From an uncultured Methanosarcinaceae archaeon (lineage in GTDB: Archaea; Halobacteriota; Methanosarcinia; Methanosarcinales; Methanosarcinaceae): a stretch of DNA of 64,000 nucleotides. The DNA lies in NCBI GenBank assembly GCA_963733675.1, contig CAVTET010000005.1:281908-345907 (forward strand), in the 5' to 3' direction. The first letter of the stretch is position 1. Every line of letters begins with the position of its first letter. Both the position numbers and the translations under genes were made by a program. Shown here piece by piece: positions 1 to 64,000 of this stretch. The notes beneath the pieces were generated by a model, which was given only the letters and a program-made list of their open reading frames with translations, ran no database searches and was not told the DNA's origin.

Positions 1-788
1 TTAACACATTCAATAGCTTGTTTCACGTCAGAGTTTAAGGCTCCAAAATTTCCATTATTATATTCTCCGACTCCAGAATTAGCATAAACTGCTACCTTGT
101 TAGCCTGTACCATTGCTAACCGATATTCGGCCTTTGTGTCTTGTAAATCAGGCGATACATTGCACAAATCACTATTTTCGATAGCTTTCTGGCTATCTGT
201 ATACAAAATACCTGCATAAGTAGAAAGTGATGTGGTATCGTAGTTCTTTCCAGCAATAGTTAGATATTTCATATCATTATCCACTTGTTTCGTATCTGAT
301 ACACACGTTGTCGACCATTTAGAATCTTGATATTTTGTTGTTTCATGTATCGGTGTAGGAGTTGGCTTTGTAGCTTCTATTGGTGTTGTTGTCGGAGTTG
401 GTGTTGAAACTGAAGTTGGTGTAAGTTTAGATGGTACTGCTATTGTACTACCATTAACTTCTGACAGAGGTGCTATTATTACCCTGGCATTATTTGTATT
501 ATTATTTATTGCAGTAGGGGTCGCAGGGAATGCGGCAATTGTTACTATCACTAGACAAAACAAAAGAAAAAATATCATAAATCCAGGAATTGAAGTATTC
601 ATTCTCTTTTTCAATTGATTCGTAGCTAGAGGAATTGTTAAAATCGCTGCTAGAATAAAAAGCAGGCCTTCAATATAGCCATGTAAAATCATTGAGAATA
701 AACTCACGACAAAAAAGAAGGCTACGAAAGCGTAAAGAATAATACCAATAAATGGGGTATTTTTCAGCTCTTTTAAAACTCCATCCAC
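1..788 (-). CDS. Membrane-anchored protein with about 3 N-terminal TM helices and a Pro/Thr-rich linker; runs off the window start
   Basis: Manual translation from GTG 788 (GAAGGTG upstream): MDGVLKELKNTPFIGIILYAFVAFFFVVSLF...TPTSVSTPTPTTTPIEATKPTPTP...; no stop seen before position 1. Confidence 0.7.
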   Translation of the reverse strand, partial: MDGVLKELKNTPFIGIILYAFVAFFFVVSLFSMILHGYIEGLLFILAAILTIPLATNQLKKRMNTSIPGFMIFFLLFCLVIVTIAAFPATPTAINNNTNNARVIIAPLSEVNGSTIAVPSKLTPTSVSTPTPTTTPIEATKPTPTPIHETTKYQDSKWSTTCVSDTKQVDNDMKYLTIAGKNYDTTSLSTYAGILYTDSQKAIENSDLCNVSPDLQDTKAEYRLAMVQANKVAVYANSGVGEYNNGNFGALNSDVKQAIECV

Positions 789-1534
789 TTTTCCACCTTC
801 TAGTTACTTTGAGTATTTATCAATTCAAACTCAAAATTGTAATTTATATTGAGTTTATAAAGAATATGTAAAATATATCATAATTTAATATATATAAATA
901 TGAAAGAATCAATAGTCTTTATCTTTTGTTTTGCTCGATACATCTTCCTTATTTTTTAAGAACTTTCATTCCAGAGCTTATAGGAATGTACAAGTTTCGA
1001 TCGATTACATTCCAGCAAATGCAAAAAAATAGTGAGAAACACTGATGTAAAATCAATAAATCTCACTGAGATCTATTTAATTACGATAATAAGGTTGGAA
1101 CGTACATCTGAAGCAGCGGATAATCTACATTATAATCGTGAAAATGAGACAGTATTTAGTCTTAAACTAGCAAACATAAGATTAAATCGGACTGGAAAAT
1201 AAACTGATTTGTTTGAAATAGAAGAGGAAGGCTTTTGACTATACACTTAAGCTTGTGAGTTGGGTGATAGTGCAAAAATGGTGGTGAGAAGTTGACTTTG
1301 AGAACACACATATATTTACATTAAACATCTGCATCATTGAAAACAACAAGATATAAGCTTTGTAAGTAAAAAGTTGACTCTACTTTTTGTTTGTTGTGAT
1401 TAAATAAAGCGATACAGAGGCAATCAAAATTTACAGATTTTTATGTACATTACTATGAGAGCAGAGTTAACGTTCAAACTTTGAATCTATTACAGGTGTC
1501 AATACTCAATGATTGGCAAGGCCATCTCACTGTT

Positions 1535-2086
1535 TAAGGTAGATGAAGCTAATACAAACCTAAAGCTACAACTTCCTGTATTCCTTTTCAGGTTGTTGAG
1601 GATTGCCTCATTTTCGTCGAAATTCACATTTTTAGGTTGAATTTGTAGCAATTTTTCTCTTCTAGCACAAATTTCATAAAAAATAGCAATTATAGCTCGA
1701 TCTCTGGAACTTAGATATGAATCACTTAGTTTTTCAAATTTTTTCTCTGATCAGATGTCTGCAGGGATTCCCCATTTTTTAAATTTCCACAACTTTATTA
1801 CGGCTCAGAACGATTTACAAAGGTAGAATTTCTTTAAAATCATTTGGATTTTTTTGTTTTGCACTGGGCGGGTATTTAACGGCCTTACCAGCTTTGACGT
1901 ATGTATAAACAAGTATAAAATCTAGATAATCGTAAGTAACATCTGGAGTAGATCCCTAAATTATCTTATCAACACCATTCTATGAAACAGTAGAAGGGTA
2001 ATTCCAGCAGTTGCGATTGTTACTTATTCCAGTCCATCTGCTTAATATTTCCTCGAATAATCTTTTGAGATTTTTGAATCACTCAT
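1535..2086 (-). pseudogene. Degenerate tyrosine recombinase/integrase fragment
   Basis: Manual translation ...RDRAIIAIFYEICARREKLLQIQPKNVNFDENEAIL...NTG... resembles the Xer-type box I region (RDRA..LY.SGAR..EL..L...V.FD); stops and frameshifts around it. Confidence 0.6.
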
Positions 2087-2544
2087 GCTAAATTAATAGA
2101 ATTAATCTTAGATAAACAATAAACGTTTTTATGGTAGTTTTCTGTAAACTATATATATTTCCACAACTGCAAAACGAAAAAAGGGCAGAAAGGAAGGTCA
2201 AATAAGAATGAAAATCTGTCATTCACTATGGTGAAGTGCAAAAGTTGCTATGAATAAAGAAATTAAACTGAATAGAAAAGGATGGCATTGAAGGTTAAAT
2301 ACTTGCAAGCAATTACTCAATATTGATGCTGAAAAGATGATGAAATACTCCAAAAACAAAAGTAATGTGGAGAAAAAGCTTAGGCTTTTAAAGATAAAAG
2401 TTCAAGATCTCCGAGATTGAATTAAAGCTCCAATTCAACCGCCAAGGAGTTCCTAATATCGGTCTAATTAGAACAGAATAATAGATACTTTTCTATCTCA
2501 GATATCCTGGTAGATACACAAATATTTAATATAAATTTATGAGC

Positions 2545-2721
2545 TCATTGAGCCCATAAGGCAATTATTTTATCGATAGCTACATGTGTAAATTTTCCTT
2601 CGTTATTGAGAGTAAGAACATTATCAGCACAAGCTTCAATGGTTCCCCTGAAAACATCCGGCCCGCCACAATAAACATCTACAGCCTTGTTGAGATAATG
2701 TTCTACTATAAAGGATTGCAT
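2545..2721 (-). CDS. 58-aa MM0924-family-like small protein (Sm-like fold suspected)
   Basis: MQSFIVEHYLNKAVDVYCGGPDVFRGTIEACADNVLTLNNEGKFTHVAIDKIIALWAQ*, with GGAGGT RBS upstream; below the ORF-track cutoff. Confidence 0.8.
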   Translation of the reverse strand: MQSFIVEHYLNKAVDVYCGGPDVFRGTIEACADNVLTLNNEGKFTHVAIDKIIALWAQ

Positions 2722-3554
2722 CAAGTTCCTTACCTCCGTTTCTTTATTGCCCGGTTATTAACATATTTGTTTTGCTGACACACACCAGCTTAAAATCTGC
2801 AGGTTTTTGCCTAATTGTAACTATTCACTCTTTTCTTATAAATATATTTAAGAATTAAAGCTGATTTTCATGATTCTATTCGAAGATGCATTAAAAGAAA
2901 ATTCAATATTTCTTAAATTTTCACTTCCTTATAACCGAAGCTATCATATACAGTTATACTTAATGTGAAGATCAAAATATATTGTTTTCATCATATGATT
3001 TTGGACGTAATCACAAAATTGAATCAAAACAAATATAGTCTATTGAGGCTGTTTTACAACCTCTAAGAGACTGTGCAAATATCAAAATCAAGGGTTCACT
3101 TACAGTGAGGATATTTTTTGTACAGTTGGGAGAATATCAGGAAACAAGAATTAAGTTCACTTCGTATCAAAAGATTTATACTCATAATATCTAGTGCACA
3201 AAATACCCATGCGCAACAAGCTTAAAAAAACTAAACATTTTAAACATTGAAGAAATTGTCCAATCGAATGAAACTATTCTTATTCAAGACAAATAATAAT
3301 TCGAAAAATAAATAAGAGTTATGATTTATCCGTTGATTAATCCAATAATCCTTATTGCGGAAAAAAGATCAATTTTATGCAAAATACGCAATACTTGGCC
3401 AGGCTAAAAAAGGGACAAGTTTTTCAGTCATATTTCCCTTTATATCACTAGCAAAAGCTAAAGGTATAATACGTCTCTATTCCGGTAGAAAAACGGGAAT
3501 AGAAGTTGAATATCTATATTTTATAACTTAATTGAAGCCTCGGCTTCGAAAATA

Positions 3555-3646
3555 AGCGAATCTCGATAAAACTCTGATCAGCAAACGTAATTTATACACT
3601 ATTCAGATGCACATGAAGAAATTTAGGAGTCTGTCGAAATTCTCTA
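3555..3646. repeat. About 90-bp MITE-like element with imperfect AGAGRATTTCGATAAAC-type terminal inverted repeats
   Basis: gcgaatctcgataaaactctga ... aggagtctgtcgaaattctct; related paired copies at 53208-53300 and 60910-61000. Confidence 0.45.
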
Positions 3647-3689
3647 TAATTTTACTATTTTCCTTCACAACTATATTACCATAAGAATA

Positions 3690-4886
3690 TTATGGAATAA
3701 TATCGTTGCAGACCTCCAAAATCTTTCTAGCAACACTATTCCAACTGTGATTTTCAACGACATACTTGCGACCTTTTTCTCCCAAGGTAGCTCGAGTACT
3801 CTCATCGGAAATTAATCCTAATATGGCGGTTGCAAGTTCCCCAGGATTTTCTGGATTCACAGTGATTCCTCCTCCCGAAAACTCAATTAAATCTTTAACA
3901 CCTGGAATACTACTTGCTACCATCGGCTTTCCACAGGCAAGATATTCGTATGTTTTCAAAGCTGAAAGCCCTATTTTCGAGTTCCTTTTTTTAATAAAAG
4001 GTGCAACACAGATCTCAGACGCATTTATGTATAGAGGAACACTTTCGTAAGGAACCCTCCCAGTGAAGATGAACTTATCAGAAAGCCGTAATTCGGAAGT
4101 TATTTTGAGTAATTTATTTTTCATAACCCCATCACCAACAACTAGAAAACGAACTTCAGGGTGTTTTTCTAGAATTAAAGGAGATGCATAAATCAGGAAC
4201 TCAACACCTTGCCAGGCTGCAAGGTGCCCGACAAAGCATATATATTTTTTTGAATTTTCTAACCCAAGTTCTTTTTTTGCTTGTTCTTGGTCCATAGGCT
4301 TGAATAAATCGGTATTTGCACCATTATTGATAACAAAGATCTTATCCTGAGGTATAGAATACAATCTAACAATTTCATCTCTGAGTTTATCTGTAACAGA
4401 AACTATTCTGTCACAATACTTGTAATTGAGTTTTTCAGAATGGAGTGCAAGATAAGAAAAAACCTTGTATGCAAATGATTTGGAATTCGTATTTACTTCT
4501 AACTCATCTAAAACTAGTCCGTTGACTTCCACAACTAAAGGAATTTTCAAAATTTTACATATGAACATAGGCAAGAACGGGAAAGAATTCTGGCGGAGAT
4601 AAAGTATATCAGGCCTATTCTTGATACACGAATAAAGAAGATAAAATGAGAGCATAATTTCGTAAGATGGCTGTATGAGATACTTATTGTTTATTACAGG
4701 CACGTACTTTATTCCGGAAATAGCACGATTTTCACCCTTTGGATCAGGAGCGAAAAGGACTATATTCGTATATATTTTAAAATTCTTGAGGAGCTCAAGT
4801 ACATGTATATTTGAACCTGATTTAATATTGAAGGATCCGTAAAAAACTAAAAAAATATTATTTACTTTTTTGAACATAGTTTCCAT
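3690..4886 (-). CDS. GT4-family glycosyltransferase
   Basis: GT-B features: INNGAN, FVGHLAAWQG, LKTYEYLACGKPMVAS. Confidence 0.92.
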   Translation of the reverse strand: METMFKKVNNIFLVFYGSFNIKSGSNIHVLELLKNFKIYTNIVLFAPDPKGENRAISGIKYVPVINNKYLIQPSYEIMLSFYLLYSCIKNRPDILYLRQNSFPFLPMFICKILKIPLVVEVNGLVLDELEVNTNSKSFAYKVFSYLALHSEKLNYKYCDRIVSVTDKLRDEIVRLYSIPQDKIFVINNGANTDLFKPMDQEQAKKELGLENSKKYICFVGHLAAWQGVEFLIYASPLILEKHPEVRFLVVGDGVMKNKLLKITSELRLSDKFIFTGRVPYESVPLYINASEICVAPFIKKRNSKIGLSALKTYEYLACGKPMVASSIPGVKDLIEFSGGGITVNPENPGELATAILGLISDESTRATLGEKGRKYVVENHSWNSVARKILEVCNDIIP

Positions 4887-5170
4887 TACCAGAATGACAA
4901 AAGTAGTTAATTAGTTTTATCCCATCATTTTGTGGGGTATTTTAATAACTCTTTGATTCATGGGCCGCTTATATACTCAAAATAAACATGTAACGAAATT
5001 TAGGAGTTTATCGAAATACATCATATGTCATTTTTCTTAAATTAGGAAAGTGGTTTAATACCGATCTTGAAAACGATAATTTAATCCACTTTTAGGAGAT
5101 GTATTATATAGGATTAACTCTCTTGTTTTTCTGTTTTTAGCCTGTCCGAAGCGAAAAAAGGTAAAAAGCT

Positions 5171-6370
5171 ATGAAAATACTAGAAGTATGTCAGGAATTT
5201 CCTAACAGGTATTATCCTCAACTTGGGACATTCATAAAACAAAGTATTGATTCAATTGCAAAACAGAAAGTAAACGTTACTGTTGTTTCCCCAAAACCTA
5301 TTGTGATCCCTTTTTCTGCATTTCCATATCATAATTTTTCCAAACTACCGCAGATTGAGCACACTGAAAAATACGATTTGCACTATCCACGCTATTTATA
5401 CATAGTTCCTAAAAAGTATTTTTACCCCCTAACAGGAATCTCATATGCTTATTTCATATCCAGATACGCAATTAAAAACATAAAACCAAAACCTGATCTT
5501 CTCCATGCACACTTTTCATATCCTGATGGATTTGGGATGATAGGGCTTGCAAAGAAATGGAAGGTTCCTTTTGTAATAAGTGCACTAGGCACGTTAGAAA
5601 GGAAAGTAGCATATGAGGGATCCTACACCTCAAGGCAAATATTTGAGGCTATGAATTGTGCGGATAAGGTTCTTTCTGTCAGTGAAGACCTAAAAAATCA
5701 TATAGTAAATCTTGGAATAAGCGAAGATAAGGTCAGCGTGGTTCCAAACGGCGTTGATATAGAGAGGTTCAAGCCCGCAGGAAAAGAGTATGCAAGAAAT
5801 ATGTTAAATTTACCTCAAGATAAAAAAATTGTTCTGTTTGTGGGAGCCCTAAAAAAAATTAAAGGTGTAGACTACCTTATTGAGGCTGCGAAAAGTTTTC
5901 TGGACACTAATATTAGTCTTTATATGGTTGGTAGGGATGATGGCATGAAAAAAAGCCTGGAAAAAAGAGCACATGAGCTCAAAATTGACAATTATATTAA
6001 ATTTACCGGGCCCGTAAACCATGAAGACATTCCTCTTTGGCTCTCAGCCTCGGACATACTGGTGCTTCCATCCCTTTCCGAGGGTAGACCAAATGTAATA
6101 CTTGAAGCCTTTGCCTGTGAAGTTCCAGTAGTAGCAACAAATGTAGGCGGGGTTCCTGAATTAATGATCAACGGGGAAACAGGATATATAGTGCCTGCAA
6201 AAAATCAGATGGAGTTGTCTGAAAAAGTTAATAAGCTGCTTGTAGATAGAAACATTAGAATAAAAATGGGCAAATTCGGACGAATGACCATAATCCAGCG
6301 TGGACTTACCTGGGAAACCCACGCAAAAAAGACTATTAAAATATACTCGAAGCTTTTAACGAGTAGTTAA
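5171..6370 (+). CDS. GT4-family glycosyltransferase (TuaC-like)
   Basis: HAHFSYPDG, VPNGVD, KG, EGRPNVILEAFACEVPVV (EX7E motif). Confidence 0.93.
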   Translation: MKILEVCQEFPNRYYPQLGTFIKQSIDSIAKQKVNVTVVSPKPIVIPFSAFPYHNFSKLPQIEHTEKYDLHYPRYLYIVPKKYFYPLTGISYAYFISRYAIKNIKPKPDLLHAHFSYPDGFGMIGLAKKWKVPFVISALGTLERKVAYEGSYTSRQIFEAMNCADKVLSVSEDLKNHIVNLGISEDKVSVVPNGVDIERFKPAGKEYARNMLNLPQDKKIVLFVGALKKIKGVDYLIEAAKSFLDTNISLYMVGRDDGMKKSLEKRAHELKIDNYIKFTGPVNHEDIPLWLSASDILVLPSLSEGRPNVILEAFACEVPVVATNVGGVPELMINGETGYIVPAKNQMELSEKVNKLLVDRNIRIKMGKFGRMTIIQRGLTWETHAKKTIKIYSKLLTSS

Positions 6371-8759
6371 AGTGAAGTTTAAAGTTTTTGTACTTCTAAT
6401 GTAACTATTTGCACGTAGTTAAAGGCATTCCTTTGAGCAACGCTAAAATGCATTCTAAAACAGATAAAACTATTTTTCCCAAGTAGTAGGAATATGGGCT
6501 CTAATTATGTAGGCAGCTTCCGTTTTGTGTGTAGTTATGAAGGTACTCTGTATTTTTCTTGCGTATTTTTCAGCATTTTTATACCTTTTTCTGTTTAGTT
6601 ATCTTCCACATGGGAGCCAAAAATATGTAGGAATCTCAGAATATTTTTTGACATATGGCCCTTCCAAAAAATTCCTTGCTTTTAATGCCGTTTTAATTTA
6701 TCCTCACTGTAGTAATCTTAAATTTTTCATTTTTTGTATATATTTTTTACTCAATAATTCATGTAATAAGACATATAATTCCGATCTAGAAGCTCTTCAA
6801 ATAAAAGTATTAATCAGATTATAAAAGCCTCGCAAAATTTTCGTAAGAAAAGTTCCAAATAATATAGACCCTAATCAGAGAAATATATCATAGTGCTGGA
6901 GTTAGGCTTCAGCCTTTCTGGATCGTATAAAACATCTTGACTATAAAATCGGAACTTTAGAGAGATAAATTTTTAATTAAGCTTATGAAAAACATAACAG
7001 CAAAATGGAAATTTCAATGTAGATTTCGGTGATTAGAGTAATTGATGCAGCTACAATATGCTGAAAAACACTCTCAAACATTTTCTTTAGAAAATAAATT
7101 TGCTTAACTGCTTAGAATTTTTCTGATGCGTACCAATTTGCGGATAAATTTTACAACTAAGAATCACAACAGGCAAACTTAAAGGTATAAAGATGGACTC
7201 GGAATCAGATTGATTAAGCAGCAGCAGGGAAAAAATGTCAAATAAAAAAAGTTTTTTACCCGAACGGAAAACTCAATTTGACATCTAAAGCCAATTATTG
7301 CTCTTGTGATTAAACGAACACGTAGGTGATTTAACTATCTCAATTCTCAGTTTGATATACAACTTCTATCTGGACTAAAATCTCATTTATTTGTCAAATA
7401 TTATTTACCAGCCTCCAAAAATTCTATCAAAATTATTTGGATTTGTAAGTTTCCAAACAAATCTTTGGAAAAGGAGAATTAGTATATATTTTTCTCACAT
7501 TTTAGCATTTTTGCACTCTAATTTTTCGTGCACTTTTTGATATTTTTAGTTTATCCACATAATTTTTCATATTTAATGTTTAAAATTAGAACAAAAATTG
7601 AAAAATAAAGATTATGACAAAGAATTATCGTTCAAATTGAATTATATAAAATGAATCAAAAATTTGTTGACTATGATGTTACTTCTTTATTTCGATATAT
7701 TATAAAAAATCGATTTTCAATTGCATCCTTGATTCATTGATCAAATTTGAAAAATTAGCATACCTTCTATTAATTAGGGAAATGTTGGGAAGAGATTAAG
7801 TTAACTATTTTCAGTAATTTATGTACAAAACCAGATTTTCCCGATGTGGAAGTAGTGAGATTTCATTAAACTTTTTTGACCCTATGAGGATTTCTATAAA
7901 CCTCTGATTTTTCACGACTCTTAAATAGAGTACTTATAAGCCCACTACACAAAATATGATTTATAGAAATCATCTATACCGTTACTTTGATGAATGGATT
8001 ATTTTAATATAAACAACGATACACAAATTTTGAAAAACGCTTAGGAATCAGCTTTTAAAGACTAAAAGATGGAACATTTTTGTAAAGGACATCGAGAGAT
8101 GAAGCTAAAAAAAGTATAACTGGGATTTGATTCATCAAACATTATTTGTGATAGTACTGCTGTAGGGTAGGCATCCATGATGCTTAAGTCGAATACCGAA
8201 TATTTCTAGTAAAAGTTTATGAAGTTTATCGGCCGCATAAGAACGAAAAATATTTAACAGTTTTTTGATCCTTGTTTACACTGGAAATGATTCAAAGAAA
8301 AACTTTGATATTCTTAATTTAATTCAATTTCTGCAGATGTATCCAAGAATACTATTTATTCTCTCAATATGATAGCAGCTTAAAAATTAATGTAACTTTT
8401 GATGAATAAGGATGGGTAAATGAAAAAACAAATTATAGTATGTGTGTATCTGTGAAATTAATTATTTAGCATAATACAGAGGATTTCGATAAACTACAAT
8501 ATTCTATCATCTGCTTAACAGGGATATATAGATGATTCATCAACGCAGTGTTTATCAAAATCAGCTCTATTTTACTCCAGCTGTTCTAGATTGTAACGCA
8601 TATGAATATTACTGGAAGATGAAATAAATATTAGCTTCGAGAAAATCATTTAAAAATGTTAAAATATTTTAAGAAGGAAAATGATGATTTGGCGGAAAAA
8701 TTTAAAATATATATAAATATCTTGTTATTTAAATACTAACTTTAGTTGAACCTTTTCCT

Positions 8760-9080
8760 CTACCAGCCCTTTCTATATTTCTTTGGAAGCTTTTGTTCTT
8801 TATCTGTATCTTTTCTTATTCTTTCCGATCTTTTAGTTTTGTTTGCTTCAGCAGTTATGATTTTCGAAATAGTTGGACTTTCAGATCCTTGTTTTGATTT
8901 TTGATTCATTTTGCTTATAGATGTTGAAAAAGAAGAAGGACTCTTCTCTTCTTCGGTCTCTTTTTTTATAAACTTTTTCATGCCATAAATTACTTTATTC
9001 AGTGGATTACTCCATTTAGTAGAGTTCTTCTCATCATTAGGATTATTAGCAACCATAGCTGTACCCTTTTTCACTCTCAT
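8760..9080 (-). CDS. Hypothetical Lys/Ser-rich low-complexity protein
   Basis: 106-aa ORF only; no recognisable family; ends in TAG. Confidence 0.3.
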   Translation of the reverse strand: MRVKKGTAMVANNPNDEKNSTKWSNPLNKVIYGMKKFIKKETEEEKSPSSFSTSISKMNQKSKQGSESPTISKIITAEANKTKRSERIRKDTDKEQKLPKKYRKGW

Positions 9081-9564
9081 TATATTTATCTGTAAGTTTA
9101 ATGATTAGTAGAGTAAAAATGATAACTTTAGTTAAAAAAGTTTCTAAACTCAATTCCAATTTAAGAGATTTTCTAATATATCTGGAATCGCAAAAATTTA
9201 TCTTTTTCTGCATTCTGTGATTGTAGAGAATTCCAAAAAAAATTATGCATTTTAACTCCTCAATTCTCATATAAATTCTCTGAATTCTCTACACTATGAT
9301 ATATGTTGCATCTTTAATGGTGACAAAATAAGTTCTAGTGAACTCATAATTAATTACATTTTTAAAAATCAATGAGATCTTCAAAGTAGTTATCCTGTTG
9401 GAATCACTCAAATTTCTATAAAAACTAAAAAAGCTGAAAAAATGATTCCTTATTTCCTTTTTCCCATGTTTTTGTGCTTTCTAGAGTTAAATGATCTCAA
9501 AGAAAGTCTGACTTAAGTCTCTTGAATCTTATTTAAATTAATGTTTTTTAAAGTCATCTCACCA

Positions 9565-10753
9565 CTACTTCACCAATACTCTACGGTAAACATCTAATTC
9601 AGTTTTTATTCTTTCATCCCAGTTTCTCGTAGTTACTATAGTTTTTCTTGCATTCATTCCTATTTTCTTCCTCAGTTCCTCATTATTATACAAAATTAGA
9701 ATATTGTCTGCAAAACTATCAATGGCACCAGATTTGGCTAAAAGTCCATTTTCCATATGTTTTATGAGATTTCGTGTTGTCCCACTATCAAATGCTATTA
9801 CTGGCTTTTCACAAGCCATCGCTTCTTGTACGGAACGATTCATATTACTATAAAGACTTGTAGCGATAACAACATCAGAAATTGAAAGATATTCTATAAT
9901 TTCACTTAGTGAGAGTCCACCAAGAAACCTTACTTTATTATCCACTTTAAGCTCTTTTGACAAATTTATTGGTGAGTCTTTTAGGGGTCCATGGCCAGCA
10001 ATCAGCAGATATGATTTTTTTGAAGCAGATGAATCAAGAAATAATTTAAATGATTTGATGGCCAAATCAATGCTTTTAACAGATTCCAGAGAGCTTGTCG
10101 ATAGAATAATAAAACTCGAGTGTTCAACTGATAATTTATCGATTAGTGATTTATTTTTGTCTATGGGTCTGTAAAGTTCCGTGTCAATTCCATGATAAAT
10201 GGGGATAACTTTATTACCCCACGATTTTTTTAAATTTGTTGATACTAGACGATCAGTCGTCTAGTACAATAGATGCATTTGGCTTGCACAATTTTGCTAA
10301 TACTGTTTCATATATATCGGCGGTTTTCGAATATGCAGCACCTGATCCATGAAGCATGCCTACTACAGGAACTCCTAATATTTTCCCAATAATTGTGCAG
10401 TAAACAACATTAGAAATACCATGAGCATGGATAATATCTGGCCGCTCCAATTTTTTTAGTGTTGAATATACACTAATCGAATATAGTAAATCAATCAACG
10501 GCAAGATTGGTATTATTTTTATAAATTTCAACGACAAAACTCTTGTCCTTATAATTTTTATCCCAAAATTCTCATCAAACTCTCTACAACTATCACCTAA
10601 ATTTGGTGCAATTATAATTTGATCTTTCAAATAGGAATTTATTTTTGTGGATAGTTCTTGAATATGTGTTGCTGAACCTCCTATGAAAGGATAAAATTGA
10701 TATACTACTCTGGCGACACAAATTTCTGGTGCTAATTGCTCTGTTGAATTCAT
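9565..10753 (-). pseudogene. GT4 glycosyltransferase, split
   Basis: N-half 10253-10753 (FYPFIGG, IHAHG) ends at a TGA, followed by a frameshift in an A-run; the frame resumes WGNKVIPIYHGIDTELY... into ORF 9565-10065 (EAMACEKPVI). Confidence 0.85.
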
Positions 10754-11259
10754 AATTTCTCCTTTTAACGCCCTTCAAAAATTTAGTTTGGTCTAGGAGT
10801 TGCTGAACATAGCAAACAAAATATTTTGTTATGAATTTCACATAAAATGAGAGTGTTCCCGTTTTTCGAATTTTGTCGATCAATTACTAAAAATGGCTTT
10901 ACATGGTTCAATTTGTTTCAAACATTTAAATGATACTGATAACGTTAAACATCAATTTAATTAAAAATAATATACAGTATATCTTTTATAAACTTTCCTA
11001 TTTTATTAATTCAGTTTGTTAACATTTTTGTGCTTTCCTAATATAGAACTTGCACAATTGAACTAAAATTATTTGATCTGAATCTTATAAATTATAATAT
11101 AGGGAAGCCTGTCCACACCTACCAATATTATAATAAAAAATATACTGTTCTCAAGTATTTAGGTTCTAAGAACACGAAAGACTGAAAAAATTGACCTCAG
11201 TACTTAGTCTTTTCTCAAATACTCATTATACCTTACTTTAAAAATTATTTTTTTAAACC

Positions 11260-11760
11260 TTACCTGCTTAAAAGTCTATTTTTTGAGTAAGTACTTAATC
11301 TCTTGATAGTTTCCTTGATGGATATTCCTATGTACTGTTGTGGAGCTAGTCCAGCCAATGCTTTTGCCCGATCAGATTCATCCTTAATCTGAATTGTTGC
11401 ATCCATTGCCTCTTTCATCATTGATTCAGGCAGGTGTGGAGCTAGTCCAGTCAATGCTTTTGTCTTATAGTATTCATCCTTAATTTGAGTTGCTGCATCC
11501 ATTGCTCCTTTCCTTATGGATGCAGGTAGGTGCGGAGCTAGAAAAGCAAATGCTTCTACCCTAGGGTCTTCATACTTAATTCGAGTTGCTGCGTCCAGAG
11601 CCTCTTTTAGTGCCTCTTTAATCATGGATTCAGGCAGGTTCGGAAACTGATTTTCAAATTTTTCTGATATTAGTATGCAATATAGCTCATCACCAGTTTT
11701 TTGTAAGTATTTTTCAAGTTCATCTTTATCCACACCTATGTCTTTATTATCAAAAAACAT
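11260..11760 (-). CDS. Helical-repeat protein fragment (ALxxLAPHLPE...DAAxxIKDE repeats), probably a truncated remnant
   Basis: Three roughly 34-aa imperfect repeats of the type seen at the C-terminus of NB-ARC/NACHT-associated proteins. Confidence 0.5.
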   Translation of the reverse strand: MFFDNKDIGVDKDELEKYLQKTGDELYCILISEKFENQFPNLPESMIKEALKEALDAATRIKYEDPRVEAFAFLAPHLPASIRKGAMDAATQIKDEYYKTKALTGLAPHLPESMMKEAMDATIQIKDESDRAKALAGLAPQQYIGISIKETIKRLSTYSKNRLLSR

Positions 11761-12204
11761 TCATATAATTAGTAAAATTTTAAATAAGTAATAAAAGGCT
11801 CTGTACATACTTACACTATTTTAAACTCAATTCTTAAATTAAGTTAAATATATTTTGGGCTTTTCCATAACTATCAGCTGAGTGTCACGCAAGAAAAGCT
11901 CTAGCTAAAGCAATTTATTGAAATTCCACGATTACTTAACTTTATACCATTGCCAAATTATTTCTCGAGAATTGTTTTATAGTCATATCTAGGCGATCGA
12001 TAATTGAATCTGCTCCTGAAAATTTTACGGCATGTTATATATTTCTCATATCAATGAACATATCAATATTTTAGATTCAAATATTCTCTTTTGGGGAAAA
12101 GTAAGGCGTTGCGGTTATTTTGCAAAGTTAGGCTACAATTACCTCAGAGGATAAAATTAATCTGAAGGCAGCTCTATTAAGGAAAAATGAAATTCCGATT
12201 AAAA

Positions 12205-12590
12205 GTTAAACTATTGAACTCTTTACTTTCTCTAACTTGAACGAACTTTGCTAAAATTTTTTTTCTAATTTCATCTTCGTCTTTGACAATTATCACCACA
12301 TTTTCTTTTTAGTTTCTGAAATTGTATTAATTTTCCTATACCTACGCCTTCCGTAATCATTAGGGAACCGTCTCTCCAAAATCCACATGCAAATCTGGCA
12401 GTTTCTTTTATCAGCTGCATTATTCAACCGCTGTAAACATTTTAAAGCTCCTTCTGCATTGTATTTTTTGATATGCTTATAGAACTCAAAATATTCTCAA
12501 GATGATGAATTTTTCCCTTTATTCATCCAGTCATTGAAAGTCTGATACGTTATTCTGCTGATGCTGCTGCTAAAGCATAAACAAGTCCAA
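12205..12590 (-). pseudogene. Terminase-small-subunit-like HTH protein relic, copy 1
   Basis: Manual translation GLVYALAA...ITYQTFNDWMNKGK...NAEGALKCLQRLNNAA...CQICMWILERRFPNDYGRR, with stop and frameshifts; homologous to 27470-27680. Confidence 0.55.
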
Positions 12591-12631
12591 TAAAGAAACA
12601 TCTAATGATAGCTATTTTCATACTAAATTTC

Positions 12632-14038
12632 TTAACAAATTTTGGCCGAATCCTTTATAGGTGTACCTTTTCCTTCTGCCCCAAGTTTTGTTCCTCTTTC
12701 AAAGAACTTACACGTTTTTTCGATATCATCGACAAGAATTGTTGCCATATCAGAAGTGAAATTCGCTCTTATTACGATGCGCATTATTTCGACATCTTCA
12801 GCATTTTTGGGTAGATAGTAAGCGGGAACTGTCCAGCCTCTTTCTCTCAGTTTATGTGAAAGTTGCAGCAAAGAATATTCAGTCACCTTTTTTTGCTTGA
12901 AAGCAATTATTGGAAGATGTTCTCCTTTATTCAGTATTTCGAATCTGCCTAATCTTTCAAGCCTTTTAGCAAGATCCTGTGAAACTTCCAAAATATTTTC
13001 CATTATCTCGGTATAACCAGCCCTGCCAAACCTTAAAAAATTGTAATATTGAGCCACAACCATTGCACTACCTCCTGAGAAATTAAGTGTGTAAGTCTTT
13101 TCCTGTTCCCCAAGGTAGTTTACAGTGAAAATAAGATCTTTTGGGAGGTCTTTTTCATCTTGGAAGATCAACCAACCAAGACCTGGATAAGTTAATCCGT
13201 ACTTGTGCCCAGAAATATTTACTGATCTTACCCTATCCAGTCTGAAATCCCATTCAAAATCGGGCTGTGTAAAGGGCAATATGAAACCGCCACTTGCAGC
13301 ATCTACATGAATGGGGATATTCCAATCTTTTTCTTTCTTGTATTTCACGAGCAAATCATTAATTTCTTTTATGGGATCTATTTCGCCTGTATAAGTCGTT
13401 CCCAATACACAACCAACACAAATTGTGTTCTCGTCAATATGCTTTGAGACAGCTTCGGCTGTTATTATACGCGTCTTCTTGGATATTGGAATTTTTATGA
13501 CATCGACGTCGAAGTATCTGGCAAATTTGTCCCAACTAACGTGAGCATCTGCTCCGAAAATTATGTTCGGTTTACCTGTACCACGCCCAGAAATTTTCCA
13601 GCTCCATTTGTGAGCCAGTAAACCCAGCATTATGGCCTCTGAAGAGCCTGCTGTTGCCGTACCCATGAATTCGGTATTATGTCCGTTAAAAAGACGCCCA
13701 AGCGTGTTCACAATATTTTGATGAATAACTTTCGAAATTTGTGGGTATTCAAAGACATCTATGATATTTTTGTTGATGTTTTCCATGATAAGCTTATCTG
13801 CTTCAGGTTCCATCCATGTATTGACAAAACTAGCTAGATTAAGTAAAGGATTTCCGTCAAGGCTAAGCTGATTATGTACCAGCTGATAAGCAGCTCTTGG
13901 ACTCATCCCCTCTTCAGGGAATTCGTACTTGGGAATTTCTGTTTTAGTTCCCTTTGGGAGATTTCTTGTATTAAAGGCTCCAATTTGACAATTTATAGAC
14001 TTTGTTGACTGTTGCAGATTCACTTTCTTTGAAATCAT
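12632..14038 (-). CDS. gadB: Glutamate decarboxylase (PLP-dependent, group II)
   Basis: LDGNPLLNLASFVNTWME, GSSEAIMLG, IHVDAASGGF, SGHKYG (PLP lysine); ATG 14038 follows a GGGGTG RBS. Confidence 0.93.
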   Translation of the reverse strand: MISKKVNLQQSTKSINCQIGAFNTRNLPKGTKTEIPKYEFPEEGMSPRAAYQLVHNQLSLDGNPLLNLASFVNTWMEPEADKLIMENINKNIIDVFEYPQISKVIHQNIVNTLGRLFNGHNTEFMGTATAGSSEAIMLGLLAHKWSWKISGRGTGKPNIIFGADAHVSWDKFARYFDVDVIKIPISKKTRIITAEAVSKHIDENTICVGCVLGTTYTGEIDPIKEINDLLVKYKKEKDWNIPIHVDAASGGFILPFTQPDFEWDFRLDRVRSVNISGHKYGLTYPGLGWLIFQDEKDLPKDLIFTVNYLGEQEKTYTLNFSGGSAMVVAQYYNFLRFGRAGYTEIMENILEVSQDLAKRLERLGRFEILNKGEHLPIIAFKQKKVTEYSLLQLSHKLRERGWTVPAYYLPKNAEDVEIMRIVIRANFTSDMATILVDDIEKTCKFFERGTKLGAEGKGTPIKDSAKIC

Positions 14039-14864
14039 AATTTTCACCCCTAGATATAAATTACAAATCTTCTGCTTCTCATTGTATCACTCAAGAACAA
14101 AGGAAAAATAAGTAGCATTTGAGCATCGGGTTAAGCTTTTCATAATTTATTTTTCCCATTAATTATCTTGTATATTCTTTTTTAGTAATTTTGGGGGGAA
14201 AGACTATATAGAAAATCTATCTGAATCACCTTAAAGAAGAGGAACATGTGTATAAGATTATAAGTTCAAATTAATGAAAATTCGTTATTTCATATAATTC
14301 ATACACAGCCTATTTTTATAAAAACTTTGTGGATTTATCTAACATATAGGACTTCTACAAAATACATTCTAACAATAAAGTTAAAATCTGTTCTTATAAG
14401 AAGTTACTAATAAAACCATCTTTGGTTGTATCTATCAACTGTTGATAAGATTTGAAAAAATATATATCCCTCATATTGATAAAAACATTTAGAAATTTGT
14501 GGGTATATATTTTTCATTAACTCGCCTCCATAACCAAAAGTTGTTTTACTGCTAAATTCGATCATATGCCTATGATTATACATGACTCGTAAAAATTAGA
14601 GATTTCTCGAAATCCAGTATAAATAAGTTTGGAATTATTAAAGCCTTTAAAAGTGTAATTGATTCGTGAATTCACTTTTTATACAAAAGTTATTACTTTC
14701 CCAAATGAAGAAAGTAGTTTAATTAATTGGAATGAAATTCCATTTTCTTTCAAAACTGGAAAAAACAAGAAAAGTGATAAGATTCTTTTTTGAAATCGAT
14801 TATATAAGTTGTCAAATTGTTTTAAAATTACCTCGTTTTTGTTACAAGAGATCGAATTATAAAA

Positions 14865-16019
14865 TCATTTTCTATATGCAAACAGAATTTTTGTAACGAT
14901 CTCATTCCAATCATATTTTTTGGCTTTACAAAAGGCTCTCTCAACAGCCTCTTTATAATTAATATCCTCTTGAATTATTTTTTTTATACCGTCTTTAACT
15001 TCATCTGCATCCAGTTTTACAACAAATCCATCCAGCTCATCATCAACCAATTCCTGTGCTGCGTTGTATCTTTCCGTTACCGTCACCACAGGCACTCCGC
15101 AGGCAAAAGCATCTATTACAACCATTCCGAAACCTTCTCTGCTGGAAGGTAGAACAAGAACCTTGGAAGCCTTGATTTTTTCGATGAGCACACGATACTC
15201 TTGAAAGCCTACAAACTCGAAGTTTCCACTAACTCTAAGCTCTTTTACAAGCTCCATAAGCTCTGCTTTTTCGGTCCCTTCACCAACAATGCAGCATCTG
15301 ATATTCGGAAAATCCACTTTAAGGAGGACCACAGCTTTAACCAGGACATCAACATTTTTTTCCTTAATGATCCTACCTACAAAAATCACGTCGTAGATTT
15401 TTGCATCTAGCCCTGCATAAGTTATGCCGCCTTCAGATTCGATCTCATTAATTATTTCAAGATCTATCCCATTAGGGATAACAGTAATCTTTTCTTCAGG
15501 AACCCCAAGTGTTTCAAGCCTCTTCTTCGTCCAGTCCGAAACTGCTATGTTTTTATCCGAAATTTTTGAAACATATTTCTCGATGACTTTTCCGAAAAAA
15601 CCAGCCTTTCCCAAATATTCATACCAGTAGTCACCCCAAACTTCATGCCATGTGAACACCGAAGGAGTTTTTTTCAGAACTGAGATCACTTTTGTGGTGA
15701 AACATGGAAAATATGGAAATACACTCACATCTATAAGGTCCATTTTTTCCTGCTGGAGATGAGAAAACAATTTCACTGAGAAAATAAGTGCTTCGGAGAT
15801 TGATCTTCTTCCGTTTACATACAGTTCCATAGCTTTGCAAACACCATGTAAGGTCATACCTTCATACTCAATAGTATCTTTTCCTTCCCACCACTTGATC
15901 CCAAAAATATGCACTTCATGCCCCTTGGCCGAGAGCCGCTTCCCTAATTCATGGATACGTCTTTCTGCACCGCCTTTGATCCATGGATATACAGCGTCGT
16001 ATACAAAAGCTATTTTCAT
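14865..16019 (-). CDS. GT4-family glycosyltransferase
   Basis: MKIAFVYDAVYPWIKGGAERR, IPNGID, EGFGMVVIDAFACG. Confidence 0.92.
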   Translation of the reverse strand: MKIAFVYDAVYPWIKGGAERRIHELGKRLSAKGHEVHIFGIKWWEGKDTIEYEGMTLHGVCKAMELYVNGRRSISEALIFSVKLFSHLQQEKMDLIDVSVFPYFPCFTTKVISVLKKTPSVFTWHEVWGDYWYEYLGKAGFFGKVIEKYVSKISDKNIAVSDWTKKRLETLGVPEEKITVIPNGIDLEIINEIESEGGITYAGLDAKIYDVIFVGRIIKEKNVDVLVKAVVLLKVDFPNIRCCIVGEGTEKAELMELVKELRVSGNFEFVGFQEYRVLIEKIKASKVLVLPSSREGFGMVVIDAFACGVPVVTVTERYNAAQELVDDELDGFVVKLDADEVKDGIKKIIQEDINYKEAVERAFCKAKKYDWNEIVTKILFAYRK

Positions 16020-16030
16020 TGTATCACTTA

Positions 16031-17155
16031 TTAGTCTGCATCCACTTCCAGTAGCATTACGCTAATAAAAATTGCAGAAAAGATTAGTTGAAGCCCAATT
16101 GCAGCAAGAACCATTGAAATAACGGCCGATTCCACCTCTTTAAGAGAACCAAATCCAGAAATGATCCAAGTATAGGCGACTTTCAGCCCAAGAATAATGC
16201 CAATCCCCAAGATAATGGAACCTACAAATAGTTCTTTTTCGAGGGAATGGTAGTTCAGGAACTTTTTACTTTTTTTGTCAACTTGGTACATGCCGTGGAT
16301 CAGGCCATAAGTTTTCATATACCCACCAGTAGCAAGAGTTTGTCCGCCAATTATTAAAAGCATACTACCTAAAATAAATGAGTGGGATCTGTTATATGCA
16401 GCGCTTTCCGTGAAAAGAAGGGACGAAGTTATTAAAAAACCCAGGATAAACACAAAAGCACCTGGTAAATATAGGAAAGGAACTGGCCTGTAGAGCATCA
16501 TGAAGCGGACATGTCTCCAGCCATCCTTGAAGGAGTTCAGCTTGGAAGGAGCCCTGCGTGAGTAATAGGTTATAGGGACTTCTTTGATCTTCAGTCCACA
16601 TTTAGCGGCTTCTATTACCATTTCGGAAGCTAACTCCATTCCATGAGTTTTAAGATTCATTTTTTCAAGTGCTTCTTTTGTAAAAGCTCTCATTCCACAA
16701 TGAGCATCCGATATTTTTGTCTTGAATAGAAAATTAAGCATTTCAGTCAATAAAGGATTGCCTATGTATTGATGCAGCCAAGGCATAGCTTCTTTTTTTA
16801 TTTCGCCTTTGATTCTGGTCCCTATTACAAAGTCTGCATCTCCAGCCATGAGAGGGTCCAAAAATTTATCAAGCTCGAGCAAATCGTATGTATTGTCTGC
16901 ATCGGAAATAGCAATATAGTTCCCCTTTGCCAGAGCAAATCCTTTGAGGTAAGCGTTCCCATATCCCTTTATTGGGCCGATTACCTTTGCACCCATAGCC
17001 ACTGCGATATCAGCTGTTCTGTCTGATGAGTTATCAGCGACTATTATCTCTCCATCTATGTTATATTTTTTTAATATGTATTGAGCTTTCTCTATACAAA
17101 TTCGGATGGTTTCTTCTTCATTCATTGAAGGCATTACGAAAGATAGAGAGGGCAT
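16031..17155 (-). CDS. GT2 dolichol-phosphate glycosyltransferase-like protein with C-terminal TM helices
   Basis: VMPSMNEE, ADNSSD, DADNTYD, DAHCGMR, four C-terminal TM segments; start uncertain (17155-17203). Confidence 0.9.
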   Translation of the reverse strand: MPSLSFVMPSMNEEETIRICIEKAQYILKKYNIDGEIIVADNSSDRTADIAVAMGAKVIGPIKGYGNAYLKGFALAKGNYIAISDADNTYDLLELDKFLDPLMAGDADFVIGTRIKGEIKKEAMPWLHQYIGNPLLTEMLNFLFKTKISDAHCGMRAFTKEALEKMNLKTHGMELASEMVIEAAKCGLKIKEVPITYYSRRAPSKLNSFKDGWRHVRFMMLYRPVPFLYLPGAFVFILGFLITSSLLFTESAAYNRSHSFILGSMLLIIGGQTLATGGYMKTYGLIHGMYQVDKKSKKFLNYHSLEKELFVGSIILGIGIILGLKVAYTWIISGFGSLKEVESAVISMVLAAIGLQLIFSAIFISVMLLEVDAD

Positions 17156-17971
17156 GTTCAGTTTATACAGCATACTTCCTAATAAATATTTTGACCCATA
17201 CAAATATTTTCAAATCTCTCCATTTCAGGAATCATTTCTAAAATAAGAATAAAATAAAAAAATAGTAACTGAAAATAAAGGATTATTGATTCGGAAAACG
17301 AAAAGTGACTACGCTATTTGTATGGACACTTCATTTTACTCAATATACGTTCTGAACTATTTTGTATCGTTGGTATATACAACTTTATTAGATAAAGCAA
17401 ATTAGGGCCATCAGAAGTTCTTAAGTTTTCATTTCATGCTACAACATCTTCTACAAAATATCCTGAATTCGCAATTAAATATCTAAAGTCAAAAACACCA
17501 AAAATAAGCATTCATTTGATGCTATTTTAATGATATAATACAATTTTATATTGAAAACATTATTTCTTAATTCACCCTTGTTTTGACGGTTGAATAAAGC
17601 GAATTACCTTTTTATGTTTATTTGTTCCAATGAAAACAAACAAAGACACGTATTTTTATTTTACAGGCAAAGTTGGGCTATAACATGAAGAAATGATGAT
17701 TCGGAACTCGTTAAAACAAAGATTAAATTTTGAGACACTAGTTCCAAAGAATTATTGACCGTCTCCACAAGTTATTGATCAAATCTGAAGAATGGATGTC
17801 TTTCTCATTTTTTGAAAAAAATATCGAGAGATTTTTATGTTATGATTTTATAATAAATAACGTCGACATTCGAATTATTTATTAGACTTTGTATAAAAAA
17901 TAGGCATAATATGGGCTTTATCGAAATCTCTATAATTTTTTGATATGGCTTTTGGGCCATATGTTATTTTT

Positions 17972-18574
17972 TTAATGATATTTTTCTTCAAGAATTTCGC
18001 CACGTGGTTCTTTTTCCTTGAAGATCTGCCCTTCAAAACAGTGAACTTCAGCTCCTGTGAGCCAGGCATCAGGAGAAAGGCCGGCTTTCAGGCATGTATG
18101 GCCCAAAAACTCAATCGAATCCATATTGTTTTCAGGGGCAACTTGAGGAAGCAGCAATCCCTGGCAGTAATCTTGCTTTACAATGAGACCATGTCTACCA
18201 ATCTTTATAAGGTTTGGAAATTCTTTTGGAGGAGCATTGATTCTTTCAGGAGGGGTGAGAATTGTTACCTCAACAATCATATCACTCAGCTCTTTTTCTT
18301 CAACAGGTGGAAAGCGCGGATCGCGAATAGCCGCTGAGATCGCAGAATCCAGAATTGCTTCCTTTAGTGTGGAGTCCGGAAAAGGATGCCCTATACAACC
18401 CCTAAGAAGCCCTTTTTCAGTAAGTGTAACGAAAACTCCCCTCATTTCCCCAAAAACCGTCGAAAACTCAAAATCCAAATCATGAGGATCTGGGAGTTTC
18501 CTCTTAGACAGGAATGATTCAATTGCCTTTCTTGCAAGTTTGACTGCAGTCTTTCCTTCAGTTTCTGTAAGCAT
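17972..18574 (-). CDS. AMMECR1-domain protein (TIGR00296 family)
   Basis: GVFVTL, LRGCIG, DPRFPP, GLLLPQV. Confidence 0.93.
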
Positions 18575-19003
18575 GCGTGAACCAACACCTATTTTTAAAT
18601 AGTCTATCTTATAAATATCACTGCCATTAGCCTGTAGATCTTATTTATCATTATAATTTATACGGTTAATAACAATATGTATACTGAAACTGGTATAACA
18701 ATATGTTTATCTGAACTGTTATTTCTAGAATTTTATTTATGAGTAGATAGAACTTCTTTCAGCAGCTATGCACAAAAATGCCATCAATTTTCTCAATATT
18801 GCCAGATCTTAAAAATTAACCTAAATTTCAGTATGGTAGTGGTAAAATAGACAAACAAACAATATATATACTTCCATGGAACGTCAGTGCGGCGGGTAAA
18901 GACTATTTAAGAAGCAAAATTAAAGAAAGAAACAGAAATAACTGCTAAATAGAAGATATTGCCACAAAATTAATAGGTCCGGAAATTCAAGGAAATAAAA
19001 TCT

Positions 19004-20242
19004 TCACATTTTTTTAATTTCATTATATTTTTTAGCCGCAACCTTTAGGGCCTCAACGCCTGGAAGCTTCATCCCTGCAAGATAATCAATACAAGCTCCT
19101 CCACCTGTGCTGATATGGGAGAAACGATGTTCTAGGCCAAGATGATCAACTTCTGCCGTTATATGTCCCCCACCAATAATTGAAAACTCAGATTTTACTG
19201 CAGCCTTAATTATTTCGTGGGTTCCAAGAGCAAATTCAGCAATCTCTGATACTCCTGCAGGGCCATTTAAGACAACAGTTTTCGAATTCTCGATTTCTCT
19301 GGTGAACGCCACAATTGTTTCAAGCCCGATATCATTTATAGGAAGAGAGTTTGAATTAAGCTTCAAAATAGGCACTTCAACTCTCTTTTTATTATCGTTT
19401 ACAGCAACATCCATAGGGAGACAAACTCTGTCTCTGAACCTTGCAAGTAGATTTTTTGCCTTTTCGATCTGATTTTCGTACCCTTGGGATTTGATGAATT
19501 CCATGTTGACTTTTCCAATATTCACTCCCGAAGCAGCTAGAGCAACGTTTGCTACCACTCCGGTAAATAGTACCCTGTCCGCCCCTCCATTTGCAAGTAC
19601 ATTTTCCGCCACTCGAAGGGAATCATCAACTTTTGCTCCTCCCAAAACGAAAATACTTGGCCGTTCCACTCCTTTTATTGCCCTGTAGAGAGAAACTAGC
19701 TCTTTTTCCATTACTCTTCCGGCTCCTGAAGGAAGAAGTTCTGTAAATCCTACGACAGAAAGATGAGATCTATGGGATACGGCAAATGCATCATTTAGGA
19801 AAATATCCACAAAGGGCACCAGCTTCTTAACCAAGTAGGTTGTGGCATGTTCTGATGGTGTTCTTTCCAAGCTTTCTTCGGAATAGAACCTTACGTTTTC
19901 GAGCAGTATGACATCACCATTTTCCATCGATGCAATCTGAATCTTCGCATAGGTCCCAAAAATATCATCTACATAATTAACCTGCCTACCCAGGTGTTTA
20001 GACATCAGATGGGCATGAGGCTTCATTAGTGTGAAGTCTTTTTTCCCGGGACGACTCTGGTGCGCAAGTAGAATCACTTTTGCATCTTCTAGGTCCTTCA
20101 AGGTGGCAACATGACTTCGAATACGCATATCATCCAAAATGTTGCCTTTGGTATCCATTGGAGAATTCAGGTCAACCCTTACAATAATGGTTTTCCCGTC
20201 TACATCAAAATCATCGATCGTAAGAAAGTTTCTGGAAGTCAT
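19004..20242 (-). CDS. pgk: Phosphoglycerate kinase
   Basis: RVDLNSP, LLENVRF, NDAFAVSHR, LGGAKVDD, ISTGGGA. Confidence 0.97.
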   Translation of the reverse strand: MTSRNFLTIDDFDVDGKTIIVRVDLNSPMDTKGNILDDMRIRSHVATLKDLEDAKVILLAHQSRPGKKDFTLMKPHAHLMSKHLGRQVNYVDDIFGTYAKIQIASMENGDVILLENVRFYSEESLERTPSEHATTYLVKKLVPFVDIFLNDAFAVSHRSHLSVVGFTELLPSGAGRVMEKELVSLYRAIKGVERPSIFVLGGAKVDDSLRVAENVLANGGADRVLFTGVVANVALAASGVNIGKVNMEFIKSQGYENQIEKAKNLLARFRDRVCLPMDVAVNDNKKRVEVPILKLNSNSLPINDIGLETIVAFTREIENSKTVVLNGPAGVSEIAEFALGTHEIIKAAVKSEFSIIGGGHITAEVDHLGLEHRFSHISTGGGACIDYLAGMKLPGVEALKVAAKKYNEIKKM

Positions 20243-20617
20243 ATCTTCTCAGCACACCTTTGTGGATAGAATCTTATATAGATTGAAATGAATTTGAAAA
20301 ATGAAATTTAAGAGAATCTTCTATTTCATAATAATAGTGATTATCCTGTCATGGGATTTTTTCCATAAATAAGTTTGTTTCATTTAAGTTTCATGATATA
20401 GATTGTGATTTCTATATCAATAACTAAAATAAATCTAAAATAATTCAGGCATTCCACTTTAAAATAGTTTTGCTATCCTAATATCAATAATATAATGTGA
20501 ATAGCAAAGGCATATGAAAAAGATAAACTAAAAGACTTTGGAGAAAGAGTTGAATTAATGATTCTCGCGAAGAAAAAAGTCGTCGATAAATTGGAATCAT
20601 TTATACTATAAAAGAGC

Positions 20618-21508
20618 GTGAAGATGAGATCAAAAGGAATATTTTATGCATTTCTTGCAGTTTGTTTGTGGGGAACAATGGGTACCACTATTAAACTTAT
20701 TGTCGCTAGAGTAGATAGTTTCAGTGCTGCAGTTTATACTGGTTTGTTTGCGACTATCGCATTATTAATATATTTAATTGTAACTGCAAAAACAAAAGAA
20801 CTCATTATAGAGCTTAAAAAACATTATTTGTTCTTTATAATTACAGGAGTAATTGGGTTAGGAATACAGCAAATATTTTACCTAAAATCATTTCAACTTC
20901 TTCCTGCTTCTCAAGTAGTGATACTTTTCTATTTATATCCTTTGTTTATGATAATATTAGCTGGTCTGATACTAAAAGAAAAAACGTCATTACTCTCGAT
21001 ATTTTTTGTATTATTAGGGTTTTTTGGAGTCTATGTTCTTGCATCAAATGGGACATTTATAAAATTAGACACTAATATTGGTTTAATTGTTACTTTATTT
21101 GCTTCTCTCAGTTGGGGATTATTTTCAGTTTTAATTAAATTAAGAAAAATCAATGCAGAAATATCAATGTTTTTATTTGATTTATTTGGATTGGTTTTTT
21201 TAATCGCTCTAATTCCTTTATTTGGCTTTAATTACTTTATTACTTTAACCGAAGCTTTAGGGATTTTATATCTCGCACTGATACCTACGGCACTTGCATT
21301 TGTTTTGTGGAACAAAGCACTGCAGTTAACAACAACAAGCGTTTGCTCCAATATCTCATTATTAACTCCGTTATTTTCTTTAGTAATAATTTCTCTTGTT
21401 TTAAAAGAAAAAATTACTTTTAATCAAATCATCGGCTTAATAATAATTCTCTGTTCTGTTTTCTTAAATATTAATTTTGGAAATAAGCAAAAAAACAATC
21501 AAAAATAA
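20618..21508 (+). CDS. DMT/EamA family transporter
   Basis: About 10 TM helices in two EamA repeats (LKEK motifs). Confidence 0.88.
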   Translation: MKMRSKGIFYAFLAVCLWGTMGTTIKLIVARVDSFSAAVYTGLFATIALLIYLIVTAKTKELIIELKKHYLFFIITGVIGLGIQQIFYLKSFQLLPASQVVILFYLYPLFMIILAGLILKEKTSLLSIFFVLLGFFGVYVLASNGTFIKLDTNIGLIVTLFASLSWGLFSVLIKLRKINAEISMFLFDLFGLVFLIALIPLFGFNYFITLTEALGILYLALIPTALAFVLWNKALQLTTTSVCSNISLLTPLFSLVIISLVLKEKITFNQIIGLIIILCSVFLNINFGNKQKNNQK

Positions 21509-21983
21509 TTTTAATTTGAAATTCCTATTGTCATCAGAGTTGATGTATCATGTTTAGGCAGTGTGACTAGTTTTCTGTAAAATCACATATGATCTGTTAT
21601 GGAACCAAATAGCATAGGATATAAAATCACGATCGTCGCACTTTAAATCTTCCAGTATGATATAATAAATTATATGCAGTTTCAGAAAATCACTGAAAAA
21701 AAATAAGAACAACAAATATGATGAAAAATATTAACAAGGAACCCAAAAAAGAAGTAGAGTTATAAGGGCATTTCACATAGTTTCTTAAGAAAGCTCCTGT
21801 ATCCTCTTCAAATTTGATGGATTTTCGATTACTTTTGCCCTCTATTCTTTGTCCGATTTTATTTTTAAAATACAAGATCAATAGAATATCTTACTTGAAA
21901 ATTACAGTGTTAGCAGCAATAATGTTGTTAAATCAGATTTTTTGGGCGGGCTCATTCATAAACGCGGACTGGACAGAATCCCT

Positions 21984-23362
21984 TTATTTGTTAACCACGA
22001 CAGTTTTTATATTCACAAATTCCTTGAGGCCATAGTGGGCAAGCTCTCTCCCAATTCCCGACTTCTTAACCCTGCCAAAAGGCAGTCTGGGATCAGATTT
22101 AACCATACCATTTATAGCTACAAATCCTGATTGAATCCGTTTTGCCACCCTTTCAGCTCTATCAAGGTCTCCAGACCAGATCTCAGCCCCAAGCCCAAAC
22201 TCTGTTGAGTTCGCAATTATCACTGCTTCATCTTCGTCCTTTGCAGTGATAACCGGTGCAATAGGCCCTAAAACTTCAAAATTACATGCTTTCATATCTG
22301 TACTAGCTGCAGGAATAATAGTAGGATTAATAGTAGGATTGAAGAAAAAGCCTTTTTCACATTTTTTCCCGTAAGTTTGGGGTTCTGCTCCTCTTTTTCT
22401 CGCGTCTTTCAGAACCTTTTCAAGACTGTGAACAAATTCCTTTTTTGCCAGAGGTCCTATATCTGTTTCCTCATCCATAGGATCCCCAATTTTCAGTTTC
22501 TGGATATTGAGTTTAAATGCTTCGATAAAATCAACTACAACATCTTCCACAACAATAAATCTCTTGGCAGCAATACAGCTCTGTCCGGTATTGATAAAAC
22601 GGGACTCCATAGCTACCTGCGCAGCCCTCTCGATATCAGCATCTTCAAGCACTATGAAAGGATCAGATCCTCCCAATTCCAGTACCAGAGGTTTGATAAT
22701 TCCTCCCACAAGTCCCCCTATTTCCAAGCCCGCAGTTATGCTGCCAGTAAGCGATACACCATTCACTCGATCTTCTGCAATAATTCGCATGGCAGTTTTT
22801 GAGTCAATTAACAGAGTCTTGAAAATGTGTTTCTGGAATCCAGCCTCCAGAAAAACCTTCTCAATCTCTAAAGCTGACCTTGGTACATTTGAAGCATTCT
22901 TGATCACACAGACATTTCCTACACACATTGCAGGTACTGCAAACCTGAAAACCTGCCAAAATGGGAAATTTCAGGGCATGATCCCGAAAATAACTCCAAG
23001 AGGTTCAAAAGTCACATAGCTTTTCTCCACACCGATATCTACAAGCTCATCTTTCAATAATCTAGCCGCATTTTCTGCGTAATAGTCACAGAGCCAAGCA
23101 CATTTTTGAACTTCGTTTCTCGACTGCCTGATAGGTTTTCCCATTTCCGTCGTAATAATCTTAGCATAATTATCGACATTTAGCCTGAGCACTTCTCCAA
23201 CATTTAAAAAATACTTTGCCCTTTCCTCAACAGACAACGAACTCCATCCTGAAAACGCAGCCCGAGATTTTTCAATATGGTTCCTACATTCCTTAATAGA
23301 AAACGAATCATATATCCATTACTACTTCTTCAGTATAAAGGATTAATGAATTTGATTTTCAT
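21984..23362 (-). pseudogene. NAD(P)-dependent succinate-semialdehyde/aldehyde dehydrogenase, disrupted
   Basis: EMGKPI, IMP*NFPFW (TGA at the conserved Trp, 22971-22973), LELGGSDP, NTGQSC; N-terminal frameshifts; 12-bp duplication giving NPTINPTI. Confidence 0.88.
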
Positions 23363-23984
23363 AACTTTCCCCTTCAAAAAGAGTCACTTAGTAACATTAG
23401 ACCTTTGATAATGATTTAAATATATAATGCATAGTTTTTGCTATAAAAGTTCTGCATAAGTGAAGCTAAGAAATCCTGTTTTGTAATGAAAGAAAAGAAT
23501 TGAAAACAATTACTTTTATAGAACTTTCAGTATACTGCTAATTTTAGTAATATTGAAAATTTGCTGTAAATTGAAAGTCATATTTCGCATATGGAATCTA
23601 ATTATATTTTTTAGATGTGACGTTCCATTTCTATCATTTTAAGATTTGTTCAAGGATCCAGGGACACTACTTTCTATTGAAAATTTTATTACTTCGATCA
23701 AAAGGTATTGCTAATAGCTCTTATCAGTCCTTTGAAATCTAAAATTTTATCTAAGATTAATCCTCAGTGCTATTTAGGGATGAAGTCAATACTAAATTTC
23801 AAAGATCCTGATAATAAAAGAAATAATCAATATAAAATTAATGTTTAATGTTAAAATATTTTATTTGGTAGTGATTTTTAATCAGAATCAATCTTTCATC
23901 CCACTAATTCAAAATAATGAAAGAAATGATCCTAAATAAAAGAACACAATAAATTCCAAACAATTGTGATAACGAGGAAGATAT

Positions 23985-24414
23985 AAAATTCAACAAGATA
24001 ATTGGCGTTGGTGTAGCAAATGTCAGGGATTATACTGGGCTGGAGGCGGTGGGGGAGTTTGTCCTACCGATGGAGCCTTCCACGCAATAGACGGAAGTGG
24101 TAACTATGTAGTAAGGTATGATGAACCTCAATTTGGTCAAAGTAGCTGGTATTATTGTAAACATTGTCATGGATTTACACTATGTTGCAGACACATTAGG
24201 ACCCTGTCCTCATGAGGAGAGTACTCTATTGCTGGAAGCGCTAACTATAGCCTAAAAATTAACGATTCCTATGCAAGGTAAAATTCAGATCAACTGGCAT
24301 TGGTGTAACAAATGTCAGGGGTTATACTGGGCTGGACACTCATTGGGAGTTTGTCCTGCCGGAGGAAATCACGCTATGGACGGAAGCGGTGATTATATCC
24401 TAGAAATTGAATAA
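23985..24414 (+). pseudogene. Three-repeat Cys/His protein (QxxWxWCxKCQGL...CP...H...GSGxY), frameshifted
   Basis: Manual translation: WRWCSKCQGLYWAGGGGGVCPTDGAFHAIDGSGNY / WYYCKHCHG...GPCP...GSANY / WHWCNKCQGLYWAGHSLGVCPAGGNHAMDGSGDY. Confidence 0.75.
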
Positions 24415-24896
24415 TGCAAGATATTTATTGAAACATCTAAAATGAAGAGCGGTGTATCCAAAGTTCTGGAAAATATGACCTATAGTATATGCATAGGTTT
24501 TTTGTGTCAAAATCTATGTATTTTCTACTTTTTCAGCCAAAAATCGAGAGTATTTTTGCACTGATTCAAACAAAGTACACAAATTTTATCAAAATCAATG
24601 CAATATCTAAAACAAAAAAATACTTTTTAACTGCTTGAAGGGGAAGAAAATTTTCAAAATCAAATGTCAAACCTGAAAATAGCAATGTTTTATCCAAAAG
24701 GTTGCTGTTTCCTTAAATAGCACAGTTTATTTAGAAAATGTGATATTGTTTAAGTTGTTTATAATTTAAAAGAACAATAGGTATATAAAAATAAAATAGT
24801 TAAGAGATAAAATTAAGAAAGGTATTTGGATGTCAACTTCGGTTTTTTTCGGGGATTTTGTCTTCAGCACTTCTATTCATTTCTTATCAGAAATAT

Positions 24897-25131
24897 AATC
24901 CATCAGGGGGTGACTGCAACTCCCAAGGATAATCTCCTACATTCACCGTGGCAGTAACGGTATTTGTGTTTGTATCAATTACAGAGACATTGTTGCTCTG
25001 AGAGTTCTTGATATATGCAAATGGCGCTGCATTTGCAATACTTACTAGCATTAAAAGCGCTAGGGCTATTATTACAAAAACTGGTATGATGCTGTACCTT
25101 CTGCATGTTTATCAGATTTTGTTTCTTTCAT
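24897..25131 (-). pseudogene. 5' relic of a YVTN beta-propeller surface protein
   Basis: Signal peptide plus AAPFAYIKNSQSNNVSVIDTNTNTVTATVNVG..GVAV.PDG. Confidence 0.7.
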
Positions 25132-25318
25132 TTTAGACCTCTTGATACATGTTTTTACATATTCATCATAGGATAAATTTGTGGATATAAAATTAGATAA
25201 ATGTTCACTTTATAAATAAAAATATTTGGCAATGGACCGAAAGTTATGTACAATTTGCCTTTACTGTTTAATACCTATATAGTATGCATGTTCTATTGCA
25301 TAAAATCATAATATTAAA

Positions 25319-26152
25319 GCAAAAATTTAGTTTCACAGCAAAGAACATAAAAAAGCAGAATATTGCTCAGATAAAATCTAGATTTAGACAGCTATTTCGA
25401 ATAACTTGTTTATAATATTGACTCCAGAAAGAACAAAGCTATTTAAAGTGTCAACCTATCCTTTTCTTATCATATGCATGATTTCGATTCCTTCTAAAGT
25501 CTTATTAGCAGATCGAAAAGACTGAAATCCTAACATTGGATTAACGATTCTCTTTATAGATCTGTGATCTTGTTCTATAATGTTATTCAAATACTTGATT
25601 TGTCGAATGCCTATGTTTTTAGGTAGTATTTTATCAATTTTTAGTTTATCTATAGCAGGTGGATAACCTGGATTCTTATCAACGGTTATTACTCTTGGAA
25701 TTTGATTATGATTAGAACTTAAAGCTTTCTTAAAGAATCTCTTCGCTGTTTTTCTATCTCGTTTTGAACTTAACATGAAATCAATTGTATCCCCATTTGA
25801 GTCAACTGCTTGGTAAAAATATTTCCATTTACCTTTTACTTTGATATAGGTTTCATCAACTCTCCACGAATAGTTTGTTAGTCTTAAATGTCTTCTGATC
25901 TTCTTTTCTAGTTCAGGGGAATATTGATGTACCCATCTCATTATAGTACTGTTATCAACTTGAATTCCTCTTTCTATCATCATTTCCTTTAAATTTCTAT
26001 AGCTCAGTGGATATTTTAAGTACCATCTTACATTCAATAGGATAATTTCTCCTTCATAATGCTTCCATTTAAAGGAATTAGATAGCATATTACTATCTTT
26101 GGTTTTCTTTTTATTCTATTGTATCGATCTCATATTTTCTTGTAAAGGAACC
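25319..26152 (-). mobile_element. IS6-family element, copy 1 (right IR truncated)
   Basis: Left end GGTTCCTTTACAAG at 26152; residual TTTTTGC at 25319-25325; contains a transposase. Confidence 0.85.
25384..26088 (-). CDS. IS6 transposase with in-frame TAG at 25456-25458 (truncated, or amber read-through)
   Basis: WRVDETYIKVKG, ITVDKN, NNIIEQDHR; the frame continues past TAG to TAA 25384, giving 234 aa like copy 2. Confidence 0.85.
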
Positions 26153-26203
26153 CTATACTATACTAAACTATACTTACTATACTAAACTATACTATATTAC
26201 TCT
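26153..26203. repeat. (CTATA)n-like pentamer microsatellite
   Basis: ctatactatactaaactatacttactatactaaactatactatattactcta, between the IS6 end and the TPR start. Confidence 0.8.
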
Positions 26204-26256
26204 AAATGATACTTAATAATCAGTTAAGTGATTTAATTTAAACTGAGGATTTTGTT

Positions 26257-27462
26257 ATGGAAGAAAAGAATGCAAAAGAAGCTGAAGAACAGTTTAAGCT
26301 TGCTCTGAAAATCAATCCAAATGATGCAGATATATACTGCAGTTACGGAGATTTACTAGCAGAAATGGAGCGATGGGAAGAAGCTGAAGAACAGTATAAA
26401 ATTGCTATGGATCTCGACCCAAATGATGCAGATATACACTGCAGTTATGGAGATCTGCTAGCAGAAATGGAGCGATGGGAAGAAGCTGAAGAACAGTATA
26501 AAATTGCTATGGATCTCGACCCAAATGATGCAGATATACACTGCAGTTATGGAGATCTGCTAGCAGAAATGGAGCGATGGGAAGAAGCTGAAGAACAGTA
26601 TAAAATTGCTATGGATCTCGACCCAAATGATGCAGATATACACTGCAGTTATGGAGATCTGCTAGCAGAAATGGAGCGATGGGAAGAAGCTGAAGAACAG
26701 TATAAAATTGCTATGGATCTCGACCCAAATGATGCAGATATACACTGCAGTTACGGAGATTTGCTAGCAGAAATGGAGCGATGGGAAGAAGCTGAAGAGC
26801 AGTATAAAATTGCTATGGATCTCGACCCAAATGATGCAGATATACACTGCAGTTACGGAGATTTACTAGCAGAAATGGAGCGATGGGAAGAAGCTGAAGA
26901 ACAGTATAAAATTGCTATGGATCTCGACACAAATGATGCAGATATACACTGCAGTTATGGAGATTTACTAGCAGAAATGGAGCGATGGGAAGAAGCTGAA
27001 GAACAGTATAAAATTGCTATGGATCTCGACCCAAATGATGCAGATATACACTGCAGTTATGGAGATCTGCTAGCAGAAATGGAGCGATGGGAAGAAGCTG
27101 AAGAACAGTATAAAATTGCTATGGATCTCGACACAAATGATGCAGATATACACTGTAATTATGGAGATCTGCTAGCAGAAATGGAGCGATGGGAAGAAGC
27201 TGAAGAACAGTATAAAATTGCTATGGATCTCGACACAAATGATGCAGATATACACTGCAGTTATGGAGATCTGCTAGCAGAAATGGAGCGATGGGAAGAA
27301 GCTGAAGAACAGTATAAAATTGCTATGGATCTCGACCCAAATGATGCAGATATACACTGCAGTTACGGAGATTTGCTAGCAGAAATGGAGCGCAACAAAG
27401 AAGCTGAAGAACAGTATAAAATTGCTATGAAAATCAATCCAAATAATGAAAACTCACACTAA
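26257..27462 (+). CDS. TPR protein built of about 11 near-identical 34-aa repeats
   Basis: 102-bp tandem unit encoding DPNDADIHCSYGDLLAEMERWEEAEEQYKIAMDL; GAGG upstream. Confidence 0.9.
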   Translation: MEEKNAKEAEEQFKLALKINPNDADIYCSYGDLLAEMERWEEAEEQYKIAMDLDPNDADIHCSYGDLLAEMERWEEAEEQYKIAMDLDPNDADIHCSYGDLLAEMERWEEAEEQYKIAMDLDPNDADIHCSYGDLLAEMERWEEAEEQYKIAMDLDPNDADIHCSYGDLLAEMERWEEAEEQYKIAMDLDPNDADIHCSYGDLLAEMERWEEAEEQYKIAMDLDTNDADIHCSYGDLLAEMERWEEAEEQYKIAMDLDPNDADIHCSYGDLLAEMERWEEAEEQYKIAMDLDTNDADIHCNYGDLLAEMERWEEAEEQYKIAMDLDTNDADIHCSYGDLLAEMERWEEAEEQYKIAMDLDPNDADIHCSYGDLLAEMERNKEAEEQYKIAMKINPNNENSH

Positions 27463-27469
27463 CTAATCG

Positions 27470-27680
27470 GTGAAAATATTGCTTTAGGGCTCACATATTC
27501 TTTGGCTGTCGAAGCTGCTGGAATCACATAGAAGACGTACAATGAATGGATGAAGAAAGATCAGACAGAAATATGGGAAATATTACCATCTTTTCAAATA
27601 TATTCAAAGATGTAATGCTGATGGTGCTAGGAAACTTTTGGAACGCCTAAACGAAGCAGCAAAAGCTGGTGGCACTCAAG
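27470..27680 (+). pseudogene. Terminase-small-subunit-like HTH protein relic, copy 2
   Basis: ENIALGLTYSLAVEAAGIT*KTYNEWMKK...YIQRCNADGARKLLERLNEAAKAG; aligns with the 12205-12590 relic. Confidence 0.55.
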
Positions 27681-27809
27681 AATGATGATGAAGCCCCATG
27701 GAACAATATGCCTCGAAACATCAACTCCTCGCAGATCCCTACCATTAAAGTATTGATGATTACAAACATAAGAACCTTGGTTTGTGGAAGATCCGCAAAT
27801 AAAACCAAC

Positions 27810-28663
27810 GGTTCCGTTGCAAAAATCCTTTCTAATGATACAATAGAATAAAAAGAAAACCAAAGATAGTAATATGCTATCTAATTCCTTTAAATGGAAG
27901 CATTATGAAGGGGAAATTATCTTATTGAATGTAAGATGGTACTTAAAATATCCACTGAGCTATAGAAATTTAAAGGAAATGATGGCAGAAAGGGGAGTAA
28001 AAGTCGACCATACAACAATCATGAGATGGGTACATCAATATTCCCCTGAAATAGAAAAGAAGATAAGAAGACATTTAAGACCAACAAATGATTCGTGGAG
28101 AGTTGATGAAACCTATATCAAAGTAAAAGGTAAATGGAAATATTTTTACCGAGCAGTTGACTCAAATGGAGATACAATTGATTTCATGTTAAGTTCAAAA
28201 CGAGATAGAAAAACAGCGAAGAGATTCTTTAAGAAAGCTTTAAGTTCTAATCATAGTCAAATTCCAAGAGTAATAACCGTTGATAAGAATCCAGCTTATC
28301 CACCTGCTATAGATAAACTAAAAATTGATAAAATACTACCTAAAAACGTAGGCATTCGACAAATCAAGTATTTGAATAACATTATAGAACAAGATCACAG
28401 ATCTATAAAGAGAATCGTTAATCCAATGTTAGGATTTCAGTCTTTTCGATCTGCTAATAAGACTTTAAAAGGAATTGAAGCTATAAATATGATCAAAAAA
28501 GGACAAGTAATCGATCTAAATTACTATGTTCTTAATGAAGTCAAATACATTAATCAATTATTTGGTATAGTTTTATAATGTTAGTACATTTTCCTTGAAT
28601 GTTTTGATTTTTATTAATCACTTATAGATTTACATATTTTGTTGAAGTTTTTGCAACGGAACC
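27810..28663 (+). mobile_element. IS6-family element, copy 2 (complete, 854 bp)
   Basis: Perfect 16-bp IRs GGTTCCGTTGCAAAAA / TTTTTGCAACGGAACC; no flanking direct repeat seen. Confidence 0.95.
27874..28578 (+). CDS. IS6 family DDE transposase
   Basis: FKWKHY, WRVDETY, NNIIEQDHR; 234 aa. Confidence 0.95.
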   Translation: MLSNSFKWKHYEGEIILLNVRWYLKYPLSYRNLKEMMAERGVKVDHTTIMRWVHQYSPEIEKKIRRHLRPTNDSWRVDETYIKVKGKWKYFYRAVDSNGDTIDFMLSSKRDRKTAKRFFKKALSSNHSQIPRVITVDKNPAYPPAIDKLKIDKILPKNVGIRQIKYLNNIIEQDHRSIKRIVNPMLGFQSFRSANKTLKGIEAINMIKKGQVIDLNYYVLNEVKYINQLFGIVL

Positions 28664-28920
28664 CGTGTATTAGATAACAAATACATTAATAAATTTTTCT
28701 TATGAACGTTTGTATTCATAATTGAATAAAACATCAAAGTTAAATTGATTTAATTCTGCAGTCTTACTTCGTAAATCAGAATTAGGAACTTATGCATCAA
28801 TGAAACAATCGTAAAAAAAGCTTTGTAGCTAAGAATATTGGCTTTGTGTTCTACTTTTGTGGTGAAAGAAAAAGGATAGAGAGTCAATCAAATTATATAT
28901 ATTAATTATAATGAATATTC

Positions 28921-29407
28921 TATGGGAGTTCATAAAATGGTAGATTTTTATGAAGCAATGTTAGATATTGGATGAAAAAATCTCGATACCGAAAATAAAA
29001 GGCATAGTGATTTAGACAATAAAGCGATTGGCATAATAAGTATAACAGGGATGCTGATTACATTTCTATTGGGATCGATAAAGTCAAGTTCAGGAGTTTC
29101 GGGCAGCAAACATGTTTTTATTTTGGCGGCTTTTTTTTAATAATTACTGTATATCGTAGTTTATTAGTGCTTCAAGTTGACGATGTAGTAGTACTTTCAA
29201 GTAAGGAATTAATAAATAAATTAGGGGGATAGACCCAAAATATCAGATACCACGCATTGCGACTACTCTAGCAGTTATGAAGAGAATATGAGTAATAAAT
29301 GTAATAAAAAAACAGAAAAGCTTAACATTGCTATTAGCTGGTTAGGCGCTAGCATTATATTATTAATAATTTATGTGGCTACAATTTATTTGGTTACTAT
29401 GCTATAA
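28921..29407 (+). pseudogene. Decayed small membrane protein
   Basis: Fragments LDNKAIGIISITGMLIT ... KLNIAISWLGASIILLIIY, broken by stops and frameshifts. Confidence 0.35.
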
Positions 29408-29980
29408 GTCATATTTACAAACATGTGGATCAAATGACTAATAATAGATCCACTGACTTAAAGGTTTTTGATCTTTCTTGTCATGAACCAATAATATTAA
29501 TATCTGTTTTAGTAGAGTAGATAGTCTCTGGTGATAATTCTAGAGATAGATTAAAGGGTGGTAACAAACCAAAAGATAGCAGAGATGGCTAAGTACCTGG
29601 TAGAATAATAAACCTACGTAGAGAATGAAAGAAGAAAACACACTTTGGATAAATATAATCACAGAAAGTATTCAAAAATTTGACTTCAAATTTTCATAAC
29701 TTCACTACATTTGACCATATCATTCTGTTAATATTGTTTGCTTTTTCATGTAGTTCATAACTATTTTGGAAATAATAATTGATTTGAAAAATTGGTCGTT
29801 TTCTATAATTTAGTTGTTACTCTAACACATGTTTTAATAAAAATTATGTTTTATCTACACAATTAGGTCAAAATATCCGATTATTTAGGCTGAAAATGAG
29901 AAAATGCAGAGATTTAATCACAAAAAACGATGTATAATTAAATATTGATTGTGTCGTTAGTGAGGTAATCAAATAGGTAC

Positions 29981-30100
29981 TTTAAAGCTTATTTCTTTTT
30001 GAGATTTTTGATTTATGCTTGTGGTTTAGTTTAATTCGTTCCAGATGTTCCATGAGCTCCAAATGTTCTATGAGTCCCAGAAGCTCCATGAGTAATAGAT
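29981..30100 (-). repeat. Dispersed EHL repeat, copy A, containing an intact 35-aa ORF (29982-30089)
   Basis: MELLGLIEHLELMEHLERIKLNHKHKSKISKRNKL*; DNA similar to copies at 36.2, 37.8, 38.4 and 60.8 kb. Confidence 0.8.
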
Positions 30101-30413
30101 AGTATCTGGTGTGTCCCTTTCCATTGAATCTTTATAACAAGGGTTGAAATAACGGTATATTCTAAATTTTTTTCAACTTCCACTGTTTTTCTTTCCAGCT
30201 GGGTAAGTTCTATAATATTTTTTGTACGTTTGAGAGCGTCTAGTTTTTAACACACTAGGCATTTTTAAAATATATCTAATTATATATACACAAACATTCT
30301 ATTATTAAGAAGTTTTGATTATACTGATATATATTACATTTAAAAATCTTGTATTTTGGCATTTAGCCTAGGCTTTAGTAAAATATCAAAATAATATTTA
30401 AAAGACGATCTAT

Positions 30414-32378
30414 ATGGAAATGAAGTATAAAGTATTCTTTTTATTAATCAGCGTGATTTTACTGTCGGGAACTGCACTTGCAACAACTCTGACCTTGAAA
30501 TCTGCGGCACAGCCATATTACATTGATCCTCAGCATAATTTGTGGCTCAGAGTTAACATGAACGGCGGCACACAACATTTCAATGTGTACAATGCGCCTG
30601 GCTACTACCCTAATGGGGATGCGGTCATGTGGGCATACGATAACTTTAGCTCAGGCAGCTTAAATAAATCAAAGTGGACAGCTTACAAAGAAGGAAGCAA
30701 TAGGTCAACAGTAGAAATACAGAATGGACATTTGGTATTGTCAGGCTCTAGCAACACATCTTCTGCAAATGTTGTGCTTAATAAACCATTTACAAATGGC
30801 ATTGAATTGGCAGTCAATGAAACATTAGCAGGGGGTACTCATGATGTTGGCACTTTTACTGATGTTTCTTTTGGTGCAGGTACACTCGTAGGTGGGATAA
30901 GGGGAACAGATTGGTGGCATACAAGATTCGCTACAGGTGGGGGCTCATTCCAAAGCCAGGGAATATATAATGCGATGATTTGGGCAAACTCAAACAGTTT
31001 GGATGTTAGTATGCCCACTCCTGGAATCAGATTAAGCGATTACGTAGAAGAGGGTATTCCACATACATTGGCATATAGTTATGATGCTTCTGGTAACGCA
31101 AATATGTACATGGTAAATATAACTCAAAATCGCCTTCCTTTATCTATCCCTGATCCATACGGGTATAATCAGTTTAATCACCCATCTATCTATTTTAGTG
31201 AGACTGGTGTATTTGGTCACAAATGGTGGATGTTTGTTACACCATATGCATACTCTAACGATATATATGAAAATGCATGTTTGTACTATTCTGATGATGG
31301 ATTAGTTTGGCATGTACCACCTGGAGTGAAAAATCCTATAGGAACGCCAATAAAATCTGAGTATAACTCAAATGCCTATGGTGCTGATCCCTATGGTTCT
31401 GATCCGCATGGTTCTGATCCTTATGGCTCTGATTCTCATCTCATATACAATCCTGATACCGGAAAATTTATGCTCTACTATGTAATTGGAGATGTAAGGG
31501 GTAATGAAACCGTAGAAGACCCTAAAGTCAAAATATATGATGGTATTACTATTTCACCAGAAATAAATGTCACAGCTCATGGTGTATCACCCGCTGTTCT
31601 CTATGATAAAGCCACAAAAACGTATTACATGTGGATTGTTGATATTGATCCTACTCCACATGTAATCTATAGATATACATCCACTGATGGTATACATTTT
31701 GGTAATAAACAATATGTGAGTCAATCAAGTCCTTATTATCCTTGGCATATTAATGTGATAACTTATCCAGGTAAATCGACAATATATGCATTACTTACAA
31801 TGTATAGTAATGAAGGATTCACCAATAATCTGCATCTAGCTACTGCAAACAATTACACAGATAATTTTACAGTTCAAAGCTCACCACTTCTAAAACTAAA
31901 GGACTCATCATGTGCAACACATAAAGATGCTCTATTATACCGTAGTGCAGGTGTATTTAGCGATGATGGAAAGCTCTTAAGACTCTGGATACCTGCACAA
32001 GATACTCTAGGAGCTTGGACTGTGTTTTACACTCAAGCAACTGAGAAAAATGGTGTATGGAAAGTTGGAGAGTTTACAACTCCCCGCGTACCACTTATGA
32101 CAATCAAAAATACACAATATCTTTATACCCCAAAACAGTGGATGCTATCACAAGGCGATTCACCAAAAAGTCATGGAGTCAAAAGAGAAATCAATGAAGT
32201 TTGGGGATATAAAACAGGTCACACACCAAAAATAAACGCAAAAAATATGGGAACATATACTCAAATTGATGTTAAGCCAACCGATTTACAAAACGTGTCT
32301 AATTACCAGGTAATGATCCCTGCTAGTATGCTTAACATATCATCAAAGAGCGAGTCTCTGGATGTAGAGCGTGCATAA
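30414..32378 (+). CDS. Secreted protein with a beta-propeller glycoside-hydrolase-like domain and DUF2341/lectin-like flanks
   Basis: Signal peptide (..SGTALA); QFNHPS, KWWMFVTPY, YENACLYYSDDGLVW, STDGIHF (Asp-box-like); NGDAV..YDNF....LNKSKW. Confidence 0.7.
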   Translation: MEMKYKVFFLLISVILLSGTALATTLTLKSAAQPYYIDPQHNLWLRVNMNGGTQHFNVYNAPGYYPNGDAVMWAYDNFSSGSLNKSKWTAYKEGSNRSTVEIQNGHLVLSGSSNTSSANVVLNKPFTNGIELAVNETLAGGTHDVGTFTDVSFGAGTLVGGIRGTDWWHTRFATGGGSFQSQGIYNAMIWANSNSLDVSMPTPGIRLSDYVEEGIPHTLAYSYDASGNANMYMVNITQNRLPLSIPDPYGYNQFNHPSIYFSETGVFGHKWWMFVTPYAYSNDIYENACLYYSDDGLVWHVPPGVKNPIGTPIKSEYNSNAYGADPYGSDPHGSDPYGSDSHLIYNPDTGKFMLYYVIGDVRGNETVEDPKVKIYDGITISPEINVTAHGVSPAVLYDKATKTYYMWIVDIDPTPHVIYRYTSTDGIHFGNKQYVSQSSPYYPWHINVITYPGKSTIYALLTMYSNEGFTNNLHLATANNYTDNFTVQSSPLLKLKDSSCATHKDALLYRSAGVFSDDGKLLRLWIPAQDTLGAWTVFYTQATEKNGVWKVGEFTTPRVPLMTIKNTQYLYTPKQWMLSQGDSPKSHGVKREINEVWGYKTGHTPKINAKNMGTYTQIDVKPTDLQNVSNYQVMIPASMLNISSKSESLDVERA

Positions 32379-32730
32379 GTGCAAAAATGTTAGGATATTA
32401 TAAAATATCTTATTATAAAATATCCTAATGTTATAAAGATAATCAGATATAATGCTGCTGTTAAAGTATCTGGTTTACCATCATTTTCATCCATTTTTTT
32501 CGTTCCGTGACATGACCATTATTCAGCACTTAATCGAAGATGTATGGTAACTTTTTATAACATGTTATTATTGACTTTTCGGATAGGTTTTTAGAGAAAA
32601 ACAAAAAGTAAAGTTATTTTGGAACTTTATTTATATTAACTAAATTAATTTACTTAAGAAGTAGACGATGTTCCCACATCTCCAGAAGTCTGTGAGCTTG
32701 TAGATGAGATGAGTTTAGATATGCTGGTGT

Positions 32731-33060
32731 TTATGTAGCTGGTTTTGTTTCTGGATCTTTTGATGCTGTTTCTGGAAATAGAGTTGCTCCTGCAAGATTT
32801 GGACTTGGATCTGGAGCTTTTGCGGGCTCTGCAGGTGCTGTAGTTTGAATGGTATATGGCATTCCCGAGTATGCAGGGCAAAGCCAATTATTACCACCCA
32901 CCCACATACAACCCGGACCAGAGCCCCACCGGGGTCCACCCCAGCCCCAGCGACCGCCGCCGTGTGCACTAGCTGCCACTGTTGTCACAGATAATACAAA
33001 AAGTACTGCCAACAAAATGGTCAGTATCCTTTTTAATCTACTCACTTTTTGTTTCAACAT
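32731..33060 (-). CDS. Small secreted Gly/Trp-rich protein P1 (shared-leader family)
   Basis: MLKQKVSRLKRILTILLAVLFVLSVTTVAASA|HGGGRWGWGG...GCMWVGGNNWLC; the tail may originally have extended to about 32654. Confidence 0.8.
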   Translation of the reverse strand: MLKQKVSRLKRILTILLAVLFVLSVTTVAASAHGGGRWGWGGPRWGSGPGCMWVGGNNWLCPAYSGMPYTIQTTAPAEPAKAPDPSPNLAGATLFPETASKDPETKPAT

Positions 33061-33587
33061 TCAACTCATTCCTTTCTTTTTAGATTTGATACAATCTTAA
33101 TCTGGCTATAAAACAATTTGTTGAAATCAGAGGTTTATTTTAACTTTCTTAAGGCTGTATGATGAACTTATATTTAGCATTTTTCTTTTATTTAATTGCA
33201 CTTTATGCTATTAAAGTTAAAAATTGTGTTATTTACTATAAAAAAAGAATTTAGATATGTTACTAATTGAACAATCATTCATCAAAACAATTAAATTAAA
33301 CCTATAAACTTTGAATTGTTATACTTCTTTTATTCACTACTTGTTTTTATTCATGGACTTAATTATTATTACAATTCACATTTTGATTCAAAATGCAATG
33401 CTTCTCTCGGATCTGTGCAAGATGGGAGTAAAGCTGTACTTATGAATATAATTGAAAATTGTCCGAAAAAGTAATATAAATATATATATATGTAATACTG
33501 GACAAACTTATGAAGTTAAACTAATACTAGGTCAGAATAAATATTTCAGCTCAGAACCATAGGAAATTAGTTAGGGGAATAGAAAAA

Positions 33588-34312
33588 ATGCACATCTCAG
33601 ATGGATATTTAGGGCCGCATACGTATATTGCGTTTTGGATCATCATGATCCCGATATGGTATTATGCTGGACAGAAACTGAGCACAGAGCTCAAATCCAA
33701 ACAGGTATCACTGCTAGCGCTATCAGCTGCGTTTTCATTTGTAATAATGATGTTCAATATCCCTGTTCCAGGTGGCAGCACAGGCCATGCCATAGGTGGT
33801 GGAATTATCGCTATAGTCATAGGTCCCTGGGCAGCAATTATAGCTATATCTGTAACTTTGGTATTGCAAGCAATGATTTTCGGTGATGGTGGAATAACAG
33901 CCATAGCCACTAACTGCTTTAATATGGGAGTGGTAGTACCCTTTGTCGCTTACTACGCCTATAAGCTTATTAGCGGAAATTCAGAGATTACAGCTTCTAA
34001 AAGGGTTATTGCTGCGGCCATCGCTGGCTGGGTTTCTCTGACCATGGCATCTTTTTGTGTGGGCATTGAATTAGGAATACAACCAATTTTAGAGCACACA
34101 GCTGATGGAGCTCCACTTTATATGCCATATACTTGGAGTGTAAATGTTCCTCCATGGTATTTGAACATGCTTTGGCATTCAGCATTCTTGAAGCACTGAT
34201 TACAGCAATTATTTTTGCCTATATCCAGAGAACAAATACATCTGTATTTTATGGAGAGAAATCTGAAGCTGAAATTAACAGAATAGAAATAATGAATGGA
34301 GTCACAATCTGA
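33588..34312 (+). pseudogene. cbiM: CbiM/NikM ECF Co/Ni substrate component with a 1-bp frameshift near 34150
   Basis: MHISDGYL N-terminus, GGSTGHAIG, FGDGGITA; the shifted frame MVFEHALAFSILEALIT... ends at TGA 34312. Confidence 0.88.
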
Positions 34313-34321
34313 GGTGAGAAT

Positions 34322-34645
34322 GTGGATAAGATTATAAGAAACTTATCTATTGGCTTGATATTATTGATCATATTTGCGCCTTTAGGTCTGCTTGCGGCAG
34401 GCACTGCATATGGTGAATGGGTACCAGATGAGCTTAAGGATCGTATCGGGTTTGTGCCACATGGGTTGGAAGAGCTCTCTGATTTATGGCATGCACCATT
34501 GCAGGATTATAACATTCCCCCCACTCCTTCTTTTAAGGATTCGAAGCTGGTATCTTCTGCAGGATACATTTTGTCTGCAGTAATCGGTGTAATAGTTAGT
34601 GGCGGTTTTTTATATTTTATTGGAAAGAAGGCAACTAAACACTAA
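34322..34645 (+). CDS. PDGLE-domain (CbiN/NikN-like) membrane protein
   Basis: APLGLLAAGTAYGEW, LWHAPLQDY, GYILSAVIG; directly follows cbiM. Confidence 0.85.
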   Translation: MDKIIRNLSIGLILLIIFAPLGLLAAGTAYGEWVPDELKDRIGFVPHGLEELSDLWHAPLQDYNIPPTPSFKDSKLVSSAGYILSAVIGVIVSGGFLYFIGKKATKH

Positions 34646-35366
34646 AAGATTAATCACGTTTAGAATCATGACGATCCAAATTTGAATTTTTTTAGAAATG
34701 AAACGAGATATATTGGGTCTAAAAAGGCTCAAATACTTGATTTATTGGTTAGATTTCCTGCATGCACGAAGACTGGATATATCATGAATAGAGTAGGCCC
34801 AATATTGTGCCAATTTGAAAAATAGTAGATTGGAAGGACGGAGTGATAAACTCCTTCCATAAAATGTGGTATTTTGTTTAAAAAACCTGAAATACCAGCT
34901 GCCTGAACTATAGATACGGAATTCCATCACCATAGGTTCAATGAATGACTTCAGGTTCTCGTATTTTTGATGTTTTTTAGATAAACATCTGAATGTATAA
35001 CAACTTCATATTTAACATTTTTCATTATTTTCTTCATATTTTATGTTATTAGGCTTAAAACTCATATTACTTGTTTTATTTTGAATCAATCATTATTTCA
35101 ATTTACCTTAGTTTCTGAGTTATTATTCATCATATATTATAAAGCATAAACTAAATATATTCTAACAAGTAGATGGATAATTATACAAATATTTAAATAA
35201 TAAAGTATAGTTAACTTCTAACTTGTTTCCATTTATTTTTTTTAAGCTAGATTCTTTAAAATCATAACGCTTTTTAACAACGATTTGGGATTGGGAATAA
35301 ATGGAAAAAAGAACAGCTTTCCAAAGATAATATAAAGTGCAAAAAATTTAGGAGTGTTATACAAAG

Positions 35367-35681
35367 ATGGGGAAACAAAAATTTAATAGAATGAAAACAA
35401 TACTTAGAATTCTCATGTTAGTCTTTGCAATAGTGCCATTGATAACAGTGTCAGCGAGCGCAGCTTCTGGTTCTGATGATCGTGGTTACAGTGGTCATGG
35501 TGACCATGGTCATGGTGGCTGGGGAGGACCTGGTTGGGGAGGACCTGGGTTCGGATTTTACCCACCTGCACCTTATGGGGATAGCGGGGATAGCGAGGTA
35601 GTCTGCGGACCTTATGGATGCTATTGGAATGAAGCCACAGCATACCTTCCCAAGGCTGTAATAGCCGAGCAAGGTTGGTAA
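35367..35681 (+). CDS. Small secreted Gly/His/Trp-rich protein P2 (shared-leader family)
   Basis: MGKQKFNRMKTILRILMLVFAIVPLITVSASA|...GHGDHGHGGWGGPGWGGPG...CGPYGCYW; AGGAGTG RBS. Confidence 0.8.
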   Translation: MGKQKFNRMKTILRILMLVFAIVPLITVSASAASGSDDRGYSGHGDHGHGGWGGPGWGGPGFGFYPPAPYGDSGDSEVVCGPYGCYWNEATAYLPKAVIAEQGW

Positions 35682-36167
35682 AATAAACAGTTATTTCGCC
35701 AACGATCTCAATCAATGACTAATTAAAGCGTGAAAAGGAAACAACATTTGGTATCCGCTTGTAACCATAAAAATAGATTGGACTGAAAAAAGCCGACTTA
35801 CTAAAAATTAAATACATCTACGTTTTGCTATACTTTTCAGTTTGTGGGTGTGGTACTAATGAATAAAATATTAAGGGAAAGTTCACGCTTCGAACAGATG
35901 ACATTAAACCCCATACATCAATGAGAAAATAAAAAAAGACATTTGTCCGTAAAGATATTGGCTTTTCATTAATTTAAAAGAAAAACAAAATAATAATTGC
36001 GGAAGAGGATAAAAAGGGCAATATCGATAACCTTAAAGAATATCGTTATTGCCCTAGAAATTAAGTGACTAATCCCTTTTTATTATCCATGGAGATAATA
36101 CCTACAAAAATGAAGTTAACAACAATAAAGTATTCTTTGTACAGTTGATGGGATTTTCAACCCGATG

Positions 36168-36355
36168 CTTTAAAGCTTATTCTTTCCTGATGTTTTCTTT
36201 TTATGCTTTTGGTTTAGTTAATTAGTTCCAAGTGTTCCAGGAGTTCCAGATGTTATATGAGTCCCAACAGCTCCATGAGTCAGAGATCGATAAAGTTTTC
36301 TTACTATTGATGACATTTAGGAAATCCAGAGATTTAATCACTAAAACTATGTATA
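36168..36355 (-). repeat. Dispersed EHL repeat, copy B
   Basis: Same core as copy A plus flanking gaaatccagagatttaatcactaaaac; ORF degenerate. Confidence 0.8.
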
Positions 36356-36469
36356 AAAAAGTAAAAGTGAGAATTTGGATAATTCTCAATTCTCAAAATT
36401 AGTCGTGAAATATTTGCGTATAGGATTACGTATTAGGGAGCGCTTTCATTCACTGCTCACTCTTTTACA

Positions 36470-36760
36470 TTAGGCGCCTTCTGGAGTACCTGGTGATCTG
36501 TGACGATATAATATATCAATGTCACCGGTATTAATACCACTTGGTTCGTCGGTAAATGCAGGTTCGCCACCTTCCCAATATGCAGGAACATCGGTGGTAA
36601 TGGTGTAACCTGGCTGATCGCTATCGTAGTAGGTATGATAGTTACTACCGGCATAGTATCCTTGTGCACTTGCTGCCACTGTTGTCAAAGGCAAAACAAA
36701 AAAGCCTATCAGCAAAACAGCGAGTACCTTCTTCATTCCACTAGATAATTGTTTCAACAT
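36470..36760 (-). CDS. Small secreted Tyr/Asp-rich protein P3 (shared-leader family)
   Basis: MLKQLSSGMKKVLAVLLIGFFVLPLTTVAASA|QGYYAGSNYHTYY...; AGGAGTGA RBS. Confidence 0.8.
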   Translation of the reverse strand: MLKQLSSGMKKVLAVLLIGFFVLPLTTVAASAQGYYAGSNYHTYYDSDQPGYTITTDVPAYWEGGEPAFTDEPSGINTGDIDILYRHRSPGTPEGA

Positions 36761-37079
36761 ATATCTCACTCCTTTTGTGATATCTACAACAAAATTTTTA
36801 GATTATGTTGTTGAATCATGTATATCTCTTAAAAGAGTTATTTTAAATTATTTATAAAAAATATAGTTTCTAAACAAAAAGTCTTTCCAAACCGAATATT
36901 TTAAGATTGAACAACAATTAAATATAAATCATGTATTATTATAATTTAGAAATAAATACTGTTTCATTGCTCATTTTTTCAAAAAAATCAAAATTTAGTG
37001 TAAGTTTATATTTATAGATAATTATATTATATATGTTATATACTTCCATATCTCAAACCGTGAAGGATCATAATCTACG

Positions 37080-37115
37080 ATACATAGATTTAATCACAAA
37101 ACCTCTGTATCAATG
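37080..37115 (-). repeat. Partial EHL-repeat flank motif
   Basis: catagatttaatcacaaaacctctgtatca matches motifs at 29901, 36321 and 37908. Confidence 0.55.
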
Positions 37116-37309
37116 AACCCTGGATTTATTATATGATCATAAAAAGAAGTCGATTTAGTCCTAAAAAAGAGATAAATTAAAGGTCTTACTCTTATAAAGT
37201 ATCTATCGTGATTTTTTATACAACTCGGTGTAGGATTACATAAATAGTAAGACCCATAGCTACATTTTAGTTACATTTTTCAATTTGTGCAGTTTTGTTA
37301 TTATTACCA

Positions 37310-37565
37310 TTAACAGATCCATTCCCATTCTTGGTAGTCAGGGTTCCACGCCCAACAGTCATCATGATGATGGTGATGCCAATGATCGTGATCGTCGTGG
37401 TCATGATGGTTCCAATGGTCGTGGTCATTATGATTCCAGGTCGTGGTCATTATGGCCCCAATTGTCGTGGTCATGATATGGTTCAGCGCTTGACGCTGCT
37501 ACAGTAAATGATACTACAAATAGAACTGCCAGCAAAATAGTCAGTAACTTTTTAACTCTGCTCAT
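37310..37565 (-). pseudogene. Secreted His/Asp/Trp-rich peptide P4 (shared-leader family), 2-bp frameshift near 37440
   Basis: AGGAG RBS; MSRVKKLLTILLAVLFVVSFTVAASSA|EPYHDHDNWGHNDHD/WNHNDHDHWNHHDHDDHDHWHHHHHDDCWAWNPDYQEWEWIC*; 24-bp internal repeats. Confidence 0.8.
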
Positions 37566-37769
37566 TGAAGTTTATCTCCTTTCTTAATGATTAATTTTAT
37601 TGTTTTTCGAGACTTATTTACTTTTAAACTATTTACATATTTTGATATTTTAGATGTCAGTTTTCTCGTATAGCTTAGCCATTATAAGAAATATTCAAGA
37701 AGAAATCAAAAAAGAGCTTGATATCTTCGACACTATCTATATTTTAGTTTTGTTTAGATTACTATCTCA

Positions 37770-37945
37770 TTATTTTTTTCTGACATTTTTTATTTATGCT
37801 TGTGGTTTCGTTTAATTAGTTCCAAGTGTTCCCTGAGCTCCATCTGTTCTATAAGCTCCATGAGTCATAGATCAATAACCTTTTCTCATTTCGTGTAGAA
37901 CTTGGGAAATGCATAGATTTTACTACAAAAAACTCTGCATCATTG
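37770..37945 (-). repeat. Dispersed EHL repeat, copy C
   Basis: Reads MELIEQMELREHLELIKRNHKHK*; lacks one 9-bp unit relative to copy A. Confidence 0.8.
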
Positions 37946-37965
37946 GAAAGGATAAAAAAGGAACA

Positions 37966-38310
37966 TTATTTTTCGAAATTTCTTATTTTCGTAGGTCTTG
38001 CTAGCTTATAATCTACCTTCGTAAGCTTATCACAAATATCTTCCCGCCTGCCATTGTATCCTTTGCTGTACTTCTCCACCTTCGCTCTGAATTCTACAAG
38101 ATCACCGGGTTTTAAATCGGCCTGCTTAAAGCCTTTGGTCATATTGAACCATAGATGATCAGTAACTATCTGTCCGGGCTAATCTTTTACGTCTTTCAAT
38201 AAGACTGTAACACTATTGCCTTTATAATTGGATTTGATACCCGTTCTGACAAATTCCCCAGTATAAAGATCGCTCGTTCCTTCATTGGCTCCTAATGCTT
38301 TACGAGCTTG
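37966..38310 (-). pseudogene. Phage-like hypothetical protein with an in-frame TAG (38179-38181)
   Basis: RKALGAN...YTGEFVRTGIKSNYKG...VLLKDVKD*PGQIVTDHLWFNMTKGF...GDLVEFRAKVEKYSKGY...DYKLARPTKI*. Confidence 0.6.
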
Positions 38311-38325
38311 ATTTTTCTATTTGCA

Positions 38326-38450
38326 ATGGTTGTTTGGGCTAATTAATTTCAAGTGTTGCAGGAGCCCCAGATGTTCTATGAGTTCCATAAGCTCCAAGAG
38401 TAATAGATTATCAATGCTTCCTTATTACTGATGGAACTTAGGAAATTGAT
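38326..38450 (-). repeat. Dispersed EHL repeat, copy D
   Basis: Reads LELMELIEHLGLLQHLKLI...; flank gatggaacttaggaaat shared with other copies. Confidence 0.75.
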
Positions 38451-38548
38451 ATTTTGACATATTTTATTTTCATTGTGTATATGTTAGCAGTATACTTGGC
38501 TGTGTCTGATATACAGGATGATCAATGAATTACATCAAATTGTTCGCT

Positions 38549-39259
38549 TTAGAATTGTTCATCTGGGAATTGTCCACCTGGGATTCCGTTTAGGTATTGT
38601 TCACCTGGGAACAATCCACCTTGGAATCTTCCGCCTTGATTTTGTTTACTTGGGTATTGTCCGTTTTGGTTTTGTCCACTAGTGTATTGTCCGTTTTGGT
38701 TTTGTTCACCCGAGTATTTTTGGGTTTTATGTTGTCCAGTTAGCATGGGTTTATTTTTACCCTGCTGAATAAGAGCTCGATCAATAATTCTTTCAAACCT
38801 GTTTTTATTTCCAGCGTTTAATCCAATAATCCTGGCTTGTGACCTATCTAAAGTATTATTTCCATCGTCATTTATGTAAACGTATTTTCCGTCTTTTGTA
38901 CCAACAATCACGAAAGCATCAGGAAGGTTGTACCCACCAAAATATTTTGCAAGTTCTGGACTCTGATATATATCAATAGACGCGATTGTAGCTTTCCCTT
39001 TGTATTCTACCGCGAGTTTTTCAAGAATAGGCTTCGTTTGTTGGCATGGTTTACAAGACTGAGCTTTCATCTCTACAAAAACCGGTCCTTTATGCAGAAA
39101 TGTGTTTATCTGCTCAAGCTGAGTTATTTCCACAACACTGTCGTGATCATACATACCATCGTAAGCATTTACTGCCATTGCTGTTACTGATGTTACTACA
39201 AAGATCATCAGTAAAATGCATAGTATTTTTTTTGTTTTGTTAAAGATTTGTTTATCCAT
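38549..39259 (-). CDS. Secreted thioredoxin-fold protein (CKPC) with Gln/Gly-rich C-terminal repeats
   Basis: Leader MDKQIFNKTKKILCILLMIFVVTSVTAMAVNA; SCKPCQQTKPILEKLA; QNQNGQY tandem repeats. Confidence 0.85.
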   Translation of the reverse strand: MDKQIFNKTKKILCILLMIFVVTSVTAMAVNAYDGMYDHDSVVEITQLEQINTFLHKGPVFVEMKAQSCKPCQQTKPILEKLAVEYKGKATIASIDIYQSPELAKYFGGYNLPDAFVIVGTKDGKYVYINDDGNNTLDRSQARIIGLNAGNKNRFERIIDRALIQQGKNKPMLTGQHKTQKYSGEQNQNGQYTSGQNQNGQYPSKQNQGGRFQGGLFPGEQYLNGIPGGQFPDEQF

Positions 39260-39636
39260 TGTGTACACTTTAAACTTTTTAGCTTCCTTACTTAATAAAC
39301 TTTTTTATTAGTTTTCGTCTTAAAATATGTTCTTTTCTTTTCGATATACAACCACAACCCGCATTTGTTCAGCATTCCACAGCACTTTTGAGTTCTTCTA
39401 TTTGTCTATTTTTTGATAATATTATATGTATCATTTAGGGACAAGATTCCGAAATATGTAACTCGAAGAGATTAAATGATATATTGAGTTTGTTTTGACT
39501 ACCTTTATAATAATCGCACCGAAATATAACTATTTGCAAATGATTATATTATCATGCGCTTGATAGTATATCTTTTTTAATAAAATAATGGCTAATAAGT
39601 CACTTTTAATTGAAAAAATACTGAGAAGGAATTTAT

Positions 39637-40273
39637 TTGTCATTAAAAGATACAACACCTAAAGAACTTGACTTTCTTGTAAAAAAAGCTTTGGAACTAG
39701 AAGCTATTGATGCAAAAATAATTCCAATTTGTAAAATCTTTGTAGAGAGAAGAGTGATTTTGAAATGCAGAGGTTGTTTAGGATACGGGAAAAAACTTAC
39801 CTGTCCACCCCACGTTCCTACTGTTGATAAATTTCGGGAGACACTCAAGGAATATAGGTATGCGTTACTTGTTAAATTCATGTCTTCTGCAATTGCAGAT
39901 GAAGAGATTGCCCAAGCTCCATACAGAACCCCGGCTTGATCCCGCAATGCCTGAGGAAATAAGAGAAAAGGCAGCAAAGTTCTGGGCAGATCATTATGAT
40001 CACAGCGATAAAATAATGCTCTCAATGCTCGAGCTTGAAAAGACAGTTTTCAATGAAGGTTACACCTTTGCAATCGCATTTGTGAACGGTGCCTGCAGGC
40101 TATGTGAAAAATGCAATGTAGACAAAGGAATCTGTCTTCACTCGAATATGGCAAGAATCCCAGAACATGGAGTTGGGATCAACATGAAGAAAACCGCTGC
40201 AGAATCAGATATGCCTATAGTGTTTCCTATCAAAGAAAAACCTGAATCAATGGCTATTCTATTGATTGACTAA
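39637..40273 (+). pseudogene. DUF2284-like Cys-rich metal-binding protein, frameshifted near 39935
   Basis: LKCRGCLGYGKKLTCPP in the first frame; GACRLCEKC...CLH...RIPEHGVGI in the second. Confidence 0.8.
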
Positions 40274-40448
40274 AACTATCAATTATAACTAAATATTAAT
40301 TGGGTATTAACTAATTTTAATTTAGGACTTACACAATTGAGATGTAAAATTAAGTACAATAAACAATATGGTTTAATGTTATTGATTTTTCATCTCACCG
40401 AGTAATTTCTACTGATGATAAATTCAATTTCTTTGATATATGGTCTAA

Positions 40449-40598
40449 TCATTCTTCTGTATGCGCTACAGAAGCAGCAAATGCTTTTCCACATTCGATG
40501 CAAACAAGATCTTTCTGTGGCACAGAACATGTGTTAGTTGCTTCACAGTGTGGGCATTTACATTTCCATTCTGAAGGATACCAAATTGTTTCTTCCAT
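40449..40598 (-). CDS. 49-aa zinc-ribbon micro-protein
   Basis: MEETIWYPSEWKCKCPHCEATNTCSVPQKDLVCIECGKAFAASVAHTEE* (CPxC...CxxCG); not in the ORF track. Confidence 0.7.
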   Translation of the reverse strand: MEETIWYPSEWKCKCPHCEATNTCSVPQKDLVCIECGKAFAASVAHTEE

Positions 40599-41465
40599 AA
40601 TCTCAATTCCTAGTTAGTGCGAGATGTGATTTGAACGCAAAATTCAATGGCTTAGTGCGGTAAAGGACTTGCTCTGAATAAATTAAATAATTACTTAATT
40701 ATTATTTATTTTTATCCTTCGCGAAATAAATATAGCAGCTTTTAGGCTTTCCTACATCTCATCTATCACAGTCTGCATTATTTGCCCCTTTCCTGCCATG
40801 GAATGTTCTTTACACGTATTTTAAGATCTCTTGATATTTCAGACTATATAGTCTGGTTAAAATTTTATTTTAAATATTTATCATATTGATTATAATATTG
40901 GAAGAGTTGTTTCTACTATTTGCCTAAATATAGTCACTTCGCATTTATCTTGTTCAAGGTAGATTTAATTCGAAATAAGCCCAACATCTTCCAAGTAATT
41001 CTTTCTCCACATACCTACCGGTTGCTTCCCAATCCTTTTGATTTGTAGCATCTACTTGTGTCTACACTACAATATACAATTCTCTCCGTAGTTATTTTAA
41101 ATTAATTATATGAAAAATAGCTTCTGACAGAAAAATAATGCCTGACAATATTTTTCACAATCAAAAAACAATTTGATATTTATAATGATTTTTATAGTTT
41201 TAAAATATTTTATTCGAAAGTAAATTTTATTTAAAAACTATTTTTATGTCATTAATTAAAAATAACATATGGAAGTAATAAACGTCTAGTTGCAATGAAT
41301 TGCTTATATAAGCATTATAAGCAATTTGTTGAAATCGGTGGTTTATTGAAATCCTCCTTAATCTAAATTTCAATGAATAATAATGGGCACTTGGGCAAAT
41401 GAATTCTACAAGTGTGTACATCTACGGAATATAGAGTATATGGTCTATTTACAGTGGGTTAAAAA

Positions 41466-43889
<2,424 letters not shown>

Positions 43890-44063
43890 CAACGGCCCTA
43901 TTACCGACTTTCTGCAGATGTACAAAAAAATGCTATCTGTTGTCCAAACATAGCAATAGCTTAAAAAATAATCTAACTTTTATTAATACGACATTTATGC
44001 ATCAACTTGTTGTGAAAGAAAAAGTTCAGCTTGTTGTAAACCTAGAGAGCGGAGTCGCAAATC

Positions 44064-45116
44064 ATGAGCATTAACAACAGTCCAGTACCAGCCAGAATCT
44101 TACTATATATTACTCTTGTTGTTATTTTGACTGTAGGAATGAGGGAGATCGCTACCATACTTACAACAATTCTTTTTTCTATCTTTGCTGCGATGATTTT
44201 TACCCCTCATATCCGCTGGCTCAAACGAAAGGGGATTCCTGGTGGACTGAGTGTCCTTCTAGTGATTTTTTTATTTACTATTATTGTCACAGTCTTAGGA
44301 GTAGTGGTTTTTGGAGCCGCAATCCAATTTGAGAACCAGATCCCAATATATCAAACTCGGTTGATGGAGTTTATAGATGTTCTCACACATTATATTCCCT
44401 CACAAGAAGAGCTTTCTGCGAATTCTATTTTACGTGGTATTGCATCAACTATGATCTCTCTGATGTCGAATATCATTCAGGGGCTCTTGAATGCTTGGAC
44501 AACAGCTGGAATTATAATCCTTACGACAGCATTCTTGTTAATAGATGCCGCCAATACTCCTGAGAAAATAAATTCAGAACTTAAAAAGGAATCCAAACTC
44601 CAAATGAGGATGAATAAGTTTGACAAGAATCTAATAGGGTTTTTGATCATAAGAACAGAAACAAATTTTATCACAGCCGTCGGAATTGTCATCTTTTTCC
44701 TTCTCGGAGGTATCGACTTTGCGATTCTCTGGGGTGTTCTTATATTCCTACTTAGCTATATCCCTTTCATTGGTCTTTTTCTAGCTTCTATTCCGCCTGC
44801 AATGCTTGCGCTTTTCAAGTATGGACCTGTAGGTGTTCTTGCTGTTATTGTCATTATCTTGGTTATCAATATGCTTGCAGAAAATGTCATATTTCCTTCA
44901 CTTGCAGGAAAAGGCCTGAAATTATCTCCCGGCATCTTATTTCTTTCTCTTATTTATTGAAATTATGTGCTTGGAACTGCAGGTGCGCTGCTTTTCATAC
45001 CGCTCACAGTGATTTTGAAGATTGTACTTGAGAGTTTTGATGAAACAAAATGGCTGGCTAGATTTATGGATCCTACTGCAGACATAGATGATAGTGAAAA
45101 AAACGGAGAGCAATGA
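44064..45116 (+). pseudogene. AI-2E (UPF0118) family transporter with an in-frame TGA at 44958-44960
   Basis: SYIPFIG, ENVIFP, LIY*NYVLGTAGALLFIPLT; the frame continues to TGA 45116. Confidence 0.85.
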
Positions 45117-45286
45117 GAAAATAACATGCTGAACATATAACTGCATAAGTCCCAATCCATTTGTATTTTTGTAGCTATTTTTCATCACTAATATCTAAAT
45201 CAAAATCAATAGGCTGGAAAATTAAAAAAGCGATATATGATAAAGCGAGTAGTAGGCACATCTTTATAATATTTTTTTGGGTTATA

Positions 45287-45830
45287 ATGCTGGTGTTTTT
45301 GATCCTAGTGAGTGTCTTTGTCACTGCACAATCTACAAATGTTTGGTTCCATAAAGGAAGCGAGCTAATGAGCTCAGAAAAGTACAATGAAGCCATAAAA
45401 GCATATAACAAAGCAATTAAAATTGATCCGCAGGATTCAACAGATTGGTATAAAAAAGGACTTGCTTTATTTGAATCAAATAAATACAATGAAGCAATAA
45501 AAGCATTTGACAAAGCAATTGAGCTTAACCCGCAATATTCAGATGCTTGGATAAACAAAGGACGTGCTCTAGAGCATTTAAATAAGTCAGATGAAGCCTA
45601 AAAGCATATGACAAAGCAATTAAAATTAACCAGCAGGATTCGAGGGCTTGGTACTTTAAAGAAAATGCTCTATATAAATTACATGAATACAATGAGGCAA
45701 AAAAAAGCACACAACAAAGTGATTGAAATTAACTCGCTAAAATTAAAAGCTTGGCACAATAAAAGTACTTTATCTAAATAAAATAAATTTGATAATAGAT
45801 GCTTGGTACAATAAAGGAACTTTTTCTAAA
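45287..45830 (+). pseudogene. Secreted TPR protein, degenerate
   Basis: YNEAIKAYNKAIKIDP repeats; TAA at 45599-45601, then further TPR-like sequence. Confidence 0.75.
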
Positions 45831-46057
45831 TAGATTAAATAAATTCGATTTTATATTTTTGTGGCGAAAAGAAGAGTAGAGCAAAAAACTTAATATTATA
45901 TGTCAAATTCAGAAAATTGCAGCTCTTTCATAAAATTTCAGTTAAGTTTTGCAGGATCACAAAAAAAATTACATAGTCATTATTTTACTGAGGAAATATT
46001 ATTTAATTTTCAAGTAATTATTAACGAAAGCTGTAAACAATATAGGTATTTATGGTA

Positions 46058-46385
46058 GTAGGAGCTGAACCAAAGTATTCTCCTTCAAAAGTCATGCAAA
46101 TTATAAAAAGTATTATAGCAAGCCAAATCTTTAAACAATACCCTGAAATCAAAAAACAGCTTTAGGGTGGTGAACTGTGGAGTGATGGAGGTTACATTGG
46201 AACTATAGAAGATGGAACAACTTCAGATGTTATCAAAAACTATGTTGAAAATCAGGAAAACAGGGAAGAAAAAGGAGCATATCAGCAAATGAACATACTC
46301 GATTTTTAATAGGCATTACAACCAGAGCGGTGGCGCGAACATACCCAGTTGCTTGCAGCGGGGTGCGCCAGCACAACTTTGATTT
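46058..46385 (+). mobile_element. IS200-family 3' fragment with right-end hairpin
   Basis: Near-identical to 49021-49300; end sequence gcgcgaacatacccagttgcttgcagcggggtgcgc. Confidence 0.85.
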
Positions 46386-46733
46386 TATCCGGAAAAATCT
46401 GACGCTTCTGGATTTCATTCAATTGGCGCATTAAAATCTCAATAGTTGAGCAAACAGTATAAATAAGTACATTTCTTATATATGCTAGTGATGCATAAAA
46501 GAAGAAGTACAAGCCTGGGTACGAAACATAATAAGCTACTGAAAATGAACTGTATGATTTTCGATTATTGATATAACTATGAAATACTTTAAGCTACCTT
46601 GATTTATCTCAAAATGTCATTAATACTACCATTATGCCCCAGTAGACTTCATACCACATCGCAACAAAATCCAGTTATGTGGGTTGTAAAACATTGAAAA
46701 TGCTTTTAATGTGCAATACATGGAGGTGAGACT

Positions 46734-48089
46734 TTGGAAAAAATTATTGTTGATAATTCCGTACTTTTTTCAAGTGTTTCGCAGAACGATCAGATCTCTG
46801 CCATATATGGAGATATCTCAGAATTGACTGAGTTACTTATTATATATTTCAAGCAAGGAATTGAAACAGGAGAGTACTGCTTGTGGATTTCCCCGGATGA
46901 ATTATTTGCTGAAGAAACAAAGAACGAACTCAAAAAATCAGGAATAGATGTTGAACGGTTTATCAACTCTTCTCAATTGGAAATTTTGCCAGCTGAATCA
47001 CTCAACAAAAATATTATCACATTAGAATCAAGGATAACAGAACTTGTAGAAAAAGGGTATGAAAAAGTCCTTTCCAAAGATTTTACAGGATTCAGAACAA
47101 ATTTTGATTTCAAAAATTTAGGAATTAATATTGAAAATTACTTTGAAATATATGGAAAAGCTGTTAAAAATATTGCTTTCAATAATAGCAAAAATCTAAC
47201 ATTTCTCTATACATTCCCGCTTGATGAACTTTCAGGTATTACATTGCTTGAGCTAATGGAAGAAAACAGCATCGTTGTTAAAAGAAAGGGAAAATGGAAA
47301 TATTTAAAAAATTTGGAACTACAAACGGAATTTAAAAAAAATTTTATCAAGGAGAAAAACGATTCTGAATTTTTGAACAGAGTCAAGAATGAGTTTATTA
47401 TGAACCTCAGTCATGAACTTAGGACCCCCCTAAACTCAGTGATAGGTTTTTCCGATCTACTCCTCGAAGGGGCTTTTGGATCCCTGAACACAAGACAATC
47501 AAAATATGTGAATAATATCCTCATAAGTGGGAAAAACCTTCTGGAAATCATCAACAATCTGCTTGACATATTAAAGCTCGAAGCCGGTGATAGAAGTCTC
47601 AATTATGAGATCGTAGATATTGCCAGCCTCTTAACAGATATCAGAATGAATCTTCTTTCTTCTGCTTCAAACAAAAAAATTGTTCTAGAACTGAAAATTG
47701 ATGCTTCGAGTGAGAATATCCGGGCCGATAGGACAAAATTGAGACAGATTCTGTACAATTTGATAAGCAATGCTATAAGATTCACTCCCCAGAAAGGGAA
47801 AGTTTCTGTGAGTGCCTTCAAAATGGAGAATATGCTTAAAATTATAGTCTCGGATACTGGAGAAGGAATGTTTCAAAAATATTACGAAAAAATGTTCATG
47901 CCCTCTACCCAGATAAATCCTTCCACATCCCTAGGATACCTCGAAGCTGGAGTGGGACTTTATATAGTCAAAAATTTCATAGACCTTCACAGAGGAACAA
48001 TTTGGGTGGACTATAGAGAAGGAAAAGGTGGCACATTTACCTTCGCTCTTCCGATAGATTATGCCGAAAGCTCACTCCCCAGAAAGTGA
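46734..48089 (+). CDS. Sensor histidine kinase with N-terminal MEDS domain
   Basis: YFKQGIETGEYCLWI (MEDS-like); SHELRTPL H-box, NLISNA, DTGEG; G2 box degenerate. Confidence 0.9.
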   Translation: MEKIIVDNSVLFSSVSQNDQISAIYGDISELTELLIIYFKQGIETGEYCLWISPDELFAEETKNELKKSGIDVERFINSSQLEILPAESLNKNIITLESRITELVEKGYEKVLSKDFTGFRTNFDFKNLGINIENYFEIYGKAVKNIAFNNSKNLTFLYTFPLDELSGITLLELMEENSIVVKRKGKWKYLKNLELQTEFKKNFIKEKNDSEFLNRVKNEFIMNLSHELRTPLNSVIGFSDLLLEGAFGSLNTRQSKYVNNILISGKNLLEIINNLLDILKLEAGDRSLNYEIVDIASLLTDIRMNLLSSASNKKIVLELKIDASSENIRADRTKLRQILYNLISNAIRFTPQKGKVSVSAFKMENMLKIIVSDTGEGMFQKYYEKMFMPSTQINPSTSLGYLEAGVGLYIVKNFIDLHRGTIWVDYREGKGGTFTFALPIDYAESSLPRK

Positions 48090-48269
48090 GTCAAAAAGAA
48101 AAAATTATTTCCTTAAATACCACTTTCCATAGATGTGTAATAAAAATGCCGAAATTTCTTTCGATATGGAAGTAGCTTAAAAATTAATCTAACTTCTAAC
48201 GGATAATAGTAAGCAAATAGGCAAACGAATTTTGAGTCTGTGTAAATTTGCGGAATGTTGTATGGATTA

Positions 48270-48670
48270 AAGTCAAGCGCTGACCAGATCAGAGAGATGA
48301 TCAGTGAAGCATATTATGAAGTAATTAACCAGATACGAAAAAATTTTGATAATTAGTTGTAAAGAAATCACCTCAGTTGAGGAGCTTGAAAGGATCAGGA
48401 TGTCTGCTATGGCGAAATTTCTGAAGATTTCCCAAAAGGCATAATTCAGAAGAGATATGGGACAGGCGAGCTACCATGGATGCCTTTTGGTGACAAAGAG
48501 TTTGATTTAGCACTGTGCTATCATTTGCTTTTTCTCTATACGGATAACTTGTCAATGTAGTTTCTTCTGAGATTGCTAGAAGAGTTTTACAGGGTTTCAA
48601 ATAATGTCAGGATATTTCAACTCATGGATGTAAATGTTAGACGATCGCCATACTTTGACTCATTGAACGA
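48270..48670 (+). pseudogene. SAM-dependent methyltransferase remnant
   Basis: Fragments RMSAMAKF..DFPKG, GELPWMPFGDKEFDLAL, HLLFLYTDNLS, VRIF in broken frames. Confidence 0.55.
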
Positions 48671-48724
48671 TTTTTTTTAAGGACTGTCACTTTCTGAATT
48701 AACTGTATACGAGTCGTTTATTTC

Positions 48725-49305
48725 AGTCGAATACCCCGCAGCTTGCTGCGGGGATGGAAAACTTCCCCGATAACCGTTGTTAAATAATAAATTTATATTT
48801 TTTGCTACATTTGTACTGTAAATGGAACTAAGACGCGTAAACCATTGTGTATATAATATAAGATATCACATGGTTTTTTGTTTGAAGTACCGTAAAAATC
48901 TTTTTTTAGGGACAGAACTTATCAACTTTTTGAAAAACTTATGCTTTGAAATTAGTGAAAGATACTGTTTTGAGTTTGATGCAATTAGTAGTGATGGTGA
49001 TCATGTACATCTTTTTGTTGGAGCTGAACCAAAGTATTCTCCTTCAAAAGTCATGCAAATTATAAAAAGTATTATAGCAAGATAAATCTTTAAACAATAC
49101 CCTGAAATCAAAAAACAGCTTTAGGGTGGTGAACTGTGGAGTGATGGAGGTTACATTGGAACTATAGAAGATGGAACAACTTCAGATGTTATCAAAAACT
49201 ATGTTGAAAATCAGGGAAACAGGGAAGAAAAAGAAGCATATCAGCAAATGAAAATACTCAATTTTTAATAGCCATTACAACCAGAGCGGTGGCGCGACTT
49301 TGATT
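48725..49305 (+). mobile_element. tnpA: IS200/IS605 element; tnpA (48822-49268) carries TAA 49083 and TAG 49122
   Basis: Left hairpin CCCCGCAGCTTGCTGCGGGG (48734-48753); YHMVFCLKYR, DHVHL (HUH), ELWSDGG, NYVENQ. Confidence 0.9.
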
Positions 49306-49309
49306 GATA

Positions 49310-49730
49310 CATTTTTAGAAACACTCACGTCAATAATCACTATCATTTCTGTGGGATAACTATGTAAAAAAGTTTATTAAATACCGACCGGAGCCGGAAC
49401 AGGTGCTTTGGTTGGGAGAACTCTAAAAAGTCCAGAAAGACAGCTGCAGGTTCTTATTGGATGAGATGCTGCTAGTGGAATAGCTGCAGCATTTTGTGCT
49501 CCACTTGCGGGTGTTGTCTTTGTTGTAGAAGTGATTTATGGGGAACTTGAAACCAGTACTTTTATTCCGATAGTAATTTCCTCAGTTTTCGCAACCCTTG
49601 TCTCCAGTACTATTTTCGGTATCAAACCTATTCAGATATCTTCATACATGCAGATAAGTCCCTATAAAAAACTAATGCTCTATCTTGTCCTTGGTCTTTG
49701 TGCGGCGGTCATCTCAACAATGTCAACCTT
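49310..49730 (+). pseudogene. ClC chloride channel internal fragment
   Basis: GAGTG...IG*DAASGIAAAFCAPLAGVVFVVEVI. Confidence 0.75.
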
Positions 49731-49814
49731 CACAATTAGGGAAGTTAATTATTATCATCACCAAAAATGATATATGAAGGTAAGAATTATAGTCTCAAAC
49801 TGCAGAAATATTAC

Positions 49815-49829
49815 TTTTGCAACGGAACC
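49815..49829 (+). mobile_element. Orphan IS6 terminal inverted repeat
   Basis: TTTTGCAACGGAACC, identical to the IS6 right end finishing at 28663. Confidence 0.7.
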
Positions 49830-50182
49830 GATAATATCCAGCTGGCTCATGTATTTCAAAACCTGGTAATAACGAGATAAAGTTAAATAACGAAGAAACT
49901 TCAAGAATTCCCATTCCGGGAAAGAGAAATGCAATAGAATGGATATTTTCAGTGAAAGACGATGGAATTGGAATCGACCCACAATATTCGCAGAAAATCT
50001 TTGAAGTTTTTAAGCAATTGCATAAAAAGGAAGTATATCCTAAAAAAGGTATCTGGCTTGCAATTTGTACGAAAAATGTAGAGGGGCATGGTGGGCATAT
50101 ATGGGTAGAATCTGAACTAGCGAAGGTCCACCTTCTACTTCACTTTGCCAATACTTCCATGATATCAAAAACCAACTTTTGA
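49830..50182 (+). pseudogene. Histidine kinase HATPase C-terminal fragment
   Basis: KDDGIGID...IFEVFKQLH...HGGHIWVES. Confidence 0.75.
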
Positions 50183-50310
50183 TGTATTCTGATTCATTGA
50201 CTATGGTCTTTCATATTTATGTAAGCCGTTTCTTTTTGAAACCTGACTTCCTACTATCACTTTTTGATGAGCTCTAAATACATAGAATAAATTGTTATGA
50301 TGAAAGAGCA

Positions 50311-50402
50311 TAAAGACTTACACACTTAAGGTAGAAAATTAAAGCAAAAAATCATATTATCTAATTAAATTTAATCATGATATAACTTAGTGCGTAAGTC
50401 GA
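50311..50402. repeat. MITE-like element with GACTTACRCACT terminal inverted repeats
   Basis: gacttacacact ... agtgcgtaagtc; single related ends at about 11045, 40324 and 45142. Confidence 0.55.
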
Positions 50403-50460
50403 ATTAAATTATGTCATAGAAATATACTCAAATTCGCTCTTTTGTTTTATTAGAAAGTAC

Positions 50461-50904
50461 TCATCTTATAACGAGTACTGATTTATTGGAATGTTGGACC
50501 ACATTGTCGGCAATCCTTGCATTCAGTAATCCTCTAACCCCGATCATCCCGTGAGTGGCCACAATGATAAGGTCAACGTCATTTTTTTCTGCAAATTCGA
50601 TAATGTCTTCTGAAGGGCTTCCTCGAAGAATTAAAGATTCGACTTCAACGTTTGCAGCTTTTCCAGCATTTTCGACATATATGATTGTTTCTTTACCTTC
50701 TGTTGCGACCTTCTGAGCAAATGCCTTCTCCCAGTCCTCACTTGTATCAAGAGTCATCGAAAAGAATCCCATTGCTATCACGTGTAAAGCATACAGTTTC
50801 GCGCCGGTCATTTTAGCAATTTCAATTGCTGTATTAACAGCTTTTTCTGATGCTTCAGTACCGTCGGTTGCAACCATTATCTTTATGAAAATACCTCTGT
50901 TCAT
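50461..50904 (-). CDS. Universal stress protein
   Basis: IMVATDG, GSPSEDI, DLIIVATHG. Confidence 0.9.
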   Translation of the reverse strand: MNRGIFIKIMVATDGTEASEKAVNTAIEIAKMTGAKLYALHVIAMGFFSMTLDTSEDWEKAFAQKVATEGKETIIYVENAGKAANVEVESLILRGSPSEDIIEFAEKNDVDLIIVATHGMIGVRGLLNARIADNVVQHSNKSVLVIR

Positions 50905-51322
50905 ACTGATTTCTTCTATTCTACATTATTTTACATTATAGTATCTAATTTTATGAACATCTGTTGGAAGAAAAGCAAGATCAACTTCTCATGTTTGGAT
51001 AAAATGTGACATTTCTACTATGAGAAATACTCGGATAAAAATATAGATGAGTTCTATAAAATCATCTTCATCACTAAATTGACTAGGATAACTGAATAAA
51101 ATAGTACTACTTAGATATTTTTTTAAATTTTAAGTACATAGTAGGAGGTAAGTATAAAACAAAATGAAGATAATTACTGAAAATCCGTATAAAATGTATT
51201 CGATTTGCTGTTTTTTTCTGTAAACCTATAAATGTAAGTCAAATGGATGAATTATTGCAGTAATCATTTTGACGTTAATAGATTCCTTAATCGAAGATCA
51301 AAGATAACCATTTGAATAATAA

Positions 51323-52846
51323 TTATATACTAAGTTCTTTCTCAAGTGTTTCAGTAACTGTTTTAAGGATTTTTATTCTTGAATAGTGCTTGTTATTTGA
51401 TTCCACAACAGTCCACTGAGCAGTTATAGTGCTTGTTTTCTGAAGCATCTCATCAACAGCAATTTTATATTCTTTCCATTTGCTCCGATTTCGCCAATCT
51501 TCATCTGTTATTTTCCATTTTTTTTCAGGATCATTCTGCCTGCTTTTGAAACGTTCTAACTGAGTATCCTTATCAACTTGAAGCCAGAATTTGAGAATAA
51601 TTGTTCCTGGCCTTGTAATAATATTCTCAAATTCGTTTATTTCTCTATAAGCGCGTTTCCATTCGTCTTCGCTGCAAAGCCCCTCTACTCTTTCGACCAG
51701 GATCCTTCCGTACCAACTCCTGTCGAAAATTGTTATGTGCCCTGTTTTAGGGATTCCTTCACAAAAACGCCATAGGTAATGATGAGCTTTTTCACTATCA
51801 TTTAGTGGACCCACGGGTACCACCCTGTAGATTCTGGGGTTCAACACTTTAACTAGCCGGTGGATGCCTCCTCCTTTGCCTGCTGCATCCCAGCCTTCAA
51901 ATATTATAACTATAGCACACTTTTTCTTGAAAAGCTCGTACTGTAAGGTTTCAAGCTTCTGTTGGTAAAGCTTTTTGGATTTTTTGTATTCCTTAGAAGA
52001 AATGGTTTGTGAAAGATCGACTTTATCCAAGACAGAGGCACTAAGTTCAGGGAGCTTTGATATTTCTCTATCCAGGTATTTAATTGTCTGCTGCCCTGGA
52101 GTACGGGTCATATTCTCAATATAAGTTTCGATGACTTGAGTTGCAGTGGTGATAATCTTGAGGGTTGCAAAGTTCCTATCATTTGCTTCCACTATAGTCC
52201 AAGGGGCATATGGCGTGTCTGTTTTTTCAAGCACTTTTTCTATAATTGGAAGGTACTCATTATATTCATGAATAAAATCCAGTTTCTTCTCATTTTTCTC
52301 TCCTTTTTTCTTTTCGTATTCATAAAGTATTAGGGGGAAACCCTTTTTCGTGATTTCCTTGAAACGAACTTCTTGCTCTTTTTCACTTATATGGAGGAAA
52401 AACTTTAGTATAAGGTATCTATCATCTGAAAGCTGGCGTTCGAAACAATTTATTTCTTCCAAACATTTCTCAAGTTCTTCGTTGAATTTTGTCTTCCTGA
52501 AATGTTTTATGATTGCCCGGCTGTACCATCCCCTATCAAAAATTGCAATTTTACCTCTTACCGATATAAGAGTCCAAAAGTGTAGGAGGAAAGGTTTTAG
52601 CGCATCTTCGTAGCAGTCAAAAGTCATTGTGTGAAAATCATATCCTCTCGGATCCAAAGGCAGTATGAAACGGTTGATCTCTTCTCCCAGCCCAGATGCA
52701 TGCCAGCCCTCAAAAATAAAAATGATAGGTATCTTCAATTCCCAAGCCTTACGCTGGAGCTCACCCAGCTTAACCTTGGGTATTTTCATACTTTCTTTAT
52801 ATTCATCGTCATTTACTGACAGAAATAGGCCAATACTTTCAAGAAT
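51323..52846 (-). CDS. pap: Polyphosphate:AMP phosphotransferase (tandem PPK2 domains)
   Basis: FEGWHASG and FEGWDAAGKGG, FDRSWYGR; the first ATG is at 52789 but the frame extends to an ATT at 52846 behind GGAGGTG. Confidence 0.88.
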   Translation of the reverse strand: MLESIGLFLSVNDDEYKESMKIPKVKLGELQRKAWELKIPIIFIFEGWHASGLGEEINRFILPLDPRGYDFHTMTFDCYEDALKPFLLHFWTLISVRGKIAIFDRGWYSRAIIKHFRKTKFNEELEKCLEEINCFERQLSDDRYLILKFFLHISEKEQEVRFKEITKKGFPLILYEYEKKKGEKNEKKLDFIHEYNEYLPIIEKVLEKTDTPYAPWTIVEANDRNFATLKIITTATQVIETYIENMTRTPGQQTIKYLDREISKLPELSASVLDKVDLSQTISSKEYKKSKKLYQQKLETLQYELFKKKCAIVIIFEGWDAAGKGGGIHRLVKVLNPRIYRVVPVGPLNDSEKAHHYLWRFCEGIPKTGHITIFDRSWYGRILVERVEGLCSEDEWKRAYREINEFENIITRPGTIILKFWLQVDKDTQLERFKSRQNDPEKKWKITDEDWRNRSKWKEYKIAVDEMLQKTSTITAQWTVVESNNKHYSRIKILKTVTETLEKELSI

Positions 52847-52892
52847 GCTACCACCTCCGTTTATTTTTAAAAACCGTTCTACTTGAATTTCG

Positions 52893-52934
52893 CCCTAAAC
52901 TTATAGATGGTATATCCTAAACTTATAGATGGTA
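52893..52934. repeat. 22-bp tandem duplication upstream of pap
   Basis: cctaaacttatagatggta twice. Confidence 0.7.
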
Positions 52935-53207
52935 CATAAATGATTCATAGAATCAGAAGGTTTCTCAAAATCCTCTTTTAATGACTCGAGGACACAATCA
53001 AAATTTTATATGAAATTAATTTGTGTTGCTTTTTAGGCAAAACCCAATTCTAAATTTTAGAATGTAGGTTGAAATGATAAAAACATCATTAATATCAAAC
53101 TATTTGTTAAGGTTAAAATATTTTATATAAAAATAGTTTTTATTCCGAAACTATTTTTCGTATAATTAATTAAAAATAACTATGCAGGTTATTTTATATT
53201 TTAACTA

Positions 53208-53300
53208 AAGAAAATTTCGATAAATTTCCGATTTCAACAAATTGTTTAAATGGAGTTTATAAACAACCAGCCAATAATTAGGGTTTCTAGAAATCCTCTA
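53208..53300. repeat. About 90-bp MITE-like element (same family as 3555-3646)
   Basis: aagaaaatttcgataaatttccga ... agggtttctagaaatcctct. Confidence 0.45.
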
Positions 53301-53329
53301 AAATTTCGTCAATTATTTGTAGGTCTATT

Positions 53330-53875
53330 TATTCGAGACTCGTGCCTGAATTACATGACTTGTACAGACCACAACCAGAATGGATCTGAATTGTTGGTTG
53401 AAGCCGTAACAAGAGTCCTGAAGAAAAATAATGCATAATTTGTAATTATTGGAGATGGGGGAATGCGTTCTCACTGTGAATATCAAGCTCAGAAGTTTGG
53501 GATTAGTAATTCCTGTAATTTTCTTGGATATGCTCCGGATGATACTGTATTAGACTGGTTTAATTCATGTGATCTTGTGTGTGTACCTAGCAGGAATGAG
53601 CTTTCGGAATTGTTGTGCTTGAAGCTTGGGATGCAAGGAAACCAATAGTTGCAAGTGACGCAGTAGCCCTTGTGGATAACTTCAAAACAGGCGTTGTTGC
53701 TTATACAACTCCCTCTTCTATTGCCTGGGGACTCAATTATGTCCTTGAAGGACTTGACTGTAACAGAATGGGGGAAAACGGGTATGATCTTCTCAAAAAC
53801 AAATACAACTGGGAGACAATAACTGAAAAAACCTTGGAAGTATACGAAAAAGTGATTGAAAAAAAAATCATGTAA
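53330..53875 (+). pseudogene. GT4/glycogen-synthase-like glycosyltransferase C-terminal fragment
   Basis: LLVEA...IIGDGGMR, CVPSRNE(P)FGIVVLEAWDARKPIVASD in broken frames. Confidence 0.75.
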
Positions 53876-54454
53876 TGAAAACAGAAATAAGGACAAACTC
53901 AAATGAAGAAGTTGATGGGAGAAATAAGCCAGTGATAGGTTCTTGAGAAGGTTTTATTCTTTAGGAAATGTATAATGATAAATCTTGACGACTCCACTAA
54001 TAATAAAAAATAATTACTAATATCTATTTGTTTTTTGATTGTGAAAAATTTTATGCGTGAGTATTTTTCGTTTAAAAGCGATTTTTCGTATAATTAATTT
54101 GAAATAATGTAGAACACATTGTACATTGTAGCTTAAAGTGAACAGAAAAAGAGTAAAAGAGTGAGGGGGGAGAGGGAAGATTGATAGGATGTATGAGTAC
54201 GCAGGGTGGCTGTACGAGTATACTGGATAATTGTAGAGAATTTCGATAAATCTCTGATTTTTAACAAATTACCTGCACTCGATTTTGCTACCGATATTTT
54301 AAGTTTTGATCATGGCCAGCGATAGCTTAGAGATTTTTTCAGTGTTTCCACGAGTATTATTCGTTTTGGCCCACCTTGAATCGTTCTTTATTAAGTTTAC
54401 AATTGATAAGAAACCAAAAAAGTAATTATTTCGTGGTAAAAAAGAGGTTATTGT

Positions 54455-55009
54455 ATGATTAATTTTGGAGAAATTGACCTTTTTAGAGCTAATCTTAAAA
54501 GAATTAACCTTGAAAGAACTAATCTTACAGAAACTAATCTGGAAGAAGCTGATCTTAATTGGGCTATACTTACAGGGGCTAACCTTATGGGGACTAAACT
54601 TGAGAAAGCTAATCTTAAAGGAGCTAATCTCCAAGGAGCTGACCTTACAAGAGTTAACCTTGAGGGAGCTAACCTTCAGAGAGCTAATCTAAAAAAAACT
54701 AAACTTCAAGGAGCTATTCTTCAAGAAACTAACCTTGAGGGAGCTATCCTTAAAGAAACTAATCTTCAAGGAACTAAATTGTTTAGGGCTAAACTTGAAG
54801 GAGCTCTCCTTGAAGGAGCTAATCTTAAAGGAGCACTCAATTTATCAATTGAACAGCTATCTAGAGTGAGAACACTTTATAATGCAAAATTTGATGAACA
54901 TTTTTTCATCCAACTAAAAGAGGAGTTTTCGTTTCTTTTTAAATCACTAGAGCAACAGTTTCTAGAATATCAGAGCAACCTATTAGGATCTATCGACAAT
55001 AACCTCTAG
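54455..55009 (+). CDS. Pentapeptide-repeat protein
   Basis: A(N/D)LxG repeats; AGAGG RBS. Confidence 0.85.
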
Positions 55010-55250
55010 AGAAATTAAGACTATAGAGGATTTCTATAAATACAATTTTTGGCTGGTTTTATATAAAACACATTTGAGCAATATGTTAAAATCTGAACTT
55101 TTTCAGATTCTCTTGAGTGAAATTTTGATAAAATAAACTTCTTTGGTTATTCTGAAAAAAAATTGCGGAAAACAGTATAAATTCACTTACTAAGAAATAA
55201 ATTTGCCAAAATAATCAAATCTAAGCTTAAATTAAAGACGGGGATCTTAT

Positions 55251-55790
55251 ATGGCATTATTCGGGACAAACGGTGTGCGTGGTATCGCCAATGAATATAT
55301 CACTCCAGAACTAGCAGCCAATTTAGCCAGAAGTCTTGATACATACATGGATTCGAAAAGCACGGTTGCTATAGGGTGTGACACTCGAATTTCGGGTCAG
55401 ATGCTGAAATTTGCCGCAATTGCCGGAGCTCTGTCAACAGGCCTCACTGTTGTTGATGTTGGAACTGTTCCCACTCCTGCTATCCAGTACTATGTGCGCG
55501 ACCATGCCGATGTCGGGATAGTTATTACTGCATCCCATAATCCAGACAATACAATGGAATTAAATTCATTGCAGGAGAAGGCTCGGAATTTTCCAGAGAT
55601 GGAGAAAAAGACATAGAGAATATTTATTATTCGGGAAAATATTCTATCGTATCTTGGGAAGAAACCGGTAGCTTTAGCACTTATTCAGTAGTTAATGAAT
55701 ACTACATCAAAAATATTATCAATTCAGTAGATGCCGAAAATATTCGCAACCGCAGATTCAAGGTAGTTGTAGATACAGGCTGTGGAGCAG
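55251..55790 (+). pseudogene. glmM: Phosphoglucosamine mutase/phosphohexomutase 5' part, frameshifted and truncated
   Basis: [32 protein letters not shown]. Confidence 0.85.
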
Positions 55791-55977
55791 GTCTTGATGT
55801 TTTTGATAAATAACCGCTTCCATTAGATAGCCCGCTGATGAGATTTGAAAATGTAGTGCTTACTCCACACATAGCTTTTCTATCGCATGAATCCCTGGAA
55901 GAATGCACAAGTATCTGTGTCCAAAATGTAGAAAAATTCATTGAGGGGAAACCACAGAATGTTATAAACTCTGAATG
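55780..55977 (+). pseudogene. D-2-hydroxyacid dehydrogenase C-terminal fragment fused to the glmM relic
   Basis: [31 protein letters not shown]...GKPQNVIN. Confidence 0.8.
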
Positions 55978-56315
55978 ATTGCAAGTTCCAAATTACCTTA
56001 TAAATCTGAGTGTGAAGATATAAAAGTAGGACTCATGGATTTGGGGTGGAAAATTAAGTACATTCGACATTGTGGATAAAGTTGTCCTGAGATTGGTTGT
56101 GTTAAACCATTGACAGTAATTTTTTATTCATTTAATCTTATATAATTTTATTTAGATTATAAGTCTCATTAATGCCTACATTACAAATGGAACATACTTA
56201 ATCAAAGAATTATACTGTACTGATTAGGAGAAACTTTCCAACTAATGTATGAAATTTTTAGTTTATTGCCATAATTCTTATTCACAACAATACTTTTAAA
56301 GGAGATTTCTGGTAA

Positions 56316-58727
56316 ATGTCTGAGAATAAAAGTAAGTACATCCGCTGGTTTGAAGACACTACAATTGACGATGTTCCACTTGTGGGTGGAAAGAATGCTT
56401 CTCTTGGAGAAATGTATAGGGAGCTTACTTCGAAGGGAATAAAGATCCCTAACGGCTTTGCAATTACTGCAGAAGCTTATTGGCACACCCTCAAAGCCGG
56501 AGAGATTCTCGAAAAGCTCAGAAAAATGATGGGAGGGCTTGATACTGCAAATGTTGCTGACCTTGCAACGAGGGGGAAAATTGCAAGGGATCTGATCCTC
56601 GGAGCAGGAATTCCTGACGATCTATGGGAAGAAATCAAAACTGGATATGATAGCTTATGTGAGCAGTATGGGGACGATACGGATGTAGCTGTACGGAGTT
56701 CGGCAACTGCTGAGGATCTCCCAACTGCTTCTTTTGCTGGCCAACAGGAAACTTACCTAAATATAAGGGGTTATCCAGGTCTTAGGGATGCCTGCTCACG
56801 TTGTTTTGCCTCACTCTTCACTGACAGAGCTATTTCCTACCGCGTAACAAACAACTATGATCATTTCAAAGTAGGACTCTCGATAGGGATTATGAAAATG
56901 GTCAGGTCAGATCTAGCCTCAAGCGGCGTTATTTTCACTCTGGATACGGAAACAGGATTCAGGGAAGTGGTTTTCATTACAGGTGCATACGGACTTGGAG
57001 AAAATATCGTACAGGGCCAGGTTAATCCAGATGAGTTCTATGTCTTCAAGCCGACTTTCAAGGAAGGATATCAGCCGATTATTCAAAAAAAGGTGGGAAA
57101 CAAAGAGATCAAGATGATCTACGGTCGCGGAGACTCCAAAGTGCTCACTCGAAACGTAGAAGTTCCTGAAGCTGAGAAGCTCCGCTTCTGTATTGATGAC
57201 GAAGAAGTGCTTGAACTTACAGGATATGCGATTACTATCGAAGGTCACTACTCCAATAAATATGGAGAACCACGTCCAATGGACATCGAATGGGCAAAGG
57301 ATGGCATAACAGGGGAACTATTCATAGTCCAGGCAAGGCCAGAAACTGTCCAATCTCAGAAAAGCAAAGAAATTCTGGAAACCTATGTACTTGAAAAAAG
57401 ATCTGGAATTCTTGCAAAAGGCAGGAGTGTAGGAGACAAAATTGCTTCCGGAAAGGCTCGTGTGATTCCTGATGTTTCGGATCTGCCCTCTTTTAAACCA
57501 GGAGAAATCCTGATTGCGGACACAACGACTCCAGATTGGGAGCCTGTCATGAAAACTGCAGCTGCAATTGTCACAAACAAAGGAGGCCGGACTTGTCATG
57601 CTGCTATTGTAAGCCGGGAACTTGGAATTCCCGCAGTCGTAGGAGCAGGCAATGCAACCGAGGTGCTCGATACAGGCAGGGAAATTACAGTAAGCTGCGC
57701 GGAAGGAGAGGACGGTATTGTATACGATGGTATTCTTCCTTTCCATAAAGATACTCTGAGTTTAAAAGATCTTAAACGCCCAAAAACCGAGATTATGATG
57801 AATCTTGGAAATCCTGAGGAAGCTTTTGCTTTTTCCATGATCCCCAACGACGGAATTGGGCTTGCGAGGCTAGAATTCATCATTACAAGCTATATCAAAA
57901 TCCATCCAATGGCTCTCGTACACCCTGAAAGGGTCAAAGACCCTAAAGTCCTTCGGGAAATCGAACAACTTACAAGAGGTTATGATAAAGAGGAATATTT
58001 TGTTGAACGTCTTGCCCAAGGAGTTGGAACTATTGTTGCGGCTTTTTATCCGAAACCTGTTGTAGTCCGTATGAGCGATTTCAAAACTAACGAGTATGCC
58101 AGCCTTCTTGGAGGCATCTATTTTGAAATGGTGGAAAATAATCCCATGATAGGTTTCAGGGGGGCTTCTCGTTATTTTGATGATCGTTATAGGGAAGGTT
58201 TTGCCCTTGAGTGCAGGGCTATGAAAAAGGTCCGGGATGAAATGGGGCTTCGAAATCTCATTCTTATGATTCCCTTCTGTAGGACAATTGAAGAGGCACA
58301 GAAAGTGATTGCTGAGATGGAAAAAAACGGACTAAAGAGAGGAGAAAATGGGCTACAAGTCTATGTTATGTGCGAAATTCCAAATAACGTTCTTCTTATC
58401 GACGAATTAAGCGAATTCTTTGATGGTTTTTCCATAGGCTCAAATGACCTGACCCAACTGACCCTCGGCGTTGATAGAGACTCCGAACTTCTTGCCGCAG
58501 AATTCGATGAACGGGATCCTGGGGTTATGAAAATAATGGCAATGGCTGTACAGGGAGCAAAAAGAAATGGAAGGCATAGCGGGATATGCGGACAGGCTCC
58601 AAGTGACTATCCTGAAATTGCGGAGTTTCTTATAAAACTGGGGATCGATTCCATTTCACTAAATCCAGATTCGGTTATGAAAATCACCCTTAAAGTCCTG
58701 GAGACGGAAAATAAACTGGGCAGGTAA
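56316..58727 (+). CDS. ppsA: Phosphoenolpyruvate synthase
   Basis: VGGKNASLGEM, AVRSSATAED, GGRTCHAAI, FSIGSNDLTQ, CGQAPSD. Confidence 0.97.
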   Translation: MSENKSKYIRWFEDTTIDDVPLVGGKNASLGEMYRELTSKGIKIPNGFAITAEAYWHTLKAGEILEKLRKMMGGLDTANVADLATRGKIARDLILGAGIPDDLWEEIKTGYDSLCEQYGDDTDVAVRSSATAEDLPTASFAGQQETYLNIRGYPGLRDACSRCFASLFTDRAISYRVTNNYDHFKVGLSIGIMKMVRSDLASSGVIFTLDTETGFREVVFITGAYGLGENIVQGQVNPDEFYVFKPTFKEGYQPIIQKKVGNKEIKMIYGRGDSKVLTRNVEVPEAEKLRFCIDDEEVLELTGYAITIEGHYSNKYGEPRPMDIEWAKDGITGELFIVQARPETVQSQKSKEILETYVLEKRSGILAKGRSVGDKIASGKARVIPDVSDLPSFKPGEILIADTTTPDWEPVMKTAAAIVTNKGGRTCHAAIVSRELGIPAVVGAGNATEVLDTGREITVSCAEGEDGIVYDGILPFHKDTLSLKDLKRPKTEIMMNLGNPEEAFAFSMIPNDGIGLARLEFIITSYIKIHPMALVHPERVKDPKVLREIEQLTRGYDKEEYFVERLAQGVGTIVAAFYPKPVVVRMSDFKTNEYASLLGGIYFEMVENNPMIGFRGASRYFDDRYREGFALECRAMKKVRDEMGLRNLILMIPFCRTIEEAQKVIAEMEKNGLKRGENGLQVYVMCEIPNNVLLIDELSEFFDGFSIGSNDLTQLTLGVDRDSELLAAEFDERDPGVMKIMAMAVQGAKRNGRHSGICGQAPSDYPEIAEFLIKLGIDSISLNPDSVMKITLKVLETENKLGR

Positions 58728-58891
58728 TTAAAAAGCGGAAAATAACTACTGATTTACGTTGGATAATTCAGAAGGTTTGCTCTTCCTTTCCTCTAAGAGC
58801 CTATCTAAATATCAAGTTTTTCGTATTTACTTAGAGTGTGTCTAAATATCGGCTTTACGATAACGCCTTCAGAAGATAAGTTATAATTCCT

Positions 58892-59812
58892 TCATAAAGA
58901 TAGTTCTAATTCTTTTATGAGTTTTTCGGAATATTCAGGCACAGAACCAGTCTTTGATGCGACGTAGGTTCCGAGAATACTGGCAATTAAAGTGGCTTTT
59001 GAAACTCCGTATCCTGAAAGATATGTATAAAGGAAACCTGCGGAAAAAGCATCACCTGCTCCGACTGTATCCGCTACTTCTATTGGAGTGATTTTGATTT
59101 CCTCGTAGACGCCCTTATTGTAAGCTACAGCTCCTTTAGGTCCCTGTGTTATGCAAATTAAGGATATTTTAGGGTACTCTTCTGTAAGTAGGCGACAGAG
59201 AGCATCACAGGAGTGTACGATGCCAAAAAGAAAGTCAGAAATTGTCGCAGCTTCTTCTTCATTCATTTTGAGAATCGTGCAGTGTTCAAGAGAAGATAAT
59301 ATCCATCTCTTTGTGTAGAAGCCAACTCTCAGATTAACATCGTAGAAGAAATTGTTTGTCTTTATTTCTGAAAGCAGCCTTTTAAGTGTTTTCCTGTTTT
59401 CTTCCGACCTTTGAGCAAGCGTTCCGAAATAGAAGGCATCCCATTCCTTTCCTGCAAGCGCCTTAAATTTTTCTTCATCTAGAGTGATTGCATCCCAGGC
59501 TACCTCTTCATTGATAGTGAATATAGGAATTCCCTCATCTTCCAATTTGACAGTAACAGTTCCAGTTGGTCTTTTTTTATCGACTAAAATGTATGAAGTG
59601 TCAATTCCCATTTTTTCAGTTCTGGTAAGGAGAACTTTACCGAGCTCATCTTTTCCGATTGCTGTTATTACAGTCGGTTTTGCTCCCAATTTTGCAAGGT
59701 GGGCTGCAATGTTAAGGGGAGCACCTCCAAGATGAGCTGAACCTTTAATTATATCAAAAAGAGCCTCTCCGAAAGCGAGAACTTTAATTTGCTTCAACTG
59801 ATCCTTTTTCAC
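58892..59812 (-). CDS. PfkB-family carbohydrate kinase (fructokinase-like)
   Basis: GEALFD, GGAPLN, DVNLR, DTVGAGDAF. Confidence 0.92.
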   Translation of the reverse strand: MKKDQLKQIKVLAFGEALFDIIKGSAHLGGAPLNIAAHLAKLGAKPTVITAIGKDELGKVLLTRTEKMGIDTSYILVDKKRPTGTVTVKLEDEGIPIFTINEEVAWDAITLDEEKFKALAGKEWDAFYFGTLAQRSEENRKTLKRLLSEIKTNNFFYDVNLRVGFYTKRWILSSLEHCTILKMNEEEAATISDFLFGIVHSCDALCRLLTEEYPKISLICITQGPKGAVAYNKGVYEEIKITPIEVADTVGAGDAFSAGFLYTYLSGYGVSKATLIASILGTYVASKTGSVPEYSEKLIKELELSL

Positions 59813-59997
59813 CTTTCCACTCCATTTATCAATTTGTATCCCCGTTCTATTAGTTTTTCTACGGGCAGGTATATTGTATCACGATGGAAAAGTTTATCGA
59901 AATTATCTAAAATGAGTTAAAAGTACAGGATTAATATGTTCGCGTCTTGCAGCTATCCATCAAATACAGTTTTTGTGTTCAATTTAATCTTTTATAG

Positions 59998-60354
59998 CTA
60001 TAGTTTCTTTAATCTAGATTCTATATACTCCTTTAAAGCTATGGCGTTATTGAAACGTTCATTCTTTGCAGCATAGAGCAGAGTCAAATCAGTTTCTTTC
60101 GCTTTTTCGATAAGTTTTTGTACATACTCTTCATTTTGCTCAAGTTCTTTAAGATAGCGTTTCCTGAACTCTTCCCACTTATCAGGATCATGGGAAAACC
60201 ATTTTCTAAGCTCTTCATCAGGAGCTATTTCCTTTAGCCAGATGTCAAGCCGGACTTCATTTTTTCGAAGTCCTCTAGGCCAGAGCTTATCCACTAGTAC
60301 CCTTAATCCATCTTTATCTGAGGATTGTTCGTAAATTCTTTTCAGTTGGATCAA
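59998..60354 (-). CDS. DUF488-family protein
   Basis: KRIYE...RVLVDKLWPRG...WLKEIAP...LRKWF. Confidence 0.9.
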   Translation of the reverse strand: MIQLKRIYEQSSDKDGLRVLVDKLWPRGLRKNEVRLDIWLKEIAPDEELRKWFSHDPDKWEEFRKRYLKELEQNEEYVQKLIEKAKETDLTLLYAAKNERFNNAIALKEYIESRLKKL

Positions 60355-60724
60355 ATGCTTCCCTTCTTACTTATTTAAATATACTTCTTAATATACCTGT
60401 ATTATTTACTCATTTTTTTAGTTATGTATTGTTCTTAGTTGTTAGATTTGTTCTCAAAAATTCAGACAAATCCTTATACATTTGAGTATTGGAGAGTAAT
60501 CTAAAATTATTTTGATATTAATGATGTTTTAATAATAATTTTATCCCAAAACTATTATTTTTAGAGTAGTTTTAATTAATAAGGGAAAAGTGTATATTGT
60601 GGCTTAAAACGGATCTCAATAAACACCTTAATTTATCAAGTACTCATATATGTTATTCAAGGCTTATGAAAATCAGGAGTTTATTGAAATCCTCTATATA
60701 TTTAAAATGATATTTTAAGATCGA

Positions 60725-60905
60725 TGTTTTTGTGCGAAAAATTCTGAATTCCCTAAGTTCCATCCGAAAAAAGAAAAAATTGCTGGTCAATAACTTGTAG
60801 AGCTCATAGAACTCATAGGATCCCTAGAGCATATGTAACTACTGGAATACCTGAAGCTAATTAACCTAAACCACAAACATAAACAGAAAATATAAGAAAA
60901 AGAAA
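60725..60905 (+). repeat. Dispersed EHL repeat, copy E (inverted relative to A-D)
   Basis: ttccctaagttccatc flank; reads LIELIGSLEHM*LLEYLKLINLNHKHK. Confidence 0.7.
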
Positions 60906-60909
60906 TAAT

Positions 60910-61000
60910 GGAGGTTTCAATAAATCTCTGATTTTAACGAGTAATTTTATATATTATTTATAAACATAGAACGAAATTTTGGGGTTTACCGAAATTCTCT
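60910..61000. repeat. About 90-bp MITE-like element (same family as 3555-3646)
   Basis: ggaggtttcaataaatctctga ... ggggtttaccgaaattctct. Confidence 0.45.
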
Positions 61001-61015
61001 GCAGTTTATTTTAGA

Positions 61016-61468
61016 TCAATCTTGTGGCTCACACTTTTCCCTCACAACCATAACAGGAACCTTCGAGTGACGAACCAGATTTCCTGCAACACTACCCAGA
61101 AGTATCCTGTCTAATCCTGTCTTTCCAAGGGTGCCCATAATAACAATATCCATTTTTTCCTCATCGACATACCGGTTCAACTCGTCTGAGGGATTTCCTT
61201 CAAGCAGGACAGATTCTACGTTGATTCCTTTTACCTCTCCTAATCTTTTTATATAATCTACAGCCTGTTGCCCTTGGCTTTTCAATTCCTCATGTATCAA
61301 TTCCCAACCTCCACCCCTCGGAGATAAGTAGGCTGTTGATATCACATAGACTGCATAAACTGTTCCCCCACTTAATCGAGCAAGCTCTATCCCTTTGTCA
61401 ATAGCCAGCTTGGAGCAATCCGAGCCATCGGTTGCAATCATTATTTTCTTATAATCGACGAGTCTCAT
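61016..61468 (-). CDS. Universal stress protein
   Basis: KIMIATDGS, EGNPSDE, MGTLGKTG..LGSVA; GGAGG upstream of ATG 61468. Confidence 0.9.
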   Translation of the reverse strand: MRLVDYKKIMIATDGSDCSKLAIDKGIELARLSGGTVYAVYVISTAYLSPRGGGWELIHEELKSQGQQAVDYIKRLGEVKGINVESVLLEGNPSDELNRYVDEEKMDIVIMGTLGKTGLDRILLGSVAGNLVRHSKVPVMVVREKCEPQD

Positions 61469-61797
61469 GTAAAATCCTCCATTACATATTTTCTTGGAAG
61501 AAATATAATAGCATCGGAATTTATATCGTAAAAATGCCACTGAATTTTTTGATCTTATCTAGATGGAAGAAGTAAAATCAGCTATTAAAAAAATTGAAGT
61601 TATGTGCTTAAAAGGCGAAGATTGGGATTTAAGCACTCAAGAGATTATTTGGAAAAAAATCTTTCCAAATATTAATCCAGGGGAGTATCAAAATCATTTT
61701 CCTTTTCAAAAAATGAAAGGAAACGTCCAATTCAGTGATAAAAAGTAGAATTCATCGAGTTAGAGACTATAATTAAACATTCTAAAGTAAATTTTGC

Positions 61798-63167
61798 TCA
61801 TTTTACCACATCATATCCAGCGTTCTTCCATGCGGTCATACCTCCAAGGACATTGTATACTTTACCATAGCCATTCTTTTTCAAAATTGAAGCCGCTAAA
61901 TTAGCACTCCGAGCAGTGCCACAATAAACAATTACAGGCCTATCTTTTGGAACTTCATCCAGTTTATCTTTCAGATAACCAACGTAGATGTGTTTAGCTC
62001 CATTTATATGTCCTTTATCCCATTTTTTCTTGTCTCTCACATCAAGAATTACTATTTTCTCTCCTTTATCCAATTTGCCTTTCAAATCATGAACGGATAT
62101 GAGATTAAAATTATCTATCGGTAGAGCTTTAATGTACCAGGCAGCAATTCCATCGTTTAGTATACCTGCGATATTGTCATAACCCAATCTGATTAAATAT
62201 TTTACAACAGTTTCCAGCTGCTCTTTTTCTTCCAGAACTAGAAGTATGGGTTTCTCATAAGGAAGCACCCAACCGGCAAAGATAGGTACACCTCCTAGCC
62301 AGATACTGTAAGTATCTTTTATATGTACTCCACCAAAAGAAAAGGGCATGCGTGTATCTACAACTGAAGCTCCTTTTTCTACCTCTTCTTTGAATTTTTC
62401 TGGCGAAAGAAACTCTGGAGTTGGCAATCTTTGCAATAGAGGAGGCCCTTGAAGGTTATACTGCTCCATTTTCTTGAAGTAAGGCGGGAATTCAAGTTGT
62501 TCTTCAACCTTATATTTTACAAACTCCTCCTTCTCAATTTTTTGGAGAATAGGGTTTTGGATATGTTCCAATCCAAGGGTACTAAGCTCCCTTTTAGCGA
62601 TAAAACCCCCACAAATAGAGCCCTCACCATGTGCAGGACAGAGTATTACCTCATCTCCAAGAGGTAATATTTTATGAAAAATACTATCATACAAATTTGA
62701 TGCTAGTCTTGAAGCTTCCCGTGAACCATAAAGATCGGTCCTCCCTACGTCACCTATAAACATGTGTCTCCCGTGAAAACCATAATGGGGTCTTGACCGG
62801 TATCAAGATCTACTAGAGTATAGGATGTACTTTCGTCAGTATGGCCTGGAGTATGCAAAGCAGTCAGTTTCATTGAGCCAAAATTGAACTCCTGACCATC
62901 ATCTAGGTAATTTCCATATTTAAAATCTACACCACGACCATGGTAAATTTCTGCATCTGTAAGATTTTTAAGTTCCAGAGAACCTATTACATAATCCTCG
63001 TTTCTGTGAGTTTCAAAGATGTATTTTATCTTCATAGACTCTCTTCTGGCAAGGTCAAAATACGCCGGACAGTCCCTTCGTGGATCAATAACTAAGGCTT
63101 CATCCTCAGAGCCAATAAAATAAGAAAGGTGAGCTAGACCTTCAGATTTAATGCGTTCGAATATCAT
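61798..63167 (-). pseudogene. MBL-fold hydrolase plus two rhodanese domains, 1-bp frameshift near 62762
   Basis: ETHRNED, HTPGHT, FTGDT/(L)FIGDVGR, PAHG, GHINGA, YCGT, GGMTAW. Confidence 0.88.
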
Positions 63168-63343
63168 AGGAATTTCCTCAACAATATCCTAAAGAGGCTT
63201 TCCATAAACCCCCAAATTTTGTCATTGCGTATAATAATATATAAATGACTCTTGAAAATAAAAGATTTATCTAAATCATCTAAAGTGTTCAAAGTGTGCA
63301 GGTGAACAAGATGGCATAAATATATCTTAAAACAAAACTCTGA

Positions 63344-63955
63344 TTATTTTTCAATATCTTTGAAGTACTTATCGATCCTCTCCCAGTCGACTATATTCCA
63401 AAATGCATCTATAAATTTGCCTCTTTCATTCTTGTAGTCAATGTAGTAGGCGTGCTCCCATACGTCCAGAACCATTAGAATCGGGAAACTTGGGATTATA
63501 TTTACATTGTGCTTTTCTATCTGCATGATTCCGAGTCTTTTAGTACCCTTGCAGAAGGTTAATGCTCCCCAACCAGAGCCTTCAACACTTGATGCGACCT
63601 GGGTAAACTCCTTTTTAAACCTTTCAAAATTCCCAAAATTTTCTTTGATCACTTCAGATAATTCACCGACTGGTTCTTTGTTGGAATTGTTTGCAGGAGT
63701 CATGTTCCACCAAAAATAATTATGAAGGACATGTCCTCCCAAATTAAAAGCCAAAGCTTTCGCATTTGCCTTATAATCAAACTCAGTTCCTTCCGCTCTT
63801 GCTTTGTCCATCATTTGCAAAATTGAATTCGCATTAGTTACATAAGCCTGATGATGTTTATCATGGTGTATTCTTAATTGCTCTTCGGAAATAAAAGGTT
63901 CCAAGTCTGCATATCCATATTTCAAATCTGGTAATTTGTATAATTCTTTAGCCAT
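63344..63955 (-). CDS. sod: Fe/Mn superoxide dismutase
   Basis: [24 protein letters not shown]. Confidence 0.97.
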
Positions 63956-64000
63956 ATTATCTTCCTCTGTTAGAGAACAATAGATTTCGTAAAATTAGTT

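Follow-up and report, generated by a model that had tools for sequence, protein, structure and literature searches.

The halo_sig_pep family (TIGR04207) places one homologous N-terminal signal on unrelated exported proteins of a single lineage; YSIRK and KxYKxGKxW are further lineage-specific families of conserved signal peptides. Conopeptides and plant glycine-rich proteins are eukaryotic families in which a conserved signal precedes a hypervariable mature region. The mussel myticalins (PMC5577615) and MgCRP-I (PMC4558851) likewise combine a conserved signal and a diverse mature region with multigene birth and death, and the NHLP/N11P RiPP precursors (PMC2887384) have paralogous expansion, a conserved leader and hypervariable C-termini. 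Polymorphic toxin systems carry an adjacent, downstream immunity gene (PMC3482391). A secreted-protein gene beside a metal-regulated uptake system is the arrangement of the exoprotein zincophore ZepA (PMC10957091) and recalls NikMNQO (PMC10617489, PMC545781).

We describe a multigene family, specific to Methanosarcina, from a window of 64,000 nt of an uncultured Methanosarcinaceae archaeon (genome G000). Our tentative best explanation is that its products are matrix or coat proteins in birth-and-death evolution. Comparison with halo_sig_pep yields weak matches for 5 of 25 leaders (best E 0.016), P1 scoring 12.9 against a cut-off of 24.6; here, moreover, most cargos are short peptides, and a genome may hold up to ~100 copies. 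There is no homology to the mussel families, and the Methanosarcina family lacks a fixed Cys framework and a pro-region, has mostly neutral or acidic cargos, and also recruits folded domains. In contrast to the NHLP/N11P precursors, it is without a Gly-Gly cleavage motif, a C39 exporter or linked modifying enzymes. The family had been put forward as undescribed, with a constant leader and variable cargos, and indeed no Pfam or NCBIfam model exists for it; a literature search with most subscription journals outside its coverage found no archaeal signal-peptide multigene family of such size.

The leader-bearing genes of the window

The five genes that bear the leader (P1-P4 and a thioredoxin) lie among the following features, in window coordinates:

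29974..30101, plus strand: EHL dispersed repeat, copy 1 (nhmmer); left edge of a duplicated 6.2-kb block
30414..32378, plus strand: 654-aa predicted secreted protein with a signal peptide other than the family leader
32731..33060, minus strand: P1, 109 aa; leader (32965-33060), GW-rich stretch, Cys/Trp hairpin motif, Pro/Ala tail
33471..33498, strand not assigned: NikR-type inverted repeat (site-score scan), 117 nt before nikM and 411 nt before P1
33588..34312, plus strand: nikM-type S component (PF01891), frameshifted near 34130-34200
34322..34645, plus strand: PDGLE (NikN-type) protein
35367..35681, plus strand: P2, 104 aa; leader (35367-35462), variable Gly/His part, conserved YPPAPYG and CGPYGC core
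36158..36346, plus strand: EHL repeat, copy 2 (nhmmer); right edge of the duplicated block
36470..36760, minus strand: P3, 96 aa; leader (36665-36760), Tyr/Asp/Thr-rich cargo without Cys
37310..37565, minus strand: P4; leader (37485-37565), His/Asp repeats, Cys/Trp tail; frameshifted allele
37748..37931, plus strand: EHL repeat, copy 3 (nhmmer)
38307..38458, plus strand: EHL repeat, copy 4 (nhmmer)
38549..39259, minus strand: leader-thioredoxin chimera, 236 aa (PF00085); leader (39164-39259), CKPC thioredoxin domain, Gln/Gly tail

P1, P2, P3 and the thioredoxin are open frames at the positions given in the initial annotation. P4, listed there as a further gene, is frameshifted within its 256 nt, and its leader frame ends after 45 aa. 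The P4 region is identical letter for letter in DNA contigs of two studies (X1, X5), DNA from X9 lacks 22 nt at 37417, and the contig of an RNA library (X17) over P4 shows 22 gap letters; the frameshifted P4 is a real null strain allele with 22 extra nt at 37417. An intact gene related to P4 lies at C7:90261. Among the Cys/Trp motifs that had been singled out, the P1 hairpin motif and the CGPYGC core of P2 hold, whereas the tail of P4 is out of the leader frame; the MxKQ start reported as usual for the leader is absent from P4. The DNA similarity of the leaders was borne out: the four quoted matches are located at 32964, 36664, 33005 and 37525, all six pairs among P1, P2, P3 and the thioredoxin gene have identities of 0.59-0.73 (shuffles, 0.26-0.29), and P1 and P4 stand at 0.71. 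The similarity does end at the leader, with identity dropping to 0.22-0.34 over the next 96 nt.

P1 and P2 have five and eight intact paralogs, respectively, and P3 has three paralogs; the 654-aa protein is present in about 9-11 copies, and its all-beta central domain matches PDB 6n1a. Four RNA libraries, drawn from three studies, contain contigs that cover relatives of P2, P3, P4 and the thioredoxin, with DNA carry-over possible; near-empty RNA bins at 39542-40275 carry no evidential weight. An Rfam search of the window gave no match, and a sigma-70 promoter and terminator scan, with models unsuited to archaea, was at chance level and was set aside.

Copy number, range and predicted export of the leader

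Searched with a profile of the five leaders, G000 yields 92 copies at ≥25 bits, spread over 9 of its 15 contigs, while no reversed decoy reaches 15 bits, so that the window holds no special five-gene cluster. Copies cluster locally more than chance predicts, though only some of them do: another copy lies within 3 kb of 34 of the 92 (random mean 12, maximum 29, in 2000 draws), and at 10 kb the excess is not significant (45; random mean 34, maximum 53). The leader is present in 56 of 58 other Methanosarcina genomes. An independent profile, built from five other genomes, counts 77 copies in G000, 72 in G019, 70 in G155, 72 in G171 and 102 in G172, five genomes that are related, and 0-30 in the other 54; M. 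acetivorans has seven family members. Searches outside the genus found the leader in none of 98 genomes and, in a further set, as single weak matches in 4 of 171, with none in 288 at E 1e-7; a search that reached beyond the phylum gave 55 matches among 8000 scored candidates, and the two with an organism name are both Methanosarcina. The profile has no match in the PDB.

The leader is a homologous, predicted Sec signal peptide nearly confined to Methanosarcina. By sequence criteria it has the Sec/SPI architecture of basic n-region, hydrophobic h-region and AxA-type c-region, with Ala at -1 in 77/77 full leaders (partly by construction) and A/V/S/T at -3 in 72. Neither a twin-Arg motif nor a lipobox is the rule (RR in 2/92; Cys at +1 in 2/77), and a possible second membrane anchor occurs in only 3 of 66 cargos. 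It is distinct from the generic Sec signal: 61 of the 73 signal-like long ORFs of the genome score <15 bits. Of 31 N-termini in M. mazei, where predictors over-call signal peptides, only those of an S-layer protein pair were seen cleaved (PMC4350412), and on this record the leader could remain as a membrane anchor. When 77 non-redundant upstream regions were compared with 1255 controls for a shared motif, only the ribosome-binding site stood out.

Cargos and the spread of the family

The leader heads 42 cargo families, mostly of Gly/Tyr/Trp/His/Cys-rich repeats: Gly, His, Trp, Tyr and Pro make up 17.7, 4.8, 2.6, 6.1 and 7.5%, against 7.1, 2.0, 0.9, 3.5 and 3.9%, respectively, and the median net charge is -1. 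We take these cargos to resemble eggshell, keratin-associated, elastin or spore-coat proteins, in composition only. Cys pairs occur in 26 of 65 cargos. In 113 pairs the leaders are at least 78% identical in DNA and the cargos are unrelated. Over 35 pairs dN/dS is ~0.55 in leaders and 0.36 in alignable cargos, which are under purifying selection; P2 keeps invariant motifs in 26 aligned homologs, and some cargos are conserved across cultured species, with repertoires that are lineage-specific. For the likeness to such structural proteins Pfam returns only a sub-threshold IMCp match, and the ESM Atlas places P2 with hypothetical clusters (<0.9) and BA14K (0.79), as leads only.

Folded domains have also been recruited behind the leader, among them thioredoxin, a cytochrome b5-like domain and, in M. 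acetivorans, M-crystallin. The signal itself has been swapped: the thioredoxin stands at 60% to a paralog that bears a lipoprotein signal, and the b5-like domain at 57% to a paralog that has no signal. The folded cargos belong to surface types (beta-propellers, PKD, beta/gamma-crystallin, pentapeptide repeats). The initial annotation envisaged a dedicated system with its own oxidoreductase, but the thioredoxin is a recruited cargo: the family members nearest to its two leader-bearing paralogs are 24.6 and 3.8 kb away, and the Gln/Gly tail of the chimera is related to other family cargos.

The family spreads in part by block duplication with edges at EHL repeats. P1, nikMN and P2 sit inside the 6.2-kb block duplicated between EHL copies, and the paralogous blocks start at 29936-30019 and end at 36188-36351; the suggested co-occurrence with the EHL repeat is real. 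EHL as a source of cargos or as an immunity ORF was rejected, there being no overlap with cargos and a mixed orientation. The family and a dispersed repeat lie together more often than expected (27 of 80 within 1 kb; 6.7 expected). Cargos of <30 aa follow 25 of the 92 leaders and at least one more copy is frameshifted; about a quarter of the copies are broken, and the family is in birth-and-death evolution. No case was found of a new cargo arising by frameshift of an existing one. An IS-type ORF has >120 copies. The genomes that show the expansion are gene-eroded and rich in IS elements, and in such genomes any family could grow by drift.

A possible metal link and the proposed function of the family

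An MHI[PS]DG start is the rule for the M component of NikMNQO. The window gene labelled cbiM in the initial annotation has this start, a PDGLE partner and a NikR-type site, and matches at 81% the M gene of G135, where the operon is complete; it is an orphan nikM, frameshifted and followed by no Q/O genes, and the neighbourhood that had been proposed holds, as nikM, for P1 and P2 only. A site scoring 11-12 of 12 lies upstream of 19 of 22 nikM-type genes and of none of 9 cbiM-type genes, and resembles the delta-proteobacterial NikR site (PMC545781). Family-wide NikR control was rejected: the 16-nt spacer gives 30 sites across the genome, and other spacers give 24-39.

That P1 and P2, with the His-rich members, are secreted Ni/Co-binding peptides that feed the adjacent orphan NikMN under NikR control, as an adaptation to metal-poor peat, is unlikely, for all that can be said on its behalf. 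A family member lies within 3 kb of 9 of the 12 CbiM-family loci in G000, and P1 or P2 types accompany 9 of 24 in five related genomes; CbiM-family matches number 11 in G000, 8 in G155 and 7 in G172 vs 1-4 in the other 56; the NikR-type site stands between P1 and nikM; one locus reads nikM-P2-ZnuA and another sets NikR and cbiMNQO beside a P1 type; and 18 of 65 cargos have His at one of mature positions 1-3, and 21 have a dense His tract. Yet only 14 of the 92 members are near nikM or cbiM, as are only 6 of 29 P2-type and 5 of 16 P1-type matches outside G000, and the peptide-nikM links are not independent because they descend from block duplications. The invariant residues of P2 include no His, nikM-linked variants without His exist, intact peptides adjoin a broken nikM in the window and at C1 and C3, and the NikR-type site precedes only the four nikM-linked P1 copies. 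The likeness to ZepA and NikMNQO is one of gene arrangement with no homology seen; the uptake link holds in a minority of copies, and the Q/O genes are missing. Quite unlikely is the wider picture in which peat and soil Methanosarcina have an archaeal equivalent of the conserved-signal peptide libraries of eukaryotes. Its portable export module, spread along with a dispersed repeat, would recruit both repeat DNA and existing domains, so that each genome makes about a hundred secreted products that build the missing protein scaffold of the matrix, with P1 and P2 as the first methanogen peptide nickel scavenger, feeding a solitary NikMN.

In a largely neutral expansion, a mobile or duplication-prone unit of ribosome-binding site and signal would land on repeat DNA as the genome erodes, and most of the products would have little effect. 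Such an expansion would account for the truncated and frameshifted copies, the co-location with dispersed repeats and the abundant IS-type ORF; we hold it to be rather unlikely in view of the cargo dN/dS, the invariant motifs of P2 and the conservation of certain cargos across cultured species. Rapid turnover, strain-level null alleles, lineage-specific repertoires and short disulfide hairpins might suggest polymorphic kin-recognition or signalling peptides that decide which cells join an aggregate, but no linked receptor was seen in 30 mapped regions, nor positive selection in pooled pairs, and this we judge very improbable. Least credible are antagonists, whether archaeocin-like peptides or RiPP precursors, despite the constant leader, variable core and Cys pairs: the leader is hydrophobic and Sec-type, ends in GG/GA in 2/92, and no C39 transporter was found in this 92% complete genome (control searches positive). 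Radical SAM genes are near 2 of 31 members (chance 12.6%), the genome's single YcaO is 20 kb away, and the acidic median charge also argues against them. A co-directional downstream ORF, as an immunity gene would be (PMC3482391), follows 6 of 66 members vs 399 of 1408 other genes, ORFs <50 aa not being counted, and Pfam detects no C-terminal toxin domain in the genes of the window, in another 21 members from G000 or in 17 members of other genomes. A RiPP- or polymorphic-toxin-like design fails the linkage, cleavage-motif and toxin-domain checks that were run.

Under the matrix or coat reading, one inherited predicted Sec signal peptide has been copied before many fast-changing low-complexity peptides, which would make up or decorate the protein part of the extracellular matrix or coat. 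A single function across all 42 cargo families is unlikely. Export through SecY and cleavage after AxA would release soluble peptides of 40-150 aa, which would associate with one another or with the methanochondroitin layer through their Gly/Tyr/Trp/His/Pro repeats; the Cys pairs would close small Trp hairpins, metal binding by His tracts would be a side function, and the exported thioredoxin would be a recruited member that services cargo disulfides, rather than the dedicated partner of an operon. The matrix of Methanosarcina is thick and its biofilms contain protein (PMC12369344, PMC4338226), and the protein side of that matrix and methanogen nickel acquisition are poorly known (PMC12369344, PMC10617489). 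The family supplies a candidate list, with seven members in genetically tractable M. acetivorans and 70-102 in an uncultured soil/peat clade, and its leader is a candidate native secretion tag. Among the seven is M-crystallin (PDB 2k1w/3hz2), a folded Ca-binding domain (PMC8639718), unlike the low-complexity cargos; it carries the family leader at 29.7 bits, and its solved 84-85 residues begin at the predicted cleavage site.

Leader genes and the leader family

Five genes of the window begin with a related leader, a predicted Sec signal peptide, and copies of a dispersed repeat (EHL) lie among and beside them:

29974-30101, EHL copy 1
30414-32378, predicted secreted protein of 654 aa
32731-33060, P1
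33471-33498, inverted repeat, putative NikR-type site
35367-35681, P2
36158-36346, EHL copy 2
36470-36760, P3
37310-37565, P4
38549-39259, thioredoxin

Of the five leader genes in the initial annotation, P1, P2, P3 and the thioredoxin are confirmed at these coordinates as intact open frames; P4 (256 nt) is broken, with a stop in the leader frame after 45 residues. The broken version is a genuine allele, next to which in-frame P4 alleles exist: contigs from two studies reproduce this stretch of the window exactly, while 22 nt at 37417 are missing in one DNA run and a contig of an RNA library shows 22 gap letters across P4. The quoted DNA matches between leaders are present. Leader DNA identity is 59-73% in all six pairs tested (26-29% for shuffles) and drops to chance level beyond the predicted cleavage site, just where the similarity had been said to end. 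P1-P4 have no Pfam or NCBIfam match above cut-off.

A profile built from the five window leaders over three search rounds, with reversed sequences as decoys (top score 11.7), establishes homology and expansion across the source genome (15 contigs, 3.92 Mb, 92% complete): 69 matches of at least 30 bits at first, then 92 of at least 25 bits and 101 of at least 20 bits. The 92 copies are spread over 9 contigs, which disposes of a dedicated five-gene cluster; 34 have a neighbouring member (a leader-bearing gene) within 3 kb, against a mean of 12 and a maximum of 29 for random placement. Nor is the leader a generic Sec signal, the deflating reading that the initial annotation had entertained: a rule devised for this analysis picked out 73 long soluble ORFs that start like a signal peptide, of which 8 scored at least 25 bits and 61, the 654-aa protein among them, below 15 bits.

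The leader is present in 49 of 51 Methanosarcina genomes and in 0 of 98 genomes from 15 other genera of the same family. A second, independent profile, based on 27 leaders drawn from five other genomes to avoid query bias, found among the best 133 candidates per genome 77 matches in the source genome and 72, 70, 72 and 102 in the relatives G019, G155, G171 and G172; the remaining 54 genomes had 0-30 each. Outside Methanosarcina it gave four single weak matches in 171 genomes of the class and, at E 1e-7, none among the best 26 candidates per genome across 288 genomes of the phylum. Among named relatives of the thioredoxin, the closest (91%) comes from a Methanosarcina MAG of a fen, and the sequencing runs that match this DNA best are soil metagenomes. 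No curated model covers the leader family, and the open-access papers searched do not contain it, in keeping with its proposed status as an undescribed archaeal family. Conserved-signal families as a kind are already known in eukaryotes, and in prokaryotes as lineage-specific signal peptides.

Cargos and the exchange of leaders

Clustered at 55% identity, the 66 cargos (the parts following the leader) of at least 40 aa form 42 families (sizes: P2 8, P1 5, P3 3, thioredoxin 3), so that a constant leader with variable cargo is borne out; the layout of a RiPP or polymorphic-toxin system is not found. Leader type, enzymes, exporter and immunity genes are at odds with membership in either kind of system (definitions from PMC2887384 and PMC3482391). 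Cargos are enriched in Gly, His, Trp, Tyr and Pro and are mostly neutral or acidic; a membrane anchor is possible in 3 of 66, and 26 of 65 have exactly two Cys, with a Trp-rich hairpin motif closed in several. Small members that carry names are 'hypothetical' or 'predicted protein', stray automatic labels aside. In cultured-type genomes the leader precedes Lys/Tyr/Trp-rich peptides, beta-propeller proteins and M-crystallin; the M-crystallin of M. acetivorans (L050 1258-1599) bears it and is therefore predicted to be exported, and the solved M-crystallin structure starts at the predicted cleavage site.

In 113 pairs, leaders at least 78% identical precede unrelated cargos. For the thioredoxin domain, a paralog at 60% identity carries a lipoprotein-type signal, while the tail of the thioredoxin is similar to the cargos at C3:641851 and C3:543982. 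A b5-like cargo shares 57% identity with an ORF without a signal, and one that we take to be cupredoxin-like shares 54% with an ORF of lipoprotein type. Since these paralogs carry lipoprotein-type signals or none, the leader has been swapped onto existing domains. The thioredoxin is itself a cargo and not an operon partner, because the nearest other member lies more than 3 kb from each of its two paralogs with the leader; a disulfide oxidoreductase dedicated to the five genes is not supported. Purifying selection is evident in pooled dN/dS (0.50-0.55 for leaders, 0.36 for alignable cargos, from 35 non-independent paralog pairs), and decay in the 25 of 92 copies with a cargo shorter than 30 aa.

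Block duplication, nickel-uptake genes and possible functions

The EHL repeat (~190 nt) has 80 merged sites in the genome, 27 of them with a member within 1 kb, against 6.7 (maximum 14) for random intergenic points; the suspected co-occurrence is real. The segment 30250-36000 is present in 6-11 copies and its flanks in 1-4. Paralogous blocks start at 29936-30019 and end at 36188-36351, that is, at EHL copies 1 and 2, which are direct and bound a duplicated block of 6.2 kb (29974-36346) with the order EHL, 654-aa protein, P1, nikMN, P2, EHL. Paralogs of P3, P4 and the thioredoxin are separate from this unit. On one 50-kb contig, identical member proteins in opposite orientation (C13:8975-9238 and C13:42324-42587), with EHL halves likewise repeated, represent either a recent inverted duplication or an assembly artefact.

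The gene first labelled cbiM is nikM-type: it shares 81% identity with the M gene of G135, which belongs to a complete MNQO operon, is followed by a PDGLE (NikN-type) gene and is preceded by the inverted repeat, which resembles the NikR site in PMC545781. Such repeats, scoring 11-12 of 12, precede 19 of 22 nikM-type and 0 of 9 cbiM-type genes. The window nikM is frameshifted and without the Q/O transporter genes. Orphan modules of nikMN or cbiMN that lack Q/O occur in the window (33471-34645), elsewhere in the genome (contigs C1, C3, C7, C13) and at loci L088-L102, and CbiM-family matches are amplified in three genomes (11, 8, 7). In G172 (L094 172-6550) ZnuA and ABC genes come after nikM-P2; in G155 (L098 499-6800) a full cbiMNQO lies together with NikR, EHL and two leader genes. 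The query used for the P2 core found it in 6 of 59 genomes.

The leader would serve as a Sec export signal with cleavage, and the exported cargos would act in matrix or coat, a reading that we favour only tentatively. Signal peptides are over-predicted in the genus, according to PMC4350412; relatives of P2, P3, P4 and the thioredoxin are covered by RNA-library contigs in four runs, although such contigs cannot prove transcription. That P1 and P2 capture nickel is suggested by the expected co-occurrence with cbiM, which holds from the side of the transporters: a member lies within 3 kb of 9 of 12 CbiM-family loci of this genome, and a P1 or P2 type at 9 of 24 in five relatives. However, it fails from the side of the family, only 14 of 92 members here, and elsewhere only 6 of 29 P2-type and 5 of 16 P1-type matches, being so linked; the linkage is inherited through shared duplications, no His is among the invariant residues of P2, and nikM decays next to intact peptides. 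Nickel capture is unlikely. Neutral spread of the family is, if anything, slightly more doubtful, a role as recognition or signalling peptides is improbable, and antagonism more improbable still.

Neighbouring genes

The 654-aa protein has about 9-11 copies. Its central domain gives a confident all-beta model (pLDDT 84.5), and its sole structure matches are PDB 6n1a/6n1b (profile E 3e-19; entry titled 'carbohydrate-binding protein'), of which 6n1a is presumably a GalNAc deacetylase. As GalNAc is a component of methanochondroitin (PMC12369344), the 6n1a match provides a lead, and only that, to a possible GalNAc-acting, matrix-modifying enzyme.

At 25456-28578 two transposase-like ORFs, which we take to be IS6-type and which have >120 related copies in the genome, enclose a protein of 401 aa made up of near-identical TPR repeats. 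A DUF2284 gene (39637-40273) is frameshifted and a P-type ATPase (41466-43889) is broken into four ORFs, both signs of genome erosion. The stretch 3690-17203 contains several GT4/GT2 glycosyltransferases, some fragmented, a glutamate decarboxylase and, at 9565-11760, three ORFs of 166 aa.
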